DNA of 64,000 nucleotides from positions 8,179 through 72,178 of the forward strand of contig JANWKE010000054.1 in the NCBI GenBank assembly GCA_025451535.1, in the 5' to 3' direction. The translations under genes were made by a program, and so were the position numbers. Numbering within the stretch: position 1 is the first letter of the stretch; each line of letters starts with the position of its first letter. The notes below the pieces were generated by a model. That model made no database searches. It was given only the letters and a program-made list of their open reading frames with translations, and had not been told where the DNA came from. This stretch comes from Verrucomicrobiia bacterium. GTDB taxonomy: Bacteria > Verrucomicrobiota > Verrucomicrobiia > Limisphaerales > UBA11358. Below, piece by piece: positions 1-64,000 of the stretch.

Positions 1-110
1 TCACCGGCACCCGACCAGTAATTAGTGGTAATCGCTGAAGCGCTATTTGTTATGCAAATTGCTAATGCCGCGCCTGCCAAAGAATAGAGTTGTTTGTACG
101 TCTGTTTCAT
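1..110 (-). CDS. 5' end (36 codons) of a secreted protein that runs off the left edge
   Basis: The reverse complement of 1-110 reads MKQTYKQLYSLAGAALAICITNSASA/ITTNYWSGAG. This has a basic n-region, a hydrophobic core and an ASA-type cleavage site. The 'NYWSGAG' that follows resembles the N-terminus of the 4525-7977 protein (HWSGLGGDGLWGNPNNW). It is absent from the ORF track because there is no stop in the window. An AT-rich promoter-like stretch lies at 111-300. Confidence 0.5.
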   Translation of the reverse strand, partial: MKQTYKQLYSLAGAALAICITNSASAITTNYWSGAG

Positions 111-474
111 ATGTGTTGCTTTTGTTGTTTTACTTTAGAGTTATTCTAATTTACACGATTTTCAGGCATAAAAACAACGCCACTTTGCGTATAACAATCG
201 CCAAATCCCGCACGCCGTGGAGGCTTACATTCTCAAATTCCCCGCATTCCCCTCCAGGCAGGATTGAGCTGCCAGACATACTCAGGTTCGTTTAATAATG
301 AATTGTGCTCAAAATGCCACAAACCAATAAACGCACCCCATCGCCCATCACCAACGGGCGGGAGGGATGAGCGTGAGGGGGCGCGTCGCCAGAAGGTTTG
401 ATCTCAGCCAGGGTTTTCGTCGCACTTTGCTCGCTTATAAGTATAAAACCGGTCCTGCTCATCCGAGAGAGGGA

Positions 475-1524
475 TTACCGTTTATCCTCCAGTTTACGCC
501 AGGCAATGTCGGGCCAGCCGTTGGGATCCCAGCCCAGCGGCAGGATGGCCAGCATGGATTGACCGTGCCCGAGGCCATTGTAAAAATGGCAGCTGAACCA
601 GTCGGCGCCCTTTTCAGAATAAATGCCGGATTGGCCGGGACCGATGAATGGCCCGCGCGTGCTCAAAAAAGAGCTGCCCCCACCGGTAACTAAATCCGCT
701 CCACTCTTGTCCAGGTAGGGGCCGGTGATTTGCCGGCTGCGCCCGACGCGGATTTCGTACGTGCTGTTCGTGCCCCGGCAGCACAACCCCCAGTTCACAA
801 ACAGATAGTAATAATCATCGTGGTGATAAATATACGACGCCTCGATGGAATCGTTGAAGGCGAGCGAATATATCGGGGAGTCTGGAGCAATGCGCTTGCC
901 GGTATCAGGGTCCAGTTGGACCATTTTAATACCGCCCCAAAACGAACCGAAGGCAAGCCAAAGGCGGCCTTGGGCGTCCAGCGAAGCCGCCGGATCAATT
1001 GTGTTGAAGTCATCCTTGCTGGTCGATTGAACCACGAGTCCCTGATCCGACCATTTAAATTCGGGATCCGCAGGGTCAAGGGTGGGGCTGGTCGCCAGGC
1101 CGATGGCTGAATCATTTCTTCCGAACGACGAAACCGCGTAATAAAGCAAATAGCGATCACCCAGATGAATGATGTCCGGCGCCCAATAATAGATCCAATG
1201 ATTCCGCGGCACCGCCTTGGCCGTCCAGGCCGGGGCATTTGTAAAAACGGCGGGCCCGTGTTCCCATTTTATCATGTCCTTGGAGTGATAAGAGGGAATA
1301 CCGCGACCGGTGTAAAAAACCCAGTACTCGTCCTTGCATTTGGTGATGGCGGACGGGTCATGTACCCGCACGTCGCGGTTGCCGAGCATCGCGGGCGCCA
1401 CCGGAACGGTATTGGATTGAGTCTGCGCCTGGCTGGAGTGTGCCGAAAACAAAATCCCCGACGTCAAAGTGAGCACTTTGATTGCCCGTTTGAGACCTTC
1501 AGAATAATGTCGGATACGTTTCAT
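475..1524 (-). CDS. Glycoside hydrolase family 43, endo-alpha-1,5-L-arabinanase-like, secreted
   Basis: 349-aa ORF with signal peptide MKRIRHYSEGLKRAIKVLTLTSGILFSAHSSQAQ. GH43 propeller motifs: VHDPSAI, YWAPDIIH, SAIGLATS, IDPA, GSFWGGIKMVQLD, IEASYIYHHDDYYYLFVNWGLCC, STYEIRVGRS. The same catalytic module occurs in the 4525 and 8103 paralogs. Confidence 0.9.
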   Translation of the reverse strand: MKRIRHYSEGLKRAIKVLTLTSGILFSAHSSQAQTQSNTVPVAPAMLGNRDVRVHDPSAITKCKDEYWVFYTGRGIPSYHSKDMIKWEHGPAVFTNAPAWTAKAVPRNHWIYYWAPDIIHLGDRYLLYYAVSSFGRNDSAIGLATSPTLDPADPEFKWSDQGLVVQSTSKDDFNTIDPAASLDAQGRLWLAFGSFWGGIKMVQLDPDTGKRIAPDSPIYSLAFNDSIEASYIYHHDDYYYLFVNWGLCCRGTNSTYEIRVGRSRQITGPYLDKSGADLVTGGGSSFLSTRGPFIGPGQSGIYSEKGADWFSCHFYNGLGHGQSMLAILPLGWDPNGWPDIAWRKLEDKR

Positions 1525-1539
1525 GAGCGTTCAGCGAAA

Positions 1540-4488
1540 TCACCGTTGTTTCAAGCGGAAAAATTCGGACATTGGCGATTCCGGCACCTGGATGGGCGCG
1601 GCCTGATTGTCGTTGGTCGCCCACGGTCCCGCGAGATTCGTGGCTTCCAGCAGCGTGGCGTTGGTGACCGTCCAATAAATCAGATTTTCGTCCGGGTAAT
1701 GAGCCACGGCCAATTGCAGCGGACCGCCTGAGGAGGAGGCCACGGCAAAGAAGGCATTTGTGAGTGAATTCAACTGACCGTTGACGGGATGGCTCAAGGT
1801 CACACGGAAGAAAGCGCCGGGCGATAAGACGCTGACCGGCAGCGAAATGATTTGGTTGGTCTGGCCGGGCACGAAGGCGAGTGTGCCGTTGGTCACCACC
1901 GTACCATCCGGTGTCTCAACGGTGAAATCCACCGAAACTCCGTTGGTGATGAAGGAACTCAGATTGACGGCAATGCCGCCGGCCGACGGGTCGAGATAAT
2001 TCAGGTTGGTGCCGGCAGCCAGCCCCACCCGGACAGGTGATACCGGCGGTGTTTGGAACCGAATGACCGAAAGCGAATAGGCAGGCAGCGTGTGGCTAAA
2101 ATTTGTGGCGGCGTTGGGAATGAGGCCATTAACTGGAAACACATTGGTTGGACTGGCCAGTGAATTTTCGGCGAGCGAATTAGCGGAGGCCAATTGTTCC
2201 AGGCCGGCCTGCGGCGCCACCGACGGGAGCCCGTCCAGGTTGAACGTGGTGGTGATCGGGTTGCCGGTGACATTCACGGCTTTGAGAATAATCCGGCCGC
2301 TGGCCGGGGCGTAACTGGCCGAGGCATAAACCGGCTCGATGGCCGGATAGTTCACGTCCAGGACCAGCACGTTGTTGACATAACCCTGGATATGGGTGCC
2401 GTTGAGGACGATGCGGATGTCGTACCATTGGAGGGTTTGGACGGAACCAGGAACGCCCTGGCCGATGATGGACTTGGTGCCGTTGACCATCTGCTCGATG
2501 GCGGTCTGGGTGTTGTTCCAGCCGCCGACGTTGAACCAGGTCCAGTTATTGTCATCCAGCCAGTTGAACAAAATGAGGAAGCCTTCGCTGCCGCCGACCT
2601 TGCGAGCCTGGAGTGTGATGGTGTAATTGGCCCAGTTGGTGTTGCCGGTTGTCGAGCGGCAGTCGGTGGCGATGGTGGTTTGTTGATAAATCCCGCCGTT
2701 GACGGCCCAGTTGCCGTTGTGAACCCGCCAGCCGTTGGTGCCTGAATTGACGAAATCGCTCTGGTAGAGGGTCACGCCGTTGCTGGTAACGACGATGTTG
2801 GTATATTGCACCGACGTATTCCACGAGCCCAGACCGATGACGCCATGCGGCGGCACGTTCGTGCCCCCGGTAAAATTGAGGGTCAGGGGCAGGACTTCGT
2901 CGCCGCGATTCACGGAGAACATTTGTTGCACATAGCAGGAAGGCGTGCCGTAAACCTGCGAGTTGTTGAAGTAAATCAAATCCGGATTCCAATTCTTGTT
3001 GTTCAAGTTGGCGAACAACGGCGCATAGGAGGCCATGCTCACGATGTCGGCGTTGCGCTCCAGGCCGGTCATGAAGGCGGCTTCCCCCAGCGCGCCGATG
3101 AGGTTCCCGTTGCCGGCACCCGTGTTCACGGCATATTCGCCAACATAAATCTTCGGTCCGCTGCGACTGTAGCTGTCATATTTCGTGGCATTGGCCATGA
3201 AGAAGGTCGGATCCGAATAATAATGTTCATCGCTGATTTCCACCGGGCGCGAAACAGGCAGGCCACCCCAATTATCGGCGATGATATGGATATCGGGGTA
3301 ATTACTTTTGATTGCATCGTAAAAGAGCGCATAACGATCGTTGTAGGCGGAGCCGCCATTTTCATTGCCAATTTCGATATATTTCAAATTGAACGGCGCC
3401 GGATGCCCGGCGGCGGCCCGGAGCGCGCCCCAGGTTGAATTGGTCGGCCCGTTGGCATACTGGATCGCATCCAGCGCGTCCTGCACGTACGGTCCCATCG
3501 AGGCCAGGGGCACCGAATCGCCAACGGAAAAGACATCCATGCCGCAATTGATCACGAACAGCGGCTCCGTGCCGATGTCCTCGCACATTTGAAGGTACTC
3601 GTAATAGCCAAGCCCATTGTCCACGTAATAACCCCAGAGATTATGCTGGAGGCGGCGGTCGCCAACCGGGCCGATGGTCCGTTTCCAGGCATACATGTTG
3701 GTGAGGGAATCGCCGTTGACCCAACTGCCGCCTGGAAAACGCATGAAGGAGGGCTGTAGATTCACGAGCACGTTCGCCAGATCCGGCCGCAAACCGTTTG
3801 AACGATTGCGGAAAGTCTGCTGCGGAAAGAGTGAAACCACGTCCAGCCAAACCGATCCTGATTGTGATATCGCCAACGACAACCGCCCGGCGGTATCGCT
3901 GGCATTCGGGACCAGCGGCAGGGAAAAATACTGCCAGCTCGTCGTCAGGTTGCTGATCGTTCCCTGCGCGTACACCTGGCTGCCATTGGCACTCTGCAGA
4001 CTGGCGGTGAGCGCACCGGTAAAACCACCCGAACACCGGGCATAGAGGCCCAGACTGTAAGTCTGGCCGGCCTGGAAATTCATTCCCCAGTATCCGCCAT
4101 TGGCGACGCCGACGCTGCCCGAACCCGATGATTGAGCAAGCTTCAGCGAGAAAAGATTGCTCGCGCTTAGCGGCAGGGAAGAATCCGGGCTGATGGTGCC
4201 GATGCCGCCGCCAGAGGTAATCAGTTGCCAGTAATTCGTGTTGCCCGGCTCTTCGAACGAGCGGTTCCGAACCATTTCCGCGTAAATCCCGCCGTCGCCC
4301 GCGCTGTTGATTTCCTCACAAAAAATGCCGAAGAGATTGGGACTGATGGGCGCACCGGGCTGATTCGCCTGAATCGTCAGCGTGGCGGTCGTCTGCGCTT
4401 GCGCCGCAAACGCAGCGGCCAGCGTGGTCAGGACCATCCCGAGGTAAAAAGCCGGAAAGCTCTTTCGGAGCGGATTTATTTTTTGCAT
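1540..4488 (-). CDS. Alpha-L-arabinofuranosidase, GH51, with N-terminal CBM4_9-like module and extra C-terminal beta-sandwich domains
   Basis: 982-aa ORF with signal peptide ...AAAFAAQAQ. GH51 signatures: NRSFEE, MRFPGGSWVNGD..YAWKRTIGP, YIEIGNENGG (acid/base GNE), YVGEYAV (nucleophile region, plant/Bacteroidota type). Lies 15 nt upstream of the GH43 gene, so it is operon-like. Confidence 0.85.
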   Translation of the reverse strand: MQKINPLRKSFPAFYLGMVLTTLAAAFAAQAQTTATLTIQANQPGAPISPNLFGIFCEEINSAGDGGIYAEMVRNRSFEEPGNTNYWQLITSGGGIGTISPDSSLPLSASNLFSLKLAQSSGSGSVGVANGGYWGMNFQAGQTYSLGLYARCSGGFTGALTASLQSANGSQVYAQGTISNLTTSWQYFSLPLVPNASDTAGRLSLAISQSGSVWLDVVSLFPQQTFRNRSNGLRPDLANVLVNLQPSFMRFPGGSWVNGDSLTNMYAWKRTIGPVGDRRLQHNLWGYYVDNGLGYYEYLQMCEDIGTEPLFVINCGMDVFSVGDSVPLASMGPYVQDALDAIQYANGPTNSTWGALRAAAGHPAPFNLKYIEIGNENGGSAYNDRYALFYDAIKSNYPDIHIIADNWGGLPVSRPVEISDEHYYSDPTFFMANATKYDSYSRSGPKIYVGEYAVNTGAGNGNLIGALGEAAFMTGLERNADIVSMASYAPLFANLNNKNWNPDLIYFNNSQVYGTPSCYVQQMFSVNRGDEVLPLTLNFTGGTNVPPHGVIGLGSWNTSVQYTNIVVTSNGVTLYQSDFVNSGTNGWRVHNGNWAVNGGIYQQTTIATDCRSTTGNTNWANYTITLQARKVGGSEGFLILFNWLDDNNWTWFNVGGWNNTQTAIEQMVNGTKSIIGQGVPGSVQTLQWYDIRIVLNGTHIQGYVNNVLVLDVNYPAIEPVYASASYAPASGRIILKAVNVTGNPITTTFNLDGLPSVAPQAGLEQLASANSLAENSLASPTNVFPVNGLIPNAATNFSHTLPAYSLSVIRFQTPPVSPVRVGLAAGTNLNYLDPSAGGIAVNLSSFITNGVSVDFTVETPDGTVVTNGTLAFVPGQTNQIISLPVSVLSPGAFFRVTLSHPVNGQLNSLTNAFFAVASSSGGPLQLAVAHYPDENLIYWTVTNATLLEATNLAGPWATNDNQAAPIQVPESPMSEFFRLKQR

Positions 4489-4524
4489 AAAAAATGTGGG
4501 CTCCCGGCCGTTGCCTCGGGAAAA

Positions 4525-7500
4525 TCATCTAACCAAACGGATAAAGACTGCGTTATTTGTCATCGGCAGCGTCAGTCTCCATACATTGTTGCCGAGCGCC
4601 GGCGAAACCCCAATCGGAGACCAAACCGCGTTCGCGCCCAAAGCCGGACTGGACTGGGCCGTAAAGCCGATGGCGTAGGCCGGCCAGGTCAGCGTCAGGT
4701 TCGAGGCCGTAGCGGACATGCCGAGGCTGATCGGCAGCGCGAGCGCATTGGGCCCGGCCAGATCACTCGCCGCAAGTTGTGCCGGGGTCAGACGACCATC
4801 ATAAATGCGGAACTCGTCAATCGTAGCGTTGAGCGAGGCATCGGTGCCAAACAACGAGCGACCAATAAAAGACCACGCCGTACTGACACTGTTTAATGGC
4901 GGGGTCGCGTTGGTGGCCGTGTTGAGAAGAACTCCATTCGTGTAAATCGCGCTGTAGTTGTTCGCCGGATCCAGGACGCAATCCACCTGCAACGCAAGGT
5001 TGTCAAAGATTCCTGGTGTGTTGAGACTCGAGGCGCCGGCCGTTGTGGCCAGGCTTAGTTGTGCGTTGTTGGCGGCCGCGTGCGGACTGAAAGCCAGGTA
5101 GTTTTGGCCCGCAGAGTTGGAGCTGTCGCCAAAACTGAAAACGCGCGCCCAGCTTCCATTTGCGCCAAAGCCGGCCCAGAATTCGATCGTGGTGGCGGAA
5201 GAGCCGGAAACCAATCCACCCGGCAGATTCACGTAATCACCGGAAGCACCGGTAAGATTCAGCGCGTTATTCGTGATCGCCGCGTTGCCCTGAAGCATCC
5301 CATGCGCCATGCCGATGGAATCCCAGGCATTGGGTGCACCTGAAGTAAAGCTGTAGCGATGCGCCAGCGCCGGCGGGGCGTAAGCGAGGTCTTTGATTTC
5401 CGCGCCGCTCAAGGCCCGTCCAAAAATGCGAAACGAACTGATCTCACCGCCGAAAAGCGGATCGGCAAACTGGCTGTGGCCGATGTAGTTGGTCCTGGCC
5501 AGGGTCTGCCAGGGGCGGATGGTGAGGTTGTTGTTCGTGGCCACGGGAATTCCGTTCAGATAAAGCAATCCCTTCGCGCCATCCAGCGTGACGGCCACAT
5601 GGCACCAGGAATTCGTCGGCAGCGCGGACGGGGCATTAATCTGCTGCTCAGAACCATTGCCGTTGATGGTGATGGCAAAACGCATCGTGCCGGCCGACGA
5701 GCGCGGCGTGAGGAAAAAATAATTGGTCGTACCGGTGCCGAAATCAAAGACGCGCTGCCAGATTGCGCCGCCGTTCCATTTCACCCAGGCCGCGAAGGTG
5801 CTGGCATTGGCGACCGGGGCCGGCAACAAAACGTATTGGGTAGTGCCGTTGAGATTGAGCACATGGCCAAATCCAGGTTCGTTAGTGATGACCGCTCCGT
5901 TCTCCAACGCGCCATTGTAAAGTCCGCTGGCATCGCCGGCGTCAACGTTGAAGGGATAAAACGCACTCCAGTCATTCGTGAAAACCGGCCAGCCATCCAT
6001 ACTCCAGGTGAGCCAGCCGATTCCCAAAGTGGCCGTCCCGCCATTGTTGCCGTCGTAATAATGATAAGTGAACCAATTCGTGCCGTTGTCATTCAGGATG
6101 GCCGCGTGCCCGGGGCCGATAAAGCGGCCGGAGCTCTCCAGGAACATCGTGCCGCCACCGTTGGTCAGGTTGACGCCGGCCCTGTCATAATAGGGTCCGG
6201 TGACGCTGGCGCTGCGGCCCACGCGGATGTTGTAGGTGCTGTTAACGCCGGCACAGCAGCCGCCGAAATTCACGAATAAATAGTAATAGCCGCCGCGCTG
6301 GTAAAGACACGAGCCTTCTTCCGTGTTGCTGAAAAATGTCGGGCCATTGTTGGAAACGCGGTAAATCGGCGAATTGGCGGAGATACGTTTGCCGGTGACC
6401 GGATCGAGCTGCATCACCAGAATGCCGTCCGAGTAAGAGCCAAACGACATCCAGATCGTGCCGTTGGTATCCACGAGGATGCTCGGGTCGATACAATTAT
6501 AGGCCGTAAGGTCGGTATTGGTGGTTGTTTGTCCAACCGGGTTGGACTGGATGACTTTTCCCTGGTCTGTCCATGTCGGTGCGACGAGCGAGGGTGTGGT
6601 GACGAGTCCGATGGCGGAATTGATCGTGCCCCAATCGGAGCAGGCATAGTAGAGGTTATACCTGCCGTTGAAGTAAGCCTCGTCCGGCGCCCAGAAGTAT
6701 CCGTTGAAGCCCGGCACGGCATTCGTCGTCCACGCCGGCGGATTTCCCGGAAACACCGGGTAGGTATAATTCCAATTCCGCAGGTCCGTGGAATAAATGG
6801 CGCCGATGCCCTGACCGTCGCCGTATTCGAAATAGAAACTGCCATCCTTGATGATCGTGCCCGGATCATGCAGGAAGGCAAAACCCAGAACCGCTTGTTC
6901 CTGCGGCAGATAAGGGACGGGGTTGGCATTGGACACCACGGTCACGGTAACCGAATTGGTGCTGGAGAACGCGCCCAAGGCAGCGGTCAGGGTCGCACTT
7001 CCCGCAGTGACGGCAGCTACAAGGCCGTTGGTGTCCACCGCCAGAACATCCGGATTACTGGATTGGTAAATAATCGTTCCGGGCAGCGTGGCCGGATCCA
7101 ACGCGGTCAGAACCGCATTCTGAACATTCGGGTAATCGCCCAACACCGGTAAAGGCTGGGACATGCCCAGCGTCACGTTGGTGGGAAATGAACCGAGGTG
7201 TATGCCCTGCAGGGACCCGCCGAGGAGAACCGTGGTCACACGCGTTCTGTCCGGAACGGCAGTTTCGTCGATGATGATATCCGATGTATCCTGCGCCTTT
7301 CCGTACGCGAGCAAAATACCCCGTGAAATCCAGTTATTGACCGTGCTGGTAAAGGAACCCGGCAGCAGCAGTTCACCGCCGGTCAGGTTCATCGATCGGG
7401 TCGCATCCGATACCGCATCCACCGTCTGGACAGTAACTCCACTGGCAATACTTAAGGTACCACCGTACAAATTCACATGGCCGCCCCAATACAGGTAGTT

Positions 7501-7977
7501 GACGTTGGCTGACGCACTGCCATACATGTTCACCGTCACATACGGCCCACCGGAATACCACCAGGTGTCACCCAGCGCCAGCCCGACGCCGGTCACTGAA
7601 GAACCGTTAAACAAATTGACAATGCTGGGGTGCGTCGGGTCGTTTTGTACCGGCGCCAGGTAATTGCGCCAGTTCAGCGTGCCATAAACGTTGAGGCCGG
7701 CGCCAAACTCCGGGCCATAAACCATGTCGCCAGTTCCGCTGCCGGGGCTTTCGACCTCGCCGTTGGTAATCGTCATCACTGACCAGCCATTGGCGGAATC
7801 CAGCCACACATTGGCATCCACACTGGATGACGGCACCCCCACGGGATTCCAGTTGTTCGGGTTGCCCCACAAGCCATCCCCGCCCAAGCCTGACCAGTGT
7901 GAATCCTGGGCGGAAACGTTGTGAATCGCGCAGACCGCCAGAACAACAGAGATTGCAACACCGATGCTTGCTTTCAT
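4525..7977 (-). CDS. Secreted GH43 arabinanase-like enzyme with Ig-like domain and two LamG (concanavalin-like lectin) domains
   Basis: The ORF-track start at 7995 is TTG. The ATG at 7977 gives the signal peptide MKASIGVAISVVLAVCAIHNVSA. GH43 motifs: FLHDPGTIIKDGSFYF, FWAPDEAYF, SAIGLVTTP, IDPSI, GSYSDGILVMQLD, YYYLFVNFGGCC. Two LamG_3-like repeats: WVKWNGGAIWQRVFDFGTGTTNYFFLTP and FWAGFGANGSWARVFSFGDS. Confidence 0.85.
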   Translation of the reverse strand: MKASIGVAISVVLAVCAIHNVSAQDSHWSGLGGDGLWGNPNNWNPVGVPSSSVDANVWLDSANGWSVMTITNGEVESPGSGTGDMVYGPEFGAGLNVYGTLNWRNYLAPVQNDPTHPSIVNLFNGSSVTGVGLALGDTWWYSGGPYVTVNMYGSASANVNYLYWGGHVNLYGGTLSIASGVTVQTVDAVSDATRSMNLTGGELLLPGSFTSTVNNWISRGILLAYGKAQDTSDIIIDETAVPDRTRVTTVLLGGSLQGIHLGSFPTNVTLGMSQPLPVLGDYPNVQNAVLTALDPATLPGTIIYQSSNPDVLAVDTNGLVAAVTAGSATLTAALGAFSSTNSVTVTVVSNANPVPYLPQEQAVLGFAFLHDPGTIIKDGSFYFEYGDGQGIGAIYSTDLRNWNYTYPVFPGNPPAWTTNAVPGFNGYFWAPDEAYFNGRYNLYYACSDWGTINSAIGLVTTPSLVAPTWTDQGKVIQSNPVGQTTTNTDLTAYNCIDPSILVDTNGTIWMSFGSYSDGILVMQLDPVTGKRISANSPIYRVSNNGPTFFSNTEEGSCLYQRGGYYYLFVNFGGCCAGVNSTYNIRVGRSASVTGPYYDRAGVNLTNGGGTMFLESSGRFIGPGHAAILNDNGTNWFTYHYYDGNNGGTATLGIGWLTWSMDGWPVFTNDWSAFYPFNVDAGDASGLYNGALENGAVITNEPGFGHVLNLNGTTQYVLLPAPVANASTFAAWVKWNGGAIWQRVFDFGTGTTNYFFLTPRSSAGTMRFAITINGNGSEQQINAPSALPTNSWCHVAVTLDGAKGLLYLNGIPVATNNNLTIRPWQTLARTNYIGHSQFADPLFGGEISSFRIFGRALSGAEIKDLAYAPPALAHRYSFTSGAPNAWDSIGMAHGMLQGNAAITNNALNLTGASGDYVNLPGGLVSGSSATTIEFWAGFGANGSWARVFSFGDSSNSAGQNYLAFSPHAAANNAQLSLATTAGASSLNTPGIFDNLALQVDCVLDPANNYSAIYTNGVLLNTATNATPPLNSVSTAWSFIGRSLFGTDASLNATIDEFRIYDGRLTPAQLAASDLAGPNALALPISLGMSATASNLTLTWPAYAIGFTAQSSPALGANAVWSPIGVSPALGNNVWRLTLPMTNNAVFIRLVR

Positions 7978-8068
7978 TTTTACTGTCTTGACCAAACTTG
8001 CCCTTGCGAGCAGTCCGTGAAAACGCCCAGGCTCAAACCCAGCATTCCAGCGAGGAACGATTCAAATT

Positions 8069-8092
8069 TCCTGCTTTCATCCTGAAGCAGGA
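8069..8092 (-). terminator. Weak hairpin downstream of the 8103-10943 gene
   Basis: TCCTGCTT / tcatcctg / AAGCAGGA forms an 8-bp stem. On the minus strand it is followed by AATTTGAAT, which is only moderately U-rich. Confidence 0.35.
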
Positions 8093-8102
8093 AGGCCAAT
8101 CA

Positions 8103-10943
8103 CTAAGGCGTCTGTAATCGGAAGAATGTCTGGTTGTTGGCCGGCGTCAGTGACAGAAAGTTGATGCCGTTCGTGGCCGTCGGCGCGCCGGCAACCGGCG
8201 TCCACACCGCACCAACGCCAAGACCGGGAGAACTGTACAGTCCCAGGCCATTATTGAAGGCCGGCCAGTTGAGCGTCAAACCCGCCAACCCACCGGCCAA
8301 CCCCAGCGACGAGGCTGTAATCTGTTCAACCGGCAGCGTCCGGGATGAAATCAACACCGAGTCCATCTGGCCGTTGAAATACGGGTCGGCGGAAAACTGG
8401 CTGCGACCCAAAAAGTCCTGGGCACCTTCAACATCAGATGGCAGCACATAAGTGCCGGCATTCACCGCCACCGCCTGGCCGTTGACATACATCACCGCTT
8501 CGCTGCCATTGAGCGTCACCGCCACGTGGGTCCAGGCGCCGACCGGCAACGGGCTCGGCGCGGCTAAAAACCAGATGGCATTCCCACCGTCCGGTGTAAT
8601 CTGAAATTGCAGAGCACCGGTATTGGCCTTGGCGGTCAGCATCGCGTAACTGCCGGTTCCCGTGCCAAAATCAAAAATGCGTTGCCACGCATTGCCGCCG
8701 TTCCATTTGACCCAGGCCGAAAACGTTCGCAGGGCGCCGATGCCCGAAGGCAGGCTGACATACTGGCTCGCCCCGCTTAAATTCAGCACCGAACCCCGGA
8801 TCGGGTCGGATACCGTGGAGGCACCGTTCACCAGGGTACCGTTGAAATTCCCATTCGCATCCACGGCGCCATTGTCAAAGGGATAGCTTGCCATCCACAC
8901 GCCATTCGTCGGCCCCGGCAGCACGTTCACAGAGTTGGTTGCGCTGTCTCCCAACCCGTCCGTGGCCGCCAGCAGAATCTGGTAGAATCCATTGGTGGTC
9001 GTCGGGTCCGACGGCACCACAAAGCTGCCACTTCCCAGACCGGTGAGCGGCCCCAGCACAACGTTGGTTGTGTTCGTTCCGCAAAATTCGACTGTCCAGG
9101 TAAGATTGGTGGCAGGCAGCGGAACATCAGCGTAATCGACAGCAGTCCCGGCGAAGGGAATCACGCTGCCAGGCTGGAAATACACCTGCGCCGTCGGTGC
9201 AGAGATTTGAGGTTGCGGCGCGACAATTTCCGCCGGTGCCAATGCCCGGCCATAAAGGCGGACGGACCCGATTTGGCCGTTGAAATAGGGATCGGCGGAG
9301 AACTGGCTCCGGCCAAACCAGACGTTGGTCGGCGCAATATCAGGAACGGTGAGCGTCATTGAAGTATTGGTAATCACGGGCGTCCCGTTCACGTACATGA
9401 TGCCGCGCGAACCGTCGGTCGTCACCGCCACTTGCGTCCAGGCCCCGACCGTTGCCGCGCCCGGAGCGTCGAGGTGCTGTTCGCCACCCATGCCGGACGA
9501 AGTTATGGTGAACCTCATCACGCCGGAGGCGTTTTGGGGTGTGAGAAACGCATAACTGTTGGTGGTGCGGCCGAAATCAAAAACGCGCTGCCAGGGTAAG
9601 CCACCGTTCCACTTGAACACGGTAATAAAACTACCGGCGTTGGCCGCGCCGCCGGGCAGGCTGACGAACTGATTGGTCCCGTTCAGGGCCAGCACATTGC
9701 CAAGCAGCGGGTCATAATAGACGTCGGCACCATTCTTCATTAACCCGTAATACTGGCCGTTGTCGTCACTCGCATCCATGTGGAAATGGTAGAGCGCCGA
9801 CCAATCATTGGTAAACGTCGGCCAGCCATCCGCCGTCCAGGACAATGGCTCCACATCAAAGGTCGGTGCCCCATTATTATTGCCGTCGTAATAGTGGTAG
9901 CCAAAATATTCAACTCCAGCGCCCTCCAGAATTCCCATCTGCCCCGGCCCGATAAATTTGCCCGTGGTTTTGAGAAAGAGTGTACCGCCGCCGGAATTCA
10001 TGGCGACACCGTTGTGGTCCACGAAAGGCCCGAAAATTCTTGTGCTGCGCCCCACCCGGATGTTGTAGGTGCTGTTCACGCCGGCGCAGCACGTGCCCCA
10101 GTTGACAAACAAATAAAAGTAATTCCCATGGTGGTAGAGATACGAGGCTTCAATCGGGTCGCCGGAGGCGGTGTTGAAAGCCTCATGCACCGGCGTGGAG
10201 TTGGTGGCATTGACCAGCCCGGTGGCCGGATCGAGCTGAACCATGTAAATACCATTCCAAAATGAGCCAAAGGACATCCACAGGTTGCTGGACGCATCGA
10301 AAGCGACGCTGGGGTCAATGCAATTGTACGCCGAGCCGTTCATAGACCGGATCACGGGCCCCTGATCAGTCCATTGATAGCTCGGGTTGCCGGGATCAAG
10401 CGTCGGATTCGTGGCCAATCCAATGGCCGAAACCTGGCTGCCAAAAGTTGAAACCGCATAATAAAGGTGGTAGAGGCCGTTGAAATAAGTAATGTCCGGC
10501 GCCCAAATGAACCCGGTAAAACCGGGCACATCGTTCGTCGTCCAATTTGGCGGGTTGGCGAATACACTCGGACCCGCGGCCCAATACGTCAGGTCGGCTG
10601 ACGATTTTGAGATGATGCCCTGCCCCGTTCCAAACACATAATAACGCCCATTGTACGGGATCACCGCCGAAGGATCGTGAATGCCCAGGTTCCCGCGCAA
10701 ATCCGACGGTGCGGCTGTGAGGAGCTGACTCGAACCCAGTAAAACTCCCAGAAGAATCGTTGGCAGCCAGCCAAAAGCAAATATGCCCGGCAAAAAAACA
10801 GGCCTGGTGGGTAATTTGAAAATATCAACGGGTAACAAATTCACAATTTGCGGCTTACGAGCTAATATATCATCAATGGGATTTTGCCAAAACGCCAATT
10901 TGCGAATTAAAAACGCCAAAAAACGCAGCGGTTTAGAGGGCAA
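8103..10943 (-). CDS. Secreted GH43 arabinanase-like enzyme with two LamG domains (tandem paralog of 4525-7977)
   Basis: 946-aa ORF. GH43 motifs: IHDPSAVIPYNGRYYVF, IWAPDITYF, SAIGLATNP, IDPSV, GSFWNGIYMVQLD, YFYLFVNWGTCC. LamG repeats: VFKWNGGLPWQRVFDFG and WVKWNGGNAWQRIFDFGTGTG. The true start is uncertain: the ORF starts at TTG 10943, and the hydrophobic signal-like segment GIFAFGWLPTILLGVLLGSS lies about 50 codons in with no ATG nearby. Confidence 0.8.
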   Translation of the reverse strand: MPSKPLRFLAFLIRKLAFWQNPIDDILARKPQIVNLLPVDIFKLPTRPVFLPGIFAFGWLPTILLGVLLGSSQLLTAAPSDLRGNLGIHDPSAVIPYNGRYYVFGTGQGIISKSSADLTYWAAGPSVFANPPNWTTNDVPGFTGFIWAPDITYFNGLYHLYYAVSTFGSQVSAIGLATNPTLDPGNPSYQWTDQGPVIRSMNGSAYNCIDPSVAFDASSNLWMSFGSFWNGIYMVQLDPATGLVNATNSTPVHEAFNTASGDPIEASYLYHHGNYFYLFVNWGTCCAGVNSTYNIRVGRSTRIFGPFVDHNGVAMNSGGGTLFLKTTGKFIGPGQMGILEGAGVEYFGYHYYDGNNNGAPTFDVEPLSWTADGWPTFTNDWSALYHFHMDASDDNGQYYGLMKNGADVYYDPLLGNVLALNGTNQFVSLPGGAANAGSFITVFKWNGGLPWQRVFDFGRTTNSYAFLTPQNASGVMRFTITSSGMGGEQHLDAPGAATVGAWTQVAVTTDGSRGIMYVNGTPVITNTSMTLTVPDIAPTNVWFGRSQFSADPYFNGQIGSVRLYGRALAPAEIVAPQPQISAPTAQVYFQPGSVIPFAGTAVDYADVPLPATNLTWTVEFCGTNTTNVVLGPLTGLGSGSFVVPSDPTTTNGFYQILLAATDGLGDSATNSVNVLPGPTNGVWMASYPFDNGAVDANGNFNGTLVNGASTVSDPIRGSVLNLSGASQYVSLPSGIGALRTFSAWVKWNGGNAWQRIFDFGTGTGSYAMLTAKANTGALQFQITPDGGNAIWFLAAPSPLPVGAWTHVAVTLNGSEAVMYVNGQAVAVNAGTYVLPSDVEGAQDFLGRSQFSADPYFNGQMDSVLISSRTLPVEQITASSLGLAGGLAGLTLNWPAFNNGLGLYSSPGLGVGAVWTPVAGAPTATNGINFLSLTPANNQTFFRLQTP

Positions 10944-11156
10944 AACGAGGGAAGAAGCAGCGCCTCATTTTCAAATGTGACGCCGGGGTCATGGTTGGTG
11001 GACAACGGCCCCAACACGATGGTTTTATTCTTATGGAATGGGAAGCGTTGCCAGTCAAAAACCCATTCACGCGTGATGGGAGTTCGCTGTCTGCCAGAAC
11101 TCCTCAGCAGACGAACCCGATTTGTACAATTGATTGGATGGTTCGCGAATATATTT

Positions 11157-13508
11157 TCACGGCCCGATTTGGAGGCGGTAATAGCGCGCCGGGTCGGTGA
11201 AATTAGTGTCCGTCAAAATTAATGGCATGGCGGGCGAATTGGTGGTGAACAACGCCTGCCAATCCATCAAGTTGGTTGAAGTCCACAAGGTATAATCGGG
11301 TCCTTGCGGTCCATTGACGGTCAGGCTGACTTGCCCGGAAGAATAATTTACTGAACCTATCACCGGATTGGTCACGGCGTTGACGACCACATTGAAGCCG
11401 GTGGTCGCGCTTAAAGGCGGCGAGCCGCTATCGGTGACCTGGATTTGAATCACGTTGGTCGTATTCGCCTGGTTCACGAGCGGGCGCCAACTGAAGAGTC
11501 CGCTGGTATTGACGGTCGCGTTGGCCGGGAATGTATTTGCGGCGCTGAATGTCAGCGTCTGCGCCGGCACATCTGAATCGCTGGCGGTATTCGTCACCAG
11601 CAAGGTCACTCCCACATTGACCGTTTGATCGGGCACGGCTCCAATCGTCGGCGGTGTGTTGACTTGTCCAACCACTCCCTGTCCCACAAATGTTACCACG
11701 CTCAGGGCCGGCACATCGTAGGTAAACGAGGAATTGGTGACGTTCACCGGCGTTTGTGGGGCCAGCGAAAGCGTGGCTGAAGTAATCCACGGGGTTACGA
11801 AAGCGGCGGTAAAATTGGTCAGGTTGAATGTCTGAATCACATCGGTGCCCGGGTTGGTATTGACCACGACAATCGCAAAGGCGGCAGAGTTTGTGTCTTT
11901 GTAAGCGCTGATCAAAGCGGACGCCTGGGATGAGGTGGCATCGATGCGGTAAAAGTTGGGGCGAACAAACCGGCTGTATTGGCCAAAGGTGAACAGACGT
12001 TTAGCGGGCCCGGCGCTGGTATCCAACAATCCCTGGTTTCCGGTGGCGACGAGCCACCAATAATGATAGGCATTGGCCTGGGCCTGGGTCATGTAAAGGT
12101 AAATCCGTTGCGCGTAATAAACGCCATTGGCAATGCTGCTGTCGCTGCCCGAAAGCAGCGCGACTTCCGTCTCCCATAACGCTTTGCCATAAGAAGGAAT
12201 CGCCGCCGGCGTTGATTGATCTCCGACCCCATTGTTCGCCACATAATTATGATTGGCAATAATCCCCACTTCCGCAGCCGCAGTGGGATCGCTCATCGTC
12301 GGTCCCGCCAAATTGCGCGGGTCGGTCCAGTTCTGGCTTTCGGGAAGCATAATTTTAGTCGAGGCGTAACCCTTGACTGATAATGCATTGTAAAGGTTCG
12401 TAACAAAATCGTGAAATTGCGCCCCCGACCATTGGCACGCTTCATAAGAGGTCACATTGGCATCCGGCTCGTTCTGGATCGAAAGGGCGTAAATGTTCAC
12501 GCCGTAAGTCGTGTTCATGCTGGCGACATAGTTGGCGAGTTGGCTGGCGTAATTCAGATTAGTGATATCATTTCCGCTGCCGAGATAACTGCCGCCGTTT
12601 ATCCCGCTACCGGTGGCCACACCGGAATCATAAATGTCGTTCACGCTTTTGAACCCCGCCGCCGGAGTCCAGGGCGTGCTCCAAACTTTGGCGCCCCGGG
12701 CCTGGGCCATTTGCATAATGCTGGTCTCGACAGTAGTAAGCGTTTCGCCCGCCGAAGTCGTGTTCCCGAATACGATATGGTTGCGCAGCAAAGAAAGCCC
12801 GGCACCATTATAGGTTCCCCCCAGATAACCGATATTGTTGTTGGTGGAAAAAAGCAGGTCGGCTTCGGCGGTGGTCCAACTGCTGCTCCAGGCCGACGAA
12901 GCGCCAAAACCGTCAATGCGCTGGTGCACATTGTTCCAATCCACGATCGACACGCCATTGGTGGGCGGATTGGTGACAATCGTTTGTCCGCTGAAATTGG
13001 CGTCATCAAGATAGTAGGAGGCGTTCGAGCTGCTGGTCACCTCCGCATAAAAATTCAGCGCGCTGACGGTGCCCGAAGGATTGTAGGGGTATTGTCCGGA
13101 AAGCTGCGTCCAGGCGGTCGCAGACACGGAACCCGAAGCAATCTGGGCATAAGACGTTCCGCTCCCATCCGTTTTTTGCATCGTCAAGTGCATGGTCTGG
13201 CTCCCGCCACTGACCAGCCTGACCCACGCCGAAACATTGTAAGTCTGGCCCGATTGGAGGACGCCCGCAAACGACTGGGCGATGCCCATGTAGGTGGCCG
13301 TGCGGCCTGATACCTGGGCGGCATAGGTGCCGGCATGGACCTGACTGGTCTCGACCGAGATGGTTGGCGTACCGAACGCGAACCAGCCCGAGGTGTTGCC
13401 GGTTTCAAATCCGGGATTCGTTACCAGGTTTTGCGCGGCAGCCGTCCCGGCCTGCAGAACAAATGCGATGACCAGTCCTGCTGCGTAATGTTCTAAGATT
13501 TTTTTCAT
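11157..13508 (-). CDS. Glycoside hydrolase family 30 (xylanase/glucosylceramidase-like) with N-terminal CBM4_9/22-like module and C-terminal cadherin/He_PIG-like Ig domain
   Basis: 783-aa ORF with signal peptide MKKILEHYAAGLVIAFVLQAGTAAAQ. CBM-like segment: NLVTNPGFETGNTSGWFAFG...YYLDDANF. GH30 motifs: IDGFGASSAW, YALSIQNEPD (acid/base), KALWETEV (nucleophile). Confidence 0.85.
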   Translation of the reverse strand: MKKILEHYAAGLVIAFVLQAGTAAAQNLVTNPGFETGNTSGWFAFGTPTISVETSQVHAGTYAAQVSGRTATYMGIAQSFAGVLQSGQTYNVSAWVRLVSGGSQTMHLTMQKTDGSGTSYAQIASGSVSATAWTQLSGQYPYNPSGTVSALNFYAEVTSSSNASYYLDDANFSGQTIVTNPPTNGVSIVDWNNVHQRIDGFGASSAWSSSWTTAEADLLFSTNNNIGYLGGTYNGAGLSLLRNHIVFGNTTSAGETLTTVETSIMQMAQARGAKVWSTPWTPAAGFKSVNDIYDSGVATGSGINGGSYLGSGNDITNLNYASQLANYVASMNTTYGVNIYALSIQNEPDANVTSYEACQWSGAQFHDFVTNLYNALSVKGYASTKIMLPESQNWTDPRNLAGPTMSDPTAAAEVGIIANHNYVANNGVGDQSTPAAIPSYGKALWETEVALLSGSDSSIANGVYYAQRIYLYMTQAQANAYHYWWLVATGNQGLLDTSAGPAKRLFTFGQYSRFVRPNFYRIDATSSQASALISAYKDTNSAAFAIVVVNTNPGTDVIQTFNLTNFTAAFVTPWITSATLSLAPQTPVNVTNSSFTYDVPALSVVTFVGQGVVGQVNTPPTIGAVPDQTVNVGVTLLVTNTASDSDVPAQTLTFSAANTFPANATVNTSGLFSWRPLVNQANTTNVIQIQVTDSGSPPLSATTGFNVVVNAVTNPVIGSVNYSSGQVSLTVNGPQGPDYTLWTSTNLMDWQALFTTNSPAMPLILTDTNFTDPARYYRLQIGP

Positions 13509-13788
13509 CGAGAATAATCATTCAGGGCCATTGATTTGCTGCCGGGGAACAGATGCAAGGGTAAAACGGCGAGACGGCCATTTCCATTCTTGAATCATCC
13601 GCTAATCAAACAATGTTACACGTTTTTGCCAAAAGTTCAAGCTTTTGTTCTCGGCGATGAACCCAAACTATCATCTGGAAGTAAGATTAAAAAATGTGAG
13701 GAATTGCCGGTCGAAATTATTTCCGGATTTTTACCCGAATACGGGCCGCACAATCAGCGCGAGAAAACTTTGGAAATTTCAACCGGAC

Positions 13789-15222
13789 TTACTGGTGTCG
13801 ATAAAGTTCCCAGCCCAGATACTTGCTCAACGCTTCACCCACACCGGCACCAATACGCGTCGGGTTGATGGCGACATGATGCTCAAATCCGCTTTCGCAG
13901 ATATATCGCAGCAGTTTCTGGAAATTTGGAATCTTCACCACGCCATAGCCGCCAAACGTGCTCAGCGGGTCGTTCGTTAATTCCCCTTCACCAAGGTAGG
14001 CGCGGATTTTGCCGGCGAAATCGTCGGTGCTGACCCGCAAGTAAGTGAACGGCGCCGCCTTCACGCGGCCCACGATCGTACCGTAGGCGCTCTCCTTGCC
14101 TACCACACCCGCGATGATTTCCTGGTAATCCATCACCGGCGCACCTTCACCTTTTTCCACAAACACGTCCTTGGGCAGGTTGCTGCAATGGAACACAACG
14201 CCCTTGTCCGGATCTTCCCCGTAATTATTGTTCCAATCCACCAGCGCGCTGGGTTTGCCGCCGGCCTGCGCCATGGCATACATTGCCACCGTGCCCATGA
14301 TGTCCACTTCGCACGCGCTGCTCATCAACATGTTGCTCATCATGCTCATCAGCGTGCAGGGGACGACGCCGAAAAACTCCTCCATCGCCGTCCAGCATTG
14401 AATCGCCGTCGCGTTCAGCCTGGTGTCGCGCATCCACTTGTCCACCGCCACGCCAAATTTCGCCATTTTCAGCAGTGACACCGGTGGAATGGATTTGGCC
14501 ACCACGTAATTTTGGATTTCCTTCAATTTTGCATCCACCGCCGCGTCGCCGTCCTTTATCTTGTTGACCCAGCCGAACAATTCGAACAGATCGAGCGTCT
14601 CGATGCTGATGCCGGATTGTTCCAGAAGTTTTTCACTGTAACGAACGGTGTTGAAAGCCGTCGGCCGGGCGCCGAGTGCACCGATGCGGAGATTCCGCAA
14701 CGCCTTGATCACGCGGCAGGTCACCACAAAATCCTGCAGGTCCTGCAAAAAACTCTGCTTGTCGGGATTGACCGTGTGCAGCCGCGTGAGCGTGAAAGGA
14801 ACGTTGTATTGGCGAAGGTTGTTGCAAACCGACATCTTGCCGCAAAAGCTGTCGCGCCGGTCCTTGATGGTCATGCTCTTCGGGTCATCGTTGAAGGCAT
14901 GCACCAGCACCGGCACCCGGAGGCCGGACCAGCGAAGGGTGTTGGCTACCGCACGCTCGTCGCCGAAATTGGGGAGCGTGACCAGGATGCCGTCGATCTT
15001 TCCGGCGTTTTGCTTGAACAGGTCGGCGCACTTATGCGCGTCTTCCAGAGATTCGACGGCGCCAAACCTGGTTGCGGTGGTCGGCAGCGCGACCACCCCA
15101 ATGCCATTCTTCTCGAGGACCGAGATCATTTCCTGCCGGCCGCTGTCACAGAGATGTGCCGGAAAAAAGCCGCGATTGCCGACGAGAAGTCCGAAAGTCA
15201 CTTTTCCATTCATATTGTCCAT
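13789..15222 (-). CDS. L-fucose/L-arabinose isomerase family protein (COG2407-like sugar isomerase)
   Basis: 477-aa ORF. The N-terminus KVTFGLLVGNRGFFPAHLCDSGRQEM and the overall length are typical of FucI-family isomerases. No signal peptide. The substrate cannot be read from the sequence. Confidence 0.7.
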   Translation of the reverse strand: MDNMNGKVTFGLLVGNRGFFPAHLCDSGRQEMISVLEKNGIGVVALPTTATRFGAVESLEDAHKCADLFKQNAGKIDGILVTLPNFGDERAVANTLRWSGLRVPVLVHAFNDDPKSMTIKDRRDSFCGKMSVCNNLRQYNVPFTLTRLHTVNPDKQSFLQDLQDFVVTCRVIKALRNLRIGALGARPTAFNTVRYSEKLLEQSGISIETLDLFELFGWVNKIKDGDAAVDAKLKEIQNYVVAKSIPPVSLLKMAKFGVAVDKWMRDTRLNATAIQCWTAMEEFFGVVPCTLMSMMSNMLMSSACEVDIMGTVAMYAMAQAGGKPSALVDWNNNYGEDPDKGVVFHCSNLPKDVFVEKGEGAPVMDYQEIIAGVVGKESAYGTIVGRVKAAPFTYLRVSTDDFAGKIRAYLGEGELTNDPLSTFGGYGVVKIPNFQKLLRYICESGFEHHVAINPTRIGAGVGEALSKYLGWELYRHQ

Positions 15223-15427
15223 TTTCGTTTTGGGCTGAAGTGTGAGTCCATCATTTGTTCGCCTCGATCGGTGTCAGGAATTCCGATGAACATTGCGGCG
15301 ATTGCTGACGGGAGATTATCTTAAACTTTCTGGAATTCAACAAGTAATGGCATTCCGCCTGGATTTCGACGGATTGTCCATGCCGCTGAGCCCTGAAAGA
15401 CAACGACTGAAAAAGAAGTGGTGTCTG

Positions 15428-15883
15428 TCAGGTGTGCAACTTTTGCCGGAAAGACGGGCGGGCGGCAGGCGGGACATAACGAACATCGTGGCTGTACCCG
15501 CAGAGGCGACGCAACCGGGCTTCCTTGGATTCAGCCAGTAATTCCTGGACAGTATTCAGGAGTTGGCCAACATCCAACGGTTTCTCCATCAGGGCCCCAA
15601 CCCCTGCTGCCATGGCGGTGTCGTATTGATTGTCTTTCCCGGTGATAATGATGATCGGAAACGCAGGGGCCTGACTGGTAATAGTCTCAAAGGTGTCCCA
15701 TCCGTTCCGGATCGGAAGACCGATGTCCAGCAGCAGTAGATCAACCTGTCCGGATTTGAATTGTTTAACCGCCTCCGCGCCATCCGCCGCCTCGATTACA
15801 TTATATCCCACCTCCTGTAGAACCTTGCCTAAAGATTTCCGCACACTCAGGTCATCATCCGCAATCAAAACAGTTTTGTTCAT
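15428..15883 (-). CDS. Single-domain response regulator (CheY-like receiver)
   Basis: The ATG at 15883 gives MNKTVLIADDDLSVRKSL...DLLLLDIGLP...IIIITGK, which is a canonical REC domain (DD, phospho-acceptor D, T, K). There is no output domain. The longer ORF-track start (15958) adds a non-conserved extension. Confidence 0.85.
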   Translation of the reverse strand: MNKTVLIADDDLSVRKSLGKVLQEVGYNVIEAADGAEAVKQFKSGQVDLLLLDIGLPIRNGWDTFETITSQAPAFPIIIITGKDNQYDTAMAAGVGALMEKPLDVGQLLNTVQELLAESKEARLRRLCGYSHDVRYVPPAARPSFRQKLHT

Positions 15884-16377
15884 GTACCCCTGACTTTCGT
15901 CAACCTCCAGCCGCAGTGTAGAATCGGACCTCCGGCGCGGGAGGTTGAACGGTAGCACTCAACATCGGGTTCCAACTGATTAGCCGGTCTGGCACTCATG
16001 ATTCCGGCGGAGTTTGATTCGTTTACTTCGTCGGCCGTCATTCAGCCGATAACCAAGGCCTCCTTCGAGGCCAGCCAGTCATTCAAAGAAGACGGCAACC
16101 CGGAACCATTCTTCGGGTAGCGGGCAGGACCCCAACCCGCCTGAACAGATACTGGTCGTGAGTGCAGGTTGGGAGCTGGCGAGAGATTCCGGTTGCCGTG
16201 GTCGTTGTTGTTTTCCTCCTTTGTCGGCACTTCCAATGGATACGCAGAAAAGGAGAAAGCGCGGTAAAAGTCGATTGCAACTTGTGTTTTCATTGCTCCA
16301 GCGTTCTAGGTTAATTGTTGGTTTTTTAGCACGTTCTACCCTACTCTGGGAGATGGACTAGCGGTTGCTATGCCAGC

Positions 16378-17844
16378 ATGGGGACCCGGCTATTTCGGCT
16401 GGAATCCCTGAATTTGAAGGCAACTCGCGAGAAAATGAAACCGACGGTTGAAACAATTCTTGCCACAGGTGGCTCCCCACGTGCCACCCCGACCCCTCCA
16501 GCGGCGAAATTGCGCCTGGTGGGCCTGGTGCTGACAGCCTTGCTGGGTTCCATCCTGGTCATCTGGGTAAGCCGCACCACGTGGGAACGGGTGGATCACC
16601 TCCAGAGTGAGTTTGCCGGACTGAAGGCCAAGGATTTCTACCTGGCCGTTCACATGAAGAACGAAATCGAACGATTAAACGATTCTTTGCTCCGCTATCG
16701 CCTTCGTGGCGACGTCGCCGATTACAACCTGTTTTACAGGAACTCACAGGAATTAACGCGATGGTTTAATGCCAACCAGAGTAACGCGGTCACCCCTTTG
16801 GAGCGCGAATTTTTCAAACGAATGGGTGGCGCCTACAATGATTATCTGGCTGACAGCACGAATTTGCTCTCCGCCCGAATCGGTTTTCTTGAAACCAAAG
16901 CTGTTGCCTTTCCGGGCAGTTACGAGAAAGTGCAACAACAATCCGAACGTTTGCTGAACTTGTGTGACTCGTTTATCCGCGATCAAAGTTCGGCTTTTGA
17001 CAGCTTTCTTCAGGAATCGAACCGCACTTTGAACACCTTTCAGCGGCTGCTCAAGCTTTCGGTGACCCTGCTGCTGACGTTGATCGTCGCGCTGGCGATA
17101 TTGGTATACCGCGGCATGATCGCGCCACTGCGGTACCGGCTGACCGAGAGCCGCGCCATCATTGCCCGACAGGAAAAACTGGCCTCCTTGGGAGTGCTGG
17201 CGGCCGGCGTCGCGCACGAAATCCGCAATCCGCTGACAGCGATTAAATTCCGCCTCTACAGCCTGAAGAAATCCCTGCCGGCTGGCCTGGCCAACAGCGA
17301 AGATGCGGTCGTGATCGGCGACGAAATCAGCCGCCTGGAACGAATTGTTAGGGATTTCCTTCAGTTCGCGCGCCCTTCCGAGCCGGAATTCATTACCGTC
17401 CCAACTCAACGAATCCTGGCGGAAGTCCATGAATTGCTGAAGCCGCAGTTGAAGAAGTCCTCGATTGAATTGAAGCTGGATCCGTCCGAACCGGTCTGGG
17501 TGCGCGCGGATACCCAACAAATCAAGCAGGTCCTGATTAATCTGATTCAGAATTCAGCGGACAGCATTGGAAGCAACGGGGCCATCACGCTGCGGGCGCG
17601 CAACGGCATGGGCGGTCTGGCGATCATGGACGTGATTGACAATGGCAGAGGCATTCCCCCTGAAGTTCAACAGCGGTTGTTTGATCCCTTCTTCACCACC
17701 AAGGATGGCGGAACCGGACTCGGTCTGCCCATCGCGGCGCGCATTGTTGAGAAACATGGCGGGGAACTCCGCTACCAAACCCAACTCAATCGCGGTACCG
17801 TCTTCTCCGTTGTTCTGCCGCGTGTCAGCGAACATGAAACCTAA
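16378..17844 (+). CDS. Membrane sensor histidine kinase (HisKA + HATPase_c, NtrB/AtoS-like)
   Basis: 488 aa with two TM segments flanking a ~170-aa helical periplasmic region. H-box GVAHEIRNPLTAI, N-box NLIQNSADS, G1 DNGRGIP, F FDPFFTTK, G2 GTGLGL. Its stop overlaps the start of the next gene (ATGAAACCTAA). Confidence 0.9.
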   Translation: MGTRLFRLESLNLKATREKMKPTVETILATGGSPRATPTPPAAKLRLVGLVLTALLGSILVIWVSRTTWERVDHLQSEFAGLKAKDFYLAVHMKNEIERLNDSLLRYRLRGDVADYNLFYRNSQELTRWFNANQSNAVTPLEREFFKRMGGAYNDYLADSTNLLSARIGFLETKAVAFPGSYEKVQQQSERLLNLCDSFIRDQSSAFDSFLQESNRTLNTFQRLLKLSVTLLLTLIVALAILVYRGMIAPLRYRLTESRAIIARQEKLASLGVLAAGVAHEIRNPLTAIKFRLYSLKKSLPAGLANSEDAVVIGDEISRLERIVRDFLQFARPSEPEFITVPTQRILAEVHELLKPQLKKSSIELKLDPSEPVWVRADTQQIKQVLINLIQNSADSIGSNGAITLRARNGMGGLAIMDVIDNGRGIPPEVQQRLFDPFFTTKDGGTGLGLPIAARIVEKHGGELRYQTQLNRGTVFSVVLPRVSEHET

Positions 17845-19258
17845 AATCCTGTTAATCGAAGACAGCTCCAGCACCGCCGCCTCGTTGCAGAAGGTCCTGC
17901 AAGAGGAGGGCTACGACGCGGATATCGCCAGCCGCGGCGACGTCGGTTTGGAACGGGCGTGCCGCGAACAATACAGTGTTGTCATTACCGACTTACGGTT
18001 GCCCGGCCTGGGCGGCATGGAACTGGTGGCTCAACTTCACACCGCCAAACCGAAACAGCCTATCATTTTAATAACCGCCCACGGCACAACCGAAACGGCT
18101 ATCGAAGCAACCAAGTTTGGCGCGTGCGATTATCTGCTTAAACCATTTGAAGCCGATGAATTGCTTGATTTGGTCGCCTCCGCCGTTGCCAGCAGCCGGT
18201 TGATGTCCGAACCGGTGGCCATGGGCGAGGCCCGCATGAACCGTTCCGCCATCATCGGTCAAAGCCGTGCCATGCAGGCGATCTACAAGGAAATTGGCCG
18301 GGTCGCAGCGACACCGGCAACGGTGTTGATCCGGGGCGCCACTGGCACCGGCAAGGAACTGGTCGCGCGTGCCATTTATCAGTACAGCGATCGCGCGGAC
18401 AAACCTTTTATCGCCGTTAATTGCGCTGCCATCCCGGACACGTTGCTGGAGAGCGAGCTGTTTGGTTATGAACGCGGCGCATTTACCGGCGCCCAGGGCC
18501 GCCGCATCGGCCGGTTTGAGCAGGCCCAGGGGGGAACCATTTTTCTCGATGAAATCGGCGACTTGAACGCAAACACGCAAGGCAAATTACTGCGCGTGCT
18601 CCAGGAACACACCATCCAACGGCTCGGCAGCGAAGCCGATATTGCCGTGGACGTAAGAGTGCTGGCCGCAACCCATCGTGATCTGGAAACGGCCATCAAA
18701 GAAAGGGAATTCCGCGAGGATTTGTTCTATCGCTTGAGCGTTGTCACCATCACTCTGCCGCCCCTGAGCCAGCGCACCGACGACATCCCTGATTTAACGA
18801 AATATTTTATTCAACGTTATGGAAAGGAACTCGGCCTCGACTCCCCAGCCATTCAGCCGGAGGCTATTTCTTTCCTGCAAAGCCAGCCATGGCCCGGCAA
18901 CGTGCGCGAGTTGGAAAACATCATCCGCCAGGCATTGCTCCAGGCCCGGCCGTTCGCCATCAGTTTGGAACATGCGCAACGTGTGCTGGCCAAAACCCGG
19001 AAGCCGGCCGAGGCCAGCCAGCAAACTCACGCCGCTTACATCGCCGAGCTGCTCAACCGCGCGCAAAGCGGCGATGTCAATGACGCCTATTCACGCATGA
19101 TCACGGATTGGGAGCCCGAGCTCTTCAAGCAAGCCGTTCAACTGGCCCAGGGCAATCAATCCAAAATCGCCCGTTGGCTGGGTGTCAGTCGGATGAAGGT
19201 TCGGGAAAAAATACTTCAATTTGGATTGGATCCCCGGCGCGAGGAACGGAACAAGTAG
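17834..19258 (+). CDS. Sigma-54-dependent response regulator (NtrC family: REC + AAA+ + Fis-type HTH)
   Basis: The ATG at 17834 gives MKPKILLIEDSSS... (REC domain). AAA+ motifs: GATGTGKELVARAIY (Walker A), ESELFGYERGAFTGA (GAFTGA sigma-54 contact loop), GGTIFLDEIG (Walker B). C-terminal HTH: SKIARWLGVSRMKVREKI. The ORF-track start at 17636 lies inside the kinase gene and is unlikely. Confidence 0.9.
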   Translation: MKPKILLIEDSSSTAASLQKVLQEEGYDADIASRGDVGLERACREQYSVVITDLRLPGLGGMELVAQLHTAKPKQPIILITAHGTTETAIEATKFGACDYLLKPFEADELLDLVASAVASSRLMSEPVAMGEARMNRSAIIGQSRAMQAIYKEIGRVAATPATVLIRGATGTGKELVARAIYQYSDRADKPFIAVNCAAIPDTLLESELFGYERGAFTGAQGRRIGRFEQAQGGTIFLDEIGDLNANTQGKLLRVLQEHTIQRLGSEADIAVDVRVLAATHRDLETAIKEREFREDLFYRLSVVTITLPPLSQRTDDIPDLTKYFIQRYGKELGLDSPAIQPEAISFLQSQPWPGNVRELENIIRQALLQARPFAISLEHAQRVLAKTRKPAEASQQTHAAYIAELLNRAQSGDVNDAYSRMITDWEPELFKQAVQLAQGNQSKIARWLGVSRMKVREKILQFGLDPRREERNK

Positions 19259-19378
19259 CTGTGCGCCAACGCCGATTGGCAGGATTTATTCCATCGGTGG
19301 TTGCAAACGTTCCATTCGCAAAGCTCACCCGCCGGTAATCTGCCTTGGAAACCAACAGTTAACACCATTTCCATGGGA

Positions 19379-19392
19379 GGCACGGAACTTGC
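19379..19392 (+). promoter_or_regulatory. Candidate sigma-54 (-24/-12) promoter
   Basis: GGCACGgaacTTGC matches the GG-N10-GC consensus core TGGCACG-N4-TTGCW with correct spacing. Only the T before GG is replaced by A. It is intergenic, 121 nt after the NtrC-type activator gene and 250 nt before the lipoprotein gene. Confidence 0.65.
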
Positions 19393-19641
19393 CAAACGCA
19401 GGGCAGGCTTAAAGCTAGCAGCCTCTGCACAAAAAAATGCGAGGCAGTTGCCGGCGATGAACGCTGAGTGTGGTAAACACAAACAGGTGCAACCGCAGGA
19501 AACAGAAATGAGCACAAGGCTGACAGATAAAACAACGGTTGAAGGGGAGCAGATATTATAACTTTGTTTGAGCCAATTAACTGGCCAAGGGGCCAACGAA
19601 CGCAACGGCCCGGTGTCAAGCAAGTGAAAGGACTAAAAGCC

Positions 19642-19869
19642 ATGAAAAAAATCATTCCACTGATCGCCCTGGCGTTTCTTGCCGGTTGCGGAAACAACAA
19701 CTCCACGGAGAATCAATCGAGTCCAGCCAATCCGCCAACCAGCGAACAACCGGCTGGTTCCGGCACGACCGGTGTATCCAACAGCAGCCCCGCGACGGAA
19801 ACGGTCACAAACAGTTCCACGACCAATTCCAGTGGGATGAACACAAATGGCTCTGCCAGTGCGAATTAA
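19642..19869 (+). CDS. Small lipoprotein, Ser/Thr/Asn-rich
   Basis: MKKIIPLIALAFLAGC has a lipobox (LAGC). The 60-aa low-complexity S/T/N/P tail that follows looks disordered. AAAGGA lies 12 nt upstream of the ATG. Confidence 0.6.
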   Translation: MKKIIPLIALAFLAGCGNNNSTENQSSPANPPTSEQPAGSGTTGVSNSSPATETVTNSSTTNSSGMNTNGSASAN

Positions 19870-19999
19870 ATATTCGATTAAACTTAACTTTGCAAAATTT
19901 TCCGGGCCAAGGGAACGCAGAAAACCACTCGTACCCGAACCGTGACACGGCCACCAGGACGGCACACGGTCAAAGTCCGGAAATAACTGAAATGCTGAA

Positions 20000-20545
20000 A
20001 TGCGTATGAAAAAAGTCTTGATCGTAACAATATCGGCAACACTGCTCGGCCTTACCACGCGGGCAGCGGACACAGACACCACCAACACCAACGTCACCGC
20101 CAGCGCGTCGACGATGCCGACGAGTGGTAACAATGGCTATAGCAGCCATGCCGGCAAATTTGGCGCCGGTGTCACATTCGGTGAACCCATCGGTGCGGAT
20201 GTGAAGTATTGGTTCAACGAAACCATGGCCATTGATGGAGCCCTCGGCTGGTCATTTCACGATAACACGGACGTGTATCTGCACAGTGACGTTCTGTGGC
20301 ACAATTTTCATATAATTCCGGTATCGCAAGGCCAGATGCCGATCTATTTCGGTGTCGGTGCCCTGGCCAGATTCCGGCACGGCAACGATGCCAATCAAGT
20401 CGGCATTCGTGCGCCCGTGGGAATCTCGTATATGTTCGACAGCGCTCCCGTGGACATCTTTGCGGAAGTTGCACCCGCCGTTGACGTCGCGCCATTCGTA
20501 CGTGGTGAAGTCACCGGCGGCATTGGCATTAGATATTGGTTCTAA
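20000..20545 (+). CDS. Small outer-membrane beta-barrel protein (OmpX/OmpW-like, ~8 strands)
   Basis: 181 aa with signal peptide MRMKKVLIVTISATLLGLTTRA. The sequence has an alternating amphipathic pattern and ends with the aromatic residues ...GIGIRYWF, typical of BAM substrates. Confidence 0.7.
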   Translation: MRMKKVLIVTISATLLGLTTRAADTDTTNTNVTASASTMPTSGNNGYSSHAGKFGAGVTFGEPIGADVKYWFNETMAIDGALGWSFHDNTDVYLHSDVLWHNFHIIPVSQGQMPIYFGVGALARFRHGNDANQVGIRAPVGISYMFDSAPVDIFAEVAPAVDVAPFVRGEVTGGIGIRYWF

Positions 20546-20581
20546 ACAATTCCACAACGCCAAGGAGGTGGAGTGGGCCGG

Positions 20582-20630
20582 CCGGTGCCTTTTTGAGTGG
20601 TCTTTCCAGACCACTCAAGAAAGGTGCCGG
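20582..20630. other. Long imperfect hairpin (22/23-nt arms, 4-nt loop)
   Basis: CCGGTGCCTTTTTGAGTGGTCT-ttcc-AGACCACTCAAGAAAGGTGCCGG. There is a perfect 9-bp apical stem and an outer 8-bp stem with two G:U pairs. No U-tract follows. It is preceded by a strong SD-like AAGGAGGTG (20562-20570). Confidence 0.6.
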
Positions 20631-20717
20631 TGAAAGCGGGAACGCCCACGTCCCGACCAGAATTATGACTAAGACTGGAAAAATTGAATTTCACGTAAAA
20701 ATTTGCCTGTTCACTGT

Positions 20718-21872
20718 ATGCTGACCATTTCAAGACCAAAAAGCCAGGTTGCCAGGACGCATTTAGCAGGTGCCGCGACCACAGCAACCAGACGGGTTGC
20801 TTTGTTTGTGCTTCTATTGGGTGGATTGGTGGTCGCGACCTCTTCATCTGTTTTGGGCAGTCAAAGTGTGACCCTGGCCTGGAATCCAGTCACCAACGCC
20901 AATGTGGCCAGCTACAAGATCTACTACGGCTCGGCCAGTGGCAACTATACCAACGTTACCTCCGTTGGTAATGTGACCAACGCCACGATTTCAGGTTTGA
21001 CGGAAGGTGCGACCTATTACTTTGCCACCACAACTCTGGACACTTCCGGCCTGGAAAGCGTTTATTCCAGCGAATTAGCTTACACGGTCCCGAACGGCGT
21101 TCCCGGCATCCAGGTGACACCCGGAAACCTTGTCTATGGGACATTGCTGGTGGGAACGAGTGCGACAAACATTTTTACGGTACAGAACGTCGGGACGGGA
21201 ACATTGAGCGGGAGCGCGACCGTGAGTGCGCCGTTCAGTATCGTGTCGGGCGGGAGTTACAGTCTGGCAACTGGACAAACGCAGGCGGTGATGGTGGCGT
21301 TCAGTCCGAGTGCGGCAAGCAATTATAACCAGAATGTGAGTTTCAGTGGCGGAACGGGAACGAATGTGACGGTGAACGGGAGTGCGACCAATTCGCTGGT
21401 GTTGGGTCCTCCAGTTACAAACTCGTCCCCTACGATCATCACCGAAAAAATAACGGCTAATATAAACAATCCTGTTACATTGCAATTCACCACCAATCTG
21501 ACATCGCCAACCTGGCGGACGCTCGGTGTATTTGTGGGCTCAACCAACGTCTCATTCACAAACCTGCCGGCGGTGTTTATCCGGGGCATTTGCAGCAATC
21601 TCACCGGCTCGGTTTCGCTGGCCTGGCCACCAAGCACGAACCTGAATGTTGCAGGTTATTCCGTTTATTATGGCGTGGCCAGCCACACCTATTCCAATGT
21701 GCTGCAGGTTGGCAATGTAACCAGTGCAACAATTTCCAACTTAACCGCGGGCTGGGTTTATTACTTTGCGATCGATACCTATGGTCCTTCCGGCAAGCAA
21801 AGTCCGTACTCTAATGAATTAACTGCCGTGCCTCACACCAGCGGCTTTTCGTTGGCTACCACAGCCCACTGA
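20718..21872 (+). CDS. Secreted/anchored protein with two FN3 domains flanking Ig-like (ASH/choice-of-anchor-D-like) domains
   Basis: The ATG at 20718 gives a signal/anchor segment ...RRVALFVLLLGGLVVATSSSVLG. The N-terminal FN3 (SVTLAWNPVTNANVASYKIYYGSASGNYTN...TEGATYYFATTT) and the C-terminal FN3 (SVSLAWPPSTNLNVAGYSVYYGVASHTYSN...TAGWVYYFAIDT) are clear internal duplicates. Confidence 0.75.
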   Translation: MLTISRPKSQVARTHLAGAATTATRRVALFVLLLGGLVVATSSSVLGSQSVTLAWNPVTNANVASYKIYYGSASGNYTNVTSVGNVTNATISGLTEGATYYFATTTLDTSGLESVYSSELAYTVPNGVPGIQVTPGNLVYGTLLVGTSATNIFTVQNVGTGTLSGSATVSAPFSIVSGGSYSLATGQTQAVMVAFSPSAASNYNQNVSFSGGTGTNVTVNGSATNSLVLGPPVTNSSPTIITEKITANINNPVTLQFTTNLTSPTWRTLGVFVGSTNVSFTNLPAVFIRGICSNLTGSVSLAWPPSTNLNVAGYSVYYGVASHTYSNVLQVGNVTSATISNLTAGWVYYFAIDTYGPSGKQSPYSNELTAVPHTSGFSLATTAH

Positions 21873-22173
21873 CGGCCATACCCGGCAGAAAACGACGCAT
21901 AATTGCGGTAACTGACAGACAAATGTTCGAGGGATGGCTTTCAGTCATGCTGCCAGGAGATAGACTCGAACGCTAATTGCGTTCCAGTGCCTTCTGGCAC
22001 CTCAAAACTCTACAGGATATCGAGGACCATCCGGTGCAACCGCTTGACGATTGTCTTACTGGAGCTTCGCCGGAGGTTGAATCCCGCCCGATCAATAAAC
22101 TTGAACTTCCTGTCCCGGGCTGTTATCACAAACTGTATATCCGACACGGCCAACGACCCTTACCCGTATTTTC

Positions 22174-23514
22174 ATGCAAAAGCCCCGTTTAAATTTCTGG
22201 CAAATCTGGAATATGAGTTTCGGCTTCCTGGGCATCCAGTTTGGCTGGGGACTCCAGATGGCGAATATGAGCGCCATCTACAAATATCTTGGCGCCGATG
22301 ACAGCAAGCTGGCGATTCTCTGGCTCGCCGCGCCCATCACCGGCGTCATTATCCAGCCGTTGGTCGGGCAATCCAGCGATCGCGTCTGGACGCGGCTGGG
22401 CCGGCGACGTCCCTTTATTTTGGCTGGTGCGATTCTCGCGTCACTGGCTCTAATTTTAATGCCCAACAGCCCGTCGGTCTGGATGGCGGCCGGGCTGCTT
22501 TGGGTGTTGGACGGGACCATTAATGCCAGCATGCAGCCGTTTCGAGCCCTGGTAGCGGACAATCTTCCGGAGGAACAGAACGCCAAGGGTTTTGCCATCC
22601 AATCCCTCTTCATCGGTCTGGGCGGAACCTTCTCTTCGGCTCTACCCTGGATGATGACCAATTGGTTTGGCATAGCTGCCGAAGGCGCCGGACCGGGACA
22701 CGTCCCGCATTCCGTCCGACTCTCATTTTATATTGGCGCCGCCGCATTCATGGGCGCGGTGCTCTGGACGGTTTTCACCACCCGGGAATATCCGCCAGGC
22801 GAGGCTGAACTGAAGGAAATTCGAACCCGGAAATTCGATTGGACACTCGGTTTGGGCGATATCTTCTCGCTGATTTTTCACCTGCCGCGGCGGATGTGGG
22901 AATTGGGACTCGTCCAGTTCTTCACCTGGATTGGAATGTTCTCGCTGTGGGTCTATTTTTCCCCGGCCGTTACAAAAGATATATTTCATGCAGCGACCGG
23001 CTCGCCGGAGATGGAAGCCGCCGGCTCCTGGTCGGGTTTTTGTTTTGCGGCGTATAACGCTGTCTGCTTCGCGTTTTCCTTTGTGCTGCTTTGGGGCACG
23101 AAATACACCGGCCCCAAGCTGATGCACATTCTCTGCCTGGCGGTGGGCGCGCTGGGGTTGGCGTCGGTGCCCCTGGCTCCAGACAAATATTATCTGTTGA
23201 TCTCCATGACGGCCGTCGGCATTGCCTGGGCGAGCATCCTCTCCATGCCTTACGCGATGCTGGCGCCCGCTTTGCCCAGGGAAAAAGTCGGTGTCATGAT
23301 GGGCATGTTCAATCTGTTCATCGTGCTGCCGCAAATTATTGCCTCGAGCCTGCTTGGTTTTATCCTGAAACATTTTTTACACAGCGAACCCATGAACGCC
23401 CTCGTCCTGGGTGGCGCGAGCATGGGACTGGCCGCCTTGTTGACGCTGCTGGTGGTAACGGTCAAGCAGGCCGGTGGGGAATTTGCCGCACCGGGCGTGG
23501 CCAGCGCGCACTGA
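22174..23514 (+). CDS. MFS transporter, GPH/SUT (sucrose/maltose:H+ symporter-like) family
   Basis: 446 aa with ~12 TM segments. N-terminal FGFLGIQFGWGLQMANMSAIY and the loop motif SDRVWTRLGRRRPF (R-x-G-R-R-R-P) are characteristic of SLC45/SUT-type glycoside symporters. Confidence 0.85.
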   Translation: MQKPRLNFWQIWNMSFGFLGIQFGWGLQMANMSAIYKYLGADDSKLAILWLAAPITGVIIQPLVGQSSDRVWTRLGRRRPFILAGAILASLALILMPNSPSVWMAAGLLWVLDGTINASMQPFRALVADNLPEEQNAKGFAIQSLFIGLGGTFSSALPWMMTNWFGIAAEGAGPGHVPHSVRLSFYIGAAAFMGAVLWTVFTTREYPPGEAELKEIRTRKFDWTLGLGDIFSLIFHLPRRMWELGLVQFFTWIGMFSLWVYFSPAVTKDIFHAATGSPEMEAAGSWSGFCFAAYNAVCFAFSFVLLWGTKYTGPKLMHILCLAVGALGLASVPLAPDKYYLLISMTAVGIAWASILSMPYAMLAPALPREKVGVMMGMFNLFIVLPQIIASSLLGFILKHFLHSEPMNALVLGGASMGLAALLTLLVVTVKQAGGEFAAPGVASAH

Positions 23515-23571
23515 ACTGCCCGGACTTCACTCCAGGACAGAAACAGGACAACGATCAGGTTTGGCTTTTTG

Positions 23572-23597
23572 AACCGGACCGGGTCCGGTTTATTTTG
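23572..23597 (+). terminator. Rho-independent-like terminator between convergent genes
   Basis: AACCGGAC-cgg-GTCCGGTT forms an 8-bp stem and is followed by TATTTTG. It overlaps the stop codon of the convergent GH13 gene. Confidence 0.5.
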
Positions 23598-25008
23598 ACA
23601 CCGCACGGTGGTAAATCTGCCACTCGAATCCGTTCAGTTGAAATTGAGGCAGATCGCCGACCGGCGGATCGACCAAACCCGAAATCGGGACGGGTTTAAA
23701 TCCGCCACCGTTCTTCAATTCGACCTTTCCCGCTACCGGCCGGTTCGAAAAATTGACTGCGACAATAAATTCATTCGTGCCGTCCGAGCGCATAAAAGTG
23801 ACGACATCGTTGGCATCGGAATTGCGCAGCCAGGTCACGCGATTGTTGCAAAAGCAGCTGGCGTAATGCCCCCGCAGGTTAATCAAGCCCTGATAAATTT
23901 CGCGCAACGGCGGACGGCCCTTCGGATGCCAGAAAATCGTCAGCTTGTTGAACAACGCCGGATCGCCGGATTCCGTCGCGTCGCCCACTTCCATGCCGTT
24001 GTAGAGCAACGGAACGCCATCCAACGTGAACATCAGGGCCGAAGCCGCCAGCGCACCATTGATGCCAAAACGCGCCACCGCCCGCGACTCATCATGGTCG
24101 TCCGAGACGCGCATGTGCAGCGTGCCCTTGGGAAATTCCTGCCGGCTTTCCAGCCAGGTGCGTTCCAGATCGGAAGCCGGCGCACTGTCCATGATAACCT
24201 TGTTGAGGCTCGCCATCAGCGGCCAGTCATAGTCAATGTCAAATGCCTGCGTCATCAATTCCGGTTTGCTGGCCTCGGCCAGCCACATGAACTCAGGTTT
24301 GATCTTTCCGATCCTGGCCCGCGCCTCTTTCCAGAAATCCTCCGGCACCATGGAGGCGACATCGCAACGGTAGCCGTCAATGTCACAGGCCTGCACCCAG
24401 TATTCCATCATCTTGATCATGTAGGCGCGCAGGTCCGGGTTGGCGTAATCCAGCCCGGCCACATCCGTCCATTCAGGAACCGGCGGCAGGATTTTTCCGG
24501 TCTTGTCCCGTTTGTAATATTCCGGATGCTTCATCATCACGCTGTCCCAGGCCGTGTGGTCGGCCACCAGATCCATGACCACCTTCATCCCGCGCTTGTG
24601 CGTCTCGGTCACGAGCCGCTTGAAGTCGTCCAGCGTTCCGTAGCCCGGATCAATGGCATAATAATCCTTGACCGAGTATGGACTGCCATATTCCCCTTTG
24701 CGGCCCTTTTCGCCGATGGGATGAATCGGCATAATCCAAAGAATGGTGACGCCGAGGTTATGCAATTGGTCCAGTTTGGCAGTGACGCCGTTGAGATCGC
24801 CCGCCGGAGAAAAGTCACGGGGAAATATTTCGCAAATGACACCATCGCGCAGCCACTTCGGGCTGCTTTGTGCTGACTGGCTCGACAAATCCCCGCCTGC
24901 CTGCGCCACCGGCGCAAGCAACCCGAGCAATACGCTCAAGCATACGCAGGGTCCAATCGCGCGAAGAACCGCATGAAGTTTTGTCATATGGAGACGATTA
25001 CGAATCAT
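23590..25008 (-). CDS. Secreted alpha-amylase family enzyme, GH13
   Basis: 472 aa with signal peptide ...LLGLLAPVAQA. GH13 regions: VMDLVADHT (I), DGYRCDVA (II, nucleophile D), FMWLAEA (III, acid/base E), RVSDDHDE (IV). Confidence 0.9.
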   Translation of the reverse strand: MIRNRLHMTKLHAVLRAIGPCVCLSVLLGLLAPVAQAGGDLSSQSAQSSPKWLRDGVICEIFPRDFSPAGDLNGVTAKLDQLHNLGVTILWIMPIHPIGEKGRKGEYGSPYSVKDYYAIDPGYGTLDDFKRLVTETHKRGMKVVMDLVADHTAWDSVMMKHPEYYKRDKTGKILPPVPEWTDVAGLDYANPDLRAYMIKMMEYWVQACDIDGYRCDVASMVPEDFWKEARARIGKIKPEFMWLAEASKPELMTQAFDIDYDWPLMASLNKVIMDSAPASDLERTWLESRQEFPKGTLHMRVSDDHDESRAVARFGINGALAASALMFTLDGVPLLYNGMEVGDATESGDPALFNKLTIFWHPKGRPPLREIYQGLINLRGHYASCFCNNRVTWLRNSDANDVVTFMRSDGTNEFIVAVNFSNRPVAGKVELKNGGGFKPVPISGLVDPPVGDLPQFQLNGFEWQIYHRAVSK

Positions 25009-25042
25009 ACCTTAATTATCAACTTCCTCCCGGTTACGGCAA

Positions 25043-25058
25043 CCGCACAAACATGCAG
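25043..25058. promoter_or_regulatory. Alpha-glucan box (CCGCA-N6-TGCGG family), site 1
   Basis: CCGCACAAACATGCAG, with one half-site mismatch. Lies 35 nt upstream of the GH13 start at 25008. Confidence 0.5.
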
Positions 25059-25205
25059 CATCGCCGCTCGTTCCCGACCGCCTGGCTCCGCATCGCCGGA
25101 CACCACCACAAATGAGAAGACGAAATGCAATGCCACTGCCTTCGGGAAAGACCGTTTTCCAGTTTCTGATTATGTGGTTAAGTTTTTGCAATTCCTGCTC
25201 CGATG

Positions 25206-28200
25206 TCAATAGGCATGCACGCGGTAAAACCGCGTGACGTTAGCCGCACCGCCCGTATCGCTCAGCAAAATGGTCCCGCCGGTGCCGGATACGGCCTGGC
25301 TCACGTTAACCCACGCGGCCGGGGCAAGACTGTCGCTGCGCTGCAGCTGGTAAGTCCATGTGCTTGACGACGCAAAACTCAACTGGATATCACCGCCCGC
25401 AATCCCAATGAGCGCGAGGTTAAAAGCCGGCAGCACCGGAAAGGACGCCGGATTGAGCGGATCCGTTCCGTTCCGGTATTCCGTGAGATTGGACACGCCG
25501 TCGCCATCCGCGTCATCAGCGCCACGCGACAGGTCGCTCGCCGAACCGAGGGCGTGGCCGAAATAAGCCAGCCGCCACCAGTCGGGGATGCCGTCTGTAT
25601 CACTGTACACATCGGCAATTTTGCGGACTTGCACGCCGGAAACGCGCGCGTTGTCCACCACGGGCGTGAACAGAATTTGCAATTGCGAGTTGGTGACGGC
25701 GTTGGTGAAGACGAGCGAAATCGGGGTATTCATTCCGCCGGCGGCCGCGTAGATGTCGAAATTGGTCAATACCTGTTGGCCCTGGATGAAGACGTTGAAC
25801 TCGCGTTTGCCGGGGCCACTCCAATACGTTTCCGCCTCGAGCAGCGTGGTTTCATAGATGCCCTCGGGACAATCAAACTCGTAGTAGAACCCGCCGCTGG
25901 ACGTGCTGTAATGCTCGCGCTGGTAGAGCGATTGGGCGGAGGAACAGACGCCGCTGATAACGTTGCTGAGGTAGCCGGCGGTGCCGCCGGAATAACCAAA
26001 CGCGCCAGAACTGTAAGCCGTGTCCAGCAACCAGAGGTTGCCGCTGCAATCGGTGACGTTGGCGGGGTTGCCACCGCTGATGCGTTGGACGTAGTTGCCC
26101 GGTACGTTCAAAAACCGGACGTTGGCGGTGTTCGTAACCGAAATATTGCCGCTGGTATCTGTTGCCCGGGCAGAAATGACGTGCGGACCATTAAGAAAAT
26201 TGGAACTGTTCAAATTCAAACTCCACGCAGTTGTTCCAGCGGCGGTAACCCAGATCCCGTTGTCCAATTCGACCTCGACTTTCTGAACGGCGACGTTGTC
26301 AGCCGCCGTGCCGGAAATCGGCAGATTTCCGGAAACCAACGTACCATTCGTCGGCGAAAGCAACGAAACGGTCGGCGGTGTCGCATCCGCAGCACCGGAG
26401 CCGGTATGAAATTGCAGTTGATACGGTGCGAACAGCGCATTTCCAGAAACGGCGTCCACGGCCGAGTTGGTGATGCGTACGATGACGGTGGACAGCGGTG
26501 AAAGCCCGGCGCCGCCGGGAGTGAAGGTCAGGGTGTCGTGCGCGGGCGACCACGCGAAGGTGCCGCCTACGGCCGGCGTCGTGCTGAGTGCCGACTGGAC
26601 GCTGTTGGTGTCCATCGGCTTGCTGAATTGAAGAACGAGGGAGGCGTTGACCGGCACGTTGGTGGCGTCGTGCGTTGGCGAATTGCTCACGACCACCGGA
26701 TCGAGGGGCAACAATTGCGATTGCGCGATGAAAATTTTCGCCGATGTGCTTGGTACAGAAATCGACGGCGTTTGCGAACCTGAATTCAAAACGTAGGTTT
26801 CATTTGTATTCAGCAGGTTCACCAGCGTCGTTCCGCCGGGATAGGTCAAGGTGCAGGGGGACAATATCTGAGTTGAACCGGCGGTATTCAAAACAATGAA
26901 TGCTTCCTGCGTGTTCAACAGCCGGGAGTAGGCAAACAGCCCGGCACCGGTGGAATTCTGGGCGCGATTGGTGTAGGAACCGAGCGAAATCGCCGGATAG
27001 AGCCGACGGAAATTGTTCAGCTTCGCCACGAGTTGAAACAGCGGATGCGTCATATTAAAACTATCCACGCCCGTGAGGCCGGTGTCCTTGAACTGTCCGG
27101 CGAACATGTCCTCGCGGTCATAGGGATCGGTGGCGCCATTGAACGCCTGCTCGGTGCCGTAATAAAGGCACGGAACGCCGCGCGACGTGTAGAGAAATAC
27201 CAGCGCGAGGGTGAGGCGGTTGGTGGTGCTGGAGTTCAAAAAGCGCGGCTGATCGTGGTTGTCGAGAAACGTTACCAGTTGCATCCGCGACACGGGGTCG
27301 TAAAGGCTGTCAACGGAGTTATAATGATTTTGAATCTGCGAGGTGGCGCCGCTGCCGGAGCCTAAGACGTTTCCGACCATGAAATAAAGCGGGTAATCGA
27401 GCACCGAATCCAGCAGGAACGGCCCGCCGCTTTCGGTGCCGGTATAAGAACCGCAGAGTGCTTCGCTGCTGTCGTACACTTCGCCGAACATGAAAAAGTT
27501 CGTCTTCGCGCTGTTCGTCCCGGCGAATTGGTGTACGAGCGGACACCAGTATTGCCAGAAGCCGGTATCCACGTGCTTGAAGGTGTCAATGCGGAAACCG
27601 TCGAAACCGGCCTGTTGAATCCAAAAGTTGTAGATCGCCACCATGTTCGAGCGGACATAAGGCGATTCGGTGCGGAAATCATCCAGGCCGCTCAGTTCGC
27701 CCAACTGGTAATGTGCCGGGGTGTTGTAATCAGGAATGGCGCCGTAGTTGTGAAAGAGATTCGTCAGGGCGTTGTTGGACGGGGTGTAAGTTGAATTGTA
27801 AATGTCAAAGGGCGGCGCATAGGTCAGCGAACTGCTGCGGTACTTGAGCGTGTAGCCGGCCGGCGGAGCCAGAAAGGCAGGATAGCCGGAATCAGTGCTG
27901 TAGATAAGGTCATCGCCGTGATTGCAGATGATGTCGTCAATCACCAGCAGTCCCCGTGCGTGCGCCGCGGCGGTAAAATGCTGCAAATCCGCGAGGCTGC
28001 CCCAGTGTGGGTCCACCTTGTAGAAATCGCGCCCGGCATAGCCGTGAAACTGGCCGTGGCCGTTGAGCACAACGGGCGAGATCCAGATGGCCGTTGCTCC
28101 CAGCGCCTTGATGTAATCAAGCTTCTGTTCGATGCCCTTGAAATCGCCGCCATGCACCGAGGTGGTGCCGGTCGCGCTGTAATTGCCGTCAGCGTTGTTA

Positions 28201-28367
28201 TTCGAGGGGTCGCCATCGAAAAAGCGGTCGGTGATAATCTGGTAGATATTTTGTTGCTGCCAGAAGAGGTTGGTGGTCTGGGCAGGCAAATCTGCCGCCA
28301 GGATGCCGAACCCGACCGGAAGGCACGAGAGAATGCACCGGTGCCAGACCCGAAGGAATGAACACAT
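25206..28367 (-). CDS. Secreted multidomain GH13 alpha-amylase with Ig-like domains, malectin domain and TSP3-like Ca-binding repeats
   Basis: GH13 regions: LLVIDDIICNHG, GFDGFRIDTFKHV, FMFGEVYD, FLDNHDQPR. SbsA-Ig-like segment: SNSPTHDATNVPVNASLVLQFSKPMD. Malectin-like segment: RISGG..DCSGNLW..LYQREHY..GIYETTLLEAETYW..REFNVFIQGQQVLTNFDIYAAAGG. TSP3-like segment: DTDGIPDWW..DDADGDGVSNLTEYRNGTDPLNP. The start is set at ATG 28367 (MCSFLRVWHRCILSCLPVGFGILAA) because the ORF-track start at 28430 lies inside the upstream palindromic box. Confidence 0.9.
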   Translation of the reverse strand: MCSFLRVWHRCILSCLPVGFGILAADLPAQTTNLFWQQQNIYQIITDRFFDGDPSNNNADGNYSATGTTSVHGGDFKGIEQKLDYIKALGATAIWISPVVLNGHGQFHGYAGRDFYKVDPHWGSLADLQHFTAAAHARGLLVIDDIICNHGDDLIYSTDSGYPAFLAPPAGYTLKYRSSSLTYAPPFDIYNSTYTPSNNALTNLFHNYGAIPDYNTPAHYQLGELSGLDDFRTESPYVRSNMVAIYNFWIQQAGFDGFRIDTFKHVDTGFWQYWCPLVHQFAGTNSAKTNFFMFGEVYDSSEALCGSYTGTESGGPFLLDSVLDYPLYFMVGNVLGSGSGATSQIQNHYNSVDSLYDPVSRMQLVTFLDNHDQPRFLNSSTTNRLTLALVFLYTSRGVPCLYYGTEQAFNGATDPYDREDMFAGQFKDTGLTGVDSFNMTHPLFQLVAKLNNFRRLYPAISLGSYTNRAQNSTGAGLFAYSRLLNTQEAFIVLNTAGSTQILSPCTLTYPGGTTLVNLLNTNETYVLNSGSQTPSISVPSTSAKIFIAQSQLLPLDPVVVSNSPTHDATNVPVNASLVLQFSKPMDTNSVQSALSTTPAVGGTFAWSPAHDTLTFTPGGAGLSPLSTVIVRITNSAVDAVSGNALFAPYQLQFHTGSGAADATPPTVSLLSPTNGTLVSGNLPISGTAADNVAVQKVEVELDNGIWVTAAGTTAWSLNLNSSNFLNGPHVISARATDTSGNISVTNTANVRFLNVPGNYVQRISGGNPANVTDCSGNLWLLDTAYSSGAFGYSGGTAGYLSNVISGVCSSAQSLYQREHYSTSSGGFYYEFDCPEGIYETTLLEAETYWSGPGKREFNVFIQGQQVLTNFDIYAAAGGMNTPISLVFTNAVTNSQLQILFTPVVDNARVSGVQVRKIADVYSDTDGIPDWWRLAYFGHALGSASDLSRGADDADGDGVSNLTEYRNGTDPLNPASFPVLPAFNLALIGIAGGDIQLSFASSSTWTYQLQRSDSLAPAAWVNVSQAVSGTGGTILLSDTGGAANVTRFYRVHAY

Positions 28368-28418
28368 AATTTTAAGCGTGAAGTAAAAAACTATACCGCT
28401 GGCCCTGGCCGGCTGCCA

Positions 28419-28434
28419 CCGCACAAACATGCGA
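28419..28434. promoter_or_regulatory. Alpha-glucan box, site 2
   Basis: CCGCACAAACATGCGA, with one mismatch. Lies 52 nt upstream of ATG 28367. Confidence 0.5.
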
Positions 28435-28517
28435 GGTCATTCCATTTTTTTCGGGCGGGACTTGAAAGCCGGGGCCATTGGCATTGCGAAACTTTCGGCG
28501 CTGTCTAAATTACCGGA

Positions 28518-30830
28518 GTGAAACGGCGACCCCACAACGGCAAGTCCCGGCAACGCCATGGGCAAGGCAGCTCGTACGCCACACCTGCCCGCAATGAATC
28601 AGCCCCGGTGCTTCCTGTGCACCGTAAATGGGCCTTTCGCCTGATCGCCCTGATATGCGTGCCGTTGCTGATATTCGGCGGGTTGGAAGCCGCTTTGCGC
28701 CTGGCAGGCTATGGTTATCACACCGGCTTCTTCGACACTGTCGATATCGATCACCAGGAATATCTGGTTGATAATGAAAATTTCAGTTTGCGGTTCTTCC
28801 CGCCGCAACTGACGCGTTGGCCCAATCCCATTTTGATGGAGGCCCACAAGCCTGCCAACACCTGCCGTATCTTCATTCTGGGGGAATCGGCCGCGCAAGG
28901 AGACCCGGAACCCGCGTATGGCGCGGGGCGTTATCTGGAAGTGCTCCTGCGCGAACGATATCCGGACGACCACTTCGAAGTGGTCAACGTGGCCATTACG
29001 GCCATCAACTCGAACGTCATTCTCCCCATCGCTCGCGAGTGCGCGCGCCATCAGGGGGACCTTTGGATCATTTATATGGGCAACAACGAAATGGTGGGGC
29101 CGTTCGGTGGTGCGACCGTATTCGGAGCCAAAGCACCGCCCTGGTGGCTGATCCGGATGAGTGTGGCCGTGCAACAAACCCGTGTCGGGCAATTGATCAC
29201 GTCCCTGATTCGCCGGCTCAAACACAATCCTGCGGGAGCTTCCTGGGGTGGGATGCAGATGTTTCTGGGCAACCAGCTGGCGCCCGACGACCCTCGCCGA
29301 AAGGTAGTCTATCGGAATTTCCAACGTAACTTGCAGGACATCCTGCGGGCGGGACTGGATTCGGGCGCCAAAATTATTCTGAATACCGTTACCGTGAATT
29401 TGAAGGATTGTCCGCCGTTCGATTCGCTGGAAAACAACCGTCTGCCACCGGCCGACCGCGCCCGGTTTGATGAGCAGTTCGCGGAAGCCAGACAACGGCA
29501 GGCCGAAAGAAATTTCACCGCCGCGACGCAACTTTACGAAACGGCGGCAAAACTGGACGGCACCGTCGCCGAATTGCAGTTCCGCTGGGGCGAATGCTTG
29601 TTGACGCAAAATCACTTTCCCCCGGCTCGTCAACATTTCCAACAAGCCTGCGATGATGACGCGCTGCCCTTTCGCGCGGATTCGAAAATCAATGACCTGA
29701 TCCAGCAGGCCGGACGGGAATTTGCCGGGCCGAACCTTGATTTGTTGAATGCCGACGGCGCCCTGGCCACCAATGGTCCCGCGCCCATTCCTGGAGAGGA
29801 AACGTTTTATGAGCATGTGCACTTCAACTTTAACGGGAGTTATCGCCTGGCCCGCGCCTGGGCGGAGCGGGTGCAACGTTTCCTGCCCGGACCGGTCAAA
29901 GAGCATGGAGCCAGCGGCTGGGCTTCACAGGAAACATGCGAACGGCTGTTGGGATTAACGGACTGGAATCGCAGTCTGGTGATTCAGTCGGTAATCCAGC
30001 GATTGCAGCAGCCACCCTTCAGTACTCAACCCGACAACGCCCGGCGAATCCAATCGTTCAAAGAACAAATTGAAGAATTGCACCGGCAAATGGGCGCTGC
30101 TGATGCCGAAGCCAGCGCCAGTAAAATTTACCTGGGCGCTCTGAACCACGCGCCCGATGACTATGTCCTGCACGAGAACTTCGCACAGTTCCTCGAATCC
30201 ATCGGTGAGTTCAAACAGGCCGTTTCCGAATGGCAGGAGGCCAGCCGGTTGTCGCCGCGCAATCCTTTCGCTTTTTGCCAGGCTGGCCGGCTGCTGGCGC
30301 ACCTGGGCCAGCAACCGGACGCGCAGATCGCTCTTTCCGAGGCCATCTCATTGCATCCCCGTTACTTTGAGGCCTGGTTGGAACTGGGCAAGTCCTGCTT
30401 CGCCGAAGGAAAGTATGAACCGGCCTTGAAGGATTATGATTCCGCCCGGCAACTCCAGCCCAATAATCCTGAAGTTTATTTTGAAATGGGCAGGACGCAA
30501 TCACTGTTGCAGCGTCCGGCTGAATCGGTTGAACATTTCCGCCGCGCGCTTCAACTCAAGCCGGATTACTGGGAAGCGCATTATTGCCTCGGTGGTCAAC
30601 TGGCCATGCAAAACAAAGTGCCCGAAGCCAAAAGCGAATTTGAAACCGTCATTCAACTGCAACCCGACTATGCGCCGGCCCATTTGAATCTGGGCGTGGC
30701 CTTCATCAAGGAAAATCAACTGGACGCCGCCTATCGGCAGTTTCAGGAAACGCTGCGTTTGGACCCCACCAACCGCTTCGCCTCAGAATACCTCACCCGA
30801 ATTCAATCCTTGAATAAGCGCAGCCCTTAA
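28518..30830 (+). CDS. Membrane-anchored protein with SGNH/GDSL-hydrolase-like N-domain and C-terminal TPR repeats
   Basis: 770 aa. GTG start preceded by GGAG. TM anchor FRLIALICVPLLIFGGLEAAL. SGNH-like blocks: FILGESAAQG and IIYMGNNE. At least 6 TPR-like repeats occur in the last 250 aa (e.g. AYRQFQETLRLDPTN). Function unknown. Confidence 0.65.
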   Translation: MKRRPHNGKSRQRHGQGSSYATPARNESAPVLPVHRKWAFRLIALICVPLLIFGGLEAALRLAGYGYHTGFFDTVDIDHQEYLVDNENFSLRFFPPQLTRWPNPILMEAHKPANTCRIFILGESAAQGDPEPAYGAGRYLEVLLRERYPDDHFEVVNVAITAINSNVILPIARECARHQGDLWIIYMGNNEMVGPFGGATVFGAKAPPWWLIRMSVAVQQTRVGQLITSLIRRLKHNPAGASWGGMQMFLGNQLAPDDPRRKVVYRNFQRNLQDILRAGLDSGAKIILNTVTVNLKDCPPFDSLENNRLPPADRARFDEQFAEARQRQAERNFTAATQLYETAAKLDGTVAELQFRWGECLLTQNHFPPARQHFQQACDDDALPFRADSKINDLIQQAGREFAGPNLDLLNADGALATNGPAPIPGEETFYEHVHFNFNGSYRLARAWAERVQRFLPGPVKEHGASGWASQETCERLLGLTDWNRSLVIQSVIQRLQQPPFSTQPDNARRIQSFKEQIEELHRQMGAADAEASASKIYLGALNHAPDDYVLHENFAQFLESIGEFKQAVSEWQEASRLSPRNPFAFCQAGRLLAHLGQQPDAQIALSEAISLHPRYFEAWLELGKSCFAEGKYEPALKDYDSARQLQPNNPEVYFEMGRTQSLLQRPAESVEHFRRALQLKPDYWEAHYCLGGQLAMQNKVPEAKSEFETVIQLQPDYAPAHLNLGVAFIKENQLDAAYRQFQETLRLDPTNRFASEYLTRIQSLNKRSP

Positions 30831-30908
30831 AAATCAGGCGCCGGGAAAACAACCGGACTCTCGTTCGAGTAATGCGTGCCCGGCAAATGTGGAGAGGCAC
30901 CAAAAACC

Positions 30909-31793
30909 TCAGGGCCCGCCTGGCGTGCGTTGCGCCAGCCAGGCCAGGTCCGCGTTCCCGGTATAAGAAACTGTCGTGATATGCGTGTAAGTGACCGGAA
31001 CGTTGAACACCCCGGTGACCCAGTGATGAACCTCGGCATGACCGTCGGCGAAAGAAATGCCGCAGGCGTTGCCCAGATAGGCTGAGGGCAATTCGATAAG
31101 CGAGCCCGTTCCGTTCGCTGCCCTGGGATCGACGTAAAGAATACCATCGTCAATGCTGTCGGGGTGCTCATTGAGAAACACCCAACTTTCACTCGGATGT
31201 CTTAACTGGTTCATTTTGGCGGCGAAAAAAAACGGGTTCAAACTCGACAGACTTGCCGGAGGTTTATAACCGCCTTTACCATTGTCGGCGGGGTGGTTCC
31301 ACCCATCGCCACCTACGGCGGCATCCATGGAAACACTCCGGGCACGATGATTGGCAATTTTCCCAAAACCTACCGCCTTCTGCACGAGAGATAAAAAGTT
31401 GTCCCCCGGTGAGGTATAAATTTTATACTGGCCGGCACAATAAGAGCCCAGTGTATTGGTCGCCATGTAAGTCAGATTGGTGTTGTTGGGAGAGAGAGAC
31501 CAGTCCATGTGGCAGTTCTGGGGAATCCAGGAGGGGTTCCCGTTGACAGTGACGGACTGGTCGGCATTCGGCACCAAGGTTTCGTAATTGTCACCGGTGT
31601 ACATAATCCACGCCAGCGTGAGCTGTTTTTTGTTGCTCATGTCGGTGATCACCTGGGCCTTTAATTTGGCCTTGGCCAGGACCGGCAACAACATGCTGGC
31701 CAGGATCGCAATGATGGCAATCACCACCAACAGTTCAATCAACGTGAAGCCCAAACTCCCGGATTTGACCTTGTTTTTTAGTTGCGGATACAT
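30909..31793 (-). CDS. Prepilin-type N-terminal cleavage/methylation domain protein (type II pseudopilin-like)
   Basis: The ATG at 31793 gives MYPQLKNKVKSGSLGFTLIELLVVIAIIAILASMLLPVLAKAK. This is a G/FTLIE prepilin peptidase site plus a hydrophobic helix. The C-terminal motif ISFADGHAEVHHW is typical of the large Verrucomicrobia/Planctomycetes pseudopilin-like family. Confidence 0.8.
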   Translation of the reverse strand: MYPQLKNKVKSGSLGFTLIELLVVIAIIAILASMLLPVLAKAKLKAQVITDMSNKKQLTLAWIMYTGDNYETLVPNADQSVTVNGNPSWIPQNCHMDWSLSPNNTNLTYMATNTLGSYCAGQYKIYTSPGDNFLSLVQKAVGFGKIANHRARSVSMDAAVGGDGWNHPADNGKGGYKPPASLSSLNPFFFAAKMNQLRHPSESWVFLNEHPDSIDDGILYVDPRAANGTGSLIELPSAYLGNACGISFADGHAEVHHWVTGVFNVPVTYTHITTVSYTGNADLAWLAQRTPGGP

Positions 31794-31860
31794 TGGAAAA
31801 TTCCCGCCCAAACCACAGCGTTCACTCTGGTGTTGGGCGGGTGATTTCATGGTTAATTAA

Positions 31861-33717
31861 TCAAAACGGTTGGATTAATCGGAAATAGCTTGCACTACTG
31901 CCCACCGGATAATTCGCCGAGCTTTGACCGTACGTGCCGGACACATCCAGCCACCCACCGGTGGTCAGGCTCGTGGCTGTCTGCAAGTTGACGCCGGGGA
32001 GACCCAGCCAGGTAATCGGGACATTGCCCCCCGACTTTGGACCGATGGCCAGATTACCGAGCGAAGGTTCCTGAACCATGCTGCCGAAGGTATCCTGCGG
32101 CAGGACACAGGTCCCCGTGGACCGGATGTAGCGGATATGATTGGTGCCGACACCGAGGGCCTCGATGGCCAGGCCGCTGTTATTACCGAAAGTATATTGA
32201 TAGGAAAGCTGCAAGGGGTATCCCGCCGGAATCGGCACTGTGATCGTATAGATCTCGCTGCCCAGCGGATTGTTTTGCATCTGGAAATTGCCAAGAGCAT
32301 TGGTATAGCCGCCAGGCCCAGTTACTATTAGCGAGTTGGTCCACGCATCAAATGCGTAGTTCCCCAACGAATTCGTCGTATCCAGACCGTTCAGATAAAC
32401 AGAGTCCAGACTCGGATTGAATACTGACGAATCCGTTCCCACTGCGTTGGTCATGTTCACAGTGAAGGTCACCATGGTGGGGACGGGCAGCACGGTGTTG
32501 CTTGACAGGTCACTGTAACGAACAACGGGCAGCGGAAGGCTGCTGGTCGATACATTAGGCATAACGAATTGCCGGTTTTGGTTGCCACCAAGAACAGAGG
32601 GATTGCCCGGATAGGTGTGGACGGGATTATTTTCATAATTACCCGCGCCATTCAAAAACTTGAATTGCGTCGTGGCACCGTATCCATTGGTGATGATCGC
32701 GGTCGCATAGTAAATGTTGGTGTTCGCGGCACTGGGATTATTTGTGCAAAGCTGGCTGCTCCAATTATTGAAATCTCCCTGCAAATAAACCTGCTGACCC
32801 GCGGCCAACGTTCCGTTCCAGGTTTGAACACTCATGTCCACTGCGAAGGTGAATGTATTGGTGCCAATCGGAGCGTAGGGTGCATCGCTGAAAAGGACAA
32901 TCGGCAGTGTTTGCGCATTGCTTAACACGAAACAGAAGCGATTCTCGTTGTTTTGCGCAATTCCGTTAAGTTTGCTGACAGATTCGTACAGGCCGCCCGT
33001 AATTCTATACTTGAATTCGCCAACCGACCCCGGTGACCCAGCTGCGCCCGCATTTGGGAAAGTTCCGACATACACATTGGAAGTCACCAAATTAAATTGA
33101 TTGGTTCTCAGGATCGTCGGGTCATTGGTCAAAATGGCGGCACTGTCGGCCCAACCGACGAACTGGCCAATGGCTTCCACCGTCATCGTGTTAGGATTGA
33201 AAACCCCGAGTTGAATCTGCTGGGCCATGTCCACCTGGAAGGTACAGTTGCCGGCCACGACAACCCCGGCCGAGGGGCCGGCATCATTGAACCACTCGAC
33301 GGGCAGGAACAGGCTCTGCTGGCCGCTGCCCGCCGGAAGCAGCGTGGTCCGGTTGTCGTTGTTATTCGCCGTCGTTTCATAGCCGCTACTGGGAAAGTTC
33401 GGGACAAAATATTTCCATTGTAGCTGGGAACCGTTGGTGGAAATGGTATCATCATAGGTCCCGATGTATAGATTGGTATTGGCCGCGGCAGGATTGTTGG
33501 TCAACTGAACCTGAAAGATTTGCGGGTGTCCGGCAAGAAAAGGATCAAACGCCTTCGCTTGCACCGTCTGCACGCCGTTGGTGAAGGTGCCGCTTTGAAC
33601 CTGATACGTCATGTCACACTGAAAGGTGATGAGCGTATCCGCATACGCCAACTGGACGGCGCCAACCAGAAGTCCGGCGCAAAACATGGATGAATAAACA
33701 GCTGTTTTGGTCTTCAT
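31861..33717 (-). CDS. Secreted protein with four tandem CBM48/CBM20-like beta-sandwich modules plus the shared C-terminal module
   Basis: The ATG at 33717 gives the signal peptide MKTKTAVYSSMFCAGLLVGAVQLAYA. Four repeats begin ITFQCDM, CTFQVDM, FTFAVDM and VTFTVNM. Repeat 3 (QQVYLQGDFNNWSS...TTQFKFLNG) resembles, from memory, the AMPK-beta glycogen-binding CBM48 signature (VYLSGSFNNWS...YKF). Confidence 0.7.
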   Translation of the reverse strand: MKTKTAVYSSMFCAGLLVGAVQLAYADTLITFQCDMTYQVQSGTFTNGVQTVQAKAFDPFLAGHPQIFQVQLTNNPAAANTNLYIGTYDDTISTNGSQLQWKYFVPNFPSSGYETTANNNDNRTTLLPAGSGQQSLFLPVEWFNDAGPSAGVVVAGNCTFQVDMAQQIQLGVFNPNTMTVEAIGQFVGWADSAAILTNDPTILRTNQFNLVTSNVYVGTFPNAGAAGSPGSVGEFKYRITGGLYESVSKLNGIAQNNENRFCFVLSNAQTLPIVLFSDAPYAPIGTNTFTFAVDMSVQTWNGTLAAGQQVYLQGDFNNWSSQLCTNNPSAANTNIYYATAIITNGYGATTQFKFLNGAGNYENNPVHTYPGNPSVLGGNQNRQFVMPNVSTSSLPLPVVRYSDLSSNTVLPVPTMVTFTVNMTNAVGTDSSVFNPSLDSVYLNGLDTTNSLGNYAFDAWTNSLIVTGPGGYTNALGNFQMQNNPLGSEIYTITVPIPAGYPLQLSYQYTFGNNSGLAIEALGVGTNHIRYIRSTGTCVLPQDTFGSMVQEPSLGNLAIGPKSGGNVPITWLGLPGVNLQTATSLTTGGWLDVSGTYGQSSANYPVGSSASYFRLIQPF

Positions 33718-33776
33718 AATTTTTTTATCAAATGGGTTCTCTGCAGTAAAAATATCATTCACACAGTTAAAAACCA

Positions 33777-33792
33777 CCGCATGTTTGTGCGG
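33777..33792. promoter_or_regulatory. Alpha-glucan box, site 3 (perfect half-sites)
   Basis: CCGCATGTTTGTGCGG, which reads CCGCACAAACATGCGG on the other strand. Lies 60 nt upstream of ATG 33717. Confidence 0.6.
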
Positions 33793-33876
33793 CGTGGTCA
33801 AGGTCGAATTCCAAATGCCTGCGAGGCGGTCAACGGAATTGGTGGCCTGCCATCCGGGCGAAAAGACCGAAATCAG

Positions 33877-34050
33877 GTAGTGGTACGTTCTGAAATTTCA
33901 AGGCAGGGTCATCGCGCTGCGATGACCACGCCGCGTTCAGCGGCGCAACGAAACACTGGATAAATCAGGTTGGTTCAGGTTCCGTCCGCTGAACGCGGAC
34001 GGTGACGCCGCAGCGCGGCGTCCTTACCATGGCAGAACGTACCACTACCC
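33877..34050. repeat. 174-bp nested imperfect palindrome
   Basis: The perfect 17-bp termini GGTAGTGGTACGTTCTG (33877-33893) and CAGAACGTACCACTACC (34034-34050) are reverse complements. Four local hairpins lie inside, at 33908-33928, 33930-33946, 33983-34003 and 34005-34023. A perfect 13-nt complementarity links 33932-33944 to 33987-33999. Confidence 0.8.
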
Positions 34051-34094
34051 AAAATCATCCCTTCAGTGCCATGACCGCAAAAGGCTTCCGGAGT

Positions 34095-34724
34095 TCAGCC
34101 CCGCAGGTATTTGACCACGGCCTCCGTCCGCGAATGAACGTGCAGCTTTTCGTAAACGGTCCGCACGTAACTGCGCACGGTATCAATGCTGATTTTCATG
34201 CGGTCGGCGATTTCCTTGTAAGCGTAGCCATTCGAAAGCTGGTCGAGAAATTCCCTCTCGCCCGGAGTCAGCCCCGACAGCGAGGAGGGGGCGCCGTCCG
34301 CCGGCCTGGTAAAAAACTGAACGACGCGGCGGGCCAGTTGCGGCGTCATGGGCGAACCACCGGAGTGGACATCGCGGATGGCTTCCAACAATCGTGCCGA
34401 CGCCGTGCGTTTGAGCAGATACCCGCTCGCGCCGGCTTTGAGTGAATTGAACAACGAGTCGCTGTCTTCGTAAACCGTCAGCATCAGAAATTGCACACCC
34501 GGCAGGGCGGCCTTCAATTGCTGGACACACTCCACCCCTTTCATGCCGGGCAGGTTGATGTCCATGAGCACCACGTCGGGCGGATGGCGCGGGATTTCCT
34601 TCAACGCCGTTTCCGCGTTCGCGTAGTCGCCGGCCAGTTTGAAATTCGGCGCGCGGCGGATGAGTGCGGCGAGGCTGGTGCGGATGCCTTCGTCGTCGTC
34701 CACAATGGCAACTTTGATCTGCAT
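34095..34724 (-). CDS. Response regulator, NarL/LuxR family (REC + LuxR-type HTH)
   Basis: The ATG at 34724 gives MQIKVAIVDDDEGIR.., then DVVLMDINLPGMKG. HTH: GYAYKEIADRMKISIDTVRSYVRTVYEKLHV. The ORF-track GTG at 34748 is an alternative start. Confidence 0.9.
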   Translation of the reverse strand: MQIKVAIVDDDEGIRTSLAALIRRAPNFKLAGDYANAETALKEIPRHPPDVVLMDINLPGMKGVECVQQLKAALPGVQFLMLTVYEDSDSLFNSLKAGASGYLLKRTASARLLEAIRDVHSGGSPMTPQLARRVVQFFTRPADGAPSSLSGLTPGEREFLDQLSNGYAYKEIADRMKISIDTVRSYVRTVYEKLHVHSRTEAVVKYLRG

Positions 34725-34811
34725 ATCCTGGGCAATGCTGGCAACCACACTATACCAATTACCCTAATCCGGGCGGATTCTCTACAGCATGAATGTGCGG
34801 CAAACTTGCGC

Positions 34812-36365
34812 TCAAGCCAGCTTATGGCTCTTCCTGCTCTGCAAATCCACCGAAAGTTTCACGGCCGTTCCCGCGCCGGCCGCGCTTTGCAGTTCCAATT
34901 TGCCGCCAATGGACTCGGCCCGACGACGCATGTTCCCCAACCCGTTACGCCGGCCTTCCGACGATAACGAGGGATTAAAACCCTTGCCATCGTCCCGCAC
35001 CAGAATTTCCAGTATATGGCCGGAAATTTTTGCATGGACCTGAACTTCGCCGGCGCCGGAGTGTTTGAGCGCGTTGGTCAGCGCCTCTTTAACGATGAGG
35101 AAAATATTATGGCGCAGGTCCGGCGGCAGCGCCAGGGCCGGCAAGTCATGCGGCAGGTCCAGCCGGCAACGGGCAGCATTGCCATCGAAAAGTTCGTTGG
35201 CAAAATGCGCAATGTAGTCCGTCAGGCTTTGCAGCGTGTCGCTGCCGGGACGCACCGCCCAAACGATTTCCTCCAGTGACCGCACGGTTTGATCGGCCGA
35301 TTGGGCCAATTTGCTGGCGTGTGCCTCCACCTGTTCCGGGTTGTCCTTGTCCGTCCGGATCAAGCCGCTCAACAGTGACAGCCGCGTCAGCGACGAACCG
35401 AGGTCGTCGTGCAAATCCTGGGCAATGCGCGCCCGCTCCCGTTCCAGTGCGCTTTCCTGTTCGGCGCGCTGTAACTGGAGCTGGTACTTTCGTTTCTCCA
35501 CGAAGCGGACGGTGGCACCGACGGCAGCAACCACAAATAGCGCCAACAAGGTGGAAAACCACCAGGTCTGCCAGAAGCGCACGATGACAAAATCGTTGAA
35601 CGAGGTGGCGATGGCCATGTCGCTGAAAAACCAGCCGTTGCCGCCGTCCTTGCGAACGCCGCCGTTGCCGCCGTGGCGCAACCGGATTTCGTCGAAGGTT
35701 GCCTTCGCTTTGAATTTCGTGGTGATATCGTCCGGCTGATTTTCCGCCGTCGCGCCGTGCGTCAGATTCGGGTCCAGCCACACCGTCACCAAATCCTCAC
35801 CGCCCGGGACATATTGCACCTTGAAAACAATCGTTCGCGGATGATTGTGACTCGGCAATTCGTAGGGGAAAAATTTCCCCATGCCGGCCGCTGCCGGATG
35901 GGACGACCGCAGGTTGTATTCGCCGGCGTCGTCATATTTTAACTCGATTAACTCGTTTGGCGGCTTGTTGGACGGTCCGGTTTCCGACGTGTAAGCCGCC
36001 GAATAACCCCAGGCTTCCATTGCATTGCCCACGCCCAGTTGTAGTTTGTTGGTTTCCACCAGTTGAAACAATGCGTCATACGGCTCATCCGCCGGGTCCG
36101 AAAGCGGATCCACGCGGAATTTGAAATAAAGGGCGTCGCTCGCTTTATCATCGCGTTTGACCTTGCCGCCAAGAATATCCGTGCCGTCCGGCGTGGCATG
36201 AATCACGCGCGAACCAGGATCGCTCCATAAAATGGTGGCGCGAACCGGCACCGGCCATGCCAGCACCATCACTACCCCCGCATAAATCGCGACAAAGAAA
36301 AACTTCAAACCCGATTGGAAAAACGACAAACCAGGCCGGTTGGAAACAACGGGGCTTCGCAGCAC
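34812..36365 (-). CDS. Sensor histidine kinase (HisKA_3/NarX-DegS type) with ~240-aa uncharacterised extracytoplasmic domain
   Basis: 517 aa with TM1 FFFVAIYAGVVMVLAW and TM2 WWFSTLLALFVVAAVGA. H-box RIAQDLHDDLGSSLT. ATPase motifs: EALTNALKHSGA, DDGKGF, GLGNMRRRAESIGG. I recognised no known fold in the periplasmic domain. Confidence 0.85.
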   Translation of the reverse strand: MLRSPVVSNRPGLSFFQSGLKFFFVAIYAGVVMVLAWPVPVRATILWSDPGSRVIHATPDGTDILGGKVKRDDKASDALYFKFRVDPLSDPADEPYDALFQLVETNKLQLGVGNAMEAWGYSAAYTSETGPSNKPPNELIELKYDDAGEYNLRSSHPAAAGMGKFFPYELPSHNHPRTIVFKVQYVPGGEDLVTVWLDPNLTHGATAENQPDDITTKFKAKATFDEIRLRHGGNGGVRKDGGNGWFFSDMAIATSFNDFVIVRFWQTWWFSTLLALFVVAAVGATVRFVEKRKYQLQLQRAEQESALERERARIAQDLHDDLGSSLTRLSLLSGLIRTDKDNPEQVEAHASKLAQSADQTVRSLEEIVWAVRPGSDTLQSLTDYIAHFANELFDGNAARCRLDLPHDLPALALPPDLRHNIFLIVKEALTNALKHSGAGEVQVHAKISGHILEILVRDDGKGFNPSLSSEGRRNGLGNMRRRAESIGGKLELQSAAGAGTAVKLSVDLQSRKSHKLA

Positions 36366-36569
36366 GGTTCCACCTTATAATCGTCGCCCCGGCAAGACAA
36401 GCAGAAGGATGGCGGTCCTACATTTTGCGCCTTCGGTGGGGCAAGCAGCCTGTCCCGCTCTGCGGTGATCCTCGCGAGCCGCCGTCGCTTCGCTTTGGCG
36501 CGCCAAGGCCGGCTCGTCAGTCGCCTCGCCCCACCAAATTGTACGACAGCCGGAACCATGGCCGGTTCG

Positions 36570-36585
36570 TCGCACATTTATGCGG
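36570..36585. promoter_or_regulatory. Alpha-glucan box, site 4
   Basis: TCGCACATTTATGCGG, with one mismatch. It sits in the divergent region between the kinase gene (minus strand) and the GH31 operon (plus strand), 37 nt before the GTG at 36622. Confidence 0.5.
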
Positions 36586-36621
36586 TTGAATTCGGGCCGA
36601 ATCCTTTGACATCTTCTGCCC

Positions 36622-39297
36622 GTGCTCAACGTGTTTCTCCGACCAACGGCTGTTTTGTCCCCTTTGGCAAAAGTCACCCCCCGGCTCATTCTTATGTTCG
36701 CAGCGTCTGCCGGTCTGGCCGCTGCGCCGGTGGTCACGGCCAAACCTGAAGCTCCGGACATCATCGTGGGAAAGGTCCGCGTCCAGTTGCTTTCCGGTTC
36801 ACTGGTCCGACTGGAATTGCAGGGACCGGAGGGATTCGAAAACCGCGCCACGTTTCATGTCGTGAATCGGGATTGGCCCGGAACTGCCTTCACCACCAAC
36901 ACCGACGCCGCTGACGTGGTCATCCACACGGCCAGCTATTCGGTGCGCATTCCGCAAAATGCCAAATCGCTGGATGGGGTGCGGGTGGAATCCACCGGCC
37001 GACAATTGCTTTATGCCTATGACGGCAGGCTGGAAAACAGCAAATGGTTGCCCGGCCCGGAGGATAAACCGGAGGTCTGGTCGTTTGCCGATACACCACG
37101 AATCATTCCGCCAGCCTGGGGGCTCACGCCGCCGCCCAAACCAATGCCGAATGGCGGCTGGGATCTGGCTAACAATGCGCCGGACGTCTATGTGTTCGTA
37201 CCGCGCGAAAATTATTTCACGTTGCGGAAGGATTTTCTCAAACTGACCGGCCCGACCGAGCTGCCGCCGTTGTTCCTGTTCGGCGCATTCGACAGCCGCT
37301 GGTATGATTACAGCGAGGCGACGGCCTTGAAGCAAATTGACGATTACCGGGCGCGCAAAATTCCGCTCGACGTACTGGTGGTGGACACCGGCTGGCGTGC
37401 GGGCGCGTCCACCGGTTATCAGCCGAACACAAATCTATTTCCCGATGTGGCGCGGTTCCTCCGGGAGGCGCACGCCCGGAATGTCCGGGTTTTGTTCAAT
37501 GACCATCCCGAACCACTGAACACGAATGTGACCGGACTGGAAGCGAAGGAGCTGAATTATCGCTTCAACGGCTTGTCCGGCCTGTTGCACGACGGCCTCG
37601 ACATCTGGTGGTATGACCGCAACTGGTGGGTCGCGCTCGTCCCGCCCGGGCCGGGCTTGAAGAAGGAAGTCTGGGGCATGCGTCTCTATCACGACACCAC
37701 CGCCCGCGTCCGGCCGGAACAACGTCCGCTGATTATGGCCAACGTGGATGGCATCGATAATGGCATCCGCAAGCGTCCGATGGATGTGGCGGCGCACCGG
37801 TTCCCGTTCCAGTGGACCGGCGACATCGGGCCGGACTGGGAATTTCTGCGGCGGGCGGTGGAAAACGCGGTTAATTCCGGCACGCAATCGCTGTTTCCTT
37901 ACGAGAGTGATGACCTGGGCGGGCACGTCGCCAACCCGACGCCCGAACAATACATCCGCTGGATCGAATACGGCGCGTTGTCGCCGGTGTATCGTCCGCA
38001 TTGCACCCACAACCTGGAGCGGATGCCATGGGTGTTCGGGCCGGAAGCCGAAAGCGTGGCGCGCCGGTTCCTGGACATGCGCTACCGCCTGTTGCCGGTC
38101 TTCTATGCGGCCGCCCATAAAAACTACGAAACTGGCGAACCCCTGCTCCGCCGGCTTGACCTGGACTACCCGCAATTTGCCGAAGCGCGCCGCAACGACG
38201 AATATCTGCTCGGCCAGGACATTCTGGTTGCGCCGGTCCTGGCCGGCTCCGCGCGAATCGTCCCGTCCGACTGGCTGACAGCACCGGACGGCCAACAGGG
38301 ATTGAAAGTGGAATTTTTTGAGAACGTGAATTTATCCGGCACGCCGGCATTGACGCGGACGGATGCCGGTGTGGATTTCGATTGGGGGATGAACAGCCCG
38401 GCGCCCGACCTGCCGAGCCAAAATTATTCGGTGCGCTGGACCGGAACCATTGAAGTGCCGGCGGCGAACGGCGATGTGGTTTTATCGAGCCTGGCCGACG
38501 ATGGCGCGCGGGTGTGGGTGGATGGCGAAGAAGTCATTAACGCCTGGGGGCCACACGCTCTGACCGCCACGGACGCCTCCGCCGTGTTGACCGCCGGACG
38601 ACCCCATCAATTGCGCATTGAGTATCTGCAATTGGGCTTCAACGCCGCCATGAAACTGCAATGGCATCCGGTAAAAGCCCGGACCGCGACGCGGACCGCC
38701 TGGGTCCCGCCAGGCAACTGGATTGACGTCTGGACCGGTAAAATGATCCCTGGTCCCGCCATGGTCACGAACGATGTTCCGCTGGATCAAACGCCGATTT
38801 GCATCCGAGCTGGCGCGGTTGTGCCGCTGGCGCCGGAAATGCAATTTACCGGCGAAAAACCATGGGACCCGGTCACCCTTGATTGTTATCCGTACGCGGG
38901 TGAAACTAATTCGGCGGTGTTGTATGAGGATGACACATTGACCACGGCTTACCAGCGAGGTGAATTCCGTAGCACGCTTATCACGGCGGCAACCGGCGAA
39001 ACGGCCAAAATAATTCATGTGGAAATTGGCGCCGCGGAAGGACATTTTCGCGGCGCGCCGGACAAACGGGCCTGGATCCTGCGCATCCATCCGCCGGCCG
39101 GCTGGCCCAAAAATCCGGCGCAAGTCGCCGTCAACGGTAAGAAAATCAATCTCCCCATCCGATGGCTCAAGCGCGATACGAGCGCGATGCCGCTGGGCGA
39201 TCCGATTGGCGCACCGGATGGAGACATTTTTGAAATCCGCCTGCCCGCAGCGCCGGTTTCACAAAGCCAGTCACTGGAAATTTCATTTGAGCCCTGA
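36622..39297 (+). CDS. Glycoside hydrolase family 31 with inserted PA14 domain
   Basis: 891 aa. GH31 motifs: VVDTGWR, LDIWWYDRNWW (nucleophile region of the WW-x-D subtype), FQWTGDI. PA14 domain: KVEFFENVNLSGTP..DFDWG..YSVRWTGTIEV..DDGARVWVDGEEVINAWG. DUF5110-like tail: VLYEDDTLTTAY. The start is GTG 36622 or ATG 36694. Confidence 0.85.
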   Translation: MLNVFLRPTAVLSPLAKVTPRLILMFAASAGLAAAPVVTAKPEAPDIIVGKVRVQLLSGSLVRLELQGPEGFENRATFHVVNRDWPGTAFTTNTDAADVVIHTASYSVRIPQNAKSLDGVRVESTGRQLLYAYDGRLENSKWLPGPEDKPEVWSFADTPRIIPPAWGLTPPPKPMPNGGWDLANNAPDVYVFVPRENYFTLRKDFLKLTGPTELPPLFLFGAFDSRWYDYSEATALKQIDDYRARKIPLDVLVVDTGWRAGASTGYQPNTNLFPDVARFLREAHARNVRVLFNDHPEPLNTNVTGLEAKELNYRFNGLSGLLHDGLDIWWYDRNWWVALVPPGPGLKKEVWGMRLYHDTTARVRPEQRPLIMANVDGIDNGIRKRPMDVAAHRFPFQWTGDIGPDWEFLRRAVENAVNSGTQSLFPYESDDLGGHVANPTPEQYIRWIEYGALSPVYRPHCTHNLERMPWVFGPEAESVARRFLDMRYRLLPVFYAAAHKNYETGEPLLRRLDLDYPQFAEARRNDEYLLGQDILVAPVLAGSARIVPSDWLTAPDGQQGLKVEFFENVNLSGTPALTRTDAGVDFDWGMNSPAPDLPSQNYSVRWTGTIEVPAANGDVVLSSLADDGARVWVDGEEVINAWGPHALTATDASAVLTAGRPHQLRIEYLQLGFNAAMKLQWHPVKARTATRTAWVPPGNWIDVWTGKMIPGPAMVTNDVPLDQTPICIRAGAVVPLAPEMQFTGEKPWDPVTLDCYPYAGETNSAVLYEDDTLTTAYQRGEFRSTLITAATGETAKIIHVEIGAAEGHFRGAPDKRAWILRIHPPAGWPKNPAQVAVNGKKINLPIRWLKRDTSAMPLGDPIGAPDGDIFEIRLPAAPVSQSQSLEISFEP

Positions 39298-39336
39298 GTC
39301 ATTGATTAACGGCATTCACTCATTGCACGTTTCAGG

Positions 39337-41895
39337 GTGTCAGCTAACCTGTTGGCCATGAATGGATTCTTCGGCTGTCGAAATCTCTTTTGCCTTTGTG
39401 TCCTCGTCATTTCAACAACGGTTTGTGCGCCGGCGAAGGCTTCCGGGCCGGCAGGTACCACACAGGCCCTTTTGCCACAGGGACCGTACCTGGCGATAAC
39501 GAACTTTACCACAACAGGCCTGGTCGAAGCGCGAATTTATCGGAACTCAGGCCACCTCTCCCTGGTCGGTTCCGACCCGGCGGGAAATCCCCTGGCCAAC
39601 GCGGTCACGTTCGCTCCGCCACGGGTCAAGCTCGGCGGGTATTGGCACAGTCTGGGTCGCATTTTGTTTTCAAGGTCCTTCGACGATGGACTGGAGGTTG
39701 TTCAGCAACTTTCAACCACCGACATCGTGGCCCGGCTGACCTTCACAACGGAAGGCGTAATGCGCTACGAAGTCGTGGATTGGCATGGCCTGCCGGTCGA
39801 GGAAACTGCGGTCGAGGCCGCTTCCGACGCAAGCGAGCATTTCTTTGGCTTCGGCGAAAAATTCAACCAGCTCGATCAAGCCGGGAAACTGGTTCACATC
39901 CTGACCTTCGACCAGGCCGGTGATAAGCAGGACAGCTCTTACAAAGTCGTGCCGTGGTTTATCAGCACGCGCGGCTATGGATTTCATCTGGATTCATCGG
40001 CGGAAAGCTGGTTCGACCTGCGCGCGGGATACAAAGACCGGTTTATTGTCACCAATTTGTTCCCGTCACTGAAATTTAACGTGGTGTACGGTCCCAGGCT
40101 CACGGACGTTCTGTCGCGTTACACCGGATATACGGGCCGGCCGCCCACGCCGCCGGCCTGGGCCTTTGCACCGTGGCTGTCATCGGACATCTGGCAGACC
40201 GGCGGTCAAATTCGTTATGCCGTCACAAAATACCGCGCCCTCGGCATTCCCGGCTCCGTATTCGTCTTCGATTCGCCGTGGGAGGTGGGCTACAACGACT
40301 TCATCTGGAACATGGCGCAGCTCGGCGCGGGCGGGACTTATGAAGGGACAAATTACGCCGGTTTCAATTCCTCCCGCGACATGATGACGTTTCTGCGCAC
40401 GAACGGCTTCAAGGTTGTCTGCTGGCTGACGCCGTTCATTAATACGGATTCGACCGGTCACGGCGAAGTTGCGGGACAAAACCTCGGCCCATCGTCAAAT
40501 TATGCAGAAGCCGCGGCAAACCATTACTTTGTCCGCGCGTCGGTTGGCGGCCCGCCGCTCGTCGCCAACTGGTGGAAAGGCACGGGCAGCCCGGTGGATT
40601 TCACGAACCCGAACGCGCGGCAGTGGCTGACGGCGCAATTGAGTAATCTGGTCACCCAAAGCGGAGGCGTCATCGGCGGTTTCAAAACCGATGACGGTGA
40701 AAGCGGCAGTGCGGACGGCAACTCATACATTCCAACCAACGCGGTTTATTACGACGGGCGCACCGGTATCGAAATGCGGAACGGTTTTGCGCCGATGTAC
40801 GAAAAGACGGTCTGGAGCGTGCTCGGCACCAACGGGATTTTGTGGGCGCGCAGCGGGTTCACCGGCTCGCAGGCTTATCCGGCTTGCTGGGCCGGCGACA
40901 ATCAGCCGAACTTTGGTCCCAATGGTTTGGCCGGCGTGGTCATTGCCGGTGAATCGGCAGCCATGAGCGGTTTTGCCATCTGGGGCAGCGACATCGGCGG
41001 ATATCAGGACGATCCGAACATCTGGAGTTCGACACCGGCGAATCTCTTCGAGCGCTGGACGCAGTTCGGCGCGCTTTCGCCCATCATGCAGATGCACCGG
41101 CAGGTCACCACCGGCCGGCAATACCCCTGGAGCTTTGGCGACGAGGGCACGGCGAACTACCGGCTTTACGCAGAACTGCACACCGCGTTGTTCCCTTATC
41201 TTTACACTTGTGCGCAGCAATGCAGCACCAGCGGCCTCCCGATCATCCGCCCGCTGGTTTTGATGTATCCGGCCGACCCCAACACCTACGGCCTCCGGCA
41301 CACTTACCTTTTGGGAAATGACCTGCTGACCGCCGCAATGGTCACGAACCTCGCGACGACGCGGACGGTTTATCTGCCCGCCGGCAACTGGTACGATTTC
41401 TTCACGCAACAAAAATTTGCCGGCGGCCGGAGCATCACCTGGTCCAACGCCGACCAGACCCGGACGCCGCTGTTCGTGCGCGAAGGCGCAATCATTCCAA
41501 TGATTCCAACCAACGTCCTTACACTTTGTGACGCTGACTACGTCGGAAATACCAACGTCACGACCTGGGACGGCTCGTTGCAATTCCTCATTTATCCAAC
41601 GACGAATTCCGCCTTCACGGTCTATGACGGTACCCGTCTGCAGTGCCAGACGGAGGGCGCCGCCATCGCGCTGACGCTGTCATCCCCGCCACGCCCGGTG
41701 ACGTTGAAAATCCTGCATGCCCGGCCATCACGCGTGCAATGCGACAGTGTACGATTGCATCGTTTCAGCAGTGCGACCGCCTTTGCCCGCTCGGCTCAAG
41801 GCTGGCGATACGCCGCACCGTTCGTGCTGGTAAAATTCAAGAGTGCCGGCGGCACCAACCGGATTGTCATTCAAGGCAGTAATTCCACGCGGTAA
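39337..41895 (+). CDS. Glycoside hydrolase family 31 (YicI-like alpha-glucosidase/alpha-xylosidase type), secreted
   Basis: 852 aa with signal peptide ..FCLCVLVISTTVCAPAKA. Motifs: GFGEKFNQLDQAG, GFKTDDGE (nucleophile region, compare KTDFGE), WAGDNQPNF, WTQFGALSPIMQMH. Lies 39 nt after the preceding GH31 gene, so it is operon-like. Confidence 0.85.
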   Translation: MSANLLAMNGFFGCRNLFCLCVLVISTTVCAPAKASGPAGTTQALLPQGPYLAITNFTTTGLVEARIYRNSGHLSLVGSDPAGNPLANAVTFAPPRVKLGGYWHSLGRILFSRSFDDGLEVVQQLSTTDIVARLTFTTEGVMRYEVVDWHGLPVEETAVEAASDASEHFFGFGEKFNQLDQAGKLVHILTFDQAGDKQDSSYKVVPWFISTRGYGFHLDSSAESWFDLRAGYKDRFIVTNLFPSLKFNVVYGPRLTDVLSRYTGYTGRPPTPPAWAFAPWLSSDIWQTGGQIRYAVTKYRALGIPGSVFVFDSPWEVGYNDFIWNMAQLGAGGTYEGTNYAGFNSSRDMMTFLRTNGFKVVCWLTPFINTDSTGHGEVAGQNLGPSSNYAEAAANHYFVRASVGGPPLVANWWKGTGSPVDFTNPNARQWLTAQLSNLVTQSGGVIGGFKTDDGESGSADGNSYIPTNAVYYDGRTGIEMRNGFAPMYEKTVWSVLGTNGILWARSGFTGSQAYPACWAGDNQPNFGPNGLAGVVIAGESAAMSGFAIWGSDIGGYQDDPNIWSSTPANLFERWTQFGALSPIMQMHRQVTTGRQYPWSFGDEGTANYRLYAELHTALFPYLYTCAQQCSTSGLPIIRPLVLMYPADPNTYGLRHTYLLGNDLLTAAMVTNLATTRTVYLPAGNWYDFFTQQKFAGGRSITWSNADQTRTPLFVREGAIIPMIPTNVLTLCDADYVGNTNVTTWDGSLQFLIYPTTNSAFTVYDGTRLQCQTEGAAIALTLSSPPRPVTLKILHARPSRVQCDSVRLHRFSSATAFARSAQGWRYAAPFVLVKFKSAGGTNRIVIQGSNSTR

Positions 41896-44800
41896 AAGCG
41901 CTGCGTCACGGTGGCCGGCGGGGCATCGGTAAAATTTAACATCCCCTGCGGCGGCAAGGCAAAGTTCGAGCTGCCCATCAGATTGCTCCAGATTCCGCCA
42001 AGTTGGTTGACGAATTGCACCTGATAGGCGCGGCCCGGCATGGCGGCGTAGTTGAAGACGCAAAGGGTGTTTTGCAGACCGACCGACAGGATTTTGAACC
42101 CGCGCGCGGGATCCAACCGGTCGAACGTGCCGTTGCCCAGTGAATCGCGCAGCGCGACAACGGGAATGACCAGAAATTCGTTGCTTTCAATATTGGGACC
42201 GGAACCGGCAGGACACTGGGCGACGAGCGGGCCGCCGTTGGTTGTAACGTAAGCCGCCGCGCACAGGTAAAGGTTCGTCGGCATATATCCGAAGGCCTGC
42301 ACCAGATCCAGCGTACCTGCCATTGCGCCCGAAGTCGCCGAAGCCTTGGCGCAGGGCCAGTTCGTTTGCGTGCCGTTGACATACCAACTGATGTAAGTGT
42401 TCTGGCTTTCGCTGGCGAGGAAGGGCTTGGTGGTGGCCACCGCGACGTTGCCGGATTTCGCCCAGGGCGCCGGCGCGCTGGCACCCGGCAACAATTGATC
42501 GGAAACGAAAATGAAATTGTCGTTGGGTCCGCTCGTTCCCGGCGAACCGGTGGCCACATAAAGCGTCGTGCCGCGCAACGCGGCGTAAAGCACTCCCGCA
42601 GGCGCGGGATTGGAAGCCAGTAAATAGCCCGGATAATCGAATGCGCCATCCAGCGCGAACGGCGGAAGATTCGTCGGCACGGCGGCCAGTGTATTGGTGC
42701 AAACCGTCGGGCTGGGCGTTGAGAAACCGACGCTGTTGGACGCCACGATGGAATAACAATGATAACTGTTCGCCGCGAGGCCAGTGTCGGAGTAACTCGT
42801 GCTGACGGTCGTTGCAATGGGCGAATTATCGCGGTCCACGACATAGCCGGCGGCACCCGATGCCGCGGACCAGTTCAAATTGATCTGGTTCGTCTGAGTC
42901 GGTGTCGCCGAAAGATTTTGCGGTTGGGCCGGCGGTTGCGGATTGCTGTTCGCGCTTACAGTAAAGTTCCAGTTCGCGCCGCCGTTGTTGTCCCAGGTGC
43001 CGGAGCCGTTGTTGAAGACGCAGTTCAAGTTCGTGGCGTTCGCCGGTACCGTCACGGTGTATTGCCACCCGTTCGACGCGGAATTAAATGACATCGCCGC
43101 ATCCGGCGAGACGACCGGGTTCCAATTGTTCCAGCCGAGGTGAATATAAACCTGGCTGGCTGATGCCAGAACCCGCCCGGTGGCCACGTATTGAATCGTC
43201 ACCGAATTGCCGGCCACTGGCGGAGCGGGTAAAACTGAAACCGGTCCCCCGCCACCGCCACCGCCGCTGCCGCCACCAGAACCGGCGCCCACCCAGACAT
43301 GTTGAATCGGCGTATTGCGCGTGTTGCCGTTGGTGTCGGTTGCGCCGACGTAATAATCCACAAAGACATTCGAGATGCCGGTGACCTGCGTATAATAATA
43401 GTCGGCGATGTATTGCGGCGTGTCACCGCTGACCGGCGGCGCGACTCGCCGGGTCATGCTGTTCGTCTGCCACACGCCGGTAAGCGAACCGCCGGCATAG
43501 GTCTTGAATTGATCCCCCGTCGGCGGATTCGTTCCGTCCACACGCAAAAGCAAACTGACATTCGTGATGCCCGAAACGTCGTAGGTGTAAGTCCAGACCC
43601 AGAAATCGGAATTTTGAGCGACGACGGTTTTGTAACCGTATTGCACGCCGAAGTTGGTGCCGCCGGGATTCCACGGCGACCGTTGCGGCAGGAATACGGT
43701 CGGCGCTGTCGTGTCGTTGGTCGGGTTGGCGGTGATGACCGCGTCCACATTCCGGCAGGCGTTGGATTGGGCGATAATGGCGCGGAGACACTCGTCGCCG
43801 TTGCAGCCATAATAAACAAAACCGCTGTCGAGACTCGCCAGACAATAGTGCCAGCCGAGTTCGACTGCGTTGGGCGTGCCGGAAAAACTGCCCGGATCGC
43901 GTACCTGATCAATCTTCGGCGTGATGCCGGAGATTTGCTGCGCGGTCTCGACGCGGTTTTCCGTGGCAATGATGACGCGCCAGTTGTCGTCCTTGTCGCT
44001 GGTGCCAAGGCTGGGGTCAACGACGTTGTTGCCGCTGCCGTCGGTGTAACTGGGCGGCCAGTTCCAGTTGATGAAACTCGGCGAGCCGAAGTCGCTGTCG
44101 GCAAACACCCAGCCGCCGTCCTCGACGTGAACGACGTCATTCGTAGCCGGCGGGAAATCAGAAATGAACTGCTCGATGGTCGTCGGCTCATAGCCGTCAC
44201 TCGCAGCGGTGCTGGCCATCTGGCCGACCCATTGGTTGTAGTAGGAATAGCCGCCGCTCCAGGCGTTGTCGCCGTCATGCGCGCACAAGACGAGCGACGG
44301 ATGGGCGGAATTATTGCGGGCGGCGATGGGCGCAATCAGGCCAAGGTCCCACGTGCCGTAACTGTCGCGCCAGCCCAACACCTGGTCGGAGGGCACCACC
44401 ATGATCGTGCTGGCGACGCCGGTGTTTGGATCCACGTAACGCGCGTAGTGCAATTGAAACCCGAACGGCATGACCTGTGTGGGAGCGCAACCGCGCTCAA
44501 TGGAAACCCGCTGATAATCCCCCGCGCCCTGCGCCGGATTGATCTGGTCGGCGGGATTGGGAATATCGCAATTCTCACCGCCACTGCCGAGCACGAGCGG
44601 GAAATCCGCGCACGACCGGGCCAGGTGATTATTGGCGACCACCGACCACGCGATGCCGACCTTGTTGAGAATCGGAATGATGTGTTCGGAGAAACAGGTT
44701 TCCGCGGGAAAATAACCGCGCGAGAGTGGCACACTGGTGCCCCAGAAGATCTGCATCTGCCGCTGCTGAATGCGCAGTTCCATTTCCAGCGTCTGGTCGT

Positions 44801-45308
44801 CCACGAGCGGCGCAATGGCGTGATGATAGGTGAAGTTCACCAGGTCCAGGCGCGGCTTGCCGCTGCTTGTCGTCCAGGCGCGCGCGGTCTGGAAGCCGTT
44901 GCTCCAGCCACTGCCATAACCCAGCTGCCCGGCGGCCGCCAGGCTCTGGACATTTTCCATGAGCGCGCCGGAATAATTCACCTGCGCGCCGGCATTGGGA
45001 TAACCGAGCAAACCACTGACCGTGGTTTCGATTTCACCTTGATAGACGTTCACCCGGTCGGCCTCGCCGAAAATGGTATTCAATACTTCCGGCGAGGGAT
45101 GCGGTCGGCTGGCGTTTTGTTGCTGGATGGTATCCCAGGCATTTTCGTAATGGTCCACGCCATAATCGCGGCGGTCAGGCCAATAAATCGGTTGGTGCAG
45201 GTGCCAAAGCCAGGTGGTGTGGACACCGGTATTGCCGTCGGCCAGCGCGGAAATCGGGGTGAGCAAAAGGCAAAGGCACAGTGGGGTGGCACAACGAAAG
45301 GGCTTCAT
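41871..45308 (-). CDS. Secreted GH57-clan (GH57/GH119-like) alpha-glucan hydrolase with Gly-rich linker, CBM25-like starch-binding module and FN3 domain
   Basis: 1145 aa with signal peptide MKPFRCATPLCLCLLLTPISALA. GH57-type regions: WLWHLHQPIYWP (HQP), YFPAETCFS (nucleophile E), LCAHDGDNAW (acid/base D). Linker: GAGSGGGSGGGGGGG. CBM25-like segment: IHLGWNNWNPV...NNGSGTWDNNGGANWNF. FN3 segment: PQNLSATPTQTNQINLNWSAASGAAGYVVDRD. The family call is from memory and needs dbCAN. Confidence 0.75.
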   Translation of the reverse strand: MKPFRCATPLCLCLLLTPISALADGNTGVHTTWLWHLHQPIYWPDRRDYGVDHYENAWDTIQQQNASRPHPSPEVLNTIFGEADRVNVYQGEIETTVSGLLGYPNAGAQVNYSGALMENVQSLAAAGQLGYGSGWSNGFQTARAWTTSSGKPRLDLVNFTYHHAIAPLVDDQTLEMELRIQQRQMQIFWGTSVPLSRGYFPAETCFSEHIIPILNKVGIAWSVVANNHLARSCADFPLVLGSGGENCDIPNPADQINPAQGAGDYQRVSIERGCAPTQVMPFGFQLHYARYVDPNTGVASTIMVVPSDQVLGWRDSYGTWDLGLIAPIAARNNSAHPSLVLCAHDGDNAWSGGYSYYNQWVGQMASTAASDGYEPTTIEQFISDFPPATNDVVHVEDGGWVFADSDFGSPSFINWNWPPSYTDGSGNNVVDPSLGTSDKDDNWRVIIATENRVETAQQISGITPKIDQVRDPGSFSGTPNAVELGWHYCLASLDSGFVYYGCNGDECLRAIIAQSNACRNVDAVITANPTNDTTAPTVFLPQRSPWNPGGTNFGVQYGYKTVVAQNSDFWVWTYTYDVSGITNVSLLLRVDGTNPPTGDQFKTYAGGSLTGVWQTNSMTRRVAPPVSGDTPQYIADYYYTQVTGISNVFVDYYVGATDTNGNTRNTPIQHVWVGAGSGGGSGGGGGGGPVSVLPAPPVAGNSVTIQYVATGRVLASASQVYIHLGWNNWNPVVSPDAAMSFNSASNGWQYTVTVPANATNLNCVFNNGSGTWDNNGGANWNFTVSANSNPQPPAQPQNLSATPTQTNQINLNWSAASGAAGYVVDRDNSPIATTVSTSYSDTGLAANSYHCYSIVASNSVGFSTPSPTVCTNTLAAVPTNLPPFALDGAFDYPGYLLASNPAPAGVLYAALRGTTLYVATGSPGTSGPNDNFIFVSDQLLPGASAPAPWAKSGNVAVATTKPFLASESQNTYISWYVNGTQTNWPCAKASATSGAMAGTLDLVQAFGYMPTNLYLCAAAYVTTNGGPLVAQCPAGSGPNIESNEFLVIPVVALRDSLGNGTFDRLDPARGFKILSVGLQNTLCVFNYAAMPGRAYQVQFVNQLGGIWSNLMGSSNFALPPQGMLNFTDAPPATVTQRFYRVELLP

Positions 45309-45347
45309 TAACAGACGTTAAGATACGACAAAATCCTGGTTCAGCCA

Positions 45348-45363
45348 CCGCACAAAAATGCGG
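45348..45363. promoter_or_regulatory. Alpha-glucan box, site 5 (perfect half-sites)
   Basis: CCGCACAAAAATGCGG. Lies 39 nt upstream of ATG 45308. Confidence 0.6.
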
Positions 45364-45369
45364 GCCGAC

Positions 45370-45416
45370 AGCGTTTTTAGAAAAGGTGCAGCCGCCGACA
45401 TCAGTCGGCGCAAATC
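45370..45416 (-). repeat. 47-nt hairpin-containing repeat, copy B (inverted relative to copy A)
   Basis: The reverse complement, GATTTGCGCCGACTGATGTCGGCGGCTGCACCTTTTCTAAAAACGCT, aligns with 48898-48943 at roughly 85% identity by eye. Core hairpin: CGCCGAC-tgat-GTCGGCG. Confidence 0.75.
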
Positions 45417-45632
45417 CAACAAAGGGGGGAACGCCGTGGCGCATCATACTGAAATGGGAAATCACCACAACACCGGGAAACGACCTGTTTATGTTGTAGC
45501 GCGGGCGCAATGCAGCGGGAACAACCGGTTGATGTGACAATATCAAGAACCGAACCGTTTATAGGCGGAGCGGCGGCGGTCACGCACGAGCCAATGCGGA
45601 TTCGAGGTTCACGGCGGCTGAACCGATCGGAG

Positions 45633-46538
45633 TCAATAGAGGAAACTGTCACTGCCCGAAGTGAAAGTGACGTAGACAATGGTGTCTGCCTTGACAGCAG
45701 GGGGAAGGTTGTCCCACGCGGCGCGCACGCAATCGAGGTAACTCGGATCGTATGCAATCACGGAGAGGATCTGCTTGGACCACGCATCGGCAGAGATCAC
45801 GTTGGTGTTGCTGACCAAAATGTCATTCAGTTTAGACGTCAGGAGGGACTCCGCCATGGGGATGGTGTAGGGATTGCCGGGAGGATACGCGAAGGCGCGG
45901 GTGACGGTAACGCCGATTTTGACGCCCCGAATTTCGACCATAAAATCAGCCTTTTTGCCACCCGGGTCGGCGTAGGTAATTTCGTCGCCGAGCTTCAGGA
46001 GCGCCGCGCCTTCAGCGCGGGCGAGCACTTCGAAAGCGAACACTTTCGACAAATACACGCCGCCGCCTGAGGAATCAGAATCGAGGATGGCCCTGCCGCC
46101 GGCGGTCAGGAGGGCATCATCGACTCCAGGATTGAATGGGTCCACGCCGAAATCGAGGCTGTTGGAAAACAAAGCCGGCGCGGCATTGGTCAGTTCCTCA
46201 TGCAGGACGAAGGCACGACCGCTGATCGTGCCGAAGCCTGCCAGCGGCTGGATGACAGGCATCTGTTCAAGCCGGAAGAATCCTGCTGTACCAGTGATGG
46301 CATACTCCCGGCTGACGACACCGGAAACCCCGGAGATGGTTTCCACGGGCAGGAGGTTCGTCAAGGAATCGCCCTGCCAGATCCGATAATCGTTGGTGGA
46401 AACCGCCTCGAAGAAAACCTCCACCTGCCCTGGTGATGCAGCCAACTGGATGCCCGGTTCCCCACCAAGGGCAGATAGTCCGGTCGCCAGAAAGAAAAGG
46501 GCGGACGTGAGGCAGCTGACGGAATCATGGTATCGCAT
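45633..46538 (-). CDS. Secreted hypothetical protein; the shared beta-sandwich module sits at the N-terminus
   Basis: The ATG at 46538 gives the signal peptide MRYHDSVSCLTSALFFLATGLSALG. Residues ~29-95 (..YRIWQGDSLTNLLPV...TAGFFRLEQMP) match the module found at the C-termini of the CAZymes. I recognised no family in the remaining ~200 aa. Confidence 0.6.
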   Translation of the reverse strand: MRYHDSVSCLTSALFFLATGLSALGGEPGIQLAASPGQVEVFFEAVSTNDYRIWQGDSLTNLLPVETISGVSGVVSREYAITGTAGFFRLEQMPVIQPLAGFGTISGRAFVLHEELTNAAPALFSNSLDFGVDPFNPGVDDALLTAGGRAILDSDSSGGGVYLSKVFAFEVLARAEGAALLKLGDEITYADPGGKKADFMVEIRGVKIGVTVTRAFAYPPGNPYTIPMAESLLTSKLNDILVSNTNVISADAWSKQILSVIAYDPSYLDCVRAAWDNLPPAVKADTIVYVTFTSGSDSFLY

Positions 46539-46905
46539 AACGAGCTTATCCCACTGTTTTACCTGCTTATGGTTCCACGAACTAGGATAGCACAAATTGG
46601 AACTTCGACGAAGGGATAAAATAGGTTTTCTAATTAATTGCTGTTTTTGGAAAAGGAATCGGCATAAACTGGTCAGTTCTTTAAACGTAAGCGGGTCAGT
46701 TCTGAATGGCTCTTGGTTAAGGTGTCGATGACGGCGAGGTCGGCCTTTCCAGTAACGGTTATAAACGGTCAGTTAGGGCCTGCGCAGCGAACCACGCAGG
46801 GCAGATTTTCAAGGGGGATTCGCCGGTGATCTGACCCTAATGGCAGGACAGCGGTGGTAGGTTTCCAGTTCCCAAGGCAAATAGTTTTGGCTATCATCGC
46901 ACGAA

Positions 46906-48879
46906 ATGCAACGGTTAGTCTCGCATTCGTGGCCGACCAGGAGCATTACTCCTTGGCTTCGACGATTTCGGGGCGCGGCTCTTTTGGCCATGGCGATTCA
47001 GGGAAATGCGTCCGACCTCTCCACGGTGACGTTCGCACCGCCCGGCAGTTGGGTGAAACCCCATTTTTTTAATCAACAAACTTCAACGAGCTTCCTCGAC
47101 TCCAGCGCCGATCAGCATTGGCTGCTATTGGAACGACAAATTAACGCCGTTACAAACGAAACCTTCGTTCATTCCGTCCGGCAGATTCTGACGACGGCCG
47201 GCGTTCAAAACAGCGCCACCCTGTCGATTGATTTCAATCCGAGCTGCCAATCCTTGACCTGGCACTGGGCGCGCATCTGGCGCGGCAAGGAGCATTTGGA
47301 TCGTCTCGATACCAACAACATCAAAATCGTGCAACAGGAACGGGACCTGGATCAGTCCCTGCTGGAGGGCGAAGAATCCGTGGTTCTGGTTTTGGACGAT
47401 GTCCGGGTCGGCGACATTATTGATTACGCCTATTCGATCAAGGGCGCGAACCCCGTTTTCGGCGGGCATTTTTCCTGCACCATTCCGGTGCAACTGGAGC
47501 AACCCGCCGACCGCTTGCTGACACGGGTGATATGGCCAGGTCAGAGGCAACTCTATGCCAAAACGCATGGCTGCTCCGTTGAACCCGCGGTGGTGAAAGG
47601 AAAAGAGACCGTTGAATACGTCTGGGATTTGACGCAGGTGCCCGGTTTTCCCCTCGAAGACTCCCTGCCCGCGTGGTGCGACCCCGCACCGTGGGTGCAG
47701 CTTACTGATTTCAAAACCTGGGCGGAAGTGAATCAATGGGCCCTGGCGCTGTTCCGGGTCCCAGCACCATTCTCCCCTGAACTATCCCGCAAAATTGAGG
47801 AATGGAAGCAAATCCCCGGCCCGGAGGAGCAAATTTTGACGGTCTTGCGGTTCGTCCAGGACGATGTGCGTTATTTCGGAATTGAAATCGGGGCCAGCGC
47901 GGAAAAACCGGCCGATCCCTCGGCCGTGTTCTCGCGGCGCTTTGGCGATTGCAAGGACAAGTCGCTGTTGTTCGTTACAATTCTTCGCGCGTTAGGGATT
48001 GAAGCGTATCCGGTTCTGGTGAACGCGACGCTGAGGCGCGCGATTGCGGACTGGCGGCCTTCGGCGAGCGCCTTTGACCACTGCATCGCCGTCGTGCGCT
48101 GCGACGGCCGGACGTACTGGCTCGATCCAACCATGAATTATCAGCGCGGGCCGCTGGGGGTGCATTATCTGCCGAACTACGGGTGCGGTCTCACGATTTC
48201 TCCCCAAACGACGGGACTGGCCGTGATCCCGCAAACGACCGGTTTGCCGCAAACGACCACGACCGAATACTTTCAGCTACAGGGAAAAATGCAACCGGCC
48301 GGACTGAAAGTGGTTACCACCGCGGAAGGCCGCGATGCCGACCGTCTTCGGGAACTTTTTGCGACCACAAAACGCAGCGACATCGAAAAGAACTACACGC
48401 ATTTCTATTCCGAGCTGTACCCGGGGATTAAAATGTCGTCGCCCATTCTTTTTGAGGACGACCAACCGCAGGATCGGGTTCAAACCACGGAATTTTATTC
48501 AATCGATAAAGTGTGGACCGGGCCGGACAAAGACGGGAAGTATCGCTGTGAATTTTATCCTTCGACCATCGCCGCTCTGCTGAAAAAGCCGGTGGATACA
48601 GATCGAAAGCTGCCCCTGGGCACAGGTTTTCCGCAGCACCAGATCCTGCGTACGGAGGCAACCCTGCCGGCGGCCTGGCCGTTCGATGCGGACCAGAGAA
48701 CCATTTCCGATCCCGCATTTACCTTCCGAAAAAATATGCGGTGTACGGGCAATCAACTCGTCGTGGAATACGAATACCAGTCCCTGGCCGATTCGGTTTC
48801 TCCGGACCGGGTCGAGCAATACCTGCAGCGACTGAATCAGAGTTCGGAATCATTGGGCTGTTCCCTGACCTGGCAGTAA
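46906..48879 (+). CDS. DUF3857-type N-domain + transglutaminase-like cysteine protease-fold protein
   Basis: 657 aa. Transglutaminase core: RRFGDCKDKSLLFVTILRALGIEAYPVLVN (catalytic Cys), with FDHCIAV (His) downstream. The N-terminal ~250 aa resembles DUF3857 (IDYAYSIKGANPVFGGHF). Confidence 0.8.
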   Translation: MQRLVSHSWPTRSITPWLRRFRGAALLAMAIQGNASDLSTVTFAPPGSWVKPHFFNQQTSTSFLDSSADQHWLLLERQINAVTNETFVHSVRQILTTAGVQNSATLSIDFNPSCQSLTWHWARIWRGKEHLDRLDTNNIKIVQQERDLDQSLLEGEESVVLVLDDVRVGDIIDYAYSIKGANPVFGGHFSCTIPVQLEQPADRLLTRVIWPGQRQLYAKTHGCSVEPAVVKGKETVEYVWDLTQVPGFPLEDSLPAWCDPAPWVQLTDFKTWAEVNQWALALFRVPAPFSPELSRKIEEWKQIPGPEEQILTVLRFVQDDVRYFGIEIGASAEKPADPSAVFSRRFGDCKDKSLLFVTILRALGIEAYPVLVNATLRRAIADWRPSASAFDHCIAVVRCDGRTYWLDPTMNYQRGPLGVHYLPNYGCGLTISPQTTGLAVIPQTTGLPQTTTTEYFQLQGKMQPAGLKVVTTAEGRDADRLRELFATTKRSDIEKNYTHFYSELYPGIKMSSPILFEDDQPQDRVQTTEFYSIDKVWTGPDKDGKYRCEFYPSTIAALLKKPVDTDRKLPLGTGFPQHQILRTEATLPAAWPFDADQRTISDPAFTFRKNMRCTGNQLVVEYEYQSLADSVSPDRVEQYLQRLNQSSESLGCSLTWQ

Positions 48880-48897
48880 TTGCTTTCACCTTTTCTC

Positions 48898-48943
48898 GAT
48901 TTGCGCCGACTGACGTCGGCGGCTACATATTTTTGAAAACGCT
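48898..48943 (+). repeat. 47-nt hairpin-containing repeat, copy A
   Basis: GATTTGCGCCGACTGACGTCGGCGGCTACATATTTTTGAAAACGCT. Starts 19 nt after the stop of the transglutaminase-like gene. Core hairpin: CGCCGAC-tgac-GTCGGCG. Confidence 0.75.
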
Positions 48944-48978
48944 CTAAAACCCACGTTCGGGGGGGCCAATACGGTTGA

Positions 48979-48994
48979 CCGCACAAAAATGTGG
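48979..48994. promoter_or_regulatory. Alpha-glucan box, site 6
   Basis: CCGCACAAAAATGTGG, with one mismatch. Lies upstream of the 1458-aa GH13 gene, 98 nt from ATG 49092 and 170 nt from ATG 49164. It overlaps a TTGACC hexamer. Confidence 0.5.
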
Positions 48995-49163
48995 TAGAAA
49001 TAAAAGGAAAGATAGCCGATATTTTTATGCCACCGCAAAGCCCGCAGCCATTTTATGAAACGCGCCGGAGCGGTGGTTTGTAGTTTACCCGATGTACAAT
49101 TTAAACATGTCTTGTCGTGCCAGTGACAAAAAAGCTTGTGAAGGTCCCCTGTCCCAACAGCCT

Positions 49164-52100
49164 ATGAAGCCGCATTTTTTTCATCCGGCAATTTCATTAA
49201 AGGGATTTTTCCGCCGGGCGGCTGCGGCAGCTTTGCTGGCGGGTTTGTCGGTGTTGGCCGTCCACCAGGTCCGCGGCGAGGGAATGCTGGAGTTGTTCCA
49301 GACGCCCTGGTCTGAGATTACTCAAAAGATGCCGGAGATTGCCGAGGCCGGCTACGACAGTTTGTGGCTGCCCAATCCGGCCAAGGGCAACAGCGGCAGT
49401 TATTCGGTCGGCTACGACCAGTTTGATCCGTTTGACCTGGGCAGCACCAACCAGCAGGGGACGATTGCCACCATGTATGGAACCGAGGACCAACTGATCC
49501 AGATGGTACAGACGGCCCATCGGTTCGGCATCCGCGTCTATTTCGACAATATCATGAATCACCGGTCCGGCACGGTGGCCGGCTATCCGGGCTCGGGCAC
49601 GCCGACGAATTATTACCCGGGCCTGATTCCGCAGGACTTTCATCTGCAAGTCGTCGCCGGCGGATTTAAAAACTGGCCGTCCATCGGCGATCCGTACTGG
49701 TGCACGACTTCGGTGGTGGAGGACCAGCCGTTGTTGGGCCTGTCCGACCTGGCACAGGAACCGGGCACCAACAATCTGAATTTTGGCTCCGCCGTCGGTA
49801 ACACAACTCCCAAGCCGGCTTTTATCCGGTTTCCGGGCCGGTCGGATTTGTACATGGATACCAATGGTCCTTTGCTGGGTTTGGGCTCCGGCACCGGCTG
49901 GCCATCGCCCGCGAACGGATATGGACCCTTAAACGGATGGCGTCCCTTTGACGGCCATGGCCAACCGGTGCCGGAAGACGTGTCGACCTATCTCTGCCGC
50001 GCAGTAGCGTGGACGCTTTACACTACCAAGTGCGACGGTTTCCGGCTGGATGCAGTGAAGCACGTGCCGGTGAACTTCTTCGGCAACGAAACCGGCCAGA
50101 CGGACGACCCGTCGTTCGGCGGCTACCTCGGCGCGGTTCAAGCGATGTATGATTACGTCCATGGCTATGGCAGCAACGACGTCGGTAACGGCTACCTTGA
50201 AACGGACGGCAACCGCAACAGCCTGTTCAACACGGAGTCGCCGCGCAACGACGCGATGCTCTTCGGCGAATACGAACCGTCAGCGCTGGTTGCCGGCGAG
50301 GACTTCAATGATTATCTCCAATCGGGCATGCGCCTGTGCAACTTTCCACTCTTCAGCCAGTTCAACAGCGCCCTCAACAACTACGGTGGCAGTCCGGGAC
50401 TTTACGGCATGGATGGCCGCGACTATATCCCACCGGGCGGCAACTGCGACGCCAACGGCAATTTCAGCGCGGCGCAGGCGGTCAACATGCCGCAAACACA
50501 GGACAACGGCACCTGTTGCCCGGCGAATGAAACCCTGGAGAATTCTTATTTCTTCATGCACGAAGGACTGCCGATGGTTTATTCCGATGGTTATAATCAT
50601 AATCTGGCCAGCCTGACCAACGGCAGCACGCCGATTGTTTCCTACGCCAATTACCTCGGCGAATTCGGCGACAACTCCATGCCAGACACGATGTACACGC
50701 ACAACCAACTATCCCGCGGCGGCACGCGTTCGCGCTGGAGCGATCAGAACATCATCGCCTTCGAGCGCTACGATTACCGCGACGTGGACCCGCCTTCGCA
50801 ATACGGAAATGCTGCTACCAATCCGGCGGCGACCGTGGTGTTCTACGCCATGAACGACAAGGGCGGCGGTTCCGGTGATATCGCCTTTGATGACGGCGTC
50901 AGCCGGACGAGCGACGGTTATTATCTGGTCGGCACCAACACCGTCAACGGCGCCAACACCGCCGACGTTTCCAGGCCCAATTCACGCGGCTGCGGACTGA
51001 TTGTCGGTTTTCCGCCGGGCACGCTGCTGACGCAATTATCCAGTGCCGGCGACGTGGCCGGCGGCAACCGCGCCTTCCACCAGTTACTGGTGCATGGCAC
51101 CACGACCAGTCTCACCACCGCTGCTTCCACCGCCAATGACCCCAACCCCGTCAACCGCCTGATTTACGTCAATACCACCCCGCCCGCCGGCTTTGGCGCC
51201 GTCGAACTGGTCGTTCCCAGCGACGCCTGGGTGCTCTACGGCGAACAATGGCCCGAACCCAGCCGCGCCAATCCTTCGACCAACGTCATCGCTTTCCGCC
51301 AGGGCGGTGTTCAGGTGCCGAATATCACGGTCTATCGCACAGATGGCGCCAACGGCGATCCAAACTATGATCCGACTTTCCCCTTCAAAATGCGTGGCGG
51401 CGTTGATCCCTACACCGGCCAGCCGGTCGTCGCTGCCGGCGAAGGCAACGTCTCCAATCTCACCTACGCCATCAATATTCCGGTGGTGACCAATGCGCTC
51501 TTTGACATCCTTGTCCGGAGCGACGCCTCGACATCCAACACGCTGGTCAAACTGGACGGTGGCATGGACCTCAACAGCCAGATGGGGCTGGGCCCGACGA
51601 ATATCCAGCCGGGCATCGCCCCGACCAATTTCCTTGACCTGCGCGACAACAAGCCCGCCTACACTGACGACCGCTTCCTGGGTTACGAACAAACGGCGTT
51701 CCAGTTCCGTAACGGCCCGGAGAAATTCGCCGCGCGAAATATTTTGAGCAATAACATCGTTTCGCTCGGCGCGGAGACGTATTATTACACCATCGGCGGC
51801 ACGAACACGGTCATTCCCGGCAGCGGCTTTGGCGCCGGCATCACCAACCAGACGGCAGTCTGGGTTTACCATGATCCGTCCGCACCCGTGACGGTCCTGA
51901 CCAATGTCAGTGTGCCCGTGGATCCCGCCAACCAGATGTCGCCGACCAATCCGGCAGCCGGCCAGTCGGTGGACATCTGGGTGAGGGCCGGCTACTCGCA
52001 GCAAGTCAACACCTGCTACCTTTACTACACCACCGACGGTTCAAATCCCGAAGGCGGCTTCGGCATCGGCAAGGGTACGACCCAGGTGGTGCCGGCGCAG

Positions 52101-53468
52101 CGCGTGAACTCCGACAGCGGGCAAGGCAACATTGACTGGTGGAAGGGCACCATTCCCGGCCAGGCCAATGGCGCCCAGGTGCGTTACAAGGCCGCGCTGT
52201 TCAGCGGCGGCAGTTACGGTTTCTCCGTCGGTAACACCACGAATTGGCCAAGCATCCAGCCGGTTTCCGGCGCCGAGCCTGCCCGGTCCAAGCTCTTTGG
52301 CCTGACGCAGGCAGCCATCACGAATTTCAATCCGGCTAACGCGGTGGTCTGGTTGCACAACGATCTCAATCCGGCGAATACCACCGTCGGTTTGCAGTCC
52401 GGTTTCCACATCCTCCATGCCCGGACTTTCCTGCCGGTGATCAATTACACCAATCAAAACTACGTCTATGCCAACCAGGCGCAGGTGTACAATACGTTCG
52501 CGCAAACCTTTTACTACGAAGCCGGGCCGCCCACGGGCGTGATTGTCTCGCCATCAAGTGATGGAACTTCGGTCTCCAGCAGCGTCCTTTCCGTGGTTGT
52601 CCGTACCGACAGCACAGTGACCGGCGTTCAATTCAACGTCCAGGACAGCGACCCTAACAACGACGACCTCATCACCCATCAGGCCAATGGCAACGGCAAC
52701 GACACCAACGGCAATCCGATTTTTGTGAGCGCCACCCAGGTCGTGCCCAACCAGAGCCTGAATCTGCAATACCCGAGCGATCCGCAGGAATTCCGGCTTG
52801 TTTATACCAACGTGGCCTCCAGCGGCACCGCCACCATCAGCGTGCGGCTCTCCGATTATGCGACCAGCGTCTATACCAATGAGGTCACGGTCTTGACCCG
52901 CACGGTCAACACGCTCGCGCCGCCGCAAACCGTCATTATTTCCAGCCCGGCAACCAATAACACCATTGTTCCGTTCAGCAGCAACCTTGTCTATCTGATC
53001 CAGACTTGCTTCGGCACCAGCCTGGTCTCGGCCGTCTCCAATTTCGACATTACCATCAATGGCATCCTCCAGCCGCAATCCTCCTATTTCATCCGTCCGG
53101 TGGGCACCGTGCCCGGTTGTCCCGGCATGAACTCGCTGTTCTATAATTGGAACATCACTTCGGGCGGCGTCTATAACATTCAAGCGACCTATAGCAACGG
53201 CATTGTCCTGAGCGATAACAAGACCGTGATTGTCACGCTGCCGCTCCAAATCACCAGCCTGAGCAACGTCGACCCCGCCGGTGGCAACCCATTGATTGTT
53301 TGGGGCAGTACACCGGGTGCCAATTACCAGGTTCTCGCTACCACGAATCTGACCCAGCCGTTTCAGCCCATCGGCCCGGTTGTCACGACGAATGGATTCT
53401 CCGCCTCCCTGTACGACACGTCGCCGCCCGCGCCGCAAAAGTTTTACGAAATTGAAATAGTGCCCTGA
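49164..53468 (+). CDS. Giant secreted GH13 alpha-amylase-family enzyme with ~900-aa beta-rich C-terminal extension
   Basis: GH13 regions: VYFDNIMNHR (I), GFRLDAVKHV (II), LFGEYE (III). N-terminal AGYDSLWLPNP. The start is probably ATG 49164 (MKPHFFHPAISLKGFFRRAAAAALLAGLSVLAV, signal peptide); the ORF track starts at 49092. The extension contains a LYYTTDGSNPEG..GKGTT..WWKGTIPG domain that also occurs in the next gene. Confidence 0.85.
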   Translation: MKPHFFHPAISLKGFFRRAAAAALLAGLSVLAVHQVRGEGMLELFQTPWSEITQKMPEIAEAGYDSLWLPNPAKGNSGSYSVGYDQFDPFDLGSTNQQGTIATMYGTEDQLIQMVQTAHRFGIRVYFDNIMNHRSGTVAGYPGSGTPTNYYPGLIPQDFHLQVVAGGFKNWPSIGDPYWCTTSVVEDQPLLGLSDLAQEPGTNNLNFGSAVGNTTPKPAFIRFPGRSDLYMDTNGPLLGLGSGTGWPSPANGYGPLNGWRPFDGHGQPVPEDVSTYLCRAVAWTLYTTKCDGFRLDAVKHVPVNFFGNETGQTDDPSFGGYLGAVQAMYDYVHGYGSNDVGNGYLETDGNRNSLFNTESPRNDAMLFGEYEPSALVAGEDFNDYLQSGMRLCNFPLFSQFNSALNNYGGSPGLYGMDGRDYIPPGGNCDANGNFSAAQAVNMPQTQDNGTCCPANETLENSYFFMHEGLPMVYSDGYNHNLASLTNGSTPIVSYANYLGEFGDNSMPDTMYTHNQLSRGGTRSRWSDQNIIAFERYDYRDVDPPSQYGNAATNPAATVVFYAMNDKGGGSGDIAFDDGVSRTSDGYYLVGTNTVNGANTADVSRPNSRGCGLIVGFPPGTLLTQLSSAGDVAGGNRAFHQLLVHGTTTSLTTAASTANDPNPVNRLIYVNTTPPAGFGAVELVVPSDAWVLYGEQWPEPSRANPSTNVIAFRQGGVQVPNITVYRTDGANGDPNYDPTFPFKMRGGVDPYTGQPVVAAGEGNVSNLTYAINIPVVTNALFDILVRSDASTSNTLVKLDGGMDLNSQMGLGPTNIQPGIAPTNFLDLRDNKPAYTDDRFLGYEQTAFQFRNGPEKFAARNILSNNIVSLGAETYYYTIGGTNTVIPGSGFGAGITNQTAVWVYHDPSAPVTVLTNVSVPVDPANQMSPTNPAAGQSVDIWVRAGYSQQVNTCYLYYTTDGSNPEGGFGIGKGTTQVVPAQRVNSDSGQGNIDWWKGTIPGQANGAQVRYKAALFSGGSYGFSVGNTTNWPSIQPVSGAEPARSKLFGLTQAAITNFNPANAVVWLHNDLNPANTTVGLQSGFHILHARTFLPVINYTNQNYVYANQAQVYNTFAQTFYYEAGPPTGVIVSPSSDGTSVSSSVLSVVVRTDSTVTGVQFNVQDSDPNNDDLITHQANGNGNDTNGNPIFVSATQVVPNQSLNLQYPSDPQEFRLVYTNVASSGTATISVRLSDYATSVYTNEVTVLTRTVNTLAPPQTVIISSPATNNTIVPFSSNLVYLIQTCFGTSLVSAVSNFDITINGILQPQSSYFIRPVGTVPGCPGMNSLFYNWNITSGGVYNIQATYSNGIVLSDNKTVIVTLPLQITSLSNVDPAGGNPLIVWGSTPGANYQVLATTNLTQPFQPIGPVVTTNGFSASLYDTSPPAPQKFYEIEIVP

Positions 53469-53502
53469 GTGGCCGGTTCCTCGCCGCGATTCGAAAACCC
53501 TC

Positions 53503-56500
53503 GTGAAAATTCGCCCGGCCATTTCGATTCTTGCTGGTTTGGCGCTTCTGCTGGCAACGGTCCAGGGCACATGGGCCGTCCTCGCCAACGCCTGGCATGT
53601 CCCGGATAATTCCGGTGACCTCGGCTTCAACCTGCGAAACCCGGAGTTTGAGATCGGCACCAACACCACCGTCACCGTCTATAGCGGCCTTCAAAAATTC
53701 AATAACTCCTTCGGCACAGCCAACCAGACCGGCGGCTGGGTGATTTACCGGGGCGCAACTCAAAGCTCATGGAGCAGCAACGCGTTGAGTTTTTATCTGA
53801 ACGGCGGGCCCAGCCCGAACAATCAATACTGGTCCACCACGTTCAACACCGCGAACTTCGGGCCGGATGAAGTCATTCAATACTATTTTTCCCTGACGTT
53901 CGACGGCGTTAACAACGTCTCGAACACGTGCATTTATGGCGGCGACGGCAGCAGTTTTACCACCGCCAACCCTGCCACCGCCGCCGCCTCGCCTTTTACC
54001 ATCCGCAACCGGCCCGCGTGGCTGTTCCACGCCAACAATCGCGTCGTTACGGCCAACGCCAATGGCACCAATTCGACCGTGAGTTTCTGGACCCAGATCG
54101 GGTACCAAAGCAAGGATGCCAGCGCGCGTTGGGCGGACAACGGTTGCCTTTATTACACGACCGACGGCTCGACGCCGGCGGGCTCGCTCGGTGTCGGCAG
54201 CGGCACGACGCGAGTCATGCCGGTGATTTACAACCATGAACAGGATAATTTCAGCATCGCCGGCAACGCCATGTGGTGGGCCGGCACTGTAACGAACCTT
54301 CCCGACTACACCGCCATCAATTACAAAATCGGCGCCTGGAACAGTGCCAACCACGAGGAAAAATTCGCCGATTACAACGCCGGTACCAATAGTACCATTT
54401 TCAGTTTTTCCATCGGCACACCGGGCGACCCGGTGTTGACCGTCAACGGCCTCAATGCGGATTACACCACCGAGCACCTGTTTGTAGACGAAGTCGCGGG
54501 CGATTCGATTGCGGTGAACGTGGCGTTCTCACCGAATGTCGCCAACGTCACCGAGGCGGACGTATTTTCCAATTTGAACCGCCGCAACCGGGCGACGAGG
54601 GATGCCAACGGCGATGGCATCGAAGACGGCATCCTGCCACCGGACGGCAACACCATCGCCACCGGCGACGACAACAATTATTACAAGGCCTACGCGATGA
54701 CTTCGCTGGGCAACGGCCAATATTCGCTCACGCTCAACGCGACGAACTGCGGCGCCTATCGGCTGACCGCGCGTTACCAGGTCGCCGGCAATACCAACTG
54801 GTTCTGGTATTCGACCGATGGACGTCGCGACCACGTCATCGTCGTTTCGCCGACCAAGGCGCGCAACATGACGATGTATGAGCTGAACGCGATGAACATT
54901 GGCGCCCAGGGCACCGGGCAGAACGACCGCAGCACGTTCACGGACTTATATAACGGTCCCGGTTCGCGACCGTACGACCCGGTGACGAACCGGTTTAATT
55001 TGCAATATGTTCAAAATCTCGGCGTGAACTGGCTCTGGTTCCAGCCGGTTCATCCCATCGGCATTCAAAACCGGCAGACCGACCCGAACACCGGCCAGCC
55101 TTACGCCGTCGGCAGCCCGTATTCGGTGAAGAATTATTTCCAGGTCAATCCCCTGCTGGGCAAGGCCGGCACGCGCGCCGAAGCGATGCAGGAATTCACC
55201 AACTTCGTCGCCGCGGCGGATGCGGCCGGCGTGAACGTGATGCTGGACGAGCCGTTCAACCATTCCGCCTGGGACTGCGAGCTGGACGCCGCCGGGACCA
55301 ATTATTTCGCGCCGGCCTCGCAGCCGACGGATGAAATTGCCAATAACGAGGCGCGGTTCTACTCGCGCATCAACGAATACGACCAGCGCGCCTCCAGCGC
55401 TTCGGACATCGCGCCGGCCCCGGACCGCTTTGACTTCGGCAAATGGAGCGATGTCGCGGACATTTACTTTGGCCGTTACGCCGCCTTGGTGCCCAATTCG
55501 TCGCAGACCGGTAATTACGCCAGCGAGGCCGACTGGTTTGATTATTCCATTGGCGATGAAAACAGCACCGGTAGCGGCAACGGGCATTTCGACCGGATCA
55601 CGCAGAACGTCTGGCGCTATTTCTCCGACTGCATCCTTTACTGGCTGGACCAGACCGGCTGCCCCGGTAATACGCCGCCCAACCTGACTTACAAGGGCAT
55701 TGACGGGTTACGCGCGGATTTTGGCCAGGGCCTGCCACCGCAATGCTGGGAATACATCATCAACAAAGTCCGCAGCCGGAAATGGGATTTCGTGTTTATG
55801 ACCGAATCGCTCGACGGCGGTGCGGTCACCTACCGTTCCAACCGCCAGTTTGACGTCCTGAACGAAAACCTCCTTTTCGATCTGCAAAATGCCGCCACGG
55901 CGGGTGATTACCGGAACGCCTTCGACGCCCGCCGCAACAGTTACGGCCAGGGCCTGGTGCTGCTCAACAACGTCTCGCACGACGAGCAGAGCTACAGCGA
56001 TCCCTATGCGGCGCTCATTCGTTACATGGCGTGCAGCACGATTGACGGCGCGCCGATGATTTTCTACGGCGAGGAACTGGGCATCTCCACGTATTTCGGT
56101 TTTGACCGTTACCAGTTGAACTTTGGCAAGACGATCCCGCAGTTCATGGATTACAATTCGCTCCAGCCGATTTATTCGCCCGCCGACCGGAATTTCGGGT
56201 TGGACCAGCTCTGGCCGGTCTATGCCGCCGTCAACCAGGCACGGCAGTTCAGCCCGGCGCTGAAGAGTCCCAATCGCTATTACCTCAACCAGTCCGGCAG
56301 CGAAGCGCCACAACCTTCGATTTTCTCCGTGGCGAAATACCAGACCGCCAACGCCACGCCGAATTTTTCCGACGTTGTGTTCGCCTTCACCTCGCTTGAC
56401 CGGAACAACGCGCAAACTGGTGATTTTGACGTGAACATCACCCAGAACGGGTCGAACCTGTTCGGCCTCCAACCGGGCCGCCTTTACAACGTAAAAAACA

Positions 56501-57201
56501 TCGCCGCCTACCTCGGCGCGGACCCCAATCGCCGGAATGACTGGCTGTGGAACGGCGGCTCCGGTGGCATCGCCGGCAGCAACCTCCTGGCCAACGGCGT
56601 TTTCGTCACGCTCAATCCCGTACCGACGAGCAATGCCGGCTGGGCGAACGCCCCATTTGAGGCGCAATACCTGAAACTATACGACGTGACGCCGCCGCCC
56701 ACGCCTTCCGGGCCCGGCATTGGCACGACAAACAATTATGTTTTCACCAACGTCGTCACGTTCACTTGGTCCGCTGTGAGCGACCCGCAAGGTGGCGTGA
56801 GCGGTTATTACGTTATCGTCGGCACCGCGCCCGGCGGCTCGGACGTTTTCAGTGGCATTGTCACCGGCACGTCATTGACCGTGACGAACAATTTCGGCGC
56901 GCACCTTTACGCGGAGGTGAGCGCCATCAACAATGCCGGCATCCAAGGTGCGGCCAGCAGCAGCAGCGCCGGGGTGGCTTTGGTAAACCCGAACTGGATT
57001 CCGGTGCTGAATATGCTCAGCAGCAGCGTGTTGTCCTGGAACAGCGTCTCCGGCAAAACCTACCAGGTGTGGAGCACAACCAACCTTTCCGTGCCATTTT
57101 CCACTTTGGGCGGCCTCATCAATGCGCCGGGACCAGTGGCCAGTTACACCAACAGCCCGACCAGCGGGACGCGATTCTTCCGCGTCCAGTTTTTCCCGTA
57201 A
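53503..57201 (+). CDS. Giant secreted GH13-family enzyme with central catalytic domain, FN3 domain and shared C-terminal module
   Basis: GTG start with signal peptide MKIRPAISILAGLALLLATVQGTWA. Catalytic regions: VMLDEPFNHSAWD (I), GIDGLRADFGQGLP (II, non-canonical after the nucleophile D), FVFMTESLDG (III), LNNVSHDEQ (IV). FN3 segment: VTFTWSAVSDPQGGVSGYYV. Lies 34 nt after the previous gene, so it is operon-like. Confidence 0.8.
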   Translation: MKIRPAISILAGLALLLATVQGTWAVLANAWHVPDNSGDLGFNLRNPEFEIGTNTTVTVYSGLQKFNNSFGTANQTGGWVIYRGATQSSWSSNALSFYLNGGPSPNNQYWSTTFNTANFGPDEVIQYYFSLTFDGVNNVSNTCIYGGDGSSFTTANPATAAASPFTIRNRPAWLFHANNRVVTANANGTNSTVSFWTQIGYQSKDASARWADNGCLYYTTDGSTPAGSLGVGSGTTRVMPVIYNHEQDNFSIAGNAMWWAGTVTNLPDYTAINYKIGAWNSANHEEKFADYNAGTNSTIFSFSIGTPGDPVLTVNGLNADYTTEHLFVDEVAGDSIAVNVAFSPNVANVTEADVFSNLNRRNRATRDANGDGIEDGILPPDGNTIATGDDNNYYKAYAMTSLGNGQYSLTLNATNCGAYRLTARYQVAGNTNWFWYSTDGRRDHVIVVSPTKARNMTMYELNAMNIGAQGTGQNDRSTFTDLYNGPGSRPYDPVTNRFNLQYVQNLGVNWLWFQPVHPIGIQNRQTDPNTGQPYAVGSPYSVKNYFQVNPLLGKAGTRAEAMQEFTNFVAAADAAGVNVMLDEPFNHSAWDCELDAAGTNYFAPASQPTDEIANNEARFYSRINEYDQRASSASDIAPAPDRFDFGKWSDVADIYFGRYAALVPNSSQTGNYASEADWFDYSIGDENSTGSGNGHFDRITQNVWRYFSDCILYWLDQTGCPGNTPPNLTYKGIDGLRADFGQGLPPQCWEYIINKVRSRKWDFVFMTESLDGGAVTYRSNRQFDVLNENLLFDLQNAATAGDYRNAFDARRNSYGQGLVLLNNVSHDEQSYSDPYAALIRYMACSTIDGAPMIFYGEELGISTYFGFDRYQLNFGKTIPQFMDYNSLQPIYSPADRNFGLDQLWPVYAAVNQARQFSPALKSPNRYYLNQSGSEAPQPSIFSVAKYQTANATPNFSDVVFAFTSLDRNNAQTGDFDVNITQNGSNLFGLQPGRLYNVKNIAAYLGADPNRRNDWLWNGGSGGIAGSNLLANGVFVTLNPVPTSNAGWANAPFEAQYLKLYDVTPPPTPSGPGIGTTNNYVFTNVVTFTWSAVSDPQGGVSGYYVIVGTAPGGSDVFSGIVTGTSLTVTNNFGAHLYAEVSAINNAGIQGAASSSSAGVALVNPNWIPVLNMLSSSVLSWNSVSGKTYQVWSTTNLSVPFSTLGGLINAPGPVASYTNSPTSGTRFFRVQFFP

Positions 57202-57217
57202 AATAGGTTTCCTTTTT

Positions 57218-57274
57218 GCCCGCTTTTTAGCCTGCTGTATAGCGTAAAAACGGATGCAAAAAGGCGGGCTTTTT
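57218..57274 (+). terminator. Possible terminator with large loop
   Basis: GCCCGCTTTTT ... AAAAAgGCGGGC followed by TTTTT. The 11-bp stem has one bulge and a 29-nt loop. It starts 17 nt after the stop at 57201. Confidence 0.35.
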
Positions 57275-57283
57275 GCACCTTTA

Positions 57284-57299
57284 TCGCATGAATATGCGG
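57284..57299. promoter_or_regulatory. Alpha-glucan box, site 7
   Basis: TCGCATGAATATGCGG, with one mismatch. Lies 73 nt upstream of the PEP-CTERM protein gene. Confidence 0.5.
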
Positions 57300-57371
57300 T
57301 AGTCAAGCCGTCGGAAAAATGATAGTTTTAAGCACGATCCTGAACAATAATCAGTAACCAGTATCATTATT

Positions 57372-58280
57372 ATGAAATTCAAAACAGTACTCGCAAGTGG
57401 GGCGGCGTTGGCATTTTTGGGCGCAACCGTTGGCGTGCAGGCTCAAAACCTGAACGGAACCGTAAGCCCGAGTTTCTACGGCAGTCCCCTGGCTCTTCAG
57501 ACCATCAGTACCGGCTTCGGTCTTGCCGCCGGTGGCGCCGATTCGGCCGGCGGTTCCGAGTTGGATGCTGCTTATGGTCAGATCTCCGGCGGGAATCTGT
57601 ACCTGTTCCTGGCAGGTAACACCGAAAACAACGGCAATCACCTGAATGTATTCATTGCGGGTGGAGCTGCGGGCGGCCAGAACGTTTTGGGTGCTGCTGC
57701 CACCGCCACGATGCAGGCCATGAACGGATCCGTTTTCAGTCCGGGATTCAATGCGACCTTCGCTCTCGACGTGAACGATTATGCCGGCACCTTGTATAGC
57801 GAAGAGTACAACCTCATCGGTGGTACCGGCGGTTATGTCGGGGCTCTCGCTGAGTCCTCCACCGGCATTGCCGCCGGAAGCGACGGTGGTGTCTCGAGCA
57901 TTTACCTCAACAACAACAACGCCAGCACCATGGGAGCGCCGGGTTCAGCTTACTCGGGTGGCGCCGCGGTAACCACCGGATATGAACTGGTTATTCCGCT
58001 CTCCGCAATCGGATACAGCGGTGGAAACATCATGGTCCTTGCCGACGTCAACGGCGGCAGTGATGGTTATCTTGCCAACCAGTTTCTGCCGGGCTTGGCA
58101 GTGGGAACGGGCAATGTGGGTGGTGGCGGACCCTATACCGGAGGAAGTGGTAGCCAGTTTAACTTTGCCAACACTCTGGGTGAATATTTCACCGTATCCG
58201 CGGTTCCCGAACCTGCCACGATGACGTTTTTGGGATTCTCCGGTCTGGCAGCGTTGCTGGCCATTCGTCGCCGGAAGTAA
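57372..58280 (+). CDS. PEP-CTERM sorting-domain protein, Gly/Ala/Asn-rich secreted protein
   Basis: Signal peptide MKFKTVLASGAALAFLGATVGVQAQ. The C-terminus VPEPATMTFLGFSGLAALLAIRRRK is a canonical PEP motif followed by a TM helix and a basic tail (exosortase substrate signature). Confidence 0.85.
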   Translation: MKFKTVLASGAALAFLGATVGVQAQNLNGTVSPSFYGSPLALQTISTGFGLAAGGADSAGGSELDAAYGQISGGNLYLFLAGNTENNGNHLNVFIAGGAAGGQNVLGAAATATMQAMNGSVFSPGFNATFALDVNDYAGTLYSEEYNLIGGTGGYVGALAESSTGIAAGSDGGVSSIYLNNNNASTMGAPGSAYSGGAAVTTGYELVIPLSAIGYSGGNIMVLADVNGGSDGYLANQFLPGLAVGTGNVGGGGPYTGGSGSQFNFANTLGEYFTVSAVPEPATMTFLGFSGLAALLAIRRRK

Positions 58281-58300
58281 ATCAGCCTTATTTTTAATCA

Positions 58301-58330
58301 AGCCCCGCGCAAGCGGGGCTTTTTTATTTT
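58301..58330 (+). terminator. Rho-independent terminator
   Basis: AGCCCCGC-gcaa-GCGGGGCT forms an 8-bp GC-rich stem with a tetraloop. It is followed immediately by TTTTTTATTTT, 21 nt after the stop at 58280. Confidence 0.8.
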
Positions 58331-58362
58331 ACCTGACGTCAACCAAACCGCGTTGTAATCGC

Positions 58363-61068
58363 TCATCTTCCACTCTGCTCCACCAGCCGTCGGAGCTCCA
58401 CGTTAAATGAATCCGCTTTTTGCAGCATTTCCAGCGTCAGGTGCATCCGGTAGCGCCAGTAATAATTGGGAATGGCAGGCACGTTGATGCGCTCCGTGTG
58501 GGGATCGGCCCGGCGCAGCTTTTCATCCATGCCCAGCAAATCCTGCAGTTGGAAGATGCTCCACATCGCCGGTGAGGCCAGATGTTGGTCCACGATGGCC
58601 CGGTTGATCCAACCCCCACAGCGCCGGGGTGCCTCGCCCGGCCGGCCGAGGTCCTGGTTGTAAAATTTCTGCGTCAGTTTTGCGTCTTCCTCCCACCAGC
58701 CGCGAATGGTGCTCATGTCGTGCGATGACGGCGTGACCACGCTGAGGTAAGGTGCGTCCGCGGGCCGGGAAAATTCCTGGCCCAGCCGCTTGGGCATGCG
58801 CTGGACTTCGAGGCTCAGCAAACCAAGCTGCTTCATGGCCACGGGTACACAGTCCGGCACCACGCCGAGGTCCTCGCCGCAGACCAGCATGTTCGTCACG
58901 CGCTTGAGCGCAGGCAGCTTCTGCATCGCTTCGCGCATCCAGAAATCGTCCTGCCGCCGGAAGAAATAATCCACATACAATTCCTGGAGCTGCGCCCGGG
59001 TCCGGGGCGGAAGATTTTTAAACGATGTCGTGTCCGCCATCGAAAACCGGAAATGGTATTGCCTGGATTGAGGACCCTCGACCTCGAACAGAATCACGTT
59101 GCTGATCAAATCGAACAAACCGCTTTTAAGTTTGGCATTGCGCGCGTTTTGTTCCCGGGCGGCAAACCAGGTTTCCACCTGGCGTTGCGTGGCAAATCCG
59201 GGTTTCAACGAATACTGGCCGCCGGGCCCGGCGTTTAGGAACTCGCGGCGAACGATTTCGGATTCATTGCCAAAAATTTCCTCCAGCACCGCATCCGTAA
59301 TGAAGGGCCTGGTGCAACGGTCGTGATCGAATGCAATGCCGCGGGCGCTGAATTCGCCGGCCTCCACGGGAATCACCGGTACGAAGCTTCCCAGAATACC
59401 CTCGACGGCATGGGCGGGAATGCTCCAGATGCGGAAAAAGCCCAGGACATGGTCGATGCGAAACGCATCGAAATAACAACTCATCTGCGCGAACCGGCGC
59501 TTCCACCACGCAAAACCGCCTTCCTTCATCCGCAGCCAGTTGTAGGTCGGGAAACCCCAGTTTTGGCCTTTGACCGCAAACGCGTCCGGCGGCGCGCCGG
59601 CCTGGGTGTCCGTGTGAAACAGCTCCGGCTCGCACCACACGTCGGCCCCATGCCGATAAACGCCGATGGCAATGTCACCTTTCAGAATTATGCCCTGCTT
59701 ATGCGAATGTTCCGCCGCCGCCTTGAGCTGCTGGTGCAGGTGATATTGAATAAAATAATGCAACGCGATGTCGTCGTGGGCCGGGGAATTTTCGGCGGCC
59801 AATTCGTCCGCCTCCGACGATTGGTAGCGGCGATGGGCCGGCCACCGGTTGAAGTCCGGGGCTCCATACCGGTCACGCAAATAACAGAACACCGCGTAGG
59901 GTTCCAGCCAATGCCGGTTGTCGCTAAAAAACTTCCGGTAATCCCGGCTGCGAAAAGTTGCCGCCTTTTGCGAAGGGAAAATTTGTCTGATGAAGCCAAG
60001 TTTGGCCTTCATCACGGCCTCATAATCCACCGTGTCGAGCGCATTGAGCCGCCGGCGTTCCGGTTCCAATGCCACAAGCAGTTTTTTGTTCTTTGGGCTG
60101 GCGACCGCGGCGAGGTTGAGATAAAGCGGGTGCAGCGCAAACGCCGATATGGCGGCATACGGATAGGAGTCGGTCCAGGAATGCGTCGCGGTGGTATCGT
60201 TGACCGGAAGGATCTGGATCAGTTTCAGTCCCACCTGCCTGCTCCAGTCGGCCACCCGTTTGAGATCCTCAAACTCCCCCACCCCGAAACTATGTTCACT
60301 TCGCAGGCTGAACACGGGCATCGCCACGCCGGCCCCTTTCCAGGTGTCCGCCGGCAGCACGGCAAAACCATCATGCACGATGGTATGTTTGTCCGGTGCC
60401 GGGGCATCGTGCAAAATCCGGTTGCTGCCGGCTTCATGGCGGACGAACACGTTACTTTCAACGTCATAGACGCCGTATTTGTAGGTGATGGGAAATGATT
60501 GATTGCTTAAATTCAACCTCACGCTGAGAAAATCACTGCCCGCCGTCCGGTCCAAAAGGGGTGATTGTGCCGTGTCCCAATTGCCCAAAGCCGCAGTGTC
60601 ACCGAGCAGACAAAGTGTCTGCCCCTTCCCCAGCAGCGGGGCCTTGACTTTGAAAGTGTGGGTGGCGGCGGACGGAGCCGGCCTTCGCACCTCGGTGTGA
60701 TTGGGCCTCAACAAGACCTGTTGGAACGGTTCCGTGTAAAATGCATTCTCAAAAAATCCTTCATTATTCCATGCGTCAACAATCAGCACCTCTTCGTGCG
60801 TGAACGCAGCAGGATTGATGGTCCGGCCGTTCCCCCAGTCCTGAATCGTAGGACCATCTAGCTGGCGCAAGACATAATTGTAGTGAATCCCAACCTTCGT
60901 TGGCGGCCCTTTCGGCAGGGTGATGGTGACTTGCCAGAATTCCTCACTGAGATACTGGAGGGGTATTGCCCTTTCAACCCGGCCGCCACCCAGCATTTCG
61001 TGATCACCCGTAAGCCAAAGGGATTGGCCGTACTTTGTGTGAAAACGCAGTTTAAAGGTCAATTTCAT
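58363..61068 (-). CDS. malQ: 4-alpha-glucanotransferase (amylomaltase, GH77), DPE2-like long form with two N-terminal CBM20 modules
   Basis: 901 aa with no signal peptide. CBM20-like N-terminus: KLTFKLRFHTKYGQSLWLTGDHEMLGG, with a second copy at HTFKVKAPLLGKGQTLCLLGDTAALGNW. GH77 motifs: ILPVNDTTATHSWTDSYPYAAISAFALHPLYL, FRIDHVLGFFRIW, VCGEDLG, TPSSHD. Confidence 0.9.
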   Translation of the reverse strand: MKLTFKLRFHTKYGQSLWLTGDHEMLGGGRVERAIPLQYLSEEFWQVTITLPKGPPTKVGIHYNYVLRQLDGPTIQDWGNGRTINPAAFTHEEVLIVDAWNNEGFFENAFYTEPFQQVLLRPNHTEVRRPAPSAATHTFKVKAPLLGKGQTLCLLGDTAALGNWDTAQSPLLDRTAGSDFLSVRLNLSNQSFPITYKYGVYDVESNVFVRHEAGSNRILHDAPAPDKHTIVHDGFAVLPADTWKGAGVAMPVFSLRSEHSFGVGEFEDLKRVADWSRQVGLKLIQILPVNDTTATHSWTDSYPYAAISAFALHPLYLNLAAVASPKNKKLLVALEPERRRLNALDTVDYEAVMKAKLGFIRQIFPSQKAATFRSRDYRKFFSDNRHWLEPYAVFCYLRDRYGAPDFNRWPAHRRYQSSEADELAAENSPAHDDIALHYFIQYHLHQQLKAAAEHSHKQGIILKGDIAIGVYRHGADVWCEPELFHTDTQAGAPPDAFAVKGQNWGFPTYNWLRMKEGGFAWWKRRFAQMSCYFDAFRIDHVLGFFRIWSIPAHAVEGILGSFVPVIPVEAGEFSARGIAFDHDRCTRPFITDAVLEEIFGNESEIVRREFLNAGPGGQYSLKPGFATQRQVETWFAAREQNARNAKLKSGLFDLISNVILFEVEGPQSRQYHFRFSMADTTSFKNLPPRTRAQLQELYVDYFFRRQDDFWMREAMQKLPALKRVTNMLVCGEDLGVVPDCVPVAMKQLGLLSLEVQRMPKRLGQEFSRPADAPYLSVVTPSSHDMSTIRGWWEEDAKLTQKFYNQDLGRPGEAPRRCGGWINRAIVDQHLASPAMWSIFQLQDLLGMDEKLRRADPHTERINVPAIPNYYWRYRMHLTLEMLQKADSFNVELRRLVEQSGR

Positions 61069-61302
61069 TTACTCACCGGTGGCTGAACTTTGCTTCCGAT
61101 TACCAAAGCCTCAGTCGAGGGCATAAATCCTGTGCAGTTTATTATGGAACAGGGAAATACGACGGCAAGTGCAAAGCATGTCCTGATTCACATCACTTTC
61201 CTCGCCATCGTCACCACCCGGACCGTCCCCCGCCGCCTCGTAAAGATGAACGATAAACCGCGTTAAACTTCAAAATGCCGGCGATAACCTGAATGCGGGA
61301 AG

Positions 61303-63492
61303 TTACCGCAGAAACGCCTCATGGAGACCGCCGTCCACGGCAATAATTTGCCCGGTGGTTTTGCCCAGCCGGCTGCCAATCAACAGAAAATAGGCTTCGG
61401 CCTGGTCGGCAGGCGTGATGGGTGATTTGGTCAACGTCCGATCAGCGTAAAACTGTGCCAGTTTCTTTACCAGCAATTCCGTGGGCTCGTCGTCGGCATA
61501 GGGAATTTTATATTTCGCGAGCGAGCCGATGACCCGGTCGCGGGGGAACATGGCCGAGCCTTGCACCACCGTGGCGGGGGCGACGCCGTTGACGCGCACC
61601 AGCGGCGCGAGTTCGATCGCCAGTTCGCGAACCAGATGATTGGCGGCGGCCTTGGAGGTGTCGTAGGCCAAACTGCCCTTCTTGGACACCACCGCGTTGG
61701 CGCTGGTCGTCAGCACCAGGTTGCCACGCAAGCCCTGTTCCTTCCAGGTTTTCGCTGCTTCATCCGCAACGAGATAACTGCCGGTGACATTGATGGCAAA
61801 AGTCGCGGCCCATTTGTCGTCGGGAATGTGGCCGGTCGTGTCGCTCGGCACGAAAACCCCGGCGGTCACACAAATCGAATCGAACCCTCCGTAAGCCAGT
61901 GCGACCTGGTCGAGCATTTGGCGGATGCTCGTGCGGTTCGTGATATCGCAGCCCAGGCCAATGGCCGGGCCACAATTCGAAATGCCCGTTCCCGCCACGC
62001 CGATGCCGACGCCAAATTTGTCCATGATCTCCTTGGCCGCCGCCCGCGCCGCGCCTTCGTTCAAATCCGCGCACACGACCTGCGCACCCTCGCGGACGAG
62101 CCGATGCGCGGTCTCCCGGCCAATGCCCGAACCGGCCCCGATGACCACGACCATCTGCCGCGCGAGTTCCTTTTCCGCCGGCATCCGTTTCAATTTCGCC
62201 TCCTCCAGCAGCCAGTATTCGATGTCGAACGCCTCCTGCTGCGGCAGCGAAACGTATTGGTCAACCGCCTCCGCCCCGCGCATGACCTCAACGGCGCAAT
62301 TGTAAAACTCCGCCGTTACCCGTGATTCGCTTTTGTCTTTGCCCCAGGCAATCATGCCGAGGCCGGGAATCAGGATGACCGTCGGATTCGGGTCGCGCAT
62401 GGCCGGCGAGTCGGGATGCCGGCAGCGCTGGTAATAACTCGCGTAATCCTTCCGGTATTGTTCCAGCCCGGCGGCAAGTTTTCCTTTGAGCATGGCCAGA
62501 TCCCCTGTCTGCGGATTCCAATCCACGTAAAGCGGCTTGATTTTCGTCCGCAGAAAATGGTCGGGACAACTGGTCCCCAATTCCGCCAGACGCAGGGCGT
62601 CCGCTGAATTGACAAAGCGCAGGATTTTTTCGTCGTCCTGCACCGTCGCGATAAGGCGTTTTTGTTGCGAAACCTGCCCGCGCAACCAGGGCAGGATCGC
62701 GGCAAAAATCTCACTGCGTTTTTCCGGGGCAAGGGTCTGAAATTTCGCGCCGCCGAATGCCTTCGCGTCGCCTCCGTTGGCCGCGTACTTTTTCTCGATG
62801 AATTGTGACGCGCGTTCGATGAAATCCAAAGTGTGCAAATAACACTCCTTTTCGTCGTTCGCCCACGAAATGAAGCCGTGCTGCCCCATCATGATCGCCG
62901 TCGCCTTCGGGCTCTTTCCGACCGTCTCCTGCATCGCCAGGCCAAGTTCAAAACCGGGACGCATCCAGGAAACATAAGCCATTTCGCCGCCGAATATTTC
63001 CCGCGTCAGCTCCGCGCACCGCTGGCTGGCAGCGATGGCGATGATCGCATTCGGATGCATGTGGTCCACAAACTTCGCCCGAATGAAACTGTGCAGCGGC
63101 GTGTCAATGGAACTGGCGCGCGGATTCAAATTGAATGTGCAATGGTTGTAAGCCGCCACCATGTCGTCCTCGGCCGGCGACTTGAGGCCTTTGTCAGCGC
63201 GGGCCGCATAGGTTTTTTGCAGACCCAACAGCCGGGCCTGGTAAAGCGAGGAAAAGTTTTCGCGCCGGGCGGTGCGCAAATCGCCGCCCGAACCCTTGAC
63301 CCAAAGCACTTCGACCGGCTCACCCGTGAGCGGGTCTGTTTCCACGAGCTTGGACGAGGTGTTGCCGCCGCCGGTGTTGGTCACGCGCTGGTCGGCGCCC
63401 AGGCAGTTGGAACGGTAAACCAGCAGTTCGACCGGCGAAAGCTTCGCGGCCACGGCGTCGTCCCACCGATTATTGACGTGTTGAAATTTCAT
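61303..63492 (-). CDS. Bifunctional class II aldolase / short-chain dehydrogenase (RhaEW/YuxG-like rhamnulose-1-phosphate aldolase-lactaldehyde dehydrogenase type)
   Basis: The ATG at 63492 gives MKFQHVNNRWDDAVAAKLSPVELLVYRSNCLGADQRVTNTGGGNTSSK, the typical N-terminus of this fusion family. The C-terminal SDR domain has VIGAGSGIGRETA (Rossmann) and SKAAANHLVRELA (YxxxK-type region). The ORF-track start at 63609 adds 39 unlikely codons. Confidence 0.85.
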   Translation of the reverse strand: MKFQHVNNRWDDAVAAKLSPVELLVYRSNCLGADQRVTNTGGGNTSSKLVETDPLTGEPVEVLWVKGSGGDLRTARRENFSSLYQARLLGLQKTYAARADKGLKSPAEDDMVAAYNHCTFNLNPRASSIDTPLHSFIRAKFVDHMHPNAIIAIAASQRCAELTREIFGGEMAYVSWMRPGFELGLAMQETVGKSPKATAIMMGQHGFISWANDEKECYLHTLDFIERASQFIEKKYAANGGDAKAFGGAKFQTLAPEKRSEIFAAILPWLRGQVSQQKRLIATVQDDEKILRFVNSADALRLAELGTSCPDHFLRTKIKPLYVDWNPQTGDLAMLKGKLAAGLEQYRKDYASYYQRCRHPDSPAMRDPNPTVILIPGLGMIAWGKDKSESRVTAEFYNCAVEVMRGAEAVDQYVSLPQQEAFDIEYWLLEEAKLKRMPAEKELARQMVVVIGAGSGIGRETAHRLVREGAQVVCADLNEGAARAAAKEIMDKFGVGIGVAGTGISNCGPAIGLGCDITNRTSIRQMLDQVALAYGGFDSICVTAGVFVPSDTTGHIPDDKWAATFAINVTGSYLVADEAAKTWKEQGLRGNLVLTTSANAVVSKKGSLAYDTSKAAANHLVRELAIELAPLVRVNGVAPATVVQGSAMFPRDRVIGSLAKYKIPYADDEPTELLVKKLAQFYADRTLTKSPITPADQAEAYFLLIGSRLGKTTGQIIAVDGGLHEAFLR

Positions 63493-63588
63493 TCTTTGAT
63501 ATTCTGTGTTTTTTTTGTTATTTCTGTGAATTAAAGCTTGCTTCGCGCCAAAACCCAAGTAGAAAAGAAGAAAAATCATCAAGGGATT

Positions 63589-64000
63589 ATGCTGGCCGTC
63601 GAAAGGCAACAGCGGATTTTGGACATGCTGTCGAAATCACGGGCGGTGACCACCACCCGGGCGGCCAAAGTGCTGGCCGTCTCGGCGGAAACCGTCCGCC
63701 GGGATTTCGAGAAATTGGCGGCTGAGGGTCGCCTCTCGCGCGAGCATGGTGGCGCAGTGCCGGCCAATGACGGCCGGCGGGATCTTCCTTTGGACAGCCG
63801 CGAAATGGCCAGCGTCAGCGAAAAGGAAGCCATCGCCCGAGTTGCCCGGGCGTTGATTCAAAAGGGCGACACCCTGTTTTTCGACGCCAGTTCCACCGTG
63901 TTTCATCTGGCGCGCCTGCTGGCTGATCATGAGGTGACGGTTTTGACGAACGCCCTGAAAATCGCCGCCGAGCTGGCCCGGCAACCGGCCGTGGAAGTGA
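63589..64000 (+). CDS. DeoR/GlpR-family transcriptional regulator, 5' part (runs off the right edge)
   Basis: My translation from ATG 63589 is MLAVERQQRILDMLSKSRAVTTTRAAKVLAVSAETVRRDFEKLAAEGRLSREHGGAV... (DeoR wHTH). It continues ...EKEAIARVARALIQKGDTLFFDASSTVFHLARLL (DeoR-C sugar-phosphate sensor domain). It is divergent from the aldolase/SDR gene and is absent from the ORF track because there is no stop in the window. Confidence 0.8.
   Translation, partial: MLAVERQQRILDMLSKSRAVTTTRAAKVLAVSAETVRRDFEKLAAEGRLSREHGGAVPANDGRRDLPLDSREMASVSEKEAIARVARALIQKGDTLFFDASSTVFHLARLLADHEVTVLTNALKIAAELARQPAVEV

What the first reader, a model, noticed from the sequence alone, without database searches (positions are those of the whole stretch)
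33877..34050. 174-bp nested palindrome with mutually exclusive pairings between the two-component operon and the CBM operon promoter
Perfect 17-bp terminal inverted repeats (GGTAGTGGTACGTTCTG / CAGAACGTACCACTACC) enclose four GC-rich hairpins:
- H1 GGTCATCGC-gct-GCGATGACC
- H2 CGCCGC-gttca-GCGGCG
- H3 CCGTCCGC-tgaac-GCGGACGG
- H4 GACGCCGC-agc-GCGGCGTC

H2 and H3 also contain a perfect 13-nt complementarity to each other (CCGCGTTCAGCGG / CCGCTGAACGCGG). The element can therefore fold either as four local hairpins or as one long rod. The two halves are diverged inverted copies, H1 matching H4 and H2 matching H3.

No ORF explains the element. It lies 44 nt downstream of the response-regulator stop and 85 nt upstream of box site 3. 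Possible roles are a strong bidirectional terminator or insulator, a MITE-like or REP-like mobile element, or a structured RNA or cruciform with a regulatory role. AAATCAGGT occurs both at the left border (33871) and at the centre (33963).
Basis: seen in the sequence. Interest (0 to 1): 0.6.

Follow-up and report, generated by a model that had tools for sequence, protein, structure and literature searches.

The report
Small non-coding transposon (MITE) insertion
The 174-bp nested palindrome is a copy of a small, non-coding mobile DNA element (a MITE) that inserted between two genes of an uncultured soil Verrucomicrobium, a common kind of element and not shown to be a dedicated regulatory device.

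Summary
It is 174 bp long, has perfect 17-bp terminal inverted repeats and contains four perfect GC-rich hairpins. H2 and H3 can either fold locally or pair with each other.

It is a MITE, a non-autonomous cut/copy-and-paste transposon.
- **Other copies:** three more 174-bp copies, 94-98% identical, lie in one Verrucomicrobiia MAG (GCA_035279985.1). One is at the orthologous site. Two are in unrelated housekeeping contexts and in either orientation.
- **Target-site duplications:** each independent insertion is flanked by its own 8-bp direct repeat (GAAAAGTT, CAAACGCG, TGATTTCG).
- **Absent in relatives:** orthologous loci in more distant relatives (82-85% protein identity) lack the element. 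Removing it in silico restores collinearity with them.
- **No coding capacity:** all six frames contain stops.
- **No RNA family or terminator signature:** there is no Rfam match, no terminator-type U-tract and no compensatory change between copies.

The insertion sits upstream of, and leaves intact, the conserved promoter/operator block of the downstream CBM-like gene.

The parent transposase was not found. The end GGTAGTG with an 8-bp duplication fits the IS1-type signature, but that is only a lead.

This is a new, low-copy member of a known kind. A local side-effect on read-through or RNA stability is possible but untested.

The parts
33868..33875 (.). Left copy of the 8-bp target-site duplication (CGAAATCA on +, TGATTTCG on -)
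   Evidence: It matches the right copy at 7 of 8 positions. The orthologous copy L015 has CGATTTCG/TGATTTCG, so the ancestral duplication was TGATTTCG.
33876..33892 (.). Left terminal inverted repeat GGTAGTGGTACGTTCTG
   Evidence: only two matches in the window, which are the two arms. It is conserved in all four copies apart from one substitution in L015.
33907..33927 (.). Hairpin H1, GGTCATCGC-gct-GCGATGACC. In the copies L004 and L005 it is preceded by GGTAG.
   Evidence: (I6). A solo copy of this module lies at L038 9341-9370.
33929..33945 (.). Hairpin H2, CGCCGC-gttca-GCGGCG. It can alternatively pair with H3.
   Evidence: (I4)
33946..33981 (.). Central AT-richer spacer. It holds 5 of the 14 sites that vary among the copies.
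33982..34002 (.). Hairpin H3, CCGTCCGC-tgaac-GCGGACGG
   Evidence: (I19)
34004..34022 (.). Hairpin H4, GACGCCGC-agc-GCGGCGTC
   Evidence: (I18)
34033..34049 (.). Right terminal inverted repeat CAGAACGTACCACTACC. The G at 34035 is derived; the other three copies have A.
34050..34057 (.). Right copy of the 8-bp target-site duplication (CAAAATCA on +)
34095..34748 (-). Context: upstream NarL/LuxR-type response regulator gene. Its stop codon lies 45 nt before the element.
   Evidence: Response_reg + GerE
33718..33833 (-). Context: conserved promoter/operator block of the downstream CBM-like gene, including the box CCGCACAAACATGCGG at 33777-33792. The insertion leaves it untouched.
   Evidence: (near-invariant in 5 orthologous loci)
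31861..33717 (-). Context: downstream gene for a 618-aa secreted protein. Its homologues carry starch-binding CBM domains.

Best explanation
The element is a MITE: a 174-bp non-coding, non-autonomous DNA transposon. A transposase encoded elsewhere in the genome is inferred to recognise the 17-bp terminal inverted repeats. It is inferred to be DDE-type, because its staggered cut of the target leaves an 8-bp duplication.

This copy inserted at TGATTTCG, 37 nt past the response-regulator stop and upstream of the operator/promoter block of the next gene. The insertion happened before the window's genome and MAG GCA_035279985.1 diverged.

The copies, the duplications and the absence from relatives are shown here. 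The transposase type and the trans-mobilisation are inferred. The strong dyad symmetry is a property of the transposon itself, namely two diverged inverted halves. It is not an adaptation of this locus. Any effect here, such as blocking read-through from the two-component operon or giving RNases a 3'-UTR hairpin to cleave, would be a by-product and is untested.
For: **Dispersed near-identical copies**
- Three further 174-bp copies are 94-98% identical. All lie in one Verrucomicrobiia MAG, on three contigs: L004 1693-1866, L005 4469-4642 (inverted) and L015 5668-5841.
- Their contexts are unrelated: after a xylulokinase stop codon, and between a small ORF and mnmE.

**Target-site duplications**
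- Each insertion site has its own 8-bp flanking direct repeat.
- L004 has GAAAAGTT twice and L005 has CAAACGCG twice, both perfect.
- The window has CGAAATCA/CAAAATCA, and the orthologous L015 has CGATTTCG/TGATTTCG.

**Absence from relatives**
- Orthologous intergenic regions of relatives at 85, 84 and 82% protein identity lack the element.
- L021 keeps a single TGATTTCa exactly where the window has the duplication.
- After in-silico excision of the element plus one duplication copy, both the window and L004 align across the junction with the empty relatives.

**No coding capacity or known RNA family**
- All six frames contain stops.
- There is no Rfam match.

**Pattern of variation**
- Of 14 variable sites among the copies, none is compensatory.

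**Fit to the published definition**
- Size, terminal repeat length and duplication length all fall within the published MITE definition (PMC11602168, PMC10969869).
Against: - No autonomous parent IS with these terminal repeats was found. None of the roughly 30 window genes is a transposase, none flanks the other copies, and none turned up in the collection scans.
- The known copy number is low: at least 3 in one MAG and 1 in this 64-kb window.
- The family was seen only in this lineage.
- The empty sites come from relatives whose intergenic DNA has otherwise diverged. The excision junctions are therefore supported but not base-perfect.
- Variable sites are mildly depleted in stems (4 of 14 against 55% expected, p = 0.04). 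This leaves room for some constraint on structure.
Confidence: 0.87

Rival explanations
1. It is a REP/REPIN-type element: two inverted REP-like units mobilised as single-stranded hairpins by a RAYT (IS200/IS605-like tyrosine/HUH) transposase.
For: - The termini read G-GTAG-TGG.
- In two of the four copies, H1 is directly preceded by GGTAG. That is a GTAG head followed by a 9-bp stem-loop, the signature of GTAG REPs.
- GTAG REPs are reported to be abundant in the verrucomicrobium Opitutus terrae (PMC3733652).
- A solo H1-like module occurs at L038 9341-9370 in a related genome.
- The whole element is a hairpin-forming doublet.
Against: - Three independent insertions each carry a different 8-bp target-site duplication. 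HUH/Y1 transposition does not produce duplications; this rests on established knowledge of IS200/IS605.
- The 17-bp termini are plain inverted repeats, not stem-loops.
- Copy number is low rather than tens to hundreds.
- No Y1 transposase is present in the window.
Confidence: 0.05
2. It is a host regulatory structure selected at this locus. It could be a bidirectional terminator or insulator, or a structured RNA switch using the alternative H2/H3 pairings, separating the two-component operon from the CBM-like gene promoter.
For: - The fold is very stable on both strands.
- The two alternative folds differ by only about 3 kcal/mol.
- It lies exactly between a regulator gene and a promoter carrying an over-represented operator-like box.
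- The insertion is retained in two diverged genomes.
- Variable sites are mildly depleted in stems (p = 0.04).
Against: - The same sequence sits at unrelated loci in both orientations.
- Relatives with the same operon and the same conserved promoter block lack it.
- No terminator-like site was called inside or at the end of the element. The 3' tail on the transcribed strand, UGAUUUCG, comes from the target site.
- There is no Rfam family and no compensatory change among copies.
Confidence: 0.07
3. It is an incidental palindrome or an assembly artefact.
For: Long palindromes do arise as assembly artefacts. The metagenome hit L014 may be one.
Against: - None of 200 shuffles folds as well.
- The same 174 bp was recovered in independent assemblies from NCBI and ENA, on four contigs.
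Confidence: 0.01

Closest known systems
Bacterial MITEs in general (Correia/NEMIS of Neisseria, ERIC of enterobacteria, RUP of S. pneumoniae, QMITE2 of Coxiella)
   Same: - Short and non-coding, with terminal inverted repeats and flanking target-site duplications.
- Intergenic, with dispersed near-identical copies.
- The transcript folds into a very stable rod. QMITE2 has 7-9-bp direct repeats, 23-29-bp terminal repeats and a ΔG of about -113 (PMC10969869).
   Different: - It is GC-rich (most MITEs are AT-rich) and low in copy number.
- Its duplication is 8 bp, not the TA of Correia or RUP.
- Its interior is made of four separate perfect hairpins.
- No sequence similarity to any of these elements was tested or is known.
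- It comes from an uncultured Verrucomicrobiia lineage.
IS1-family insertion sequences, as a possible parent
   Same: The ISfinder signature for IS1 is ends GGnnnTG with direct repeats of 8-9 bp (table reproduced in PMC10425158). This element starts GGTAGTG and makes 8-bp duplications.
   Different: - No transposase or full-length IS was found, so this remains a lead and not a test.
- From my own knowledge of ISfinder, other families that make 8-bp duplications (IS6, ISL3, IS256, IS66, IS1595) also have GG-initial ends.
GTAG-tagged REPs / REPINs (RAYT-associated)
   Same: - GC-rich extragenic hairpins with a GTAG-like head.
- An inverted doublet architecture.
- GTAG REPs are reported in Verrucomicrobia (PMC3733652).
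   Different: - It has 8-bp target-site duplications and 17-bp plain terminal repeats.
- Its copy number is low.
- No RAYT was seen.

Membership tests
MITE | Small (about 50-800 bp) with no coding capacity | tested here: met
   It is 174 bp, and all six frames contain stops.
MITE | Terminal inverted repeats of at least 10-15 bp | tested here: met
   The repeats match at 17 of 17 positions in the window and 16 of 17 in the other copies.
MITE | Flanking target-site duplication of fixed length and variable sequence | tested here: met
   Three independent sites each have an 8-bp duplication with a different sequence. Two are perfect and one is 7 of 8.
MITE | Several dispersed copies within one genome | tested here: met
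   Three contigs of MAG GCA_035279985.1 carry it. The total count is unknown because only exact-match scans were possible.
MITE | Presence/absence polymorphism (empty sites) | tested here: met
   - The element is absent from orthologous loci L021, L017 and L018.
- At the L004 site it is absent from L038 and L039.
- Collinearity is restored after in-silico excision.
- The flanks have diverged, so the junctions are approximate.
MITE | A cognate autonomous IS sharing the terminal repeats | tested here: inconclusive
   None was found in the window, the fetched loci or the collection scans. The source genome could not be searched as a whole.
IS1-family derivative | Ends GGnnnTG and direct repeats of 8-9 bp | tested here: met
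   The end is GGTAGTG and the duplication is 8 bp. The signature is quoted in PMC10425158. It is not specific to IS1.
IS1-family derivative | Mobilised by or derived from an InsAB'-type transposase gene | not testable with these tools
   No parent element is available.
REP/REPIN | Insertion without a target-site duplication | tested here: not met
   All sites carry 8-bp duplications.
REP/REPIN | A 20-40-bp palindromic unit with a GTAG or CGTC head | tested here: inconclusive
   H1 is preceded by GTAG in two of the four copies and by GCAG in the other two. H4 is preceded by GTAA.
REP/REPIN | Associated RAYT gene and high copy number | tested here: inconclusive
   No Y1 transposase was found among about 30 window ORFs. 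The window holds only one copy. The whole genome could not be searched.
Intrinsic terminator | GC-rich stem followed immediately by a U-tract | tested here: not met
   None of the four terminator-like sites in 33500-34400 lies in or at the end of the element. The tail on the minus strand is UGAUUUCG.
Any Rfam RNA family | Score at or above the gathering threshold | tested here: not met
   No match reaches a gathering score. The best overlapping matches have E-values of 2.8-4.3.

The most novel reading that the evidence does not exclude
The element could be a hybrid mobile element. It has a terminal-repeat and duplication-making (DDE-type) shell, but its interior is built from REP-like, GTAG-headed hairpins.

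Three observations leave this open:
- The stems of the two halves have diverged by compensated changes: H1 against H4 at 3 pairs, and H2 against H3 at 2 pairs.
- One H1 module exists on its own in a related genome.
- Substitutions among the copies mildly avoid stems.

Together these would mean the local hairpins are functionally required. They could serve transposition, or a retained host role as a two-state insulator or terminator between the two-component operon and its target promoter.
Probability: 0.1. Interest if true: 0.55.

Novelty: new member of a known kind. Interest (0 to 1): 0.28.

Why it matters
- **Annotation:** it explains an eye-catching structure and prevents it being annotated as a riboswitch, small RNA or dedicated terminator.
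- **A new family:** it documents a young, low-copy MITE family in uncultured soil Verrucomicrobiia, a phylum for which I know of few described transposable elements (one literature search returned no described MITE family there).
- **A strain marker:** the shared orthologous insertion links the window's genome to MAG GCA_035279985.1.
- **A natural experiment:** the insertion sits between a two-component system and the promoter it probably controls. Lineages with and without it could be compared to see whether a -100 kcal/mol hairpin in a 3' UTR changes operon insulation.

Tried and rejected
- **Genome scan, other hits:** apart from L004 and L005, the 11 other exact terminal-repeat hits are single. 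They lack an inverted partner and any interior similarity. About 69 chance hits would be expected in 596 Gb under uniform base composition.
- **Metagenome scan:** the gapped two-repeat pattern returned only L014. That is an unrelated long palindrome of about 30-bp tandem units in an iteron-like region.
- **Viral scans:** nothing real came back. The apparent 1340-bp 'IS-like' repeat pairs in L027, L028 and L035 lie inside an AT-rich phage structural gene.
- **Six-frame trick:** I searched the concatenated six-frame translation of the element against 5.8 billion proteins to catch spurious ORFs called in other copies. There were no hits.
- **Plasmid blastn:** no match.
- **Exact look-ups:** neither flanking window protein is on record, so the source genome is not in that collection.
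- **Literature string search:** the terminal-repeat string returned only unrelated papers.
- **AAATCAGGT repeat:** it is not a meaningful feature, because its left copy is target-site duplication plus terminal repeat.
- **Perfect terminal repeats as evidence of selection:** rejected. The G at 34035 is a derived change unique to this copy.

Full report
**1. The observation**

The element spans window 33876-34049 and is 174 bp long.

The 17-mer GGTAGTGGTACGTTCTG occurs exactly twice in the 64-kb window, as the two inverted ends. Shuffles give 0.03 matches.

The four perfect hairpins and the H2/H3 cross-pairing are all present:

| Feature | Coordinates |
|---|---|
| H1 | 33907-33927 |
| H2 | 33929-33945 |
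| H3 | 33982-34002 |
| H4 | 34004-34022 |
| 13-nt H2/H3 complementarity | 33931-33943 and 33986-33998 |

Either strand folds far better than shuffled controls. The minus strand gives -113.5 kcal/mol and the plus strand -102.6 kcal/mol, z = -10.6 and -8.8, with 0 of 200 shuffles as good.

Explicit energy evaluation shows the two pairing schemes are close. The MFE, with H2 paired to H3, is -100.8 kcal/mol. With H2 and H3 forced into local hairpins it is -97.2 kcal/mol. The other strand behaves the same way.

The left half aligns with the reverse complement of the right half at 65 of 93 columns. The 'two diverged inverted halves' reading is therefore correct.

**2. What it is**

An exact scan of 185,579 species-representative genomes for the terminal repeat gave 13 loci. 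Eleven are isolated chance matches. The other two, L004 and L005, are different contigs of one Verrucomicrobiia MAG, SMAG_U8790 (GCA_035279985.1). Each contains a complete 174-bp copy, and the two are in opposite orientations.

The closest homologue of the downstream window protein (P0001, 95% identity) is encoded by the same MAG. Its locus, L015, carries the element at the orthologous position.

The four copies differ at 4-11 of 174 positions.

Each independent insertion is bracketed by its own 8-bp direct repeat:

| Copy | Left / right flank |
|---|---|
| L004 | GAAAAGTT / GAAAAGTT |
| L005 | CAAACGCG / CAAACGCG |
| Window | CGAAATCA / CAAAATCA |
| L015 (orthologous to window) | CGATTTCG / TGATTTCG |

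The window and L015 flanks together reconstruct an ancestral TGATTTCG.

The neighbouring genes are unrelated among the three sites:
- At the window site, a response regulator and a CBM-like protein.
- At L004, xylulokinase and an epimerase.
- At L005, a small ORF and mnmE.

No frame is open through the element. No Rfam family matches.

These are the defining features of a MITE as set out in PMC11602168 and PMC10969869.

**3. Insertion polymorphism**

Orthologous loci with the same gene order were examined: GH31, histidine kinase, response regulator, CBM-like protein, N-methyl protein, TPR protein, amylase. The relatives at 85% (L021), 84% (L017) and 82% (L018/L019) protein identity have intergenic regions of 283, 249 and 158 bp and no element.

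L021 is conserved with the window from the response-regulator stop up to a single TGATTTCa. That is exactly where the window has its duplicated target.

Removing the element plus one duplication copy in silico lets the window align across the junction with L021. The same operation lets L004 align with its empty relative L038. The surrounding intergenic DNA has diverged, so these are good but not base-perfect empty sites.

The roughly 115 bp proximal to the downstream gene are almost invariant in all five loci, and the insertion lies just upstream of them. This block includes the box CCGCACAAACATGCGG. That box has 8 matches in the window with up to 3 mismatches, against 1.5 expected.

**4. Mechanism**

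*Shown:* the mobile-element anatomy, the dispersed copies, the 8-bp duplications and the absence from relatives.

*Inferred:* mobilisation in trans by a DDE-type transposase that binds the terminal repeats and makes 8-bp staggered target cuts.

The parent was not found.
- There is no transposase among about 30 window ORFs or near the other copies.
- There is no full-length element in any scan.

The terminus GGTAGTG with an 8-bp duplication fits the ISfinder IS1 signature of GGnnnTG ends and 8-9-bp direct repeats (quoted in PMC10425158). Several other families with 8-bp duplications also start with GG, so this is a lead and not a classification.

**5. Is the structure itself selected?**

Among the four copies, 14 sites vary. 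Only 4 fall in the 96 stem positions (binomial p = 0.04), and none is compensated.

The window's perfect 17/17 terminal repeat is a derived state. The G at 34035 is A in the other three copies.

Between the two halves, however, the homologous hairpins differ by changes present on both arms. H1 and H4 differ at 3 pairs, and H2 and H3 at 2 pairs. The master copy therefore already kept local hairpins rather than a perfect rod.

A solo H1-like module lies in a related genome at L038 9341-9370. It reads CAGGCAG followed by GGTCATTGC-gct-GCGATGACC, matches 28 of 30 positions, and scores E = 6e-5 in 354 kb.

In two copies H1 is preceded by GTAG, the head motif of RAYT-associated REPs, which are reported in Verrucomicrobia (PMC3733652). 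This keeps a REP-related origin of the interior conceivable. REP/REPIN membership nevertheless fails, because REP-type transposition leaves no duplication.

**6. Local consequence**

On the transcribed (minus) strand the element follows the response-regulator stop by 45 nt, so it would be part of that gene's 3' UTR.

No terminator-like site was called in or at the end of the element. The 3' tail, UGAUUUCG, is target-derived.

Effects like those documented for other MITEs are possible here but untested. Known examples are RNase III cleavage at Correia terminal repeats and RNase E exposure by ERIC (PMC10969869).

**7. Verdict**

This is a genuine, previously undescribed but ordinary kind of element: a low-copy MITE restricted, as far as the scans show, to one soil Verrucomicrobiia lineage. 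It is a new member of a known kind and of modest interest.

Noticed in passing
window 25043, 28419, 33777, 34785, 45348, 48979 (also 6891, 48726): The operator-like inverted repeat CCGCACAAACATGCGG has 8 matches with up to 3 mismatches, against 1.5 expected. It mostly lies in promoter regions of the alpha-glucan genes (amylases, CBM proteins, the two-component system). It is probably the binding site of the adjacent LuxR-type response regulator.
   Followed up: partly
window 49887-49975: An 89-bp imperfect palindrome (33-nt arms, 82% complementary) lies in frame inside the 1458-aa amylase-like ORF 49092-53468. It is the strongest other inverted repeat in the window and could be an intragenic palindromic insertion.
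   Followed up: no
L038 9341-9370: A solo copy of the MITE's H1 hairpin module with its 5' CAGGCAG leader (28 of 30 identical) lies in an intergenic region of a related genome, ERZ25039489 contig_125358. It is either a REP-like building block or a remnant of a decayed copy.
   Followed up: partly
L014 1040-1290 (soil metagenome Ga0247815_10045204): A long palindrome built of about 30-bp tandem units that contain GGTAGTGGTACGTTC sits in a non-coding region dense in GTGTACAC iteron-like repeats. Its interior is unrelated to the MITE, and it may be an origin-like region or an assembly artefact.
   Followed up: partly
window 1-64000: The window holds two glycan-utilisation regions. One has GH43, arabinofuranosidase and CBM4/9 genes (about 475-13500). 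The other is a large alpha-glucan/starch region with amylases, two GH31 genes, GH77 and CBM20/25/53 (about 23600-61000). Each region has two-component regulators. Pfam found no transposase among the ~30 largest non-overlapping ORFs, and Rfam found no RNA family at gathering score; tRNAs were not scanned.
   Followed up: partly
window 34050-34094 (minus strand): A small conserved hairpin, CGGGG-cugaa-CUCCG, overlaps the response-regulator stop codon and is followed by GAAGCCUUUUG. It is conserved in L015 and L021 and may be the operon's own weak terminator, pre-dating the MITE.
   Followed up: no
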